DNA of 50,382 bases from Asterionella formosa (Eukaryota): assembly GCA_002256025.1 (NCBI GenBank), contig NKIB01013850.1, positions 1 to 50,382 of the forward strand, read 5' to 3'. How positions within the stretch are numbered: the stretch's first letter is position 1; each line of letters begins with the position of its first letter. The notes beneath the pieces were generated by a model. That model was not told where the DNA came from. It saw only the letters and a list, made by a program, of their open reading frames with translations, and searched no databases. This document shows, piece after piece, positions 1 through 50,382 of this stretch. The translations under genes and the position numbers were made by a program.

Positions 1-61
1 CCAGCAGTGTGCTCATTCCTCCTGCTCACTATTCTATACTGCAATGTCTCTGTTTAATTAG

Positions 62-1656
62 GTGGTCTAGTCCTTTACCAACAGAACCACACAGACGCAC
101 CCACTATTTCTATTCTTGTCAGAATCAATGACATTATTTCTACCATCTTCTTGGACCCCACCAAGGCATTACTGACACGGACAACAGTCAGTGCCACTGA
201 GGGTGCTGTCGTTGCCGAATGGATCATGAATACACAGTATGTGGTGATTGCCTTTTATCCGCACATTATGAGACATGCCAAGAGAATTCCATGGTTGTTG
301 GATCAAGTGTTGAAGGAATTTGGACGAGCACAAGGCGATGACCAAGAACAAGTATTCCATGCATCCTTGTTTGATACTACCTATCATGTTTTACTCAAAC
401 AAGCCTTCATGGCACAACAACAACAACAACAACAACAGCTACCACGGGACACTACGATTGAAGGTACTGTTGTTGCCAAACCGAGAGGAATGGCAACCAA
501 GGGCAAAGAAAAGAGACACTGGGGCGAAGGCAAGGTAACGAAGGAAGCCATGGCAGAACTGGACTTTTCAAAAGACACCAGTGACGGAGATGGAAATGAT
601 GCCAATGCACTCGCAGAAGCACGAGCGGCGTATTTGCCGAACGGAAATGATAATATAGAAGCAGCACCAGAAATGGATGAGGAGGAAATCATCCGTGATG
701 ACTCCAGTTGGGGTACGGGACTATATGGACTATTGGATCAAATGACGGGCAACAAAATCTTGAATGAAGCTGATTTATCATCTCCCCTCTTGGAGATGCA
801 ACAACTCTTATTGTCCAAAAATGTTGCCAGTGACATTTGTCGTGATATTATTACTACCGTTCAAAAGTCTCTTGTGGGAAAACGACTCCAATCCTTTGCA
901 CGCGTCAAAACGGCCGTCCGACAAGCACTTGAATCAGCCATTGCAAAGATTTTGGCTCCACCCCAACAACGAAATGTAGACATTTTGCGTGGGATCGTGT
1001 CAAAACGAAATGGACGCTTCTTTGCCACTCAAAAGAAAGAACCTTATGTCATTTGTATGGTGGGGATCAATGGAGTTGGGAAAAGCACGTCATTGGCTAA
1101 AATTGCATATTATCTCAAACAACACGATTGTTCCCCAATGCTGGCAGCATGTGATACCTTTCGAAGTGGAGCTGTTGAGCAGTTGAACGTACATGCAAAA
1201 TGTTTGGATATTCCTCTATATCACAAGGGATATGCAAAAGATCCTTCAGCAGTAGCAACAGCAGCAATTGCTCATGCAACACAAGAAGGATATGACGTTG
1301 TTCTGGTAGACACCGCTGGTCGGATGCAAAACAATGTACCATTGATGAAAGCCTTGTCAAAATTGGTGGTGGAAAATAAGCCAGATTTAGTTCTCTTTGT
1401 ATGTGAAGCCTTGGTTGGCAATGATGGCATTGATCAACTTACGATGTTTAACAAGGCTCTACGATCTGGTGGTCACTCAAGACAAATCGATGGCATCATT
1501 TTGACCAAGTTTGATACAGTCAGTGATAAAGTTGGAGCTGCATTGACATTGACTCATGTCACAGGGGCGCCTGTTGTGTTTTGTGGGACTGGGCAAAAAT
1601 ACAATCATTTGAAGAAACTCAGTGCTGCAGCTGTCATTAAAAGCTTGTTTGCTTGA
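62..1656 (+). CDS. SRPRA: Signal recognition particle receptor alpha subunit (5'-partial; first exon lies upstream of the window)
   Basis: SRP-type GTPase motifs GINGVGKSTSLAKIA, ACDTFRSGAVEQL, DTAGRMQNN, TKFDTV and GTGQKY. The frame is open back to GGLVLY at 61, matching the SRalpha N-terminus, and is preceded by an acceptor-like ttaattAG (60-61) and an in-frame stop at 55-57. Poly-Gln (CAA)n lies at about 415-438. Confidence 0.95.
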
Positions 1657-2134
1657 ACTTTGTTACTGCCCCAAATATTATAACACTTTGATCCATTGTT
1701 GTGGTATACTGCAATAGAGTCGAACCTAATGGTGAACATCCCACATCAGTGGAATAGTAAGCAAATAATAATTTACATGCGAAAAGAGAGTGCATGTCAA
1801 GAATCCTGCATGATAGCTTTGATGATGGCCTAGCAAGCATATTGTTAAAATTGATGTTTGTTTCGTTATGAGTTATTAAACAAGAATGAATGCACTTCCA
1901 TTGTAGCAATACCACACCCCATTGCAATCAAAATTTGAAATTTTCGTTACTCATAGCCAAATTCTGGAGTGCTGCACAGCCCACTGATTGAATGATAGAA
2001 TTTGACGAAATTTTTTTCATGGCGAGAATCATATCAATAGCACCTACTGCAGCAATAGCATCACTGTTGTTGCCATTAAAAGTCAAATAGAAAAAGTGGT
2101 GCTCCACAACCCTGATCTTCAATGGCATCAGCAA
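1650..2134 (-). pseudogene. Decayed armadillo-like repeat fragment
   Basis: NSDAIAAVGAIDMILAMKKISSNSIIQSVGCAALQNLAMSNEN resembles an ARM repeat. Weaker ARM-like pieces (IAMGCGIATMEVH, DVGCSPLG) follow in broken frames with stops. Confidence 0.45.
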
Positions 2135-2730
2135 GTTAAGGAATGCACTTACACTGCAGAAAGAATACTAATAATGTCATCTGCTGTTACAATAACTTAA
2201 CTTTTTCTCTTTATAAAAACCGTCCTTGAACAGAATCAGTAGATTAATGTGTTTTCATTGCAAAGACAATTATACATTGCTTACAAAAAAAATCTTCAAT
2301 GCTATAGCTGTGACAGGCTACTAGACTGCTATTTGAATTCTAACCAATGCTGTATTTAGGAAGATTTGATTCTGGAATGTTACATATCTTATTGATTGTG
2401 GACAACGAAAGTCTCATCATTTGTTATAATCTTATAAGACTCAAAATTTGTCCTGTCTGATACTATAGATGAAGCGACCTGCCTGTTTCCCACCACTTCT
2501 TCCTGTGGTATCGTGCTGTGGGCAGACAGACAAATTGAAGAGGCTGGCTGATGGTGGTTGGGGGTCTGGAATACCAGTACCTGGTACATGCTCGCAAGCA
2601 CGCCAGGAGGGCCCAAAGTCCACGAACACCCAATGTCCCAACGGTACCAGTATTACATACCAGGTACCAGTACCGTAGGGAGCCAATTAGGGAATCGTGC
2701 GTAAAATCTCCACAATCGTTGTAGGATTCT

Positions 2731-3347
2731 NNNNNNNNNNNNNNNNNNNNNNNNNNNNNNNNNNNNNNNNNNNNNNNNNNNNNNNNNNNNNNNNNNNNNN
2801 NNNNNNNNNNNNNNNNNNNNNNNNNNNNNNNNNNNNNNNNNNNNNNNNNNNNNNNNNNNNNNNNNNNNNNNNNNNNNNNNNNNNNNNNNNNNNNNNNNNN
2901 NNNNNNNNNNNNNNNNNNNNNNNNNNNNNNNNNNNNNNNNNNNNNNNNNNNNNNNNNNNNNNNNNNNNNNNNNNNNNNNNNNNNNNNNNNNNNNNNNNNN
3001 NNNNNNNNNNNNNNNNNNNNNNNNNNNNNNNNNNNNNNNNNNNNNNNNNNNNNNNNNNNNNNNNNNNNNNNNNNNNNNNNNNNNNNNNNNNNNNNNNNNN
3101 NNNNNNNNNNNNNNNNNNNNNNNNNNNNNNNNNNNNNNNNNNNNNNNNNNNNNNNNNNNNNNNNNNNNNNNNNNNNNNNNNNNNNNNNNNNNNNNNNNNN
3201 NNNNNNNNNNNNNNNNNNNNNNNNNNNNNNNNNNNNNNNNNNNNNNNNNNNNNNNNNNNNNNNNNNNNNNNNNNNNNNNNNNNNNNNNNNNNNNNNNNNN
3301 NNNNNNNNNNNNNNNNNNNNNNNNNNNNNNNNNNNNNNNNNNNNNNN
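2731..3347. other. Assembly gap (N run)
   Basis: Continuous Ns. Confidence 1.
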
Positions 3348-3361
3348 GCAAACAAAAGGAG

Positions 3362-4747
3362 ATGAGAATAGAAGGCGAAATCGTTCGAGGAGTCGTATTC
3401 CTCTGTCTGCTCCTTTTGGCACTGAGCTGCCTCGCTTCGGTATTCACAGAATCTCCCACGACGAACGGCGTGCGCAGATTGAAGAACAATCAAGATGATG
3501 GCATTCTTGATACTCCTGGTATCCACGTCCGACGACAAAGCACGACCAATACGAGCAACCTGACCGACCCATATTATGGCACGCCGGTAGGAGCACCAGT
3601 GGGAATACCACCTTGCGTCCGCAGAATGACATTGGAAACGTCAACCAGGAGGTTGAATGTTAATTCTAGCCAATTGGGACCTGACATTGGAAATGGATAT
3701 GATCATGGTCTGAATATGACTTTTGTACCACCTACTTATGCTTGTGATGATGATTCAATATATGGCATAGTAGGAGCTTCTTCTCCTTCGGGATGCAACG
3801 AGACGTGGCCTCCCGGAAACTCTCTCAACGCTGATTCATTCAATAAAACACAATATACACCGACATTGATGCCCGAATGTCCAACCCCTTCACCGGCGCA
3901 TGTAGAATTCGCTTCAGGTGCGCCACTGATAACAATTACCGAGCAAGTAACTTCTGCTCCATCAGTGCAACCATCAATCCTCGATGAACCAAATCCAAAG
4001 CGTGAAGGTGATCTTCAAGTTACTCTTTATGGTTCAGTGAATATGGCTATTCCCCACTCGGCGCGAACGCACCTCAACAGACATCAAATAGACGAACACT
4101 ACTTATCTGTGCTTTCTGACACTATGGATCTAATTTTGAATGAATCTTCACTGTTTTTTGTTCAGACACAACCTTATCGCAGACTTGAACAAGTCCTCAT
4201 CCCCAACAAAGTTAAATCCAACATTTCGCAGCTTGCTTTAACAATGTATGAAACATGGATGACGGCACACATTGCCTATAATACAACTACCGACTCAAGT
4301 GATGCTCATGCCATGACATTGACAACAACTGTCCATACAGCAGTCACTTCGGGGATGTTTCTAGAACAGGCACAAATGCTAGCGCCAGAGATTCTACAAG
4401 TGACGGTATTGGGAGTATCTGGTGTAAATGGGCTTGCTTCAATGGAAACACAATCATGGAGCACGCGACAGTGGGTGGGTGTTGGGATCTTTTCATTTAC
4501 GCTCGTCGTTGTCCTTTTGCTAATGTCAACCGCATTGCGCCGTCGAAGGAAACGAGACGAACAAGACAATTGGGGTGTGAAACTCGGGACAGAACATGAT
4601 GTTAGTGAAATGCTCAATGTGGGCTGGGATGGCCAAAAGATCTTTGAAAAGGCAAAGATTGGATATCGGGATGATGATTCCATCTTTTTGGGGGGCTTTG
4701 AGCATACTCAAACAGCGCCCATTTCGACAGCCACCACGACTTCGTAA
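3362..4747 (+). CDS. Uncharacterised type-I single-pass membrane protein (461 aa) with RRL motifs
   Basis: N-terminal hydrophobic signal (VVFLCLLLLALSCLASVF), Pro/Ser/Thr-rich ectodomain, TM segment WVGVGIFSFTLVVVLLLM followed by RRRRKR, and a short cytosolic tail. The start sits 14 nt after a gap, so an upstream exon cannot be excluded. Confidence 0.8.
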   Translation: MRIEGEIVRGVVFLCLLLLALSCLASVFTESPTTNGVRRLKNNQDDGILDTPGIHVRRQSTTNTSNLTDPYYGTPVGAPVGIPPCVRRMTLETSTRRLNVNSSQLGPDIGNGYDHGLNMTFVPPTYACDDDSIYGIVGASSPSGCNETWPPGNSLNADSFNKTQYTPTLMPECPTPSPAHVEFASGAPLITITEQVTSAPSVQPSILDEPNPKREGDLQVTLYGSVNMAIPHSARTHLNRHQIDEHYLSVLSDTMDLILNESSLFFVQTQPYRRLEQVLIPNKVKSNISQLALTMYETWMTAHIAYNTTTDSSDAHAMTLTTTVHTAVTSGMFLEQAQMLAPEILQVTVLGVSGVNGLASMETQSWSTRQWVGVGIFSFTLVVVLLLMSTALRRRRKRDEQDNWGVKLGTEHDVSEMLNVGWDGQKIFEKAKIGYRDDDSIFLGGFEHTQTAPISTATTTS

Positions 4748-5059
4748 TTGATTGAGTGAAGCAACTTTATCAAGTTAATAAGTATCTCTTGTTGTCATCC
4801 AACCACATCAAGTGCAGGTATTAATAATGATTAGGACAAGGTCCTACATACGTGATAACCCATGCATGATATTATGATGATTAGTAGCAGGTCTACATAC
4901 GTGATTACTGTGTACTGAAGTAGTACCAGTAGGTATACTATACCAGTGGCATACTATAGTACCAGGTACTGGTACTATCATCTCGTCGTGGTTCTGCCTT
5001 CTTTCCTCGTTTTCCTCTCAAGCTACATAGACTTCTGTTACAGACTTCATGTTCCACAA

Positions 5060-6043
5060 ATGACGACTAGCAAAAAGACGAACAGAGACGCAGCCTACGA
5101 CTCGTTTGCCAATGTAGACAAGTTGGTGAACAAACCTGTTCTGGGTTCGGATGGAGCCGCCTCTTGGCAAGCCTTTCGATCGACTACGGGCACAACGAAT
5201 CGACAAACCAGTAGTTGCAGTGGTGCTCCGACATTACAAGTCAAGAGGAACGATCGATTGGGGACTGGACTTGCAAGTATCGAGGATGAACGAGCCCATG
5301 ACAATGCCATTCGAATGGCAGCTGGTGATGGACTTGTTGGTGCTGGTTACGTCAATTTTAAACAAAAGATAACGGCGGAAGAAGTGCGGAAAGGAAAAGA
5401 AACGAAACGAATTCAGAAACGACAACGACCGGAAGATAAGGAATACTTTCTGCAGACGGGAGGACAGTTTCAGGGACATAAGTTTGATTATGTGTTTACG
5501 ACCAAGGATGGAAGAACGGGATACTATTGGGATGGCATGGATAGTCTTAACCAGCTCAATGGTGTGGTGGTCACGCCATATAGTAAGACCGGGAGTCAGG
5601 GTAGTACCGAAGAATGTAGCAACAGCGGTACTGATCAACAAGAGGTTGTAGAACAGCAGCCAAGGAAGAAAAAGAAGAAATCGAAATCCGCCGAGTCTGT
5701 ACAGGCAGTTGCAACGACAACCACTACAATCCCATCTGACTCAATGAATCACAGAGAGATTGTTGCAAATGCTATTCAAAAGCAACTAGATGCCATGAAT
5801 AGACCTCCAGGATGGTTGGAATCGTCACTTCCACAAGGTTGGCAACAAACCATGGACCCAACCTCTCAAAAGATTTACTATTATAATGACAAGACAGGTC
5901 TGAGACAATGGGAAAAGCCCACTATTGCACATTTAGTAGAAACTCCCTTTCCAGATGGATGGAAGTGTGCCCATGATGCATCGACTGGAAAGGAGTACTA
6001 CTATCATGCAAATGGGGAAACAAAGTGGGAACGACCAACTTGA
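5060..6043 (+). CDS. Nuclear-type protein with two C-terminal WW domains
   Basis: LPQGWQQTMDPTSQKIYYYNDKTGLRQWEKP and FPDGWKCAHDASTGKEYYYHANGETKWERP are canonical WW domains; PRKKKKK is NLS-like. The first in-frame ATG is at 5060; the track's 4946 start is a GTG inside a GTACC array. Confidence 0.88.
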   Translation: MTTSKKTNRDAAYDSFANVDKLVNKPVLGSDGAASWQAFRSTTGTTNRQTSSCSGAPTLQVKRNDRLGTGLASIEDERAHDNAIRMAAGDGLVGAGYVNFKQKITAEEVRKGKETKRIQKRQRPEDKEYFLQTGGQFQGHKFDYVFTTKDGRTGYYWDGMDSLNQLNGVVVTPYSKTGSQGSTEECSNSGTDQQEVVEQQPRKKKKKSKSAESVQAVATTTTTIPSDSMNHREIVANAIQKQLDAMNRPPGWLESSLPQGWQQTMDPTSQKIYYYNDKTGLRQWEKPTIAHLVETPFPDGWKCAHDASTGKEYYYHANGETKWERPT

Positions 6044-6524
6044 CAATATTGACGAGAAATTTTGAAACAGATGGTATCCTGTTGGATGGTTGACGTCACT
6101 CATTGTCTATTTAAAATGCACTGCATAAAACCCCATCAAACCTACATAGTAGCTAGTAGATGATCTGATACTTGAGCTTTTACAGTTCATTAGCACTTTC
6201 ATTTTCTAATGAATACGCGATGTTGGAAATCTTATCCTGATGGCGTCCTTCATTTCAAGCTTTCCTATGCAAGTACCCACATTCTTGAGATATTGCCAAG
6301 TTGCCTTTATCCCCCACTTGCTTCCACATCCTTTTGAAATTCAACTACCGGTAGATGCAGTCCATTTTTTAAAGTGAATGTGTTAGTATCCTGTCTCAAT
6401 CATTGAAGTTGTATGTATACCACTCTGCATTATAGTATGCAGTAGGCAAAACATGTCAACCTATAGTCTACTTTCCCCTTTCACATACAAACAAATCAAA
6501 TGCCATATCAGGAGAATCTATTTT

Positions 6525-7344
6525 TTACGGACTCGGCCCCATCATATTGAGTTTCTGTTTTTCTTTCAGCATTGCTTCTTCCCAGTGCTCTTGAGAAAGC
6601 TCTGTCACTATAGAATCACCTAGGGCTCCACCCTCCTCCATCTTGTGTTCATTGGCTAATTCCTCATCTGTCATTTTCTTAAAATTGGCCAATTTCTCTT
6701 CCAGAAGTGTAAATTTGTTGGGACCACATGGAAAGGCTGTCACTAGTCCTACTGCTCCCTTATAAATGTGTACATTTGGAAGTCGCTTGACTCCCAGGGA
6801 GCGACAGAGAACAGCATTGGTGCCGAATTCAATTTCAGCAAACCTTACCTTTCCCTTTCTGACCAATTCTTTTGTTTTGAAGTCCATCACGTCACCTTCA
6901 TCTAATGCTAGTTTCTTGTACATGACTCCAAATTTTTGACAAGATTTGCACCAACTGGCGTAAAATCTGATGTTAAAAAAGGATGGAACGGATATATTCG
7001 TGAGTTTCTTGTTTTTATTGTTTCATTGCCACGTGCTCCCCCATTCCCTCCAGTCTATTATTTTGGGGGCACACACACACACACACACACACTCACTTGA
7101 CAACAACTAGTCGCTCGTCTTGACTCAAAAAGGTCAAGAAATCATCAAGACTTTCAATGGTAGCAATCTCAGGTTTGAGAAAGGAAGGTACGACTGGCGC
7201 CTCGTAACCATCCTTGTAACCAAAGGAGGATGGTGCCATCTGTTGTTGCGTCTGCAGGCGACAAGGCGATGTGACCATAAAGGCGGAGGCTGCACCGTTC
7301 AAAAGAACCACGGATAGAAGCAGTAGTCGTAGCAGCGGGACCAT
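6525..7344 (-). CDS. Plastid-targeted atypical thioredoxin (WCKSC); exons 7344-7097 and 6966-6525
   Basis: Removing GT..AG intron 7096-6967 joins RLVVVK|FYASWCKSCQKF. The signal peptide ends in GAASA-FMV (ASAFAP-like); CRSLGVKRLPNVHIYKG is thioredoxin-fold-like. Confidence 0.88.
7070..7092 (+). repeat. (CA)n microsatellite at the 5' end of the thioredoxin intron
   Basis: About 11 CA units directly adjacent to the minus-strand donor GTGAGT. Confidence 0.95.
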
Positions 7345-7553
7345 GGTGATGGATATCAATCGAAAATATGAATAAAAATGTAGTAAATAAGGTTTAAGTA
7401 TAAAAGTGTGATACGAATTAATTCCAGAACCAGAACAACAGAAAATGATGGTTTGATTATGAATTGTTCTTCATGGCTGTGTTCTTCAACAATCAATCTT
7501 GGCAGGTTGATTTTCAAGCTGTTTTTTTCTGGCATACATAATTACTTACCAGT

Positions 7554-8000
7554 NNNNNNNNNNNNNNNNNNNNNNNNNNNNNNNNNNNNNNNNNNNNNNN
7601 NNNNNNNNNNNNNNNNNNNNNNNNNNNNNNNNNNNNNNNNNNNNNNNNNNNNNNNNNNNNNNNNNNNNNNNNNNNNNNNNNNNNNNNNNNNNNNNNNNNN
7701 NNNNNNNNNNNNNNNNNNNNNNNNNNNNNNNNNNNNNNNNNNNNNNNNNNNNNNNNNNNNNNNNNNNNNNNNNNNNNNNNNNNNNNNNNNNNNNNNNNNN
7801 NNNNNNNNNNNNNNNNNNNNNNNNNNNNNNNNNNNNNNNNNNNNNNNNNNNNNNNNNNNNNNNNNNNNNNNNNNNNNNNNNNNNNNNNNNNNNNNNNNNN
7901 NNNNNNNNNNNNNNNNNNNNNNNNNNNNNNNNNNNNNNNNNNNNNNNNNNNNNNNNNNNNNNNNNNNNNNNNNNNNNNNNNNNNNNNNNNNNNNNNNNNN
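7554..8000. other. Assembly gap (N run)
   Basis: Continuous Ns. Confidence 1.
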
Positions 8001-8826
8001 GCGGGGGACGGCCGAGGAGCGAAACAGAAGAGGAAGCATGCAGTACCGGTGCTGGTACCTGGTACCAGGTACTCGGAGTACTAAATAGCAGTGGTGTGCA
8101 GCATCGTCTGCCTCGACACAAAACGTACCATGTACTGACCGCTTCCTGGTGGCGCGATGTTGAGCGAGACCTACCGGAACTTACTTACAACAGGTATCAA
8201 TCATCGTTGATATGATATTATACTATGTAGACTACCGGTAGGTCTACCAGGTACCTAGACAAAAAAGATTACCGGTAAGTCAACTCTTCTTTATTATTAA
8301 ATTATACCTGGGGCTAATAGGGATGTACCGGATGATTTTTCAGATGACATGAATTGTTGCAATTCAACTACCGGGTAGGAGGCAAATTGACATTGCCCGA
8401 AGCCACAAATTCCGGGGTCAACCAATCGCTCATTTTAAATTTCCTTGGTGGCTCTGGTATGACTGGCTTGTACAGCCATGGATCAAGCTCTTCAATAAGT
8501 CGGTCTTGACCTTGGATGCATTGGCACTTGAACATATTGAACTACCAACATCTTTCAAAGGATTGGAGAGTGGGGAAGTCTTATTGGTGGAAGGCAAAGC
8601 AAAATGCAGAGCCAAAAGACCAACATTGTCTTCTTGTCATGAATACTCAACAAGAAATACAACAAGCTGGCCTTTACCGACTTTTGGACGGACGTTATGT
8701 TCTGTGCATGGCCTGAGAGCATTGTTGCTTTTTGATGCAAGTGAAAAGGTCCCATCAGAAGTAGACAACAAAAGTATAGAAACAGAGATTCCCCCGACGT
8801 TCCATTTTGCGCACATCAATTCTTGT

Positions 8827-11184
8827 TTACTGCTCAGGTTTTACAGGAAAGCATTCATCACAACAAGAGCAAACGATACCTCCTTCTTTTTTATTGCAAT
8901 CCGTAGAAATATATGTCAAGTTGGCTTTCTTTAATGCGCAGAGTTCCTCAGGAACGGTCCCAGTCAACATATTGCCATTCAAGCTGCAGTTTTCTAGAAA
9001 ATCGAGTTGTCCAAGTTTCGATGGAATGAGTCCCTTAAACGTATTGTTTTGAAGGTCAAGCTGTTCGAGATGTATCAGGTTGCCAAGCTCTGAAGGAATG
9101 ACACCTGTCAATTTATTATTGGATAGTCTCAACTCGTTCAATTCCTTCATCTGACCATATTCTGTGGGTATGCTGCCTTCGAATGAATTATCATACGCAA
9201 CGAAACGTTGAAGATAGGATAAATTACCAAATTGAAATGGCAATGTCCCATCAAGTCGATTGTCATTGACCAGAAGAACTTGCAGTAAACGCAAATTATG
9301 TATCGAGCTAGGCAAGGTCCCAATCAAGTAATTCGATTGAGTTTGGATCTCTTGTAGCCGAGGTATTGATGCCCAAACATCCGGGATGCTTCCAGTGAGT
9401 ACGTTGTCGTGCACATGAAAAGATTCCAGGTATGTCATATTGCTTATTGTATCAGGTATCGACCCTGTTAGGTAATTCCCACCCAAGTGAAGTATATGCA
9501 GATCTTTGTGTGTAGACATGGTTGAATAAATGGTCCCAGTCAAATAATTATCATTCAACTTGAGTACGAGGAGCTCGGTCAAATTCGAAAGACTAGGTAT
9601 TGGTCCTGTCAAGGAATTTTCTTCCAAGCCAAGAGATTGGAGTAACGATAAGGCACCAATTTGCATAGGAATGGAGCCAGCAAGTTTGTTTTTTCCAAAG
9701 TGCACGTCACGTATGGAATTCAAGTTACCAATTTCGGTAGGAATGGAACCAGAAATTCCATTGTCGTCCAAGTACAGTAACTCTGTGAAGTGAATTCAGT
9801 CATAAGAAGGTGAGCAAATCGATGCTTGAGTAGTAGCGAATGATCGAAACAAAAAATAGAACTCCTGCAATGCGGGACACTTACTTATCGATGCGATGCT
9901 CATAATAGGAAGTGGCAATGTGCCAGTAAGGGCATTCTTTCCCAGATCCAATATCTGCAAGTTCGCTAAGGCACATAGCTCTGATGGTATGGTTCCACGA
10001 AGGTGGTTATTAGGCAAGTTCAAGCCAATGATGACCCCATTCTCATTGTATTGCGAAACGACGTTACCTCCTTCTAAACGAGTCTCACAAGCTACTCCAT
10101 ACCAGTCACAATACCCACTCCCTGATAGCCAAAGGCCATTATTCGTCCAAACGCCATAATTTTCTCGAGCGGCAATATTCATAATGTCGATATTCGGAAA
10201 GGTAGAAAAGTAGAAAACAGCTAGGGCATACCGATGAACGACTGCAGCGTCATTTGGTAACAGCTTTGCACTGTCATAGTCCGACAACCAAACCAAAGCA
10301 AGATACTGAGCTGTATTCGTGTTTCTCAAGTCCTCTTGAGACGTAATCCCACTCGTTTGAATTGCCATTTGGATTGAATTAAATCGTTTCGGTTCTTTAA
10401 TAGGAGGCATCGTCGGTTCATCAACATGTGACATTGTAGGCCCGTTAACAGGAAGCATCTTGGGTATTTTGCTAGGAGGCATCGTAGGAGTAGTAGTGGC
10501 TGTGGGTTGAGACGCAGCAAGCTCTGTTGCACTTGACACAGCTTGAATTGTCACCAACCCCCCTTGCTCAATGAGTATTGTTTCGTAATAAAAAGCAAAG
10601 TCAGCTGCCGTTGGACCAGGACAATCAGGGCACTTTGATGTTTTGTTTTTTGGAGAAGTTAGGTTCCGAGCGTCAAATAGCGTGGATAATTCACCTTGAC
10701 ATCCTGCGCACCGGCCTCGGACAATGGCACGGTACGTTTGAGAAAATGTCAACGGCTGGAGCTGTCTACTTGTCTCCGATGCTTGTTGTTTGAGAGTCAC
10801 TGAATCCACCACTCGCATAGATTTACCATCACAAAAGATGATTGTATTGTATGCACTACTAAACACATTTTCAAGATACGCAAGTTCCAGTGTGCCAGCG
10901 ACGGCTGAGCTGTTCCCGACGAATTCCAAGATGACAGTGTTTTCGAACTTAACTTCGTTGCACGAGGCATCACTCGGAGACATGACAGGTGCTGGTGAAT
11001 TGAAAATTCTAGCCGATGTCATTAGTTTCAATGTGTCATCTTTATGATGCAGCAAGTTTCTGTGTGTTTCGCCAAGACCGACTTGAAGCGACCTTCGAAG
11101 GTCGGTTGGAGACTTCTTCATGACGAGCAAAAGCATAACCAGAGTAGAGGCACATGCCATAGCCAAGTGCTGATAGGAAAACAT
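8827..11184 (-). CDS. Leucine-rich-repeat receptor-like protein; exons (at least)11184-9885 and 9782-8827
   Basis: More than a dozen plant-type LRRs (LxxLxLxxNxLxGxIPxxxG), a cap with RYALAVFYFST and CDWYGVAC, a PT-rich linker and a C-terminal DC..CSCC..C cap. GT..AG intron 9884-9783 restores the frame (IASI|KLLYLDDN). The 5' end abuts a gap. Confidence 0.88.
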
Positions 11185-11192
11185 CCTATGAG

Positions 11193-11621
11193 NNNNNNNN
11201 NNNNNNNNNNNNNNNNNNNNNNNNNNNNNNNNNNNNNNNNNNNNNNNNNNNNNNNNNNNNNNNNNNNNNNNNNNNNNNNNNNNNNNNNNNNNNNNNNNNN
11301 NNNNNNNNNNNNNNNNNNNNNNNNNNNNNNNNNNNNNNNNNNNNNNNNNNNNNNNNNNNNNNNNNNNNNNNNNNNNNNNNNNNNNNNNNNNNNNNNNNNN
11401 NNNNNNNNNNNNNNNNNNNNNNNNNNNNNNNNNNNNNNNNNNNNNNNNNNNNNNNNNNNNNNNNNNNNNNNNNNNNNNNNNNNNNNNNNNNNNNNNNNNN
11501 NNNNNNNNNNNNNNNNNNNNNNNNNNNNNNNNNNNNNNNNNNNNNNNNNNNNNNNNNNNNNNNNNNNNNNNNNNNNNNNNNNNNNNNNNNNNNNNNNNNN
11601 NNNNNNNNNNNNNNNNNNNNN
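11193..11621. other. Assembly gap (N run)
   Basis: Continuous Ns. Confidence 1.
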
Positions 11622-13273
11622 AGTGACCTGCAATGTCTACCAACCTATATATATACCGGTAGTTTCATTACATTCAAACGTGGCAGAACGAACATTTATT
11701 CTTGCAAATGTATCTATTTATCGTGCGAAATGTGCGATGCATGATTGTAAAATACATGAAACTGGAATCGATGAAATATGAAAACAAGTGTATTTAGACA
11801 AAGACGAATATAAGTACAGATATACATATATGTTCATGAATCCATCATACCGGTAACTCTCGTCTAATGATGCCTGGTACCTGGTACTCTGTCGAACAAA
11901 TGAATTGTTTATGTGTGTTAACATATGTGTACATGTACATATTCGTTGTACTGTACTATATGGCTAAAAGCTACTCGCACCATCACAACATTGATTTCAA
12001 TCATTCAATGATATACTGGTATACGTACACCATAAAATTGTAGATAGAGATGTCACATGTACTCTATGATTCTTCGCAACGACTCAAATGACAGACCAAC
12101 TACTGAGTCCTGTTGCCTTTATAAAACTCTACAATGTACTGGGTACTGTAGTCGTTCACAGCGGCTGGCTGGATCTCAGTCTAGACCATGCCGAAATAAC
12201 AAAAATCTCCATGAATAATGAGAACGACGCTTTGCTATTGGGTACATTTATCCATCACGACATCAAAAAATACATTCGTAAATTTATTTAAAATAAAACT
12301 TATATTGACAATGAGAATTGAAGTTGCAAGAATGTAATTTATTGAAGCACAATTCAAAAAGATGAGATTTGACACTTTCGCAGTAGCTGTGCAATGACAA
12401 TGACTAAAAATGGCATGATCAATTGAAGGGAAAGATATGAAAAAATCTATTTATCAAGTGAGAATTACCTACTGACTTTTATGAATTTGCCCAGGAAATT
12501 TTAGTGGTCACAAACCCTCCTGATGGTCAGCTAATGGCTTTTGTGCCTAAACGACCACAGAATGCTGAACAAATCGCACATTGAATATGTCTCATGTCAG
12601 TCATCACCTGGATATCATTTTTTATCACAGGATAATTACTACAGTCTGGTGGATACTGCCACTTTTGTAATGTGGGATATTTTAATTGCATACCAGTAGC
12701 AGGATTCAATATTTCCCATGCATGATATCACCAAACTATGCATACTACTGAATGAATCAATATTTGTTCATTTCAAACCTTTTCATAGGTTGAAGGTTTT
12801 CCCTTGCTGATGTGGGAGAGTGAGCGAACCGGCTCGACAACACACACCTATAGGGTTAGGGTTACATAGATTATATCAAAACTCTATCAGGAGAGAACTG
12901 GACTATCGGTAACACTTATTGAATACTTTGATGTCAACCTAGGAGGACAAGTTGCATTCAAGGATTAGGTAAAAAGTTGATATATTCAACAATTGCTATA
13001 CTCCGTGGTACTTCTAGTTAGATGCTTCACCAGTTACCTATGGGTTGTGTACGTCTGCAACGTACCCTGGTACCAGGTACCAGGTACCATGCTCTAAAAG
13101 CACTCTACACCCTACACTGGATACCGGTAAATGGCAATGAGTAGATACCGGTGTGTGAATGAAATGCCAACAAAATATTTCTCTTACGCTCATTGCTCCT
13201 CTCCTCCCGTTCGAAATAGATACCGTATAGCATTTGAAGGGTGTGTGTGGGTGGGTGTACATGTCACGCCCAA

Positions 13274-15379
13274 ATGTCATTTGTACTATCGATAGTACAC
13301 TCTGGAGCAATAAGAAGAAAGGGACTAAACGCCGCAGTAGTCATTTTATTCCGAAATATCGCAGTGATGTTTTTATTGAGTAGTATTACATCAAGTCGGG
13401 CATCGTCCGCTTGGACGAGTGGTTGTTGCAGTACTGTTGCTTTCTTGGCACCCTCGATAGGATGGAAGTATTCAAGAACACCAGGAACCTGCACTACTGT
13501 CCTTTGGCGTCAACTGGCGTCGTCCAAGGAAACTACAACTACAAATCAGGACAACATCGACAAGCGCATCTTTCGAGGGGATTGGAGATCATCCGAATTT
13601 GCAACGCATGTAGTTGCAGGAACAGATGCACTAACTATTGCTCATGCCATTTCAACTGTTTTAGAAATACCTCATAGTCATCATGTAGACAAGGACGAAT
13701 GGATGAAAACCACCAGCACTACTCCAGGGGAAGAACTTTCCGCACAGCAACTGCTACACTTGGGTGCTGTATGGTTCCTACCCAATGGTGCGAAAACAGA
13801 GTCGACCAAACCAACACGCTTGAATTTATCTAATGCAACCCAACTATTGAATGAGGGTGACTATGTTCGTATCCATCCAAATCCAAGACGATTTACAGAT
13901 GTGTACAAGTACACTTGGGATGCATTCCATCCCACTTTACTTGCAACGAATGGTAGCAGTAGTACTACTACTACTACTAACGAAAAACCTGGAGTACTGA
14001 TTGATAACAAATCACCACACTTTCTCCTCATTGACAAGCCTGCCAATGTCCCAGTACACTCCACAGTGGACAATGCAATTGAAAATGTAGTGCATTTGAT
14101 TCAAAATACCAGAAATGGGACCTACACATCTACACCACAACGATTGGATCAAAATACATCAGGATTGTTTGTTGTGGCAACATCCAAGCTATTTGCTGCC
14201 TACTATGCACTATTATTACGAAAGAAAACAATTTTTCATTTGGACAAGGAGAATGAAATGGAAGAACGAACTGTATATAAGAAATACAAATGCTTAGTCT
14301 GCTTATTACAAGATCCACTGGACACAACATGGACCATGGCATCAGCAGTGGCACAATTAAAGTCATATGATCTACTTCGACATTATTTGGAACCATCCAT
14401 ACGAGCTCCAAAGCATTACGCCAAGGAACCACCAACACCACAACCACAACCACCGAATGATGACAACACCATGAATTCACCAATGTGGGCAGAATCATTA
14501 ATGAAGATTGTTCATGTGGGTGATCCATGTGCGTTGGTTGCGACACCAGGAGAAACACTGGCATTAGATCTCTACAAAACCAAAGAGACTATGCCACCTC
14601 ACTTGGTCGGAGTCGTGGAAGTGCAAGTCGAATTGTTGACTGGACGGACACATCAAATTCGTGGACAGTTGTCTGCGGAAGGATTTCCACTTGTGGGTGA
14701 TGCCCAATATGGCGGTGCAACACCAGTATTGGGATATACAGATTTTCAACCGTCAGAACAATTGGCATTGCAATGCTGTGAATTGGAATTTTTGGATCCA
14801 GATATTGTGTTGAACAAATGGGGAGAGGAAATAATGACACCTTCTGATCGCTGGAATAAATACAGATTAGAGACCGGTTGGTGGACTCCATTTATTGAAA
14901 AGTATCATCAATCCAAAGGTAGTAGTGAAACAACCTCATCTGCTGATCTCCAACGAGCCATGGACATGGGCAAGTCGTCCATGGAAACATCCAGTATAAT
15001 GTCAGCTACTTGTATCGACACGACACTTCTTCCTCCAATGATATCATTGGCTCCAGGGAGTCACAAATACGTTCTTATCAAAGCCAAGACGAATGATGGC
15101 AAGGAATTTTGGTTTGTCAAGAGTGCAAGTCCTTGTACATGTGGTGGACCATATCATGTAGATGTTGCCAAGGATCTAGTGGATTCGTTAGAATCTCGAG
15201 GGTTCCAAGTACAAGTTACAGGTGGGGGTCGGATTATGTATGATGAATCTAAACTAAATGCCACTGTATTTGGCTTTTCGTATGGATTTGGTCGAGGAGA
15301 TCACATCAAGGCCGCAACATTGATATCAGAGAACTCTGACATTTCGGCAACATATGATCTATCTACAGATCTTTATTGA
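13274..15379 (+). CDS. RluA/RluD-family pseudouridine synthase fused to a C-terminal Janus/Ocnus (PHPT1-like phosphohistidine phosphatase) domain
   Basis: Synthase motifs IDKPANVPVH, QRLDQNTSGL (catalytic Asp) and LLTGRTHQIRGQLSAEGFPLVGDAQYG. The C-terminus has HKYVLIK, PYHVDV, GGGRI and VFGFSYGFGRGDH. Start is ATG 13274 or 13367; the N-terminus looks like an organellar presequence. Confidence 0.9.
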   Translation: MSFVLSIVHSGAIRRKGLNAAVVILFRNIAVMFLLSSITSSRASSAWTSGCCSTVAFLAPSIGWKYSRTPGTCTTVLWRQLASSKETTTTNQDNIDKRIFRGDWRSSEFATHVVAGTDALTIAHAISTVLEIPHSHHVDKDEWMKTTSTTPGEELSAQQLLHLGAVWFLPNGAKTESTKPTRLNLSNATQLLNEGDYVRIHPNPRRFTDVYKYTWDAFHPTLLATNGSSSTTTTTNEKPGVLIDNKSPHFLLIDKPANVPVHSTVDNAIENVVHLIQNTRNGTYTSTPQRLDQNTSGLFVVATSKLFAAYYALLLRKKTIFHLDKENEMEERTVYKKYKCLVCLLQDPLDTTWTMASAVAQLKSYDLLRHYLEPSIRAPKHYAKEPPTPQPQPPNDDNTMNSPMWAESLMKIVHVGDPCALVATPGETLALDLYKTKETMPPHLVGVVEVQVELLTGRTHQIRGQLSAEGFPLVGDAQYGGATPVLGYTDFQPSEQLALQCCELEFLDPDIVLNKWGEEIMTPSDRWNKYRLETGWWTPFIEKYHQSKGSSETTSSADLQRAMDMGKSSMETSSIMSATCIDTTLLPPMISLAPGSHKYVLIKAKTNDGKEFWFVKSASPCTCGGPYHVDVAKDLVDSLESRGFQVQVTGGGRIMYDESKLNATVFGFSYGFGRGDHIKAATLISENSDISATYDLSTDLY

Positions 15380-16118
15380 TCATGATAATGTTTGAACAAA
15401 CCAATCCAATACGAGCCAACATTTTTACTAGGTCGCAATAAGGATCTTGGATATCATTGTGGTGTTTGCTACAATTAGCAACTTTCTTTTAACATGATGG
15501 TGTAATAGCATGCATTATATATGACTGCATTAACATAACGTCAACAACAACATCACTGCAGGATTATGGAATTCCAATGGCAGTCATCCTAGAAAAATCG
15601 GATAATGATGACAAAGATGAGTTCAATGATCCTTTCAATATGTTGGTTTGTGCAATTATGGATTTGTATTAAACAGTGCTAATGAATCTCTTGTTGCATG
15701 AAAATTCCTTACTAGGATTATTATTTTTTCCACTTCTTGCCCTGGCTCTGACAAGTATCCTCCTCCCAGGGATCCATAATTCGAAAGTGGATTTGCAAGG
15801 TGGCATTGTCTGCATCTCTGCTGATTGGAACAGAGGAGACATGGGATTGGGACCATCACCAACTTGTGACAATGGCAATGGAAGGAACAAACCAAAATTC
15901 AACATCCTCTCCATGATGAAATGAAATCAAATAGTGGTCAAGAAAGTCAAATTGCTGAACAAATGTGTGTTGCACTGTTTCAATAGAATATTAGTCTTAG
16001 ACATGAAAGTGAAAGTAATTGGAGCAGACAACCATTGAAAGGTAGTAAAGGGAATTAATCCTGTCACATTGTGCCAATTATATATTGCAAGCTCAAAAGG
16101 AGGAATGGGAACATGTGC

Positions 16119-16151
<33 letters not shown>
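16119..16151 (+). repeat. (TTG)11 trinucleotide microsatellite
   Basis: Perfect TTG run in intergenic or decayed sequence. Confidence 0.95.
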
Positions 16152-16152
<1 letters not shown>

Positions 16153-16659
16153 CATGAGAGATTTGATTCAAAAAATACAAGTAGAAACACTGGCAGCAAA
16201 GGACAAAGCACTGGAAACAGAACTGGCAGATATGAAGGCAAAGATGAGCTATATAGATATCTCACCCTTGGAGTCGAGGACACACATTGGTGAAAGAACC
16301 TCTCGAGTGCTGGCTAGAAAAGACATTGTGTCACCATTCATACCATAGGGTCCATATCTGCTTCCTCATTACTTCATGGTGACCCACCCAGTGCTTTCTT
16401 CGAGCTCCTCAGAAGTTTTAAACACTTTCCACAATCTTCCAACCCGGTACCGGTACGGTAGCTCCTTTTCAGGATACACCAAGTACCTGGTGCGAGGTCA
16501 TCGGGACGACGACCATTTATATAAATTTTTTAACTCTTTTATACTCGATAAAATAATATTACTAAAATTCATTTTTAAAAATTTGGGTGAACCAAAACAA
16601 CCAGTCAGCGTCCCAAAGTCCAAGATCAGTGTCCAATTCTTCCACCACCACCAACAGAC

Positions 16660-17973
16660 ATGGCAGCTCGACGACGAATGGTAGTTGCCATGTCAGGAGG
16701 AGTCGATTCCTCCGTCGCTGCCTATTTGCTTCAGCAAGACCAACGAACGTCCCTCGTCGGCGGACTGTTCATGTCCAATTGGGAGTCTCACGATGAAGAC
16801 GACAACGGCAGCAACGCCGTCAGTTGCAGTGAAGCCGACTACAGAGATGCACAACGCACTTGTGATCGCTTGCAGCTGCCCTTGCATTACGCCTCCTTTG
16901 CCAAGGACTATTGGACGCGAGTCTTTGAACCCCTCGTGGATGCCATTGCCACCGGAACGTCGACGCCCAATCCAGATGTGCTGTGCAATGCCTGCATTAA
17001 GTTCGGCGCCATGAAGGAACATGTAAGAGACGTTTTGGGAGTGGAATGGATCGCCACGGGGCACTACGCACGACTCTACCACAAAACAGGTAGGCCACCG
17101 CCGGGCATTCACGAAGACTCGTGGTTGTGGCAATGGAGTGAGTCGTCGCCACTGCTGCTGGCCGGAGTTGACCAGACCAAGGATCAATCATACTTTCTAG
17201 CTACAGTGGATGGTGCGGCGTTGGAGAATGTGGAATTTCCTCTGGGGAACTACTACAAGACAACACAAGCCCAGCCTTCCTCGCTACCGACCGTTCGACA
17301 GTTGGCAAAAAGAGTCAACCTTCCCACTGCATCCAAACGAGAATCCATGGGTATTTGTTTTGTTGGGAAGCGAAATTTTCCAGAATTTATTTCTCAATAT
17401 TTACCTGAATTGCCTCCACCTGGTGTGTTTGTGAATGTTGAAAACGGTCAAGTACTGGGTCCTCATAAGGGGTCATGGAACTATACCATTGGACAGGGGG
17501 CCAAAATTGGTGGAGCCCATAAAAAGTGGTTTGTAGTGGGTCGGACGTTGGACAATGAAGTTGTGGTGTGTCCTGGTACCCATCATGCATCTTTGTTTGC
17601 CAATCAAGTTACGATTCGAGATATGCATTGGCTGGGAAATACTGTCCCACCTCCCTTGCTACAAGATGGTGCCTTGCGTGTCTTGTGCCGACCACGACAT
17701 TTACAACCCTTGGTCCCTGGAACACTGCGATGGAAGAATAATAATAATGAACACGGTGATACCTATACTATTGACTTTGATGGTCCAGTCCGTGCGTTAA
17801 CACCAGGACAAGTCGCCGTGTTGTACATTGGAAACGTTTGTTTAGGTGGAGGTCCTATTTGGAAAGCTGGTCCAAGTTATCATGAAATGGATTTGGAATT
17901 ACCAATTTCTTTGTATTCATCAGGACATAATGATTTGTCAGTAATCCAACGAGAATTGGAGTTCATGTCATGA
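16660..17973 (+). CDS. mnmA: tRNA-specific 2-thiouridylase MnmA/TRMU (probably mitochondrial)
   Basis: AMSGGVDSSVAA PP-loop, TPNPDVLCNACIKFG, IATGHYAR, KDQSYFL, ESMGICFVGKRNF, YTIGQ and RALTPGQ. Confidence 0.96.
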   Translation: MAARRRMVVAMSGGVDSSVAAYLLQQDQRTSLVGGLFMSNWESHDEDDNGSNAVSCSEADYRDAQRTCDRLQLPLHYASFAKDYWTRVFEPLVDAIATGTSTPNPDVLCNACIKFGAMKEHVRDVLGVEWIATGHYARLYHKTGRPPPGIHEDSWLWQWSESSPLLLAGVDQTKDQSYFLATVDGAALENVEFPLGNYYKTTQAQPSSLPTVRQLAKRVNLPTASKRESMGICFVGKRNFPEFISQYLPELPPPGVFVNVENGQVLGPHKGSWNYTIGQGAKIGGAHKKWFVVGRTLDNEVVVCPGTHHASLFANQVTIRDMHWLGNTVPPPLLQDGALRVLCRPRHLQPLVPGTLRWKNNNNEHGDTYTIDFDGPVRALTPGQVAVLYIGNVCLGGGPIWKAGPSYHEMDLELPISLYSSGHNDLSVIQRELEFMS

Positions 17974-18114
17974 AGAGTTCAATGCAATGGATTGGTCTCA
18001 TTGTTGAAATGGCATTCAGAGTTATAAAGGATAGGTCTCATTTTAGTACTACTATCAATACATAGGTTTGGATATATTTCATCACACTACACACGTAATG
18101 ATGATTATTGTCAA

Positions 18115-18954
18115 TTAACTAGTATCATAATTGACATCATCTTCTGTTTCTTCTTTAAAAAAGGCACTGGCTGCGGATCCCACCATTAAAAGACCAAGTG
18201 CTGGCTGAGCAATCATTTGAAAATTACTATTGAATGCAATTTGGATTGTATCATCCTTGAGAATCGACGAACAGAAAATACCCACCAAGAACCATACCAA
18301 CAATGCACAAACGAAAAAGAAATCTGCTGTGACAATGGTGGAGAGAATGTTCTTCAACGAGGTAGGAGATTCCACCTTGAAATCTTCTCCCGTTTGTTCA
18401 ATCTTGTCGGTTCGCATACTTTTCGCATCCACTAGCAATTGCTCTAATCCTGACAAAGTCTTTCCATCATCATCATCATCATCATAGTAGTATTCCCATT
18501 CTTCATCATCTGCCAAAATGTCATTTTCATATTCATATTCCATTATCCTCGAAGGGGTTTCTGTTGTGATTGGTTCTCCTTTCCCAGAAACAACATCTCT
18601 CACATCTAGAATCTTGAGTTGTACAACATTCTCTGTTGATGGAACGTCTGTAGAAGGAACAATTCCAACATTGTCTGACACAATGTCCTTTCGTCGTCGT
18701 CGAGTCCTCTTGCTGCTAGCCTCATCGTCACTGCTACCAGTATCACTAGTACTCATTGGCATCACAATCATGACAATACGCGATGACAAGGATTGTACTA
18801 CTGGAGAATTCTTCCTTGAAATGATACTGGTGGGAACGAACAGGGGAAAGGAATGGACCATGCCGATGTTGGGCACCCAGAAACAGTTGCTGCTTGCCAT
18901 TATTGCCACAAGTGACAACATGGAGGAGACAAGAGAGGACTTGGAGCGCATCAT
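18115..18954 (-). CDS. Uncharacterised, probably plastid-targeted membrane protein with two C-terminal TM helices
   Basis: Intact 279-aa ORF: hydrophobic N-terminus ending VHS-FP, Ser/Arg-rich transit-like segment, acidic middle, then ADFFFVCALLVWFLVGIF and IAQPALGLLMVGSAASAFF helices. Confidence 0.75.
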   Translation of the reverse strand: MMRSKSSLVSSMLSLVAIMASSNCFWVPNIGMVHSFPLFVPTSIISRKNSPVVQSLSSRIVMIVMPMSTSDTGSSDDEASSKRTRRRRKDIVSDNVGIVPSTDVPSTENVVQLKILDVRDVVSGKGEPITTETPSRIMEYEYENDILADDEEWEYYYDDDDDDGKTLSGLEQLLVDAKSMRTDKIEQTGEDFKVESPTSLKNILSTIVTADFFFVCALLVWFLVGIFCSSILKDDTIQIAFNSNFQMIAQPALGLLMVGSAASAFFKEETEDDVNYDTS

Positions 18955-19450
18955 GCTTTCTACTATATATATTTATATATATATAGTATGTGTGTTCTTA
19001 GAGAATGGGTGATGGTATATGTGCGATGGAGATATACTGCTACTACTACTTTTATTAAAAGTAGTAGACAACTGATGGTTCCACTGAGTGACAACAACAG
19101 AAGAAAGGCAATGGCTGATCTGATGATTTGTGCTAAAATAAAGCAAGGAATGAATTGTTGAATATACCGGTAGTACCGGTAAGAGCTCCAATTCTTGATC
19201 ATGCTGCATGTTATACCGTAGTCGGAGTGAAGACATCAGAGCAAAGATCCATGTGTAACACAAGCACATCAACCACACGTATACAAGGAAGGATACTGGT
19301 ATCTATTGTTAGGTAGACTCAGGTACAGTACAGTACAATAATTACTGGTAGTACGGTATGAAAAAGAGCAGTGATACTCATGTGAACAATATGATACATA
19401 ATTCTTGTATCATGTAGATAAAACCGTCAGGAGTCCTCGTATGTATGCAG

Positions 19451-20134
19451 NNNNNNNNNNNNNNNNNNNNNNNNNNNNNNNNNNNNNNNNNNNNNNNNNN
19501 NNNNNNNNNNNNNNNNNNNNNNNNNNNNNNNNNNNNNNNNNNNNNNNNNNNNNNNNNNNNNNNNNNNNNNNNNNNNNNNNNNNNNNNNNNNNNNNNNNNN
19601 NNNNNNNNNNNNNNNNNNNNNNNNNNNNNNNNNNNNNNNNNNNNNNNNNNNNNNNNNNNNNNNNNNNNNNNNNNNNNNNNNNNNNNNNNNNNNNNNNNNN
19701 NNNNNNNNNNNNNNNNNNNNNNNNNNNNNNNNNNNNNNNNNNNNNNNNNNNNNNNNNNNNNNNNNNNNNNNNNNNNNNNNNNNNNNNNNNNNNNNNNNNN
19801 NNNNNNNNNNNNNNNNNNNNNNNNNNNNNNNNNNNNNNNNNNNNNNNNNNNNNNNNNNNNNNNNNNNNNNNNNNNNNNNNNNNNNNNNNNNNNNNNNNNN
19901 NNNNNNNNNNNNNNNNNNNNNNNNNNNNNNNNNNNNNNNNNNNNNNNNNNNNNNNNNNNNNNNNNNNNNNNNNNNNNNNNNNNNNNNNNNNNNNNNNNNN
20001 NNNNNNNNNNNNNNNNNNNNNNNNNNNNNNNNNNNNNNNNNNNNNNNNNNNNNNNNNNNNNNNNNNNNNNNNNNNNNNNNNNNNNNNNNNNNNNNNNNNN
20101 NNNNNNNNNNNNNNNNNNNNNNNNNNNNNNNNNN
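19451..20134. other. Assembly gap (N run)
   Basis: Continuous Ns. Confidence 1.
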
Positions 20135-20184
20135 AAGCAAGCATTCCGTATCATCCCATCATAAAACCAAGAAACAGCAACAAG

Positions 20185-21843
20185 ATGGTGAAACGACAAA
20201 AGGAAAAGCAATACCAATCAGCGAGTGAATTCAAATCCAATTCTCAGCTTCGAGCTGGTACGAATAGTAGTAGTACTAATGCACAACAACGTGTGCTTCC
20301 ATTGGACTGTTGCGCCTTGACGTTGGTCAAGATTCAAGATCCTGTTTGTACACCCAATGGTGTCATGTTTGAAACTACAGCATTGCTTCCATTCCTACGC
20401 CAACATCATACAGATCCGGTCACTGGGACACCCATGAGTAGCAAGGACGTTATACTATTGCATATTGACAAAAATGATCATGGTGAGTGGCAATGTCCAA
20501 TCCTTACCAAGGTCTTGTCAGATCATATCAAGGTCGTTGCTGTCAAGGAAAGGAACGGGAATGGCGCCAACGTGTATTCTTGGGAAGCCTACCATGAACT
20601 CAATGTCAAAACAAAGAACTATTGCGATTTAATTACTGGTGACAAGTTTGATCCCAAACATGATGTTATACTTTTAAATAACCCACAGGACCCTGACTTT
20701 CAAAAATTACGTGATGTCAATCAGTTTTATCACATGAAACATGGACAAGAATTGCAAAGCACGACAAAGGAATCGACATCCAACAATATTCAGCATTCTA
20801 TAACGGCCAAGAGAGTTATGGAAAAGATACAACAACAGAAATCAACGACCATCAAAACGAAAACAACTACTACTCCTACAGTAACAACATCCACACATAC
20901 GCCACAGCTGTACACGGCGGAAGCTGTCCTTGGTCATTCTGTGACATCCATTCTAACATCATCATCCTTGACTTGTACCTCTTCTGATTCCATGGGACAC
21001 AACATGCCACGAACTGCAACCTTGGAAGAAATACTACAAGCTCAATTCAGGGTTATGAAACATCTCAAGAAGAAAGGCCTTTGTACCATTCATACCAATA
21101 TGGGACCTATTGGGATTGAATTGCATTGTGATATTGTTCCACGAACATGCACTAATTTTTTAGGGCTTGCGGAACGTGGAAAATATAACAACAGTTCGTT
21201 TCATCGATTGATCCCAACCTTTATGATTCAAGGTGGGAAAGGTACTATTGATGATGATGATACTTCCTTGTGGGATCATGCCTTTTGCGATGAATTTGAT
21301 GATCGATTGTCTCATGATTCAGAAGGAATACTAAGTATGGCGAATTCAGGACCTGGAACCAACAAACGACAATTCTTCATTACATTTCAACCAACCCCAC
21401 ATTTAAATCGAAAACACACAATCTTTGGCCGTGTCATTCAGGGAATCAGTGTATTGCAGGAAATGAAACAAGTGCCCACTGACAAGAAGGATCGACCAAT
21501 TCACTCAATCATTATTAATTCCATTGAGGTTCTAGTCAATCCTGCGGAGGAAGCGGCGACATTGGAAAAGGTACGAATTGAAGGACGAATGAAGGAATTA
21601 CGAGAGAAGGAATTGACACTATTGAACAATGCACTTGGAGGAAATAGCAGCAAAATCAAAACATCTGTAACAACAAATGATCAAGACTGTCCAATGGTTG
21701 TTCCTTCCAAGCCAGCTGTTGGAAAGTATCTGAACATGAATAAGAAACGACGGAACGATGAGACCATTGAAGGCATTCCAGAAATTTCTCGCTTGAAGCC
21801 ACCACCAAAAAAGACAACATTTGGAAACTTTAGTGAATGGTAA
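20185..21843 (+). CDS. PPIL2: U-box/cyclophilin PPIL2 (Cyp60), spliceosome-associated
   Basis: Start MVKRQKEKQYQSASEF; U-box LPLDCCALTL..PVCTPNG..DPVTG; cyclophilin ELHCDIVPRTCTNF, FHRLIPTFMIQGG, LSMANSGPGTNKRQFFIT and KHTIFGRVI; family-typical C-terminus FGNFSEW. Confidence 0.93.
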   Translation: MVKRQKEKQYQSASEFKSNSQLRAGTNSSSTNAQQRVLPLDCCALTLVKIQDPVCTPNGVMFETTALLPFLRQHHTDPVTGTPMSSKDVILLHIDKNDHGEWQCPILTKVLSDHIKVVAVKERNGNGANVYSWEAYHELNVKTKNYCDLITGDKFDPKHDVILLNNPQDPDFQKLRDVNQFYHMKHGQELQSTTKESTSNNIQHSITAKRVMEKIQQQKSTTIKTKTTTTPTVTTSTHTPQLYTAEAVLGHSVTSILTSSSLTCTSSDSMGHNMPRTATLEEILQAQFRVMKHLKKKGLCTIHTNMGPIGIELHCDIVPRTCTNFLGLAERGKYNNSSFHRLIPTFMIQGGKGTIDDDDTSLWDHAFCDEFDDRLSHDSEGILSMANSGPGTNKRQFFITFQPTPHLNRKHTIFGRVIQGISVLQEMKQVPTDKKDRPIHSIIINSIEVLVNPAEEAATLEKVRIEGRMKELREKELTLLNNALGGNSSKIKTSVTTNDQDCPMVVPSKPAVGKYLNMNKKRRNDETIEGIPEISRLKPPPKKTTFGNFSEW

Positions 21844-22134
21844 CGACTTTTGGGAGTATCTATGGAGAACATTTTTCGTGACCACTTCTAGATGCAGAGA
21901 GGACCCTGTCTCATTTGCAGTATTTGTCTGTGGTTTGCATAGTTCTGGGATGTGCGTGATAGATATGAAAATTTCCACTATGAGCAATGTTGCTCCCAAG
22001 GGCAAGGTTCCCTATCAAAAATGGGTACCGGCACACTTACATTTCTTAAACCACAACCATACAAATGTACGTCTTTATCACCATTGCTGCAACACCTAAT
22101 ACACATATCCGTCAACTACTTGTTGCCTTGCTGC

Positions 22135-22440
22135 TAATCCTGAAAGGGGTGGGGGCATCTCCGGACCTTTGTAAACCAAGAAATGTCGATTGGCACTTCT
22201 GGTGATTTTGTGGTTCTTGAGTTCCTTGTCGTGACGGAGGTGGGCGAGCTACTTGTCGGAGCTAGTGTTATTGTTTGTACAGGAGCCCGACTACTCGGAG
22301 TAGGTGTTACTGGGGGAGGTGTAATCAGAGCGGAAGTTGTTGGAGCTAGAGTGAGTGGGGTCCTAGTATTTGGAGGTGGAGGAGTTGCTGACGCTGAAGT
22401 TTATTGGGGCACATGTGGCAAGGGCTATTGTTGCAGGAGC
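22135..22440 (-). pseudogene. Remnant of a Pro/Thr-rich mucin-like (TxAPT repeat) gene
   Basis: The minus frame reads TSASATPPPPNTRTPLTLAPTTSALITPPPVTPTPSSRAPVQTITLAPTSSSPTSVTT but has an upstream stop or frameshift and no ATG. Confidence 0.4.
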
Positions 22441-23766
22441 CAGAATGAATAACGGAGTGCAACACCAGGTTCTTGTAGCAAAACCAAGTTGTTTGCAACA
22501 TAACACAGTGTAGTTTCCAATCTGGGAGTACCATACCTGGAGTACTTTCTAGACTTCTTGAAGCATGTCTGTCTACTAGTAACTAGTCAACACAATAGCA
22601 GGTAAGCATTAGAAATTTACTGCTGGTAGTCATGCTCTGGAGCCAGCACTCTGCTACCTGGTAATGCCCTGAATGATAGACAAACTACCAGTATGCCACA
22701 GCATCTGGTTTTTTTGTATTGAATGTTGATGCTGCACAGCCCAGCTAGTAATTCAAAACAGAACAAAGCAAATAAAGCGTTTTTTGGAGGTTCACTAGGA
22801 AATCTTTGACTAGAAGGTAATCATACTTTGCTCTCGAACATGTATTATGCATCATACATAGCCACCAGCATCTCATTCCATCTTGTTAGCTATAAATAGT
22901 GCATAGCTACCATTTTGGCAAGTTCAGGTTACATTAATTGTACCTGTTTAGGGTTTAAAGGTAAGGTATACCCCAGAATCGAAAGTCCCATTCTGGACAT
23001 TAAAAAATGGAATGTGAGCATGTGAGTCCTGATAAAGGTGCTGAAAATACGTCATCATGTAAACGAGGAATCGATCCAAAAGGAATCTTAGCTTATCCCT
23101 CTCCCATCTTGATTGTTTTTCGATATTTCTTATGATTTATGATGCAATAAAAATAAATTTAAGAATGTTCATAGATTACCTTGCCAACAGAATCATATTA
23201 CCGGTAGTTGTCTTTCTACTTTAACCTGAGAGCTTTTTCTACGTGGAAAACATCCAGTGACGTAGATGATGACGTGTTTTCAGAACCTTTTATCAGGATG
23301 TTCAGGTGCATCATGTGGTGCCTGCCATCTGTTCGTTGCTTCCCCAACCGTCGTACGCTTTGCAGCGTACCATGGTACTAACCTCTTTTTCAATTCTTCT
23401 GCTTCTTCCACTTCTTTGTGTGCGCGCGCCATATAGACTGGTAATATATATAGCTATGTACCTGGTACGCGGTTAGGAGGAGTACCATTATCAGGTGCCG
23501 GTAATACCGGTAATCCCGGTACCAGGGGTACTCGATTTGTTCTGGCCCCTCCTTGTGACTTTTTGATTTATTATCAAAACGCGACGACCTGCTGCCATTT
23601 GTTGGCTCTTTGTGTTTTGCAGCTATCATTACGAACTTGTGTTCCAATTTGCTCTCTGTTGCAACGTCCTCCAATCCAACAGTGTATCTAATCACATACA
23701 GGAAGGGGCTTTCAAGAACTCTTCATTTAGTACTCAACACACTCTATCTAGTCAACAAAACGCATC

Positions 23767-26700
23767 ATGTTCCGAGTTTCTCGCGTGGTGGCGTCTCGCA
23801 AATTCCTCCTGTCGGTCCCTCGCGCCTGCTTTTCAAATTCCTCCTTCGCCGAACCAGAGCCAACCCTATTTTTTCCCACCGACGCGACAAACAAACATGG
23901 ACAACTTCGTAGTGATATTCGAACCATGGGATCTATATTGGGAAAAATCATTCAGGACCAAAATGGAGAAGAAATCTTTGCCAAAGTGGAAACGATGCGC
24001 GCCTTGGCCAAGGTGAGCACTAGCTAGACTTGTTCGTGTTACTTACTTGTCCTAAATACTAGAGCGCATTTGATTTTTTACTAACATATTGATTGTGCTT
24101 GCCATTGCTTTCTTTTGATTGCTTGGTTCCCATGATAATCAGAACTGGAGGGAACTAGGGGCTGGTAGAGGCACCGAGCACGTCCAAGCCGACGAGGCCT
24201 TTCAAGAACTCGCCTCCTTTGCTTCCTCCATGAATAATTCGGAACTGTTTTGGGTCAGCCGTGCCTTTACGCACTTTCTTGCCATTGCCAATGCCGCTGA
24301 AAGTCACCATCGCGGAAGAATCATTGCCACCGAAGACCCGACGTACAAAGACGACATTCATGCCCTCTCTCACAAGAACGATTCATGTGGCGGTATTCTA
24401 CCGTTGCTGCTTCAAGACAAACATTCCAAACAGGATCTATTCAACGCACTCACTACTCAGCAGACAGAGCTTGTCTTGACTGCACATCCCACCGAAGTCA
24501 ATCGCAGGACTATTCTACAGAAGCAACGTCGTGTCCAACAACTCTTAACCAAGGCCGATGCCATTCGGGGCAATGCTCGCACAACATTGTATCAACAACG
24601 TGAACTCAATGATGCTCTCGAACGGGAAATTGCTTCCCTGTGGCAATCGGATGAAGTTGCACGGAGCAAACCATCCCCTCAAGAAGAAGCCGAACGTGGA
24701 ACACTTGTGGTGGAAACGGTCTTGTGGGAGGCAGTTCCAATGTTCTTGCGCAAGTTAAATGCCACCATGAAGGCACATTTGGACCAGGCATTGCCGCTCG
24801 CGGCGGCTCCTATCAAATTTGCTTCTTGGATGGGAGGAGATCGAGATGGAAATCCTAATGTTACTGAAAATGTCACACGTGAAGTGTGCTTGACCAATCG
24901 ACTCAAGGCTGCGACGTTGTTTCGACGTGATTTGTTACAGCTACAAGGGGAATTGAGTATTACCAAGTGCTCGGATGAACTGCGGGAAAAATTATCGACT
25001 GATTCAGCGCGAGAACCCTACAGAAAGTTTTTGGCTCCCATCATTGATCGTCTTGCCTTGACGATCGAATGGGCACAACAAGAATTGGACTATTTGCATA
25101 ACGGACAGACGACGTTATCCTCCCCCATGGAAGGAGTATATTTGAACAAGCAAGACTTGATGGACGACTTGTTGTTGATACATAGATCACTCTGTGACAC
25201 TGGAAATGAAATGACGGCGGATGGGTTCTTGGTGGACATTATTCGTAATCTCTCGGCGTTCGGATTGACCTTGGTGCCGTTGGATGTTCGTCAAGAAAGT
25301 GATCGTCATGCTGAAGCCTTGGATGCTATTACGCGGTACCTTGGATTGGGATCCTACGATCAATGGGACGAGTCGACTAAAATCAATTGGTTGATCCAGC
25401 AGTTGGCGTCCAAGCGTCCATTGTTACGGTCAGGATCTTGGAAGGAAAATACTGTGCTGTTCTCTAGTACTGCGGTTGACACGTTAGAGACATTTCGTAT
25501 GATTGCCGACCAGTACGAGGGCAGTTTGGGGGCATATGTTATATCGCAAGCCACCAGTGCAAGTGATGTTTTGGCGGTCTTGTTGCTGCAGAGAGATGCC
25601 GGAGTGAAGAAGCCTCTTCGTGTGGTACCGCTCTTTGAAACCTTGGATGATCTCAAGGGTGCCGCGGCGACGATGGAAGCTCTCTTTTCTCTTCCTGGAT
25701 ACATGGGAAGTATTGCTGGGAAACAAGAAGTCATGATTGGATACTCCGACTCTGCCAAGGATGCTGGACGACTTGCGGCTAGCTGGGCACAGTACGAGAC
25801 GCAAGAACAACTAGCTAAAGTGGCCAAGAAGTACAATGTCGAATTGACTTTTTTCCATGGCAAGGGTGGAACAGTCGGTCGTGGTGGGAACCCTGCCACT
25901 TTCAAGGCGATTCTGGCACATGCGCCAGACACGATCCATGGTCGATTCCGTGTCACGGAACAAGGTGAAATGATTACTCGTAACTTTGGCTATGCCGACC
26001 GTGCCGAGCGTACGTTGGATATCTATACCGCAGCTCTATTGGCTGAGAAGTTTACCAAGAGGCCAAGTCCAACGCCAGAATGGCGTGATATGATGGGCAA
26101 GCTGTCTGACCTCAGTTGTGCTGCGTACCGACGCATTGTAAGGGAAGACCCTCGCTTTGTCCCATACTTCCGCTCTGCCACTCCTGAATTGGAACTTGCG
26201 AGCCTTAACATTGGATCGCGTCCTTCAAAACGCAAGCCTGGTGGAGGGGTAGAAAGTCTTCGTGCCATTCCTTGGATCTTTGCCTGGACTCAGACGCGTC
26301 TGAATTTGCCAGTCTGGTTGGGAGTTGGTACCGCGTTGAGTGAAGTCTTGGCTGGGAAAGATGCAGATACGCTTCGGAACATGTATCGTGACTTTGGATC
26401 GTTCAAAACTACGATTGATTTGGTCGAGATGGTTTTGTCCAAGTCAGAACCATCGATTGCCAAGCACTATGACAATATGTTGGTTTCTGATCCAAAAGCT
26501 CAAGAGCTTGGAGAGGAAGTTCGATCGATGCATGCTAGGACGGAACATTATGTTCTCGACTTGACCGATCACGAGACGTTGACCGATAGCAACCCTCTCT
26601 TAAGCCGTGCCTTGCAAGTCCGCAACCCCTATGTTGATTGCTTGAATGTCCTTCAAGCTGAGACTTTGAAGAGGATTAGAGCTGATGCGGATGGAGAAGC

Positions 26701-26767
26701 TGAGCTCAAAGATGCTTTGATGACTACCATTACTGGTATTGCCAATGGAATGGGTAATACTGGATAG
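23767..26767 (+). CDS. ppc: Phosphoenolpyruvate carboxylase with mitochondrial-type presequence; exons 23767-24012 and 24143-26767 (about 956 aa)
   Basis: VLTAHPTEV, SWMGGDRDGNP, PLFETLDDL, QEVMIGYSDSAKDAG, FHGKGGTVGRGG, RVTEQGE, LRAIPWIFAWTQ and C-terminal GMGNTG. Phase-0 GT..AG intron at 24013-24142. Confidence 0.97.
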
Positions 26768-26932
26768 AATGGAAAGCATTTAGTTAAGGAATTTTTGATG
26801 ATTTTGTGTATGCAATCGTTTAATTGAATGAAAACGCGCTGGGTGTTTTCTTTAATTAAAGTTTAAGTTATTTCATTATGGGTTAACTACCGGTACTAGG
26901 GTACATGCCTGCGGAAAATATTATCACCCATT

Positions 26933-27434
26933 TTACTCTCGTGTTGCTGCAGTCACTTGGATTTCTACCAAAATAGCAGGTCTAGCCATTTGACTTTCTA
27001 CAGTAGCTCGAACGGGTTTATTCTCCGGATCCAACCATTTGTTCCAAACATCGTTCATTGGTTTAAAGTCCCTACTAATGTCCTTCAACCAAATACTAGC
27101 TGTCAGTAGGTTTGATTTTGATGTTCCAGCTTGTTTGAGTAAATCATCGACCTTGTTCAACACGTGCTGGGTTTGCCCAGCGACTGGTGAGTTTCAGTAA
27201 GAGGTGGTGAGTTGACGACGAGTGTTGCCAAGTGTGGAGGGACATCATATAGATGGCACGAAACTTACTATCCTCTGCAGTGGTATCTGTTTGTCCACTA
27301 ATGTATACCACGCTATTATGAATCACAATGTTGGACATGCGCGGATCAGCCGTCCCAATCCTTGTAATGCTGAGGGATCGATGAGTGAGACCACCAAAGA
27401 CCTGTTGTGTGGCCACTCGAAGGCGGCCTAACAT
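26933..27434 (-). CDS. Rid (YjgF/YER057c/UK114) family imine deaminase, YoaB/Rid2-like; exons 27434-27269 and 27183-26933 (138 aa)
   Basis: RMSNIVIHNSVVYISGQ, spliced D|IAGQTQHVLNKVDDLL, MNDVWNKW, PVRATVE (catalytic Arg) and LVEIQVTAA. 85-nt GT..AG intron; Arg-rich presequence. Confidence 0.92.
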
Positions 27435-27851
27435 TTATATTTGCTGTGTACTATAATAACAAGAGCAAAAAAAGGCAAACCAATAGCAATTATAAATACT
27501 ATTAGTAAGAATGGGCAATCATCCAAAAACAGAAGCGCCCACTTCGTTAATAACGTCCTTGAGGATACTGCTTTACAGAATTGACATTTTCCTTTTCGTG
27601 GAAATTTGGATCTTTCGTGGGCGGATCCTTTTTCGCTCCTGCTCGCCCGCCGGCCTGCGTCACAATATCATTGGAATATCCATGAATGGTGTGGCTATAC
27701 GACGACGATGGATGCGACAAGAAAAGAAGCATGAGGATGTTGGACTACGAGGGCTATGTACCTGGTACCGGTAGTCTAACATAGTTACTCCCCGTGCTAA
27801 TGATGTATATATGAGGAAGAACAAGGATCAGCACATGATTATTATACATTC

Positions 27852-28016
27852 NNNNNNNNNNNNNNNNNNNNNNNNNNNNNNNNNNNNNNNNNNNNNNNNN
27901 NNNNNNNNNNNNNNNNNNNNNNNNNNNNNNNNNNNNNNNNNNNNNNNNNNNNNNNNNNNNNNNNNNNNNNNNNNNNNNNNNNNNNNNNNNNNNNNNNNNN
28001 NNNNNNNNNNNNNNNN
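27852..28016. other. Assembly gap (N run)
   Basis: Continuous Ns. Confidence 1.
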
Positions 28017-28554
28017 AGGTAGACTACCAGGTAGTCTACCAGTTCAGTGGTAACAGTACCTGGTACCAGGTACCTGGTAAGGAGCACTCCTTTTTAACAC
28101 AACAAGTGTATACCAGTAGAATACCTGATTATGGTCAGAAGGAGTACCAGGAGTACATGGTACCAGCAAGTAACCACCCCCAGGTGCTGATAGCAAGATT
28201 TTATATATTCCAAGCTTCAAGTTTGAATCCAAACAAGCCCACACTAAGTTAAAAAGTTAATAGAGTTCATGATCCTTCATTCTAGGTTAGCAATGCAGCA
28301 GGTAGTCATGAGTCTTTTTGCAAAGGTGGACAAAGCAAATGCTGCAGGGTGGGTTTTTAATAGAGGCAAGGCAAGGCAAGCAAGAAACATTGTTCTTTTC
28401 ATAGTAGTACAATGCATTCACCTCAACTTCAACACTGTTTGTCAATTCAATGGTTGAACAAGTAACTCAATATTCCGCATTTTCGTTGGTTAAAAATATT
28501 AATCAAACAGAGGAATATGCATTTGCTGACTTCGCCATCATACATCCCCACCTA

Positions 28555-30180
28555 TTACACTGATGATGAAGGGAGTAACAAACTTTGTTCATCAGAAAAT
28601 GTTTGCTTGTCCAAACTGATATTTTCATTCATCTTCAATCGAAGTTCATCTCTCCATTTGGGGCCATCAATATTGAGAATGGTCAAGTAAGTATCTTCAA
28701 ATGTTGTCTAAATTTGAATGGCAAACATCACATATTAGTTGTCAATCTTCAACTCTTTTGCACACTAGGCACAGTAGTGCTTGGTATCACCAAAGGTGAA
28801 AATCTTCGAAATAAACCCACAGACACACTCAACACCTGTTAATGTAACTTACATAGGCCATTCCAAGATTGTCAAAGTCATTGTCATCAATACCAAATGG
28901 ATTATCCAACTCAATGGATACATATTCCAACCCCATAAATCCATAGGTCAAAATGAATATTGTTACACAATGAGCATAGACACTACTAGTGTCTGATAGT
29001 AAGGCAAATGGGACAGTGAAGACATCTGGACGAAAATGTTGACATTTAGAAATAACAAAATGGGGTTGATGAGTGGTGCAGCAAGGTAGCTATATCCATC
29101 CGGTGTATGGGCTTACTCACAAAAGAAAAGGAAGGTTCTTGCCATTTGAACAAGGGGAAAGGGAAATGGTGTTGTCAAGAATTTTCGAATGCTGTAGTTG
29201 TCATCATTGTGCATTGGGAAAGGGGGGTAGAAAGAGCATACAAAACGACGTTGAATGAGATGGCGTATATAATGTTTATTTCCCCCCTATTTAAGCGAAA
29301 CTCAATTTTCAATACACTTACCCAAAATATCCACTCAAAAAGGCATCAACATTGGCCATGAATCGCAGCTCTTGTGGAACTTCAATTTGATTGTCACCCA
29401 CAAAAATTTGTTTATGCAATCTCAATGCCTGCCTCAATTTAAATGCCATTCGAATGGGGACACGCATATTCTCTTCATACAAGGTGGTGGATTCATGTCC
29501 ATGTTTCCATCGACTCATCCCACCTTGATTGTTGCCAGTATCACAAAAGATATACTTTTGAATTTCCACCTTTTCTTCCTCACTCAACTCCTTCAATTCC
29601 CAACACGCCACATGAGGTGGATCCGAATAATCAATGACAGCCATGGCGGTACGTAACAGCACATTGGACCGGTACGCGACTAGATTCCTCCACTCCTTGA
29701 CTTGGTCATTGTCTAATTGATCACTAAGGACGACCACATTTTGCATCAGGGCTCGAGTTTCACGGTACATGTCTCCCAAGTACCCCCGTGCTTCATTGTA
29801 CCGTCCGATACTAATCGTCACACGGGCAACAATGAGAAAGGCAACCATGAGGTTCATAAATGAATGGCCTTTATCTGAAATGGCCAAGTTGATCTCGTGA
29901 GCGGTAGCCAGGTATTGAATCCCCGCAGAAAGGAAAACATTGAATAAACAATAGGGGAGAACCTATACAAGTGAGATAATTCAGTGAGTTGATTGATTGC
30001 ATCGAACATGTATTGGACTGTGTGTATCAACAACAACAAAAACTTCGTGGCACTTAGTATTACCTTGGGCCAAACAGATCCCCATAATTGAAAGATGACC
30101 TTGACATGGCTACTGCTGTCGTAAGTGACAGTGTAGCCCTGACGTTGATCTCCCTTATTGCCCTTGCGACGAAGCGCCAT
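28555..30180 (-). CDS. Bestrophin-like anion channel (YneE/VCCN-like); exons 30180-30064, 29962-29322, 29191-29121, 29025-28853, 28707-28555 (384 aa)
   Basis: Four GT..AG introns give one open frame containing GSVWPKVLPYCLFN, VAFLIVARV..GRYNEARG, IRKFLTTPFPFPLVQMARTFLFFYVFTVPFAL and GLEYVSIELDNPFGIDDNDFD (bestrophin acidic loop). Confidence 0.9.
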
Positions 30181-30368
30181 CTCCTTGATCTTGGTGCAGC
30201 AGACAAGGTCTGAACCCAAGGATGAACGATGATCGAACAGTCAAGCTGAGGATAGCTCGTATTCAACGATGAGAAGTAAGGAAGGCGTGCAAGAGCATCA
30301 GCCAAACAAAACACAACACAAGTGGTAAATGAGAACTAAAATGAAAGCTAATATTTTTAGGAAAATGA

Positions 30369-30565
30369 TATTTGTTCCCTCCCCCCGCCCTTTTTCGATA
30401 TTTTCTTCCCCCTAACCCTAACCCCTCCTAACCCTAACCCCTAACCCTTATCGTCAGATGCTATCTTTGAAGAGTCTATGTAGAGTTGCAGTATCTTTTT
30501 TATGTAGGGTCACGGGGACGAAAAAAATCGAAGTACCGGTAAGTAGGGCGGGCGGGGACGAAATA
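30369..30565. mobile_element. About 200-bp imperfect inverted-repeat (MITE-like) element containing telomere-type repeats
   Basis: Left arm 30369-30420 (tatttgttccctccccccgccct..ttcgatattttcttccccctaacccta) aligns with the reverse complement of 30505-30565 (tatttcgtccccgcccgccct..ttcgatttttttcgtccccgtgacccta). No clear target-site duplication. Confidence 0.5.
30410..30450 (+). repeat. Interstitial telomere-like (CCCTAA)n tract
   Basis: ccctaaccctaacccctcctaaccctaacccctaaccctta: five to six degenerate CCCTAA units. Confidence 0.85.
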
Positions 30566-30852
30566 GTACCCGCTGGTGCATACGTACCGGTATTTTGTTG
30601 ATATTGCCTCCCCCTGTTACGACACCGGTGGCATTTTGTTATGTGGAATCGTGATATGATCATTTTCATCAATGATCACAACCACCATTTAATAATTGCC
30701 AACTTCAATCATAGTACCGGTATGTAAGAAATGATTACAATCAGCAACATTCCATCCTCCTGTATAGTGGTATAGTACTTAGTTAAATAATATCTGCTCA
30801 AATTCCATCGTCCAGTCGTTCATTATTTGTTTTCATATAAAATATAAAAGTC

Positions 30853-32340
30853 ATGCCCATTACACCACGATTCCATCTCTCCCAAACCGAGACCCATATA
30901 ACCATTGACATTCATGTTCCTCACGTTCGTGTGAATGCTCAATCGGTAGAAATTTGGATCGAATCTGAACAAGGGACGGTTCACTTTTCGTCTCCTCCCT
31001 ACTTGCTCCTCTTGACTTTTCCCGATCAGTCCTTTGCGGCGACAGAAGAGGGCGAAACTGCCAAATATGACCCAATGAGAGAGGGCGGTATGGTTACAAT
31101 GGAATTGGAAAAGGAATTTCCAAACACCTATTGGCCTAATTTAGATCTTGTAGGGCAATTTACAGTCGGACAAGGTCCAACTCCTGCTAGTCCTAGCCCT
31201 AGCACTGGACCAACAAGAGTGCTACTATCAGGACTTGATGACGACAATGACAGTCGACCACGATATGGATTTGCCAACATGTTTGTTCAGTTCTTCACTG
31301 ACCTGGTCCGTGATGGTATGGCATCCGAAATGTTACAATTAAGTACTCCTGATGCAACTCCTGAAGAACAACGGCGAATACTACGATGGACTTTCGAACA
31401 AGAATCATTCCATCCGGATCGGTATTTAGAAGATGTTGATGTTACAGAAGATTACATTTATCAATGTGCCATGGAATTGGTACCGTTTTACAGGAAGGAG
31501 GAGGGCAATGATGATGATGACATTGTGATGCAAAAGTTGACACAGGAGTTTAAGAATTTAGCAACAATACCCAAAGAGACAGAAACAAGAATCATCCATT
31601 ACGACTACTTTACAGACGCAGAATCCATGCAACTGGCATCCATTGCCTATCCCATGTTACCTGATAGCACGATCACTACCAACCACCAAACAAAGCAGCA
31701 ACTCTTGTTGGGTCTACTGGATATTTTATATGCATTTGTCTATGATCACTTGGTCACTCAGGGAGACCCCACAGTAGAGTCATCATGGAACATTTCTACC
31801 TTGAGTTCCACTCTTAGTTGGTTGGATACCTTTCATGACATGAATGACATTGTGTCCGCATCGTTGCGGCGGACCTTAATATTTCCGTACTTACGGAATT
31901 ATGACTTTGCGTTGTACTGTTGGAATCAAATCTATTTGCTTGTATCGCAAGGGCGGCGGAGTGTCATTCGAGCACTTTTAAAAGTACGGGCTATACTAGA
32001 ACAAAGTGAATTTCATTATTTGGGGAACAAACTATACATTGATCCATACCTTTCATGGCTACAGAAACAACATGAACAAGGGGGAGTAAGTGACGAGGAT
32101 CTGCAGCAATTGGTCCAACAACTACAGGTGGCATTGGATCAAGTAACAAAGTCGAGTCTGGGATTGAACTTGACCGAGTTGGAAGATGAATTTCGCGGAT
32201 ATCAAGAAGAAAATCTAAATGATGAAGCATCAGAACCTGACGATGATGAGGATGACGATGATATTGACTATGACGATGAGGACAAGCCAGATCCACCAAG
32301 AGATGGTCCTCGGAGACCGTTGATTGAAGAGATTACATAA
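30853..32340 (+). CDS. SHQ1: SHQ1, H/ACA RNP assembly chaperone
   Basis: N-terminal CS domain ITPRFHLSQ..PYLLLLTFP; YGFAN, FHPDRYLED, ESSWNISTLSSTLSW, RRTLIFPYLRN, LNLTELE and C-terminal PLIEEI. Confidence 0.92.
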   Translation: MPITPRFHLSQTETHITIDIHVPHVRVNAQSVEIWIESEQGTVHFSSPPYLLLLTFPDQSFAATEEGETAKYDPMREGGMVTMELEKEFPNTYWPNLDLVGQFTVGQGPTPASPSPSTGPTRVLLSGLDDDNDSRPRYGFANMFVQFFTDLVRDGMASEMLQLSTPDATPEEQRRILRWTFEQESFHPDRYLEDVDVTEDYIYQCAMELVPFYRKEEGNDDDDIVMQKLTQEFKNLATIPKETETRIIHYDYFTDAESMQLASIAYPMLPDSTITTNHQTKQQLLLGLLDILYAFVYDHLVTQGDPTVESSWNISTLSSTLSWLDTFHDMNDIVSASLRRTLIFPYLRNYDFALYCWNQIYLLVSQGRRSVIRALLKVRAILEQSEFHYLGNKLYIDPYLSWLQKQHEQGGVSDEDLQQLVQQLQVALDQVTKSSLGLNLTELEDEFRGYQEENLNDEASEPDDDEDDDDIDYDDEDKPDPPRDGPRRPLIEEIT

Positions 32341-32566
32341 CTTTTAGGTCACTAGAGTATATTCTATTGCCGGTACAATTTATATTAGAGAGCTATAGAA
32401 AATAATCAAAATGTTCTTTGTTTGATGCCGTGCTAAATTTCATGTCAATGAACTGCGGTCTGTTTCTATGTATGTAGAGTAAACATAAGTATAAAATATA
32501 TATGCATGTATCAGATAGTACTATTGATCATTATTTACATATCCCTAACCCTATATAGCGCAAGGG

Positions 32567-35548
32567 ATGTGTCAGCCATCTAAAAAAATGGCGAAGAAAT
32601 TTTCTATCCCATCATTGTTGTCGCTTATATTTTTAAGTATGAAAGAAAATAATGATATGAGCGGGTCCAGAAACAACAACTTCAACCATCGTACTACCAC
32701 CGGTGGTAGAAGTATGCAATCTGTGAAACCTAACAATGATACTGTTGGTGCTGCTGCATCCAACATGAAACAAAGACAATCAATTCTTGTCCTTCATGGC
32801 AATCGTCAAACGGGTCAATTATTGTTGAATCGAATGGACAAGCTGAGAAAAAAGTTACAAAGTAGGGGATTGACACTCATTGCTCCCGATGCACCGCATT
32901 CATGTCATAACGATACTACTACTAGTAGTAGCACTAATGATGGGACAACGACAAACATCACAATTATGAGACAATGGTGGCATACTACAGCTACGGCCAC
33001 AAATGGACACCACGACGGACTAGAAGAATCATTGACAATGATACAACAGTTATGGAATACTCAAAGTCATAACTTTGTTGGAATTTTGGGATTTTCCATG
33101 GGAGCTCGACTTGCTCATTTCATAGCACTACTTCATCAACAAAATATCAACATCAACAGCAACTTTTTATTTCAAGGATTGCAATTTGTAATAATGGTGG
33201 CTGGGTATGATGCTCCATTACCATTACCCCTTTTTATACAAAGCAACGACGTGGTGGTTGCAACACCAACATTGCATGTATGGGGTGAAACCGATCAACT
33301 CATTGCACCAGCAAATAGTGAATCAGTTATGAAATATTATCAAGACCCACAATCACACATACATGATGGGGGTCATCATGTACCAATGCGTGCTGCCAAT
33401 ATACAAGCCTATCTTCATTTTATTGATACATCTTTGATGAAGGATAATAACAATAGTACTAGTGCCAGTACTTGTAATATTCATATGGACGAGGATGGAG
33501 CCATACAACTACAACTGCACCGAGCAGAAAAACCAGAAACGACATCATGTTGTGGTTTGCCAGATGACGAATGCCAAATGGCCCAACAAGACGAAATTGA
33601 AGCACTTTCTGCCATTTTTCCAGACGAATTAACTCTTCTTTCAAGTGAAAAGGACATGATCTACGAATTTCCAATTTCATACCAAATTGCAATACCATCC
33701 TCCTCGATAGGTAAATGGCCTCCTCATCCATTATCCTTGAAAGTTACATATACAATCAAGTATCCAGTTGAAAGTTTGCCACTAATGGAATTGATTCATA
33801 CCAACAATATGATGGAATTTGGATCCAATCACATGGCAGCTTGTCACAGAGTCATGCATGACGCAGCTCAAGTTGGTATGCCAAGTATATTAGCATGTGT
33901 CTATGCTATTCGAGAGTTTTTCGAATCTGGTATCATGGAAACTCTTCCTGTTGATGAAGATTTGACACCAAACGTGATCAAGGAAGAGACAAATAATCCA
34001 AATAACCCATTGCATGGTTCCATTCTATCTGCCACTGCAGAGAGAATAAGTATATGCAACCTTCAAGGGCTTCAGATTGCGCAACAAGTGCTCAAGCAGC
34101 ATACGTCTGTTTTCAACAGCCTCCCTGAAAGTATCAAGAAGGGGGGAATATGGAATTATACGATTGGCTTGGTGGGCAAACCATCTGCCGGAAAATCAAC
34201 CTTTTTCAATGCCGCAACTGCATTTGCCCGACAACGTGATGATAGGGAAAATGTTCTTGGTGGAGCAACGATGGCCCCTCATCCATTTACCACCATTGAT
34301 CCTAATATTGGATTTTGCTTTGTACCAGCTCCCCCAGGGTCATGTCCAGAAGATGACGCCGATCCTGGAACTATGATGAAGATTGGATGCACTCATGGTC
34401 GTGATCCTCAAGGGCGACGGTTGATTCCTGTCCTACTCAAGGATGTGGCTGGATTAGTACCGGGAGCATATCAAGGTCGAGGGAGAGGAAACAAGTTTCT
34501 CAATGACCTGACCGATGCCGATGTGTTGATTCATGTGGTGGATGCCAGTGGGACAGCTGACACGGAAGGCAATGATGTGGGAATGGCGGAAGCCAATGGA
34601 TCCCATCCTTTGGAGGATCTGGCTTGGATTCGTAACGAACTTATTGAATGGGTGTTTACGAATCTCATGCACAAGTGGGACACCATCAAGAGACGTGGAC
34701 GAGGCAAACTGTCGGATATGTTTAGCGGCTACAAGCAAAGTCAGACTATATTGTGGGATGTCTTGTACGCTGTTGAGAAGCATCTGGATATGAATGAACA
34801 GCGCGATCATGCATTGGATCATTTGGCGGAATGGGATGAAGGTGACGTGCGTCGACTTGTAAGTGCATTTCTTGGTGTTCGATTCCCCATGGCATTGGCA
34901 CTGAACAAAGCCGATCTGCCTCCAGCCAAGTTGTTCATTGATGATGTGCGGAATGCTCTTCCCATTCATGGTGCTCTTGTAGGTGTACCTTTATCAGCGA
35001 GAAGTGAAATGACATTTGTTCGCACACATGTGGATCCAACAATTGCAAAAGCAAGCGAATCAAGAACAATAAGTCCACCATTTGGAGTTTGGGAATGCCT
35101 CCAATCATCACTGTCTTTGCGCGAACCAGTGTTGGTATTTCCTGTGAATGATATGTTGACATATGCTCCATTGCCTGGCTTGACCAGGACAGCCATGGAA
35201 GATTCCTCCCTTCCGAATGTTGGTATGATTTCCTGCCTCCAGGCATCGGGTGGATCTGCTCCCACATTGTGGAATGATGGTGCATACGATTGCTCAAGTG
35301 CAACCTCGCAATATCTGTTGCGAGATGTGCTACTTATGAAACCTGGATCCACGGTCGAAGATGTATTTATATCACTGAAACGATTGGGTGCCCTTGGTGG
35401 CGAATTTGTTCGAGCAGAAGGCGCCAGGAGTATTGGAGAAAAGTCCAAGCTGGTTCCCAAGAATGAAGTGATTGGTAAAGCAAACCGCATTTTGAAAATC
35501 ATGACAACGAAGCGAAACAATTGGCAATCGAAACATGTTGTTTCATAA
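32567..35548 (+). CDS. Fusion of FSH1/OVCA2 serine hydrolase, RWD domain and OBG-family (Ygr210c-like) GTPase
   Basis: FSH1: ILVLHGNRQTG, GILGFSMGA, TLHVWGETD, HDGGHHVP. RWD: QQDEIEALSAIFPDE, KYPVESLP. GTPase: GLVGKPSAGKSTFFNAAT, PFTTIDPN, DVAGLVPGA..GRGNKFLNDL, NKAD and a TGS-like end. Single uninterrupted frame; the true ATG may be a later one (for example 32639 or 32765). Confidence 0.88.
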   Translation: MCQPSKKMAKKFSIPSLLSLIFLSMKENNDMSGSRNNNFNHRTTTGGRSMQSVKPNNDTVGAAASNMKQRQSILVLHGNRQTGQLLLNRMDKLRKKLQSRGLTLIAPDAPHSCHNDTTTSSSTNDGTTTNITIMRQWWHTTATATNGHHDGLEESLTMIQQLWNTQSHNFVGILGFSMGARLAHFIALLHQQNININSNFLFQGLQFVIMVAGYDAPLPLPLFIQSNDVVVATPTLHVWGETDQLIAPANSESVMKYYQDPQSHIHDGGHHVPMRAANIQAYLHFIDTSLMKDNNNSTSASTCNIHMDEDGAIQLQLHRAEKPETTSCCGLPDDECQMAQQDEIEALSAIFPDELTLLSSEKDMIYEFPISYQIAIPSSSIGKWPPHPLSLKVTYTIKYPVESLPLMELIHTNNMMEFGSNHMAACHRVMHDAAQVGMPSILACVYAIREFFESGIMETLPVDEDLTPNVIKEETNNPNNPLHGSILSATAERISICNLQGLQIAQQVLKQHTSVFNSLPESIKKGGIWNYTIGLVGKPSAGKSTFFNAATAFARQRDDRENVLGGATMAPHPFTTIDPNIGFCFVPAPPGSCPEDDADPGTMMKIGCTHGRDPQGRRLIPVLLKDVAGLVPGAYQGRGRGNKFLNDLTDADVLIHVVDASGTADTEGNDVGMAEANGSHPLEDLAWIRNELIEWVFTNLMHKWDTIKRRGRGKLSDMFSGYKQSQTILWDVLYAVEKHLDMNEQRDHALDHLAEWDEGDVRRLVSAFLGVRFPMALALNKADLPPAKLFIDDVRNALPIHGALVGVPLSARSEMTFVRTHVDPTIAKASESRTISPPFGVWECLQSSLSLREPVLVFPVNDMLTYAPLPGLTRTAMEDSSLPNVGMISCLQASGGSAPTLWNDGAYDCSSATSQYLLRDVLLMKPGSTVEDVFISLKRLGALGGEFVRAEGARSIGEKSKLVPKNEVIGKANRILKIMTTKRNNWQSKHVVS

Positions 35549-36955
35549 TGATGCGCAACAAAGATGATTGAATCACAGTCGTTTTAAGAGCACGGGGCGG
35601 TTGGATACCTGCAACGGGAGGGTATCTCGAGTACAGCAGAGAATATTACCGCCAAAGGAGAGTGTATAAGACAACCAGGCAATACATATTTCTACCTGTG
35701 AATTATCTCTCTAGCAGAATTCTAGTTATAGAGTGATTTTGCACTAATTGGGTACAAATTGCAGAAGTAGATCAGATTAAATATGCTCCGAACAATTTGA
35801 AGAGCACCTTGCTTCATCAAACTTTTCTTGACAACCCTCTGTCTAACTGTTATCCTGAAGTGTATTGTTTTGGTATCCCTCGACTAAACTGGTGGTTAGC
35901 TTATGATCTTGGCACATGGTAGCCCAGAACTCAATAATATGGGGTAGCTCACCAAAACCTTTTTGCCATGACACTACGGTAGAGCAAACAAGAACCCCGC
36001 TGCTCCACATATCATGATGGAGCGTTGAAATTTAGCTATTGTTTTCTTGGTTACCTCATCAGTGCATACGTATGATTTATGTGTAAGATTTCAGTAGGAG
36101 AGGTTACTTACATGAAACATGCTTTCTTGCTGGGTGAACTCTTCAGCCTTCCTTTAAGATTCCTGCATTGGAAACCCTATGCAAAAATCAAAAGCAATAT
36201 TGCTTACTGGTACATAGGATAATTGCCGAAATTTCCTTCAACTACTTATGGCTGGAACGTTTATGTGCTAATTGATTATGAATAACAATGATTCCGTTTG
36301 AAATAAAGGTAGATGTTTTCTTGTCTCATTGTACACGCACAGGTACCGGTAGTTGTTGTCCTACTGGGAATCTAAAATTCTTCACTTTGATTCAAATTAC
36401 GCGAGTGTCAGCCATGTGGATCTATGAGAAATTTTAAGCATTGTTGGGAACCCAATTGCATACAGCTTTTTTAAATGCAGAAACTGCAAGAAAGATCGAT
36501 TACCGGTATATCTTATCTTGGATAAAGAAGCTAAATATTTAGTTCAGCAAAATTACCGCAACTTGCAGGTACCTATACATTGACAAGACTACAATGTACC
36601 CGGTTGTCTACCTGTTACGGTACCAGGTACCGTACCCGTGGTAAAAGGGTACGTGGTACAAGGCAGCGTAGTCAAGACGTAGACTCGACTTCCTTACATG
36701 TCTCATGACATTTATGTCAACTCTATGTTAGACTACATACAGTATTATATCATGACAACACTGCCACATCGCCCCAAATACCAGAACTCTAGTACGAGAC
36801 GGACACACCACCTATCCAAGGCACGTGAAATCTAAACACATGATATGCCTGCTGTACTCTAGATACCAGTATTTGCTGCTCCTGTTGTTCAACAAAACAG
36901 AAATTACTGATACTCTCAAAACCTTGGCCTCGCATAAAAAAGATTCAGCACGAAA

Positions 36956-38555
36956 ATGAGTCCTAAATGGAGAGCTTTAGATCAATCCGTTCATTCTCGA
37001 TCGGTCGGGGACAGAATCTTGTCTCGCGTCGACAGTCTGAAGGAAGGTACTCAATGGCAACCAAATCCGAAGAATAAAATCGAATATCTTGAATGGGAAA
37101 ACTTAGAAGTTGACCGCCTCATTGGGAAAGGATCATTTTCGTTGGTTTACACGGTCCGCTTGAAGGAGGGACAACATTTTAATGATCGAGTCTATGCCCT
37201 GAAATCGCTTAGACCCCGGAAAGATGTTATCTCAGAAAAGTTTACCACTGGTGCCGTTGATTTGATTCTAGAAGCCAGCATTCTATCGAGTCTACACCAC
37301 CCAAACATTATCAGGCTTCATGCTATCAGGAAAGGCGATATTTCTGATAGTTATGCATTTGAAGAAGGAGGTTGCTTTCTCGTATTGGATCTACTAGCCT
37401 GTACCCTTGAATCAAAACTTGACTCATGGAGAGATCACCGATGTTTCCCATTTCATAACATGACATCCTCCAAGGACATGATAAGTCGTATAGAGAAAGT
37501 GGGTCTCGGGATTGCAAGAGGAATGGAATATTTACATTCTCTGAACATCATTTTCAGAGACTTAAAACCGCAAAATATTGGATTTGATGAAAATGATGTC
37601 GTGAAAATCTTTGACTTCGGTCTCGCTCGGGAGTATCACCCTAACTTTCCCTCCGAGAATAGGAGAAATGAAGGTACAAGACAGATGACTGGAAATTGTG
37701 GAACTCCAAGGTAAGCAAGATAAGAATAAATCTATACTCTTTGTTGTTGTCGAAGATTTATATGATACAACTCAACACTTCGACTAATTGCTTTTTATCA
37801 GATATATGGCCCCTGAAGTGGCTGAAATGCAAGATTATGGGTTAGGGTGCGATGTTTACTCGTTTTCGATTACAATGTGGGAAATCTGCACTTTAAAAAA
37901 GGCTTTTGATGATGTGAGGGATAATCTTGTCTTCCATGAAGACGTTGTTCGGGGTAGCAAGAGGCCATCAATCAAGAGCATTTCCTTGTCAGCGATTGGG
38001 GCTCTTCTGGAACAAGGCTGGGATAAAGACCCGAGCAAACGACCATCATTTTCCTCTGTTGTCAAGTCACTCGAAGAAGTGATCGATACTACCAGGGCAC
38101 CGGTTGCAAAACGGGTGCAACTGCGTTCTTCTCCAAATCAGTCAAGTGTGACTACTTCCACATTTCGAAATAGATTGAGAGCTACTTTCAGTCGAAGCAG
38201 TAGCACATCCGATATTCAGTTGAATAAAGCTTCAAACTTAAGCCGACTCAGCACAACTGATATTCAATGTAATGACGAGTCAGAGGGGCATTATTGCCGC
38301 ACCAGTGATGGACGAAGCTCTCGGTTTTTCCGCTCTCGCAAGCGAGACCAAAGTTGTATTCCTTCAAATGAATCAATCCAGCACGAAACGACACAAGAAA
38401 CCGCTGTGACAAGATTGATGCGTCCTTTCATGCGCCGATTGAGTACCACTGACATTTTGTATAATGACGAGTCAGAGAGGTCTAACCGTGAGGGAAGGAG
38501 CGTTCGGAGTCTTGATTCCTACAAACAACGGAGTCAGCTTTTGGATCTCAAATGA
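36956..38555 (+). CDS. TKL-like Ser/Thr protein kinase; exons 36956-37710 and 37802-38555 (502 aa)
   Basis: IGKGSFSLV, YALK, FRDLKPQNIGFD, DFGLARE, spliced GTPR|YMAPE, DVYSF and W..DPSKRPSF. 91-nt GT..AG intron. Confidence 0.93.
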
Positions 38556-39499
38556 ACGAAAAGTCGGCGCACAAGGCACAAGGAATGCACCTCGGTGATA
38601 TGATTCAGGTATCCTTGTCTTTCCTTTGCCGATTGAGCAAAACTGATTTTCACTTGAATGAGCGATACAGATAGTACGTCTTCTGGCAACCATGCGTCAG
38701 GTAGCGTGTGAAGCCTTGTCTAGGCCAAGGCCAAGCCAGGCAACATGATTCTGCAAGGCAAATGCTAATCGTAAGAAAATGAAGATCACAGTACAAGTTC
38801 CTAATCCTAGACATTGAACGATTCGTAAAATAATTCTTTTAGCTTTTCTAGATACTCTTCTTCGCAGGAGCGACCTTTGGTATTACACTGCAGATTAGAT
38901 TCGCAATGAATTCATCCATAGTATATCAGCATAGATCAGAAATTTAAGACACCATTGACCCCTGAATTCTCTCTTGCAATATCCGCCTTTATCACTTTTA
39001 GAAATGCCTTCATGTTGTTCATTCTCTCTTTTTAAATTGCAAGATCGACGGATACTTCAAATTGAACCGAGAAGAAGTGGGACCAAAATGAAAATCTTTA
39101 ACCTAATCCACACTCACCATCCAATTCTCTGGCTGACATGAGAAGTGCAGTCATAAAGAACTGATTCAAGAACAAAGTTTTTTTTTGCCATACTTTTTTA
39201 ATTTTCTTCCACATGAGGAAGTGATTACCACCCAAACCTTTCCACCGCCCCACCTTATATGGGCCAAGGAGCGCAACAACGGCAACTCTAGAAATAGAAT
39301 AGTAAGAATGCGTTGCTTATAAAAATGATTAATATGTAGAATATTAATGCTACAGCAGGAGGGATGAAAGCTAGGGGGCGGGATTGATACTTCATCAGAG
39401 AAAGCAACTGGTTAATTGTCCCAAGTGCAAGACTTTGGACTGGGCAATAATATCCAGCTGTCATTGTCCCCCACTGAAATCATACAATCCTTCTAGCAT

Positions 39500-40950
39500 C
39501 AACAATGACATCTAGCAACAAGCAGCATGTTGGGATTCCCCTGAAGCCAAGAAAGTCTTCAAAAACAACCCCCCTCCCAAATGAATCCACAAGGACCAAA
39601 TCATTGAAATCTTCAAACAAGCAGCCAAAACTCCAGTTCTGATGTCCAGCTCTAGAAACCTCCTGTTGATTCAGAATCTCAAACCAACTGAACCAAGACA
39701 ATGACATCAACCATCACCACAAGTAAACCATCCACCAAAAATGTCAATCTATAGCGCACTCATTCTATCTTTCAAAGAAAACATGAAAAACTGGACCTGG
39801 AAGCATTGTTGCATAGTCACTGTCAAGGAATTAAGCAACCAAGGACTCACACATGCCACATAGCATGGATACACACATTGCCTACTACAAGTGGAACAAC
39901 CGCAATTTCTGATAACACTGCAACTTCCAAATGAGAGTAAATTTCAAATATCTGCCACCCTTCTTTGCATGCAGACATCTGAATGGAAATTCAACAATTT
40001 GGGGAAGAACTCTTGAATACCTTTTCCATTGAGATGCTGTTGGAATATATACAGGACATTGCCCTGCATACCAGTGCTGGTATATTCGATTTTCAATGAA
40101 CCTGTTGAGGATGAAAAGGAGCAGAGTGTCAACCAGTGCTTCACTGCTTGACTTGGACTCTGAGGTGTTCCAGTCAAAGTTGAGACATATTCCAATCACA
40201 CATGGACTTACCTGCATTAGCCCCACCACTGTCTCTTGCTGGATGACTCAACTAGAACTAAGAAATGCTCCAAGGAAGTAAGAATACTATGTTGATGGAA
40301 AAGAAAACCTGCTAAATTCACAACCAATGGGATTTCTAAATAAGTGGTCAGGTACTTTGGGAGCTTGGATTTATTGACAAATCAAGATTCGAGCAAGAGC
40401 TACTTTACATCAAATACAAAGCAAGATGCATTTGGATTTGTGCAAAATTTTTTTGAAGTCATTGATGGGAAAGTGACTTGATTTTGAGCAAATTGAGATA
40501 CTAATGATCATTTGGAAGGGAAATGGGAGTCATTTGTTGACCAAACATCAAAATGTCACTGTGAAGTTGCAGGTAAACAATTATTTTTGGGGTATGCAAG
40601 AATTTCTACTGTTGGGTTGCTCTGAGGAGGTATAATGGGAAAACAATTGCTAAGCTATGTGGTGCTAGGAGAGAGTGAGCTTGTCAAGAGAACAAGTGTT
40701 AACAACAAAAAGGATAAGACATTTTTCAAGATGATCAAGACAATAAATATGTGCATATTTCAAGACTTGAAATGATCTTGACAAACAGCAAGATAGCAGA
40801 ATGGAAGAAAATTTTGACACACTACATGAAGCAGACCCCATCAGTGTTGAGAAGCTGGTCAGATGATTCAAAACACTGGTGCTGTGCCCTTGATTTCAAA
40901 ACAACTTTCTTCAAGGTGACATAGTATGACTATGATTTAACATGGAAGAC
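39500..40950 (+). mobile_element. Decayed DDE (IS630/Tc1-like) transposase, N-terminal portion
   Basis: Broken frames give LPPFF, FSIEMLLEYIQDI, HGLTCISPTTVSCWMTQL and EYYVDGKE (near 40285), matching from memory the 'YVDGHE' transposase family of diatoms and fungi. Many stops; boundaries approximate. Confidence 0.5.
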
Positions 40951-41880
40951 AAGACAATGAAGCAAACAAGCAACAAAATCAACAATCATGATTTACAACA
41001 ACATATCAATGTTAAAAACTTTTTGCTGGGAAATGAGCAATGGGCAACATTTACATAACAAATATTGCATGTTTTGCTTGCATGTCACAGCTTTTCACTA
41101 TGAAATATTAGATGCAACATAAAATATCTATACTACGGCCATGCGCAAATAGATGGGGTATTTGATCTTCAGGTTGCAACCAGCCATAGCTGCTCCGTAG
41201 CACGGTGGTCAAGTACACCTGCTCGTCAATATTATATTTACAGTCTGCAAGTCCAAAATTATATGTGTGAGTGGGATTACATAAAGGTGAAAAGCGAACA
41301 CTCGTCGCTGTTTTGTCCCCCAAAAATCTTTGCAACTCACTGTATGTACTCCGATTAACAAAACGGTAGATAGAACATAGGAGCATCAACCTTGATACTT
41401 TCCAGTGTTTCCATACATCAATGAATATATATTTGATTAGTCGGTACTTAAAGGAATCCCGAGACTTCTTTCTCAGATCTTTTTTTGGCGTTACTTTTTG
41501 TTGTTGTGGACGGCGCACATGTAATGGTACATAGGTGCGAAATATTTTATTTACACATACATAGTATACATCTGCCTACCGTAATCTTTACGAACCTTTC
41601 ACACGATCCTGCTCCAGCAGAAGCATACCGGTATCAGCATTTGTAGCAACTGTACGAGTGTAACTTACGCATTTGTCGTGTAAAAGTTGCCAGCATCCAC
41701 ACATTTCGCTCCGAAGCAGACACAAAACTCAATTGTTTTAGCTGGGTTCCCATCAATCGTTCGTTCCGATCGTACTTCAGAACTTGCCCTGACTGATCCC
41801 AATCCCACGCCTCGTCAACTCATATTTTTAATTTCAACAGAAACGAATCAAACGAGACAACCGAAACGATAAGACGAACC

Positions 41881-43047
41881 ATGCTAGTACTCCGCATCGT
41901 CTCTCTCCTCGCCATTGTGGCGACTCCAGTCTTCTCTCAAACTTGCCAGCTGTGTCCGAACGGAAATAAAAATCCTTATTTGCCCTCTGACCCGCAGCTG
42001 AACTCGGTCTGCAAACAACTCATTGTAGATGTTCAGAAACTCGGCACTGGTCCATGTAATGGCTTTCACGCGGGGCCATACCCAACCGTCTGCGGATGCG
42101 TCACCCCCTACAATTTTCCCTGCAAGGTGTGCCCCAATGGAGGTACTCCCAGCCCATTCGGCCAAGAGAACATCAACACATGTAATCAAATCAGATTTGC
42201 TGCCGCCTTATCCACCACGACGGCGGCTTGCACGGCCAATTTGAAGCCCTACAAAGACAGACAAATCAACATTACCAAAGTTTGTGGATGCCCAGGCGTT
42301 CCCAAACCATGTTCAGTCTGTCCTGATGGCAGCACGGTGGCATCTCCTTCCAAACCGATTGGGTTGACCAATACTTGTGGTACACAAGATGCTTTTTTGA
42401 AGCAGTCCATCCCCGCCAACAGTCCAGCCTGTGCCATTGCCCGTGCGAGTGGACTGGCATATACTTGTGGTTGTCCTGGAAACAATGCGAAAGCCTGTTC
42501 CATTTGCAATGGAGGCGCCACTCGTGGCACAAATCGAGTTGCAGGACTGACTGATTACTGTAGGAATTTTGACAACCAGGCCATTTTTCGAGCAACAAAC
42601 AACTGCTTTAACAATACAAACTTGTATAACCAATGGGCTTGTGGCTGTCCCAATGCAGTTCCACCCTGCAAATTGTGTTCGGATGGTGGTACTCCAAACT
42701 ATTCAAAGGTATCGAACTTTTCGAGAATTGGAGGAAACTGTGGTCTTGACCAACTTTTCTTGCAAAATATCAACAGGTTGGATTGCAAGGCGATTCAAGG
42801 TACAGTTGGCAAGGTCTGTGGATGCACCAACTCCAATCTTCCTGGAACATGCAAGCTTTGCACCAACAGGGACCTTCCCAACCCCAACAAAATGGTCCCC
42901 TCCTTTGGACACTCATGTGGGTTCATTGAATACTTTGCTACCGCCCAAAGTAATGCCGGTTCCAAGACTTGCACATTTTACCGAGGTGAATATGTCGATA
43001 CTTGCTGCAATGGTGGACCTGACCCCTACCCTCCAAGATCCATCTAG
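41881..43047 (+). CDS. Secreted cysteine-rich protein with six CxxC...C...C...CGC modules (388 aa)
   Basis: Signal peptide MLVLRIVSLLAIVATPVFS|Q. Modules start CQLCPNG, CKVCPNG, CSVCPDG, CSICNGG, CKLCSDG and CKLCTN, and end in CGC (the last in CC). No TM segment. Confidence 0.9.
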   Translation: MLVLRIVSLLAIVATPVFSQTCQLCPNGNKNPYLPSDPQLNSVCKQLIVDVQKLGTGPCNGFHAGPYPTVCGCVTPYNFPCKVCPNGGTPSPFGQENINTCNQIRFAAALSTTTAACTANLKPYKDRQINITKVCGCPGVPKPCSVCPDGSTVASPSKPIGLTNTCGTQDAFLKQSIPANSPACAIARASGLAYTCGCPGNNAKACSICNGGATRGTNRVAGLTDYCRNFDNQAIFRATNNCFNNTNLYNQWACGCPNAVPPCKLCSDGGTPNYSKVSNFSRIGGNCGLDQLFLQNINRLDCKAIQGTVGKVCGCTNSNLPGTCKLCTNRDLPNPNKMVPSFGHSCGFIEYFATAQSNAGSKTCTFYRGEYVDTCCNGGPDPYPPRSI

Positions 43048-44956
43048 TACAGCAGCTAGGGGCATCAAAACCTCTAGAGAGAGAAACTTCTTAGATATCT
43101 TGCAATTTAACATGAGGACTTATACAATTAATTATTCATTAACAGAGTAAGGATTACCTAGCTTTGACAGAAGACCAAGACTTATATATCATTTTAGTGG
43201 GTTTTTGACCAGGCAGCCTATAAGTTAAACAACCTGCTGAGACCAGGTTAGAGTTTCTGTATCAATCAAATTCACAAGATTACTAGAATCTTTTCTAGAA
43301 TCATTCCTTTTAAACAATATAGGCAGAGCTAAATAACCCCCAGAATAGAACAGTAAAACTAGAAAATAATCAATAAGCTAACTTCTTTTAATCACCCTGT
43401 ACTTGAACTACAAGTAGGCTAACTAGTTTAGCATAATGCTGAAACATGGAAAGTCCAATTGAGCTGTTAAAACTGGTCCATTGAGTTTTAAATTGGTTTG
43501 ATATTTATCTTCAATTAGTTGCAATTCCATTGCTATGACAATAAAATGTTTTACATCCTTTTTTACTGTCTCTCCAATTTTATGGAGAAATGTTTCAATC
43601 AAAATAAATCATATGATTGCAATGATCAATATTGTAAAGTGAACTATGAAAAGATGGAGAAGTCAAAGAAATGGGGTCTGAAATGCTGCCAAGATTTGCT
43701 GAGAGATGAAGAAGTTGAAAATCGAAATGACAGTGATCAATCCCTCATTTTGCATCGTTTGATTGGCATCATGAAAAATAATTAATTTAGCTAAGAAAGC
43801 TCATCAGTTGGATTCTTTTTACAATGATTTTCTATTGCCCTTTTTGTAATCAAATTTTAGAAGCCCAAAAAGGTTGTTGTATGTGAAGACGCCATCCTGT
43901 TGTGTATGATGGTAGAATCAGTTTGCATACCTGCTCATGCTGAAAGCTAAGCAGGATGGAAACAGATGACACTACACACGTCTGTAAATAAATATATCAT
44001 GAAAATATGATCAAGGGTATCGTACGCTAAGTGGCACAGGATTTTCACATATATGATAGTTTTTCGATCAAAAATATGATCAATGTATCATATATTAATG
44101 ATCATGCAGTAAACTTTTACCGAGCTTGAAGTATGATGAGACTATCATAGTTATAATACCATTGCATCATATAATTAGTTAAACATGGTCATATGATGTG
44201 TATACTTTTGTCATACATCTATCTTAGCATGATCGTAATTCTCATCGATATCACTGTCTAAAATAGGATGAAATTGATTGAAATTTAGAACTATATTTAA
44301 GAATTGTTTTTTGTTTCTATATCTTGAGTGGCTACAGAATGTTCTACAATGCTCTCATCGCAATGATTGGTGCTTCAGCTTTCACTTCCACCTTCCCCCC
44401 AATCCAATTCTGAAGGTTGTTGTACTGGTTGCCTTGCCGTTGTTCCTTTGCCCGCTTGCTTTGTTTCATTTACTCCTGAGGGTTCTGAGTTTGCATTTAC
44501 GCACTATTGAATCCGTTTTGTTGTTCCAATCAGCCATACTAACAAAGAGAAGCAATTCATTGTTAGCTGTTCATGTTTTGCTTACACAACAGCATTCATT
44601 TCGCTTCTATCTTCACTTACCACAAATTGAGGAAGTAACTGATGCATATTTCTGTAGAAGAATGTGTCAGTCGAAGATTGAATGAGAAGCAAAGTATCGA
44701 TCAATAAATGGACTCCAACACTGCTGTTTGTAATTTACAAATACTGTTTGTCTACCATTATCCTGAAAGAAGCAACACATATGTGTCAGTTTTTCTAACA
44801 GTTGTAGATTGATCCAAAGATGGCTGATAGGCAGCACTTACCGATTTCTTTTGTCCACATTGATGGTTGGCCAGCCACCAAATCGAAAAGGAGCTATTGA
44901 ATCACTGAAAGGGGACGAGTCATTCCGTATTTGTAATCCCAGCAAATGATTGTCCT

Positions 44957-45290
44957 GGCATTTGCTCTTGACAAACCGTGATGCTATGCACAGCTTGTTG
45001 ATTCCGCCCTTCATCATCATATTCACTCATTCTTATCGTGCTGTATTGTCACTTCAGTTTTTCGCATCATGTGTTGCTTGAGATCCTTCATTTGAGGAAG
45101 TGGATGCAGCATGGCAAGAAACGACATGAAAGGCATTTGCTCTTGACTTACCATCAATTGATTCCGCCCTTCTCTTCTAAGCCGCAAGTATCATTGTGCT
45201 GTATTATCACTTTCGTTTTCGGCGTCATCATCTGTGTTAATCCTTCAATTCAGGAGCAAAGTGTATGCATGACAAGGAACATGAAAACAT
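44957..45290. repeat. Diverged tandem duplication, two units of about 160-175 bp
   Basis: Ordered anchors ggcatttgctcttgac, ttgattccgcccttc, gtgctgtatt.tcact, atccttca and acatgaaa occur from 44957 and again from 45132. Confidence 0.8.
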
Positions 45291-46499
45291 GATTTCAAAT
45301 GTTTCAGCCATGAATACATATATATAAAGATTTGTAAGAAGTTTAAATGTATATATAGTTGAACATTTGCATAGTTTTAAACACCCTCATGATACGGCAC
45401 ATCCTGTGTGTACTAATATCAATCTTGATTATACATAATTCAAATACATACAATGCATGATGAGTTCATAGTTTTCCACGACCTGTTGAGTTTTTTCAAT
45501 TTGTGTTGTGTCAATTCTTGTACTACCTACAAGTCAGTGGCTGATTCAATTAAGCCCCTTAATAAACGGGAGTCATCACCAATTTTTCAAATGGTCGAAA
45601 TCATGCATTTATGTATATAGACATAATGGCCAAAATTCATATGGCCTACCGGTAGTACTGTATACTTGCTGGTAATTACTTCCATCATGGAAATACCACA
45701 ATAGTGCAGCGGAAAACTGAATATGCTCATGTGTTTAGGATCATTTGATCATATTTCTAAGATCAATTTATCCTGATTCTTGAAAATAAATGTTGATCGT
45801 TCATTTTCTCATCAACCACACCGTTCATCATATAATCAATATGTTATGATCAAAGGTATAGGATAAACGAATCTAAATTCATTGATTAAAGATCATAGTT
45901 TATACCGGAGTAGTTGCTCATGCATGCAACCCCTTCCCCCCTGTATACAGTACGGAAGTGATAAACCCCAAGCTACCAAATTTTTATGTCTTGTAAGAAT
46001 TATCGCAGCATGCATGCATACATGACTCCTACTGGTATATACAATGCGGAAATGATGACCACCAGACTACCAATCCTATAGGTCCTGTAGAATTATCGCA
46101 ACATGGCTGCATATCTAATGAAAGGGTGGGAGGAGTCATCCATGCACCTGTATAGTATGAAATATGGAAATGATCAAATATAGCTAGTCTACACAAGTAG
46201 CAGTTCATCATATATGCCCTGTTTTTTTAATTCCTATGAAATCTCTTGATCTGTTCTGCGCTTTTTCGCCACAATTGTTTTCATTGGCTGTTTCACTGGA
46301 CAGCATTCGAATTGATTGTGCTTTGAACGAAGCAATGATCAAAGTCCACCCCATTGCCGAATGGTGAGTCTCACAACTAAGTATCAGCCAGTCGATTGAA
46401 ATTGGACGGTCTTTTGAGCACCCTCGTTGTTGTGTTTGTACTTGACTTGGCAGCTGTCAGCCAAGAGCAGCCAGCCATGGCATGCCACCATTTTTTGTC

Positions 46500-47180
46500 T
46501 ATACAAGTTTCGAATGTGTTCAGCTATGATAACTTTTGCTCCCCTCTCCTAAACACTATCTCACCACCCTTGTAATAGATTTTTCTTTACCCTTTGGCTT
46601 TCCACAGGCCCAGGTTACTCAATGCCTTCATCTGCAAGGAGTTCAGCCAAGCAGGGGGTCCACGTTGGCGTCAAGAAAACCTCAACCCCGATTTTCCTCA
46701 CATGCTCCACCCATTGACTTCTTCATTGATGAAGTCGAGATAGCTATATTGATATCAGGTGGCGCAGGCTTGTGTATAGCTAGATTGATGATGCCGAAAG
46801 CATTGCATCCTTTTCCCGTAGGTACCTATTTGTCAACATTGTTTGGGTCAATCTATTCTTGTTCCCGCAAGACCAGAAGCAATTATCCCTTTACTTCTCC
46901 TCCCAAGAAGCTTCATTTCTCTTTCACAATTGTCCTGATGTTTGCAGAACATTTTTAGTTCCCTTTTGATTTTTCCACTGGTCTCGATCCCTTTTGCATT
47001 CAAGTCAAGAAACAAGCAAGTCATTAAGATTTCTGGAGGTTTTGGTCAGTGGCACCATAAAGCAACAATCAACAGATCATGGCGGCTGTTCTACATTTTC
47101 TGTAGCAAGTGAAATTCAAGAAGGGACTGGGATCATTGGGGAGAAAAATTAGTAGGATTCTCTGTGTTTGCCCCGACCCG
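46500..47180 (-). mobile_element. Decayed DDE (IS630/Tc1-like) transposase, C-terminal catalytic portion
   Basis: Minus-strand fragments IFLPNDPSPF, VKG..LVLRE..IDPNN, LDFINEE, IGVEVFLTP..AELLADEGIE and TWACGK resemble the recalled family pattern KG..QVL.ERG.ID / DF..E / TPK.H.ELAGEGIEY.W...K. Frameshifts and stops throughout. Confidence 0.55.
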
Positions 47181-49201
47181 TTTGGCAGCCATTCTACCAT
47201 TGCTTCCTCTCAATCAGTACTAGTAGTATAGCTAATGAAAACCGTAATTAGATGAAATGTGACTTCCGGTTTCTATTATTTTACATTGTTGCACTACTGA
47301 AACTTGAATCCATAAATGGTCATTCAACTTGTGCTTCTTGCATTTTTGCAGTATAGACTGGCTGGTGTTCGATAGGCCAAAGTGTCTCGCTTTTCATGAA
47401 CATCTACAAGGCAGGTACTAGTGCTTTTTTCGAGGTTTGTGTCTAAGTCCAACTGCTGCCATCCATTGAAATATTCCAGATACATCAAAGAATACGCACC
47501 TGTCTTTAAAGGTAAGGAACTAGTACGATGACAAAGAATATCTGATGAGATATGAAAATTACGAAACCAGAATCACTGTGTTACTATAAATAGACAGTCT
47601 CATGCTTCTTTGTGCATATCGCCTGCTATGCTGCTATTCAATTCTAGATGTATAACGTTCTTGTTAGTTAGACAATGCTACTACAGAGAAGTAGATTGTG
47701 CTGTTCTATAATGAATGCGGTTTAGCTATGATTGAGGTTGTAACACTGATTGATGCTCTGGTGACAGACCGGCCGGAAATATTCGTCTTGTGTGATGAGC
47801 CATTTCGTTTTCATTGGATTTCTTTTCAAGCTCTTAACGGATTGCATAGTACAAAGATACTGTGCAATGTAGATGATGATTCATTGAAGACATATGATGA
47901 CTTGAACAACAAATGAAGATTTTATCACAAACACTCGTTCCTCTCGACAAGGCTGGTTTGTCGTTGCTTGTTACAAGAATCAGAGTGAGGACTGGCGAGG
48001 ATGATGAGCCAAACCACATTACTCTAACTGGTACGACATTATCCTACCAAGAAATTTAAATAAAGGAACCTAAAAGAAACAATACATATAATAATTAAAT
48101 TTTCATAGTCAAAAGGGTTACTATTTAAATTACGAGGGCATTTATCAAAATTATTAGATGATACAACGAAAAATTATGATCAGATGATCATAATCCTATG
48201 ATGCATCATGGAAATATGATGGTTTTTATTTGCAGATGCAGGGAGCTCGAAGAAAGGGCAACATAAGGTTACCTGGTGTGCAGTACGCTAATGGAGGTGG
48301 TGCAGAGTACGCATATGGTGGGAACACATCCATCTAACTGAATTGTGGTACCTGGTACCAGGTATTCTAACACAAGGTATTTGCACACCACAATTCTTCG
48401 TTTCTCTGAAGAGCGGTTCTGACTGGTGTTGTTAATTGTTGATCCTCATCCAGAGCCGTTGTTGGAACAGCACTTGATCAGGCTGGTTGCCAACAGTTAG
48501 CAACAGTAGCTCTAATGGGAGCAACAGGTACAGTACCTCCTGGTAAAGCAAGATAGCTAGAATATGTGAGCCTATTTCCCATTTTTTGGAAAGCAAGCAG
48601 AAGATGCGGTTTCAACACAATGTAGCTTCGATATACAGTATTAACTTCACCTTTCTTTTGGTTGGGAGCGAAAACCACCAAGCAAAATTGCTTCCTGATG
48701 GTTGTTTGTTTCCATCATACGTTATTGGAGTCAGTATGAGATGGTATAAATTTACGAGGTATTATGAGTTTGTGTATTATATATACCGAGTATATCATGC
48801 TGACATTTACCTTGTACATGGTACTCGTACCAGACTCTGGTTCCAAGTGTACGGTAGTATACGGGAATCATGAATACCAATCTACCGGTATGTAAAGTTG
48901 CACTCTTGGACGGGAGTTCTGCTTGACATCATCACATCATCGTACGTGCTATGTCGAACTATTTAATATAAATAAAGATAGAGTTCCGAAAGCGCGAAAT
49001 CGATACCCCTCAACGAGATTACCGGTATTTAGCTGGCTGATAACAGTACTCCAAATATTCTGTGAGTCCAAGTAGCGGTAGGTACCTACGGGCACAGCCT
49101 CCTAAATATATATGCCGGTATATGAGTTTTAACAAAAACGAAGTGTCAGCTCACAATTTCTACAAAAGCAAATCAAGTATCTATCAGGCCAAGCCAAGAC
49201 T

Positions 49202-50382
49202 ATGAGAAGAAACATGCTAGCTACCCGTCTCTTCTTCCTATCCCTCGCAGCGACTACAGTCGTCTCTCAAACTTGTCAATTGTGTCCGAACGGAAATAAA
49301 AATCCATATTTGCCCTCCGACCCGCAGCTGAACTCGGTCTGCAAACAACTCATTGTAGATGTTCAGAAACTCGGCACTGGTCCATGTAACGGCTTTCACG
49401 CGGGGCCATACCCAACCGTCTGCGGATGCGTCACCCCCTACAATTTTCCTTGCAAGGTGTGTCCCAATGGAGGTACTCCCAACCCATTCGGCCAAGATAA
49501 CATCAACACGTGTAATCAAATCAGATTAGCTAACTGCCGCCTTATCCACCACGACGGCGGCTTGCACGGCCAATTTGAAGCCCTACAAAGACAGACAAAT
49601 CAACATTACCAAAGTTTGTGGATGCCCAGGCGTTCCCAAACCATGCTCAGTCTGTCCTGACGGCAGCACGGTGGCCGCTCCTTCCAAACCGATTGGGTTG
49701 ACCAATACTTGTGGTACACAAGATGCTTATCTGAAACAGTCCATCCCCGCCAACAGTCCAGCCTGTGCCATTGTCCGTGCAAGTGGATTGGCATATACCT
49801 GTGGTTGTTCTTGGAAAGATGCAAAACCATGTTCCATTTGCAATGGAGGCGCCACTCGCACATCAAATCAAGTGACAGGACTGACTGACTACTGTAGGAA
49901 TTTTGACAACCAGGCCATTTTTCGAGCAACAAACAACTGCTTTAACAATACAAACTTGTATAACCAATGGGCTTGTGGCTGTCCCAATGCAGTTCCACCA
50001 TGCAAATTGTGTTCGGATGGTGGTACTCCAAACTATTCAAAGGTATCGAACTTTTCGAGAATTGGAGGAAACTGTGGTCTCGACCAACTTTTCTTGCAAA
50101 ATATCAACAGGTTGGATTGCAAGGCGATTCAAGGTACAGTAGGCAAGGTCTGTGGATGCACCAACTCCAATCTTCCTGGAACATGCAAGCTTTGCACCAA
50201 CAGGGACCTTCCCAACCCCAACAAAATGGTCCCCTCCTTTGGACACTCATGTGGTTTCATTGAATACTTTGCTACCGCCCAAAGTAATGCCGGTTCCAAG
50301 TCTTGCACATTTTACCGAGGTGAATATGTCGATACTTGCTGCAATGGTGGACCTGACCCCTACCCTCCAAGACTCCTTCATG
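49202..50382 (+). pseudogene. Second copy of the six-module Cys-rich secreted gene, frameshifted by +4 nt near 49532 (runs off the window end)
   Basis: Nearly identical to 41930-43040. agatttgctgccgcc has become agattagctaactgccgcc, giving a stop at 49658-49660; the original frame stays open downstream to the window end. Confidence 0.85.

Follow-up and report, generated by a model that had tools for sequence, protein, structure and literature searches.

In the window, that is, the whole 50,382-nt stretch of Asterionella formosa DNA analysed here, positions 13274-15379 of the + strand encode a fusion of a pseudouridine synthase with a PHPT1-type (Janus/Ocnus) domain. The single ORF (701 codons, 701 aa) has no internal stop and ends with TGA, and its product comprises, in this order, a predicted presequence, an S4-like region, an RluA-type synthase, a helical linker and an Ocnus/PHPT1 domain. 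Both Pfam domains scored above their cut-offs in this one frame, which bears out the fusion proposed by the initial annotation, and the short motifs it had listed for the C-terminal part (KYVLI, YH, GGGRI and GFSYGFG..DH) were all found in the translation. The junction was bridged by contigs from four runs, three of them recorded as RNA and one guessed, with no joint within the frame; the linker stretch at 14900-15050, for which a transcript check had been advised, is run through by contigs that include RNA-library ones. Four contigs over the gene start at 13171-13194, and the X1 and X6 RNA contigs do not cover 12000-13001; such contigs are uninformative on transcript starts, strand or absence, we do not take them as proof that the gene is transcribed, and a nested short transcript would be compatible with them. 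As for an independent gene starting from a linker Met, the four Mets found in the linker of the A. formosa protein are not conserved, and 51 of 137 fused homologues have none.

The synthase part begins with an N-terminal domain (13595..13903, + strand, aa ~108-210), S4-like by position, which we delimited by conserved columns and by the alignment to RluD. It carries the subfamily motif LG.VW..KP.RL..GDY.R.H..PRRF, and the full-length RluD structure 2ist can be aligned to the model from residue 108 onward, with an rmsd of 10.7 across the two domains; RluD also ranks first in Foldseek, but there is no Pfam S4 match. The RluA-family catalytic domain follows (13904..14908, + strand, aa ~211-545). 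PseudoU_synth_2 (PF00849) matched aa 249-468 with an E-value of 9.8e-15 and 55.5 bits against a curated cut-off of 26.8, and the model superposed on RluA 2i82 with Z 21.4 and rmsd 2.2 over 209 residues. Its motifs are K255-P256, R290-L-D292, K336-x-Y338, TGRTHQIRGQ (456-465), GD..YG (475-480) and L499. The catalytic fold is like that of E. coli RluA (2i82), RluC (1xpi) and RluD (2ist) (Z 18.7-21.4), with shared motifs around D292, K336/Y338 and TGRTHQIR, and the diatom enzyme differs from these three in its long insertions, QRLD motif and C-terminal Ocnus domain. It also lies below every NCBIfam cut-off (77 against 192.7 bits for TIGR00005, and 22-31 against 286-378 bits for the RluD, RluC, RluA and TruC equivalogs). 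On sequence and model together, its membership of the RluA family is confirmed and pseudouridylation is predicted.

The catalytic Asp had been placed in the codon at 14147-14149 (+ strand), within QRLD; this codon (GAT) does encode D292, with R290 as the Arg two residues upstream, and D292, R290, K336, Y338 and R463 are each present in 120/120 best homologues. The canonical motif of the RluA family is given as XXHRLD in PMC8910892, and the initial annotation had remarked on the deviation. QRLD is, however, no oddity within the subfamily, as the position before RLD is Q in 112/120 and H in 8/120 best homologues and QRLD occurs also in one bacterial relative. Also invariant in the synthase are H262, H370 and H460, the last being part of the general motif III, common to unfused enzymes.

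The linker (14909..15025, + strand, aa 546-584) had been described as Ser/Thr-rich, and its composition (40% Ser/Thr) agrees with this; as a plain spacer it does not stand, because helices are modelled at 538-547 and 556-574 and it holds a partly conserved TT..D motif (14930-14947). This motif is similar to the TTxxED one at the N-terminus of stand-alone algal Ocnus proteins, and it was found within the 75 aa that precede the domain in 63/151 fused and 40/52 stand-alone proteins, against 45/685 control windows. The length of the linker has a median of 39 aa (10th-90th percentile, 31-48), and its identity among homologues is 0.18.

The Janus/Ocnus domain occupies 15026..15376 (+ strand, aa 585-701). 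The initial annotation had given its extent as 15030-15379; the domain itself stands, but its start is a codon boundary near 15026-15029. Ocnus (PF05005) matched aa 590-686 with an E-value of 4e-16 and 59.5 bits against a curated cut-off of 23, and the fold questioned for the C-terminus, a beta-sheet flanked by two helices, is present in the predicted model. Precisely, the domain model aligned to human PHPT1 2hw4 and 2nmm with Z 15.8 and rmsd 2.0 and 1.7, respectively, over 111-114 residues, and Foldseek gave a TM-score of 0.87 by target length to 2nmm (E 7.5e-9). Identity to human PHPT1 (2hw4, 2nmm, 2ai6) is ~22-24%, and the five active-site equivalents are alike: in the alignment to 2ai6, K598, H628, R653, S669 and H677 correspond to human K21, H53, R78, S94 and H102, all of them described as catalytic or as important by PMC4817053 and PMC11277029. 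The His at 15155-15157 (CAT, + strand), which had been proposed to retain the role of His53, is H628 and occurs in 151/151 fused domains; K598 and S669 are likewise invariant, and R653 and H677 are found in 150/151. By these residues, the active site of the fused domain is apparently intact.

The region before the catalytic His is, however, different from that of human PHPT1. The fused-type substrate loop S617-A-S-P-x-x-C623-G-G-P-Y-H628 (15122..15157, + strand) contains a four-residue insertion beside H628 with a conserved Cys, modelled as a short helix at 620-623, and the motif C-x-G-x-[YF]H was found in 130/151 fused domains, 0/60 stand-alone domains and 0/4 other fusions. The substrate-site residues reported for PHPT1 in PMC4817053 are Glu51, Tyr52, Tyr93, Met95, Ala54 and Ala96; Tyr52 is kept (Y627), Glu51, Tyr93, Met95 and Ala96 are replaced by P626, F668, Y670 and G671, respectively, and Ala54 is V629 here, with Ala in 107/151 fused domains. 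Most of these replacements occur in stand-alone algal copies as well. Since Glu51 has become Pro and the loop has been rebuilt, peptide phosphohistidine is perhaps no longer the substrate. The C-terminus also differs, W..DGY in human PHPT1 and D.S..LY in the diatom fused domain. The sources consulted describe PHPT1 from animals, where the enzyme is small, stands alone and acts on channels, G-beta, ATP-citrate lyase and histones, whereas here the domain sits C-terminal in a 701-aa presequence protein; for Janus/Ocnus, stand-alone size is a trait of architecture and not one that defines the family by sequence.

On sequence comparison the fusion is old and conserved across many diatoms. PseudoU_synth_2 and Ocnus, whose co-occurrence the initial annotation had advised searching for, were found together in 114/120 best homologues, and those named to species are diatoms, both centric and pennate. 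The insertion motif was found at 31 metagenome loci; 28 have the synthase in the same frame and the other three run off the contig. Thirty of 181 diatom-type proteins were listed as unfused, but in many of them the gene call may have been truncated at an intron. Mean pairwise identity is 0.58 for the Ocnus domain and 0.57 for the synthase core. In a quick tree, for which 40 of the 151 fused rows were taken together with 81 other rows, the fused-type Ocnus domains formed one clade (SH-aLRT 99). Ocnus matches occur at two places only in the A. formosa genome, the window gene and the stand-alone L001, which lies outside this clade and has 42% identity over 100 aa to the fused domain; the same genome search recovered neither an unfused synthase paralogue nor a membrane-anchored fused-type Ocnus, and its TrmB-like frames are without Ocnus. 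Stand-alone diatom-type proteins (L001, and P0293 of Stephanopyxis turris) have the same active-site residues and the upstream TT..D motif, but they lack the insertion (0/60) and the synthase and form a separate clade. Six short proteins carry a fused-type Ocnus behind a hydrophobic stretch, with no synthase, and duplicates without Ocnus were also seen (P0021/P0022; P0122/P0126/P0129/P0130).

Relatives of the synthase are RluA-like proteins of green algae (Volvox, Pleodorina, Sanguina) and Bdellovibrionota and, probably, the Arabidopsis AtRLUA3 (At4g21770) with its maize and rice orthologues. The blocks L..[FL]GA[VI].Y/W, G.YLR.H..P.RF, KP......T.DN..E and HY..P...AP are common to these and to the diatom synthase, the plant match being made by eye only; the catalytic motif is HQID in plants, HRLD in green algae and mostly QRLD in diatoms, and no Ocnus was seen in the relatives (plant proteins of 401-474 aa, of which the first 400 characters were compared). 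AtRLUA3 is predicted to be chloroplastic (PMC8910892, Table 1). The unfused synthase is found in Bdellovibrionota, in green algae (P0157-P0159) and in some diatom rows that fall within the fused ones. In a quick, unrooted tree with long branches, the rows from Bdellovibrionota, green algae and diatoms were separated from four further RluA-family rows (SH-aLRT 99); we claim no donor from it. A scan of genome contigs confirmed 42 of 69 stretches, all in the synthase part. PF05005 was found around the Bdellovibrionota matches in 0/4 and 0/301 genomes but also in 0/14 controls, so that its absence there is not established.

In diatoms, a plastid presequence consists, by the ASAFind rule, of a signal peptide, F/W/Y/L at +1 and then a transit peptide. 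The A. formosa protein begins with a signal-peptide-like stretch (13274..13414, + strand), hydrophobic at aa ~20-39 and ending in ASSA-W at aa 43-47 (W47, 13412-13414), predicted from sequence to be a bipartite organellar presequence; the second Met is aa 32 (13367). A transit-peptide-like region follows at aa 48-101 (13415..13576, + strand), recognised by motif and by low model confidence (pLDDT under 50 for aa 37-101). Using a crude home-made script, which looked for a hydrophobic stretch and a small residue followed by F/W (F/W only), we found the pattern in 35/73 full-length fused proteins, compared with 7.5% of N-termini after shuffling and 0.7% of windows from the interior, and 38/73 failed it; an R-x-[FL]-S type motif was present in 34/73 homologues against 14% of shuffled ones. 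Within the limits of this heuristic, the presequence-like ASSA-W terminus noted earlier appears to be of the organellar type, and plastids or mitochondria are the probable destination of the fusion protein.

By an indirect argument, the Ocnus domain is predicted to dock in a fixed placement on the synthase. The model of the Seminavis orthologue has a pTM of 0.86, above the 0.82-0.84 calculated as the most that could be reached if the Ocnus domain were unplaced, and the protein encoded in the window has 0.81 against 0.76-0.78, a small margin. A two-chain prediction (synthase aa 103-548, Ocnus aa 583-701) scored 0.00 in two runs without alignment or controls, which speaks neither for nor against docking, and a mutual-information scan, with an effective number of 61 for 122 aligned sequences, picked out variable loop positions only and was uninformative.

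Ocnus has further partners. It is fused to the tRNA methyltransferase TrmB in P0288 and P0297, the only two found; P0288 exceeds the TIGR00091 cut-off, lies in a single frame in L046, and has its Ocnus domain outside the synthase-fused clade in the quick tree, which suggests a separate origin. The TrmB fusions may come from Parmales, to judge by a grouping with P0333 (support 92). Ocnus also stands C-terminal to 5-formyl-THF cyclo-ligase (P0335/P0376) and to an unassigned domain, taken as a non-RNA enzyme, in Tetraparma gracilis GMI36096.1 (P0374), whose N-terminal part has some likeness to a glycosyltransferase-8 tail but gave no Pfam, NCBIfam or PDB match. As in the diatom fusion, the TrmB fusions and P0374 combine an enzyme, a TT..ED linker and a C-terminal Ocnus with intact residues; the partners differ, the loop is of the stand-alone type and the insertion is absent (0/4 other fusions).

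The explanation we prefer, though we hold it at somewhat less than an even chance, is that of an organelle-imported two-enzyme protein whose two chemistries are uncoupled. The N-terminal part would be an ordinary member of the RluA subfamily of Bdellovibrionota, green algae and plant AtRLUA3, and the C-terminal part a duplicated algal PHPT1 gene, acquired in full, N-terminal helix included, no later than the base of the diatoms; today this part would dock on the synthase. The nucleus-encoded protein, with two active sites, would enter the plastid and, in all probability, the mitochondrion too. There the synthase would flip a uridine of organellar rRNA or tRNA for isomerisation by Asp292, and the Ocnus domain, working by the PHPT1 mechanism, would use His628 to activate water and so cleave a P-N bond in an organellar protein, that of phosphohistidine or of phospholysine, while the remodelled loop would give a new substrate preference. 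Through the fusion the phosphatase would be imported, co-expressed and anchored close to organellar ribosomes, with no chemical coupling of the reactions. In favour of this explanation are the two Pfam matches with their solved folds, the conserved active-site residues, the similar conservation of the Ocnus domain and the synthase core, the single clade of fused domains, the synthases without Ocnus, the Ocnus domains behind non-RNA enzymes or, in six short proteins, behind a hydrophobic stretch, the presequence pattern and the pTM of the Seminavis model. The link between RNA modification and His dephosphorylation that the initial annotation had put forward stays a suggestion; the synthase occurs without Ocnus in bacteria, green algae and some diatom paralogues, and Ocnus is fused to non-RNA enzymes as well. 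Against the explanation, a coupled RNA role would accommodate the TrmB fusion and the predicted fixed packing no less well.

In that role, a serious but less probable one, the Ocnus pocket would have been redirected to RNA or nucleotides, and the protein would be a two-step RNA maturation or repair enzyme, in which the docked domain binds or removes a 3'- or 2',3'-cyclic terminal phosphate or a P-N nucleotide adduct on the same tRNA or rRNA as the synthase. The separate TrmB fusion, the synthase found in frame at 28/31 metagenome loci, the rebuilt loop beside the catalytic His with the predicted placement, and the free phosphate bound in the His53 pocket of PHPT1 (PMC11277029) are in its favour. 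Yet the literature on the enzyme, as far as it was accessible, reports no RNA activity of PHPT1, two of the four Ocnus partner types are not RNA enzymes, the just two TrmB fusions lack the insertion, and A. formosa TrmB-like frames and synthase orthologues elsewhere are without the domain. A broader proposal, of about the same lesser probability, is that in diatoms and sister algae the PHPT1 fold was joined on two or more occasions to organellar RNA-modifying enzymes (RluA-type synthase and TrmB) because it would be an RNA- or nucleotide-directed phosphatase, one that heals RNA ends or removes P-N nucleotide adducts beside the modification site.

Rather improbable is a regulatory coupling, by which the domain would remove or read phosphohistidine on the synthase or on a ribosome-biogenesis partner and so tie organellar pseudouridylation to nucleotide or phosphate status. 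The intact active site, the predicted packing and the invariant H262, H370 and H460 would suit it, but H460 falls within a motif shared with unfused enzymes, and phosphate chemistry is not required for pseudouridine formation. Also in its favour, the plant plastid synthase mutant svr1 is reported to be hyposensitive to phosphorus deprivation (PMC8910892), though SVR1 is RsuA-type; against it, no phosphohistidine on a pseudouridine synthase was found in the literature consulted. A little less probable again is a frozen accident, a neutral read-through fusion of neighbour genes in a compact genome, without packing or benefit of linkage, and kept only since each enzyme is useful. The several unrelated Ocnus partners, the duplicates that lose Ocnus and the low linker identity agree with it; retention in centric and pennate diatoms, the subfamily-specific insertion and C-terminus, a linker length centred on 39 aa and, in both models, a pTM higher than an unplaced domain would allow argue against it. 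That one of the domains has lost its catalysis and acts as a scaffold, for instance in a mitoribosome or plastid ribosome assembly factor, recalls the trypanosomatid mitoribosome assembly-intermediate chains among the top Foldseek matches and the deviation of QRLD from HRLD, but is very unlikely given the five synthase residues present in 120/120 homologues, H628 in 151/151 and the variation of the Q/H position within the family. An assembly or annotation artefact joining two genes in frame by chance, to which the four linker Mets might have pointed, is ruled out by the 114/120 fused homologues and the one-frame junction in independent metagenome DNA, in line with the RNA-library contigs across it and the homologues devoid of a linker Met.

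Since databases list both Pfam domains on these proteins, the architecture is visible yet, per our searches, undiscussed: the literature search found no publication on a synthase-Ocnus fusion, although the supplements of PMC5462543 (ochrophyte plastid proteome) might list the family, and the Atlas search returned just the two known families. As judged from sequence, a conserved and apparently active PHPT1 paralogue on an organellar RNA enzyme may offer a handle on phosphohistidine removal in algal organelles, and diatoms have knockout and GFP tools. If the two activities are unlinked, the protein would be a neat, if modest, example of hitch-hiking by fusion. The fusion also bears on whether the PHPT1 fold has non-protein substrates: if the domain is directed to RNA, the Janus/Ocnus family would gain its first RNA role, and protein phosphohistidine as its sole or original substrate would come into question.

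The studied gene is a single frame of 701 codons at 13274-15379 (+), as obtained by translation, and its product carries a PseudoU_synth_2 domain (aa 249-468) and an Ocnus domain (aa 590-686), each over the Pfam cut-off. The codons given for the catalytic Asp and the catalytic His in the initial annotation are correct (D292, 14147-14149, and H628, 15155-15157, respectively), and its reading of the C-terminus as a PHPT1 domain holds, given the Ocnus match and human PHPT1 as the PDB match. By residue count along PDB chain 2ai6, K598, H628, R653, S669 and H677 fall on human PHPT1 K21, H53, R78, S94 and H102, respectively. An AlphaFold2 model (93-sequence alignment, mean pLDDT 83.7, pTM 0.81) was used for structure alignment; this predicted model matched RluA (Z 21.4, rmsd 2.2, 209 residues) and PHPT1 (Z 15.8, rmsd 1.7-2.0, 111-114 residues), with Foldseek being concordant.

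PF00849 and PF05005 were both found on 114 of 120 homologues (the best 120 of 262 matches), one of the 114 being a near-copy of the A. formosa gene; among the six exceptions, three displayed sequences end within the Ocnus domain. The named species among the homologues listed, most of which carry no species name, are all diatoms, with genera including Fistulifera, Mayamaea, Seminavis, Amphora, Cylindrotheca, Skeletonema, Thalassiosira and Cyclotella. Several homologues derive from MMETSP records, which are transcriptomes. The fused-type loop, i.e. an insertion with a conserved Cys before the catalytic His, was present at 31 of the 48 metagenome loci retrieved by Ocnus motif, with in-frame synthase sequence at 28 of them and the other 3 reaching the contig end. 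Contigs of four runs from three studies span the synthase-Ocnus junction with no joint within the frame; three of these runs are on record as RNA and one is guessed to be, and such contigs are no proof of a single transcript. Their sole indel is a six-base in-frame insertion in two runs. As to a separate short gene starting from a linker Met, the linker Mets are unconserved, no Met lying between the domains in 51 of 137 fused proteins. The synthase and Ocnus halves are one gene.

R290, D292, K336, Y338 and R463 were found in all 120 of the same best 120 homologues, in which R290 is preceded by Q (112) or H (8). The best three prokaryotic matches, plus locus L011, are Bdellovibrionota proteins that share with the diatom synthase an N-terminal G.Y.R.H..P.R[FY] block and a DN motif after KP; they have no Ocnus domain, and one has QRLD. 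By eye, the same blocks occur in Arabidopsis AtRLUA3 (At4g21770) and its maize and rice relatives as they appear in the supplement of PMC8910892, Table 1 of which predicts a chloroplast location for AtRLUA3. When a Bdellovibrionota query was run against long proteins, unfused green-algal proteins (Sanguina, Pleodorina, Volvox) were intermixed with the diatom fusions. In a quick tree with long branches flagged, the diatom, green-algal and Bdellovibrionota groups separate from four other RluA-family rows (support 99), and the diatom-type synthases form one group (support 98) with Ocnus-less rows dispersed within it. An Ocnus match was found in 151 of 181 diatom-type synthases; among the 30 without one, some (P0129 and P0130, beside P0024 and P0028) look like truncated duplicates, and others may have been cut at introns. 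In both pairs (P0024/P0129 and P0028/P0130, possibly tandem duplicates) one partner is fused and has a presequence, and the other has neither Ocnus domain nor presequence pattern; within each pair the longest contigs are of equal length. The target uridine cannot be read from orthology, because the protein is under all the RluA, RluC, RluD and TruC equivalog cut-offs. A Bdellovibrionota RluA-like protein, at L004:2830-3705, is likewise under all NCBIfam cut-offs; it represents an unnamed bacterial subfamily apparently also present in algae and, by eye, in plants.

There are exactly two Ocnus matches in the A. formosa genome, the fused gene and L001, a 147-aa stand-alone frame on a different contig (L001:1471-1920, contig G000:C7262, (-)), with no in-frame presequence but possibly an upstream exon. 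The fused domain, compared with all cluster representatives, gave 356 matches, 150 of them listed. A quick tree built on 121 domains places the fused type in one clade (support 99), apart from L001 and its kin. K598, H628 and S669 are present in 151/151 fused domains and R653 and H677 in 150/151, and passages of PMC4817053 and PMC11277029 describe the same residues as catalytic or important in PHPT1. Mean pairwise identity is 0.58 for the Ocnus domain, 0.57 for the synthase core and 0.18 for the linker. The fused type has a four-residue insertion immediately before the catalytic His, with C-x-G-x-[YF]H in 130 of 151 fused domains versus 0 of 60 stand-alone ones, and Pro where human PHPT1 has Glu51. 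The linker is modelled as helical by AlphaFold2, and its TT..D motif also precedes the domain in 40/52 stand-alone and 63/151 fused proteins, versus 45/685 control windows. We infer that a whole algal PHPT1 gene duplicate was captured, N-terminal helix included. Six proteins (P0233, P0234, P0237, P0241, P0242 and P0245) have a fused-type Ocnus domain with no synthase and are nested within the fused clade; they are short, mostly with a hydrophobic segment ahead of the domain, have GYS[NH][RQ]YG in place of GFSYGFG, and may have arisen from the fusion as membrane-anchored offshoots.

By a crude script, 35 of the 73 fused proteins of full length have a hydrophobic stretch ahead of a small residue plus F/W, against 7.5% of shuffled N-termini and 0.7% of internal windows. 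An Arg-x-Phe/Leu-Ser pattern was found in 34 of 73 (14% and 3.6%, respectively), and the presequence pattern is also in 7 of 24 long stand-alone Ocnus proteins. These N-termini fit predicted import into the plastid. A second Met is present at position 32 of the window protein, and dual import into plastid and mitochondrion is possible; passages of PMC4494062 describe such import of diatom aminoacyl-tRNA synthetases via alternative starts or ambiguous peptides.

On the same strand, 1.3 kb downstream of the fusion gene, lies an MnmA-type tRNA-modifying enzyme (16660-17973 (+); Pfam tRNA_Me_trans plus M and C domains). A SHQ1 homologue, an H/ACA RNP assembly factor by Pfam (30853-32340 (+)), probably shares the window by coincidence, and FSH1 hydrolase, RWD and GTPase domains were found by Pfam in a single frame at 32567-35548 (+). 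Upstream, an N run (assembly gap) lies at about 11190-11630 in a leucine-rich-repeat gene region. Short GGTACC-rich repeats are in both intergenic regions (13058-13089 and 16440-16500) and also upstream of L001, with loose matches to the motif on other contigs; this element is possibly a dispersed promoter-region repeat.

We tentatively favour an organelle-imported protein with two working, chemically independent sites, in which the synthase would act on rRNA or tRNA of the organelle and would carry a P-N hydrolase of PHPT1 type whose specificity has changed. Less probably, the Ocnus domain is an RNA- or nucleotide-directed phosphatase. Its other partners bear on this point, in a Pfam census of 29 of the 150 listed matches. 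P0288 and P0297 join TrmB (tRNA m7G46 methyltransferase) to Ocnus via a TT..ED linker; P0288 (L046:3001-4275, single frame) is over the TIGR00091 cut-off and has a presequence-like start, and both cluster with a Tetraparma protein. Ocnus also stands behind 5-formyltetrahydrofolate cyclo-ligase (P0335/P0376) and behind a domain with no family assignment in P0374 (Tetraparma gracilis GMI36096.1). P0333 and P0354 likewise have Ocnus behind an unassigned domain and are from Parmales. The TrmB, cyclo-ligase and P0374 fusions have the stand-alone-type loop and lie outside the synthase-fused clade. Counting the synthase, RNA-modifying enzymes make up 2 of 4 partner types, a suggestive share, and the other 2 types are of a different kind.

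Regulatory coupling of the halves via pHis is improbable, and a neutral fusion about equally so. Domain packing was judged by pTM arithmetic, i.e. a ceiling for an unplaced Ocnus domain was computed and compared with the model pTM: 0.81 versus 0.76-0.78 for the window protein and 0.86 versus 0.82-0.84, all other residues being assumed perfect, for the Seminavis orthologue, which has no presequence. The two models, non-independent since most alignment rows are in common, point to a defined placement of the Ocnus domain on the synthase. A dead scaffold is very improbable in view of the residues retained at both sites, and an artefact can be dismissed.

Our literature search, which mostly did not reach subscription journals, found no paper on a synthase-PHPT1 fusion; databases already tag both domains, and the Seminavis protein is named after janus-B. 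The fusion is real and conserved and, undescribed as far as we searched, is a new architecture built from two known families.

Follow-up and report, generated by a model that had tools for sequence, protein, structure and literature searches.

A single-exon diatom gene for a widely conserved protein that joins an FSH1/OVCA2-type hydrolase, an RWD domain and a Ygr210-type GTPase

The window analysed here, a stretch of 50,382 nucleotides from contig NKIB01013850.1 of the pennate diatom Asterionella formosa, carries on its forward strand an intron-less nuclear gene whose longest open reading frame (32567..35548, 993 codons plus stop, single exon) encodes, in this order, an FSH1/OVCA2-type serine hydrolase, an RWD domain and a Ygr210-type GTPase; all features described below lie on the same strand. 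Given the base composition of the window, a stop-free run of 993 codons would arise by chance with a probability of about 2e-27. The initial annotation had read the frame as free of stops and obvious introns and had called for transcripts that span its domains. The RNA data bear it out: the RNA contigs are colinear with the gene and contain no joints, and both domain junctions are crossed by single contigs, one of 3300 nt from a cDNA library (X1, covering 32651-35900 with 0 gaps) and one of 3615 nt from a poly(A) library (X3, covering 32782-35900 with 0 gaps). The upstream intergenic spacer, 32374-32650, lacked RNA cover in all four runs, which argues against carry-over of DNA. The length of the frame, the contigs that bridge the junctions and the uncovered spacer speak against an artefact in which two or three neighbouring genes are read through in one frame, an explanation that we regard as extremely improbable.

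The same contigs bear on the position of the start codon. Their 5' edges lie at 32651 (X1 and X4) and 32660 (X6), and because the contigs begin there and 32374-32650 is uncovered, the ATG at 32567 is probably outside the mRNA. From these edges, which cannot prove a 5' end, we weakly infer that Met31 (32657..32659) is the likeliest true start; other in-frame ATGs are found at 32714 (M50) and 32765 (M67). Residues 1-67 have a pLDDT below 50 in the AlphaFold2 (AF2) model, and the FSH1 domain of homologues begins within their first ~1-70 residues. The product would be about 960 residues long, with the hydrolase as its N-terminal module.

The hydrolase domain spans residues 67-281 (32765..33409) and matches Pfam family PF03959 (FSH1) over profile positions 1-210 of 211, with E 2.5e-39 and 135.6 bits against a cut-off of 21. 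Yeast FSH1 (YHR049W, 1ycd) was recovered at E 2.8e-27 in a profile search and at E 1.8e-10 with a TM score of 0.70 in Foldseek. Both FSH1 and human OVCA2 have in common with the diatom domain the alpha/beta-hydrolase fold, a GFSxG nucleophile elbow and a Ser-Asp-His triad, whereas they are stand-alone proteins (the 1ycd chain has 243 residues) and the diatom domain is one module of a much longer chain. In OVCA2 the triad consists of Ser117, Asp179 and His206, with GFSQG as the elbow (PMC7077851), and by correspondence the triad here is assigned to Ser177 in GFSMG (33095-33097), Asp243 in GETD (33293-33295) and His270 in GGHHVP (33374-33376). The intact triad that had been read from the letters is thus present, and it is invariant in 71 of the 71 aligned homologues on which all counts of motif conservation are based. 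We predict that the module is most likely an active serine esterase or thioesterase of the FSH1/OVCA2 type.

After FSH1, the next structural neighbours of the hydrolase domain in Foldseek are carboxylesterases, APT1/2 and LYPLAL1 (TM 0.65-0.69; about 0.67 for APT1/APT2). Researchers have described a preference of FSH1 and OVCA2 for long-chain alkyl esters in vitro and their resemblance to acyl-protein thioesterases, in passages that leave these enzymes without an assigned biological role (PMC7077851). By analogy, this ester preference and the likeness to APT point to lipid-like rather than ribosomal substrates, and they favour, together with the invariance of the triad across eukaryotes, a reading in which the protein is a lipid or acyl-protein esterase regulated by its GTPase, with no direct role at the ribosome and with the RWD and GTPase domains serving as regulatory or localisation modules. 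Such a function appears distinctly unlikely. It would leave unexplained the constant partnership with an Obg-like, TGS-bearing GTPase, a class tied to the ribosome in structures of YchF on the 50S subunit (8kie) and of Rbg1 and Rbg2 on the 80S ribosome (7rr5, 7nrc), as well as the closeness of the RWD domain to Gcn1 binders; moreover, a Pfam scan detected no membrane anchor or lipid-binding domain.

A disordered linker (residues 299-329, 33461..33553; pLDDT below 50 in the AF2 model) leads from the hydrolase to the RWD domain (residues 339-451, 33581..33919). The suspected RWD identity of this middle segment is borne out by Pfam PF05773, which it matches over profile positions 2-111 of 112 with E 1.1e-12 and 48.6 bits against a cut-off of 22.8. 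In the AF2 model, where pLDDT is mostly above 90, a helix (334-350) is followed by four strands between residues 355 and 411 and by two further helices (420-436 and 441-453). The first helix carries a conserved acidic motif, QQDEIEALSAIF, and Tyr399-Pro400 (33761-33766), which we take to be the Tyr-Pro pair of the RWD core motif YPxxxP, does not vary in any of the 71 homologues. With a family profile, the closest match is RWDD1 (2ebm, E 5e-18; 5e-6 with the single sequence), followed by GCN2 RWD entries (5e-16 to 1e-10) and RNF25 (3e-9). RWDD1/Gir2, GCN2, IMPACT and RNF14 are described as binding the RWD-binding domain of Gcn1, and RNF25 as acting alongside RNF14 in a GCN1-dependent pathway (PMC8629797, PMC10931611); RWDD3, going by the title of a reference in PMC10931611, binds Ubc9. 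The ranking is suggestive of a Gcn1 binder but not discriminating, because the Ubc9-binding RWDD3 scores 2e-7 and the Gcn1 binder IMPACT only 1e-3. An RWD domain closest to those of RWDD1/DFRP2 and GCN2 would fit a Gcn1- or ribosome-directed GTPase that carries an esterase.

Beyond the RWD domain lie a second disordered linker (residues 463-483, 33953..34015; pLDDT below 50) and an ordered helix (residues 491-515, 34037..34111) with mean pLDDT values of 96, 95 and 72 in successive 10-residue blocks. This helix has no aligned counterpart in the archaeal protein 1wxq, whose alignment begins at residue 533. Between the RWD domain and the GTPase, residues 440-535 gave no significant match to any Pfam family, DFRP included, at E values up to 10. 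With two disordered linkers between domains in the model, a rigid coupling of hydrolase and GTPase is not indicated.

The Obg-like G domain with its helical insert occupies residues 531-826 (34157..35044). It carries G1 GKPSAGKST (residues 537-545, 34175-34201), G2 Thr575/576 (34289-34294), G3 DVAGL (residues 626-630, 34442-34456) and G4 NKAD (residues 780-783, 34904-34915). The G1, G3 and G4 motifs are invariant in all 71 homologues save for Asp783 of NKxD, which is kept in 69 and replaced by Glu in 2. Pfam MMR_HSR1 matches residues 532-663 (E 7.2e-11), so that all three domains pass Pfam cut-offs, and the NCBIfam model PRK09602, 'YchF-related putative GTPase', covers residues 531-826 with E 6e-58 and 196.6 bits, under its cut-off of 387 bits. 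PF08438 (YGR210-like_G4) likewise falls short, at 14.4 bits against 24.7, a weakness by which diatom members differ from many distant members of the family. Since many of the distant orthologues that were rescanned match PF08438 clearly, the sub-threshold scores reflect divergence within the diatom lineage, combined with an archaeal full-length model that is matched only in part.

The best solved relative of the GTPase is 1wxq, a GTP-binding protein of Pyrococcus horikoshii, found at E 4e-31 with the single sequence and at 4e-74 with a profile, against 8e-24 for YchF and 3e-16 for Obg. Foldseek gave the same order, with 1wxq at E 1.6e-18 and TM 0.71 over the target, YchF/OLA1 chains at TM 0.52-0.60 (0.60 for ribosome-bound YchF, 8kie) and Rbg1 (4a9a) well behind both at TM 0.49 and E 1.1e-5. 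By this gap to Rbg1 the GTPase is not a DRG, and DRG entries were absent among the best 60 of 113 PDB sequence matches of the profile search. The GTPase is of the Ygr210/1wxq type rather than a YchF, Obg or DRG protein, in keeping with the Ygr210c-like assignment of the initial annotation, which had also noted the GTP-type NKAD motif. The Ygr210 subfamily (PH0525/1wxq, yeast YGR210C and Schizosaccharomyces pombe C428.15), which is the best match to this part of the protein in both sequence and fold, has the G1-G4 motifs, the helical insertion and, by modelled fold, a C-terminal beta-grasp or TGS-like domain in common with it, and one source names a diatom orthologue after C428.15. With its 397 residues, 1wxq aligns solely to the GTPase part, and the yeast proteins of the subfamily, about 400 residues long, also consist of the GTPase alone; the diatom GTPase, unlike this subfamily, is preceded by a hydrolase, an RWD domain and the extra ordered helix.

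The C-terminal helical and beta-grasp domain (residues 827-993, 35045..35545) includes the conserved stretch MKPGSTVEDVF...GEFVRAE. Its earlier description as a TGS-like end finds support in fold only and not in family assignment, as no Pfam family matches residues 827-993. A separate AF2 model of these residues (pLDDT 84.5) scored in VIA-align against 1wxq residues 288-395 (Z 7.5), the DRG1 TGS domain 2eki (Z 7.4), TGS domains of RelA, SpoT and ThrRS (Z 6.2-7.0) and Rbg2 in 7nrc (Z 6.2), in a range where many ubiquitin-like beta-grasp folds also score Z 6-7; the best Foldseek match was again 1wxq (E 1.2e-3). On its modelled fold we term the domain TGS-like, and the module as a whole is most likely a GTP-specific, Ygr210-type Obg-like GTPase with such an end.

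The three-part architecture extends far beyond diatoms. It was found in other stramenopiles, dinoflagellates, Plasmodiophora, Chlamydomonas, kinetoplastids, one euglenozoan, choanoflagellates, one ichthyosporean and chytrids, taxa that span SAR, Chloroplastida, Discoba, Holozoa and chytrid fungi, and several of these fusion homologues are transcriptome ORFs marked 'type:complete'. All three domains are present in 110 of the 120 diatom-type homologues listed (a hand count from precomputed Pfam families), in 94 of the 120 matches listed for a search that started from a choanoflagellate orthologue and, in a Pfam rescan, in 44 of 57 distant full-length representatives. In many lineages the fusion is kept rather than split. 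Aligned diatom orthologues are 47-67% identical to the A. formosa protein and non-diatom members 26-36%. The domain order recurs independently in genomes and transcriptomes that represent at least five of the major groups of eukaryotes, which is a further argument against read-through of neighbouring genes; on the other side stand the 10 of the 120 closest matches listed that lack one of the three domains and, from a search restricted to shorter proteins, numerous 'stand-alone' GTPase-like sequences of 200-520 residues. P0328, examined as the best such 'stand-alone' GTPase, was set aside as a truncated gene call because its N-terminus falls within the G domain, with residue 24 aligning to query residue 546, past the P-loop.

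Cre12.g538200 of Chlamydomonas reinhardtii, PTSG_12765 of Salpingoeca rosetta and Leishmania and Trypanosoma proteins that bear the label 'Serine hydrolase (FSH1)/50S ribosome-binding GTPase' have the same three domains, domain order, triad and G motifs as the diatom protein. Differences exist as well, as the Chlamydomonas relatives are much longer (1390 and 1519 residues) and several members, kinetoplastids among them, have an RWD domain that has diverged beyond recognition by Pfam. The initial annotation had taken the architecture to be unfamiliar from model organisms, a view that must be abandoned: it is annotated in a green alga, a choanoflagellate, kinetoplastids and chytrids, and therefore is not peculiar to stramenopiles or diatoms. 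The Chlamydomonas orthologue is itself annotated in a published source that also records a strain lacking it, lf5-2 (PMC12711092), so the gene is not essential in that alga. The locus thus holds a real gene and an ordinary orthologue of a protein that occurs in most of the eukaryotic supergroups, a new member of a family that is already domain-labelled in databases but uncharacterised; our literature searches returned no functional study of the FSH1-RWD-GTPase family and no discussion of the family-wide pattern. It is in this pattern, rather than in the locus itself, that the value of the finding lies. The catalytic motifs are intact under long-term purifying selection, and the retention of the fusion with all catalytic residues in lineages as far apart as diatoms, choanoflagellates, chytrids, kinetoplastids and green algae is an argument for joint action of the two activities. 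As Ygr210-type GTPases and FSH1/OVCA2 hydrolases are both conserved families without an assigned biological role, the fusion suggests candidate partners for yeast Ygr210c and human OVCA2.

A parallel had been drawn with DRG2/Rbg2, DFRP2/Gir2 and Gcn1, whose link is described, in agreement with the initial annotation, in passages of a review (PMC8629797). Like DRG2/Rbg2 with DFRP2(RWDD1)/Gir2 on Gcn1-bound disomes, the diatom protein combines an Obg-family GTPase that has a TGS-like end with an RWD domain; its RWD domain has its nearest match in RWDD1, and the TGS-like end resembles those of DRG1 and Rbg2. The DRG-DFRP pairs, however, are two separate polypeptides, in which DRG binds DFRP via the DFRP domain and not via the RWD domain, whereas here the modules are covalently fused, DFRP is undetectable, the GTPase is not a DRG and a hydrolase is added. 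Because the protein has no DFRP domain and a GTPase of the 1wxq/YchF type, the likeness is an analogy of function rather than homology.

With chances that we judge to be evenly balanced, the protein may be a cytosolic three-module enzyme, docked on Gcn1, with a GTPase switch and a tethered hydrolase that acts near the ribosome. In the most likely mechanism, the RWD domain would anchor the enzyme to Gcn1, through its RWD-binding domain, at stalled or colliding ribosomes, the GTPase/TGS module would engage the ribosome in the manner of its relatives YchF and Rbg1/Rbg2 as a nucleotide-dependent switch, and the hydrolase would cut an ester or thioester substrate nearby. Gcn1 binding, ribosome binding, GTPase-hydrolase coupling and substrate are features that we infer. 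The model draws on the RWD ranking, on the match of the GTPase fold to 1wxq and ribosome-bound YchF and, more weakly, to Rbg1, and on a C-terminal domain that resembles the DRG1 TGS domain as well as that of Rbg2 seen in the Gcn1-disome structure. Network clustering also favours it, in that yeast YGR210C is grouped with translation machinery, in a module enriched in eIF2B/eIF2 (PMC2233647) and elsewhere in clusters of the SSU processome (PMC1940025, PMC4839750). Against it weigh the discord between these high-throughput placements, the blunt RWD ranking, the lack of a DFRP domain and of a DRG-type GTPase, the long-chain ester preference of FSH1 and OVCA2, the disordered linkers and the existence of a Chlamydomonas strain without the orthologue.

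The processome data raise the prospect of a ribosome-biogenesis factor, with the GTPase on pre-ribosomal particles, the RWD domain as a general adaptor unrelated to Gcn1 and the hydrolase as an accessory. In a TAP-MS consensus map YGR210C clusters with the UTP proteins, BMS1 and others (PMC1940025), and another study has it in a cluster termed 'snoRNA binding' (PMC4839750). A review assigns many members of the Obg family to the regulation or biogenesis of ribosomes (PMC8629797), and RWD partners beyond Gcn1 exist, as exemplified by RWDD3 and Ubc9 (reference title in PMC10931611). We nevertheless consider such a role unlikely, given the eIF2B/eIF2 grouping in the other network study (PMC2233647), an RWD profile closest to Gcn1-binding RWDs and the fact that no nucleolar targeting feature was seen in the protein, whose N-terminus is short and disordered in the AF2 model. 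For the Gcn1-docked enzyme, the nearness of the RWD domain to those of RWDD1 and GCN2 marks the Gcn1/stalled-ribosome hub as a place to look, one that can be tested in the tractable Chlamydomonas, Phaeodactylum, Thalassiosira and Salpingoeca.

It is tempting, if highly speculative and improbable, to go further and view the protein as a ribosome-rescue enzyme of ancestral origin in eukaryotes, one more protein that the Gcn1 RWD-binding hub recruits beside GCN2, Gir2/RWDD1, Yih1/IMPACT and RNF14. In this view the GTPase would sense the condition of a stalled ribosome, and the target of the FSH1 esterase would be an ester bond of the translation machinery itself, for example that of peptidyl- or aminoacyl-tRNA; if so, yeast Ygr210c and the stand-alone FSH/OVCA2 proteins would be separated remnants of one machine. 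The Chytriomyces hyalinus member differs from the diatom protein in an extra N-terminal 2H/CPDase domain, and a cyclic phosphodiesterase of this kind would fit chemistry at the 3' end of tRNA.

The FSH1-RWD-GTPase gene of Asterionella formosa is an ordinary orthologue in a widespread, database-annotated and experimentally untouched protein family. The pattern of that family, in which an ancient fusion retains every active site and its RWD domain is closest to those of Gcn1 binders, is useful as a lead for two orphan families and seems to be unpublished. The gene occupies window positions 32567..35548 of the plus strand as one uninterrupted frame of 993 codons (standard code); from the base composition of the window a stop would be expected about every 17 codons, and the probability of 993 open codons arising by chance is about 2e-27. 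Three Pfam domains score above their curated cut-offs: an FSH1 serine hydrolase at residues 67-281 (E 2.5e-39), an RWD domain at residues 339-451 (E 1.1e-12) and an MMR_HSR1 G domain at residues 532-663 (E 7.2e-11). The initial annotation, made from the sequence alone, had placed a hydrolase, an RWD domain and a GTPase in a single stop-free frame, and the middle segment of that proposal does score as RWD. The motifs that it had quoted were each located in the protein, namely GFSMG (Ser177), GETD (Asp243), GGHHVP (His270) and the G4 motif NKAD (780-783), from which GTP is the expected nucleotide. The NCBIfam model PRK09602, 'YchF-related putative GTPase', also aligned at residues 531-826 with an E-value of 6e-58, but under the cut-off of the full-length model.

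Transcript continuity was checked with Logan contigs from four RNA libraries of two studies, placed on window 32200-35900. A 3300-nt contig from X1, a cDNA run, spans 32651-35900, and a 3615-nt contig from X3, a poly(A) run, spans 32782-35900 and beyond, both colinear with the window with 0 gaps and without joints, so that single RNA contigs cross the FSH1/RWD as well as the RWD/GTPase junction and the predicted lack of an intron is borne out. Run X4 contributes a single contig over 33422-35900, and run X6 one over 32660-33840 together with some shorter ones. RNA contigs of the upstream SHQ1 gene end at 32327-32373, and the spacer at 32374-32650 is without RNA cover in all four runs, which argues that the signal is RNA and not contaminating DNA, and that contig assembly is not simply merging adjacent genes. 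An artefactual fusion has to be weighed against these contigs, and we regard it as extremely improbable.

The contigs of three runs start at 32651, 32651 and 32660, so the mRNA probably begins downstream of the ATGs at 32567, 32588 and 32639. The first ATG within the RNA-covered region, Met31 at 32657, is the likely start codon, a weak correction in that contigs cannot prove a 5' end. Residues 1-67 are predicted to be disordered in an AlphaFold2 model, and the FSH1 domain of distant homologues begins among residues ~1-70, in most cases no later than residue 25; both observations fit a shorter N-terminus. With a start at Met31, a hydrophobic N-terminal stretch that could be mistaken for a targeting signal drops out. 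At the other end, RNA contigs extend 3' of the stop codon, by ~43 nt (X1) and ~496 nt (X3) past 35900. No ORF of 80 aa or more was found between 35549 and 36955, and this signal, in window 35549-36400, may come from a long 3' UTR or from an unannotated transcript that overlaps the gene. The contigs of X6 differ from the window at 34015-34308 and 35226-35520 by 14 and 8 substitutions and carry 4- and 3-base insertions at 35269 and 35292, and those of the other runs are near-exact matches. In the X6 sample, either another allele or a strain close to this one is expressed.

The fusion is common to diatoms, other stramenopiles and lineages far beyond. A whole-protein search returned 324 matches, with all three Pfam families in 110 of the 120 listed (hand count); the remaining 10 were shorter, comprising 8 with RWD and GTPase, 1 with GTPase only and 1 with FSH1 and RWD only. 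The members with names come from both pennate and centric diatoms; MMETSP transcripts tagged 'type:complete' account for several. An exhaustive phmmer search of 1.84 billion cluster representatives yielded 3562 matches at E <= 1e-3, 315 of them at E <= 1e-30. When 57 long (at least 700 aa) and distant (32-45% identical) sequences chosen among the best 150 phmmer matches were scanned afresh with Pfam, 44 carried FSH1, RWD and G domain, 11 carried FSH1 and G domain with a ~200-residue spacer and without an RWD call at E <= 1e-5, and 2 carried RWD and G domain. Salpingoeca urceolata, Entosiphon sulcatum, Tribonema minus, Ichthyophonus hoferi and Aureoumbra lagunensis are among the names obtained for ten of these distant homologues. 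In a search seeded with a choanoflagellate sequence, all three families were present in 94 of the 120 listed matches (hand count), and the taxa recovered include Salpingoeca rosetta, eight chytrid entries, Leishmania, Trypanosoma, Angomonas, Porcisia, four dinoflagellates, two Chlamydomonas species and Plasmodiophora; RWD-GTPase forms devoid of the hydrolase occur in the mollusc Batillaria and in Chrysoparadoxa. The earlier statement that the architecture is not known from model organisms was thus wrong, as Chlamydomonas, Leishmania, Trypanosoma and S. rosetta illustrate. The Dikarya proteins YGR210C and S. pombe C428.15 are known as GTPase-only.

A separate search for shorter proteins gave 4663 matches, and the 120 listed were mainly 200-520-aa diatom-like pieces on short contigs. 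The most convincing stand-alone GTPase candidate among those listed is cluster P0328 (475 aa, 12 members). Its alignment starts only at residue 24, which pairs with query residue 546, past the P-loop; it is a truncated gene call and not a split gene. When the contig of P0328 was sought among metagenome contigs, only one unrelated locus was retrieved (L001; 33% identity over 95 residues). An expanded form was found in Chytriomyces hyalinus, whose orthologues P0304 and P0311 have, ahead of the FSH1-RWD-GTPase array, an additional 2H cyclic-phosphodiesterase domain at the N-terminus (residues 7-149; PF07823 CPDase, E 3e-18 and 9e-17; also PF13563). Two C. hyalinus assemblies agree on this form, and a merged gene model is possible; the added domain may suggest a chemistry of cyclic phosphates on RNA or tRNA.

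In an alignment of 71 sequences, Ser177, Asp243 and His270 of the hydrolase and Tyr399-Pro400 of the RWD domain are invariant, as are the P-loop Lys and Ser, the G2 threonines, the G3 Asp and Gly and the G4 Asn-Lys; the G4 Asp is replaced by Glu in two chytrids. This invariance of catalytic, RWD and G-motif residues shows purifying selection on all three modules, with hydrolase, RWD and GTPase alike presumably kept for their activity. A quick ML tree of 28 sequences, unrooted and from a quick search, recovers clades of diatoms, kinetoplastids, dinoflagellates and chytrids, with deep branches lacking resolution, and groups the A. formosa protein with Fragilaria, Seminavis and Mayamaea (98% SH-aLRT). 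The same tree unites chytrids with Plasmodiophora and Tribonema (99% SH-aLRT), apart from choanoflagellates and the ichthyosporean, a placement that may reflect old paralogy, transfer or, in an unrooted quick tree, artefact.

In the AlphaFold2 model, built from 71 homologues (mean pLDDT 82.6, pTM 0.62), linkers predicted as disordered at residues 299-329 and 463-483 lie between three blocks that are well ordered. An ordered helix at residues 491-515 lies directly ahead of the G domain and is without an aligned counterpart in the archaeal Pyrococcus horikoshii GTP-binding protein 1wxq, whose alignment begins at residue 533. Foldseek against the PDB returned 1wxq (E 1.6e-18, TM 0.71) and yeast FSH1 (1ycd; E 1.8e-10, TM 0.70), followed by carboxylesterases and acyl-protein thioesterases (TM ~0.65-0.69), YchF/OLA1 proteins including ribosome-bound YchF 8kie (TM 0.52-0.60) and Rbg1 (TM 0.49). 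A search of PDB sequences with a profile from 28 diverse homologues likewise matched the GTPase part to 1wxq (4e-74) and the hydrolase part to 1ycd (2.8e-27), and the RWD domain to RWDD1 (2ebm; 5e-18), GCN2 (8t7t, 1ukx, 7e2k, 2yz0; 5e-16 to 1e-10), RNF25 (3e-9), RWDD3 (2e-7) and IMPACT (1e-3). Pfam gave no significant match to the RWD-GTPase linker or to the C-terminal 167 residues. Modelled separately (pLDDT 84.5), these C-terminal residues have as nearest folds the C-terminal domain of 1wxq (Z 7.5) and the DRG1 TGS domain (Z 7.4), then the TGS domains of RelA/SpoT/ThrRS (Z 6.2-7.0) and Rbg2 in a Gcn1-disome structure (Z 6.2), with many generic ubiquitin-like folds likewise at Z 6-7; Foldseek with this model returned nothing at E <= 0.001. 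The TGS-like end proposed initially is therefore backed by fold and not by Pfam, and the label is reasonable, not proven.

The background to a ribosomal role agrees with the literature. The Obg family comprises the Obg, YchF/OLA1, Ygr210, Nog1 and DRG subfamilies; DFRP2/Gir2 bears an RWD domain at its N-terminus, Gir2 binds Gcn1, and Rbg2-Gir2 is located on Gcn1-bound collided ribosomes (PMC8629797), the last two points being those of the initial annotation. RWD proteins include GCN2, IMPACT, RNF14, RNF25 and RWDD1, and an RWD-binding domain of GCN1 has been described (PMC10931611). We infer a mechanism, to which we give about an even chance, whereby the RWD domain would dock on Gcn1 where ribosomes stall or collide, the GTPase/TGS module would bind the ribosome and provide a GTP-dependent switch, and the flexible tether would bring the esterase to a nearby, presumptive ester or thioester substrate. 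The likeness to DRG2-DFRP2 is functional only, because the protein has no DFRP domain and its GTPase is not a DRG; the covalent link would stand in for the DFRP domain. A role in ribosome biogenesis is an unlikely alternative to this docking scheme. YGR210C falls in SSU-processome (PMC1940025) or snoRNA-binding (PMC4839750) clusters and, in a disagreeing interaction map, seeds a module enriched in eIF2B/eIF2 (PMC2233647), and this evidence is all high-throughput or computational. In the yeast YGR210C mRNA an AUG uORF acts strongly. OVCA2 and FSH1 both have esterase activity, share a Ser-Asp-His triad (GFSQG) and prefer long-chain alkyl esters, their biological role being given as unknown (PMC7077851), in keeping with the earlier description of FSH hydrolases as poorly characterised. 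An esterase for lipids or acyl-proteins, regulated by the GTPase and without a connection to ribosomes, would suit such substrates, with the similarity of the RWD domain to those of Gcn1 binders speaking against it, and we rate it slightly less probable again than biogenesis. Ribosome-directed docking of the fusion, as first suggested, is plausible and partly supported. The three-domain architecture is named in a supplement legend of PMC12711092, beyond which no discussion of the protein was found in the literature searched, and a paper on the Gcn1 RWD-binding domain (PMC5438488) never mentions GTPase, hydrolase, domain architecture or Obg.

The neighbours within window 13274-43047 are unrelated nuclear genes: a pseudouridine synthase with Ocnus (13274-15379), an MnmA-like tRNA methyltransferase (16660-17973), an Rtf2/cyclophilin (19441-21843), a PEP carboxylase (24230-26767), SHQ1 (30853-32340) adjoining upstream, and a protein kinase in two ORFs (36956-37714 and 37806-38555) probably separated by one intron. 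Very AT-rich islands lie at window 7001-8000, 11001-12000 and 19001-20000 (GC 0.18-0.23 vs ~0.42 elsewhere), and at 19378-20164 the overlap of ORFs of at least 150 aa on both strands suggests low-complexity repeat sequence.
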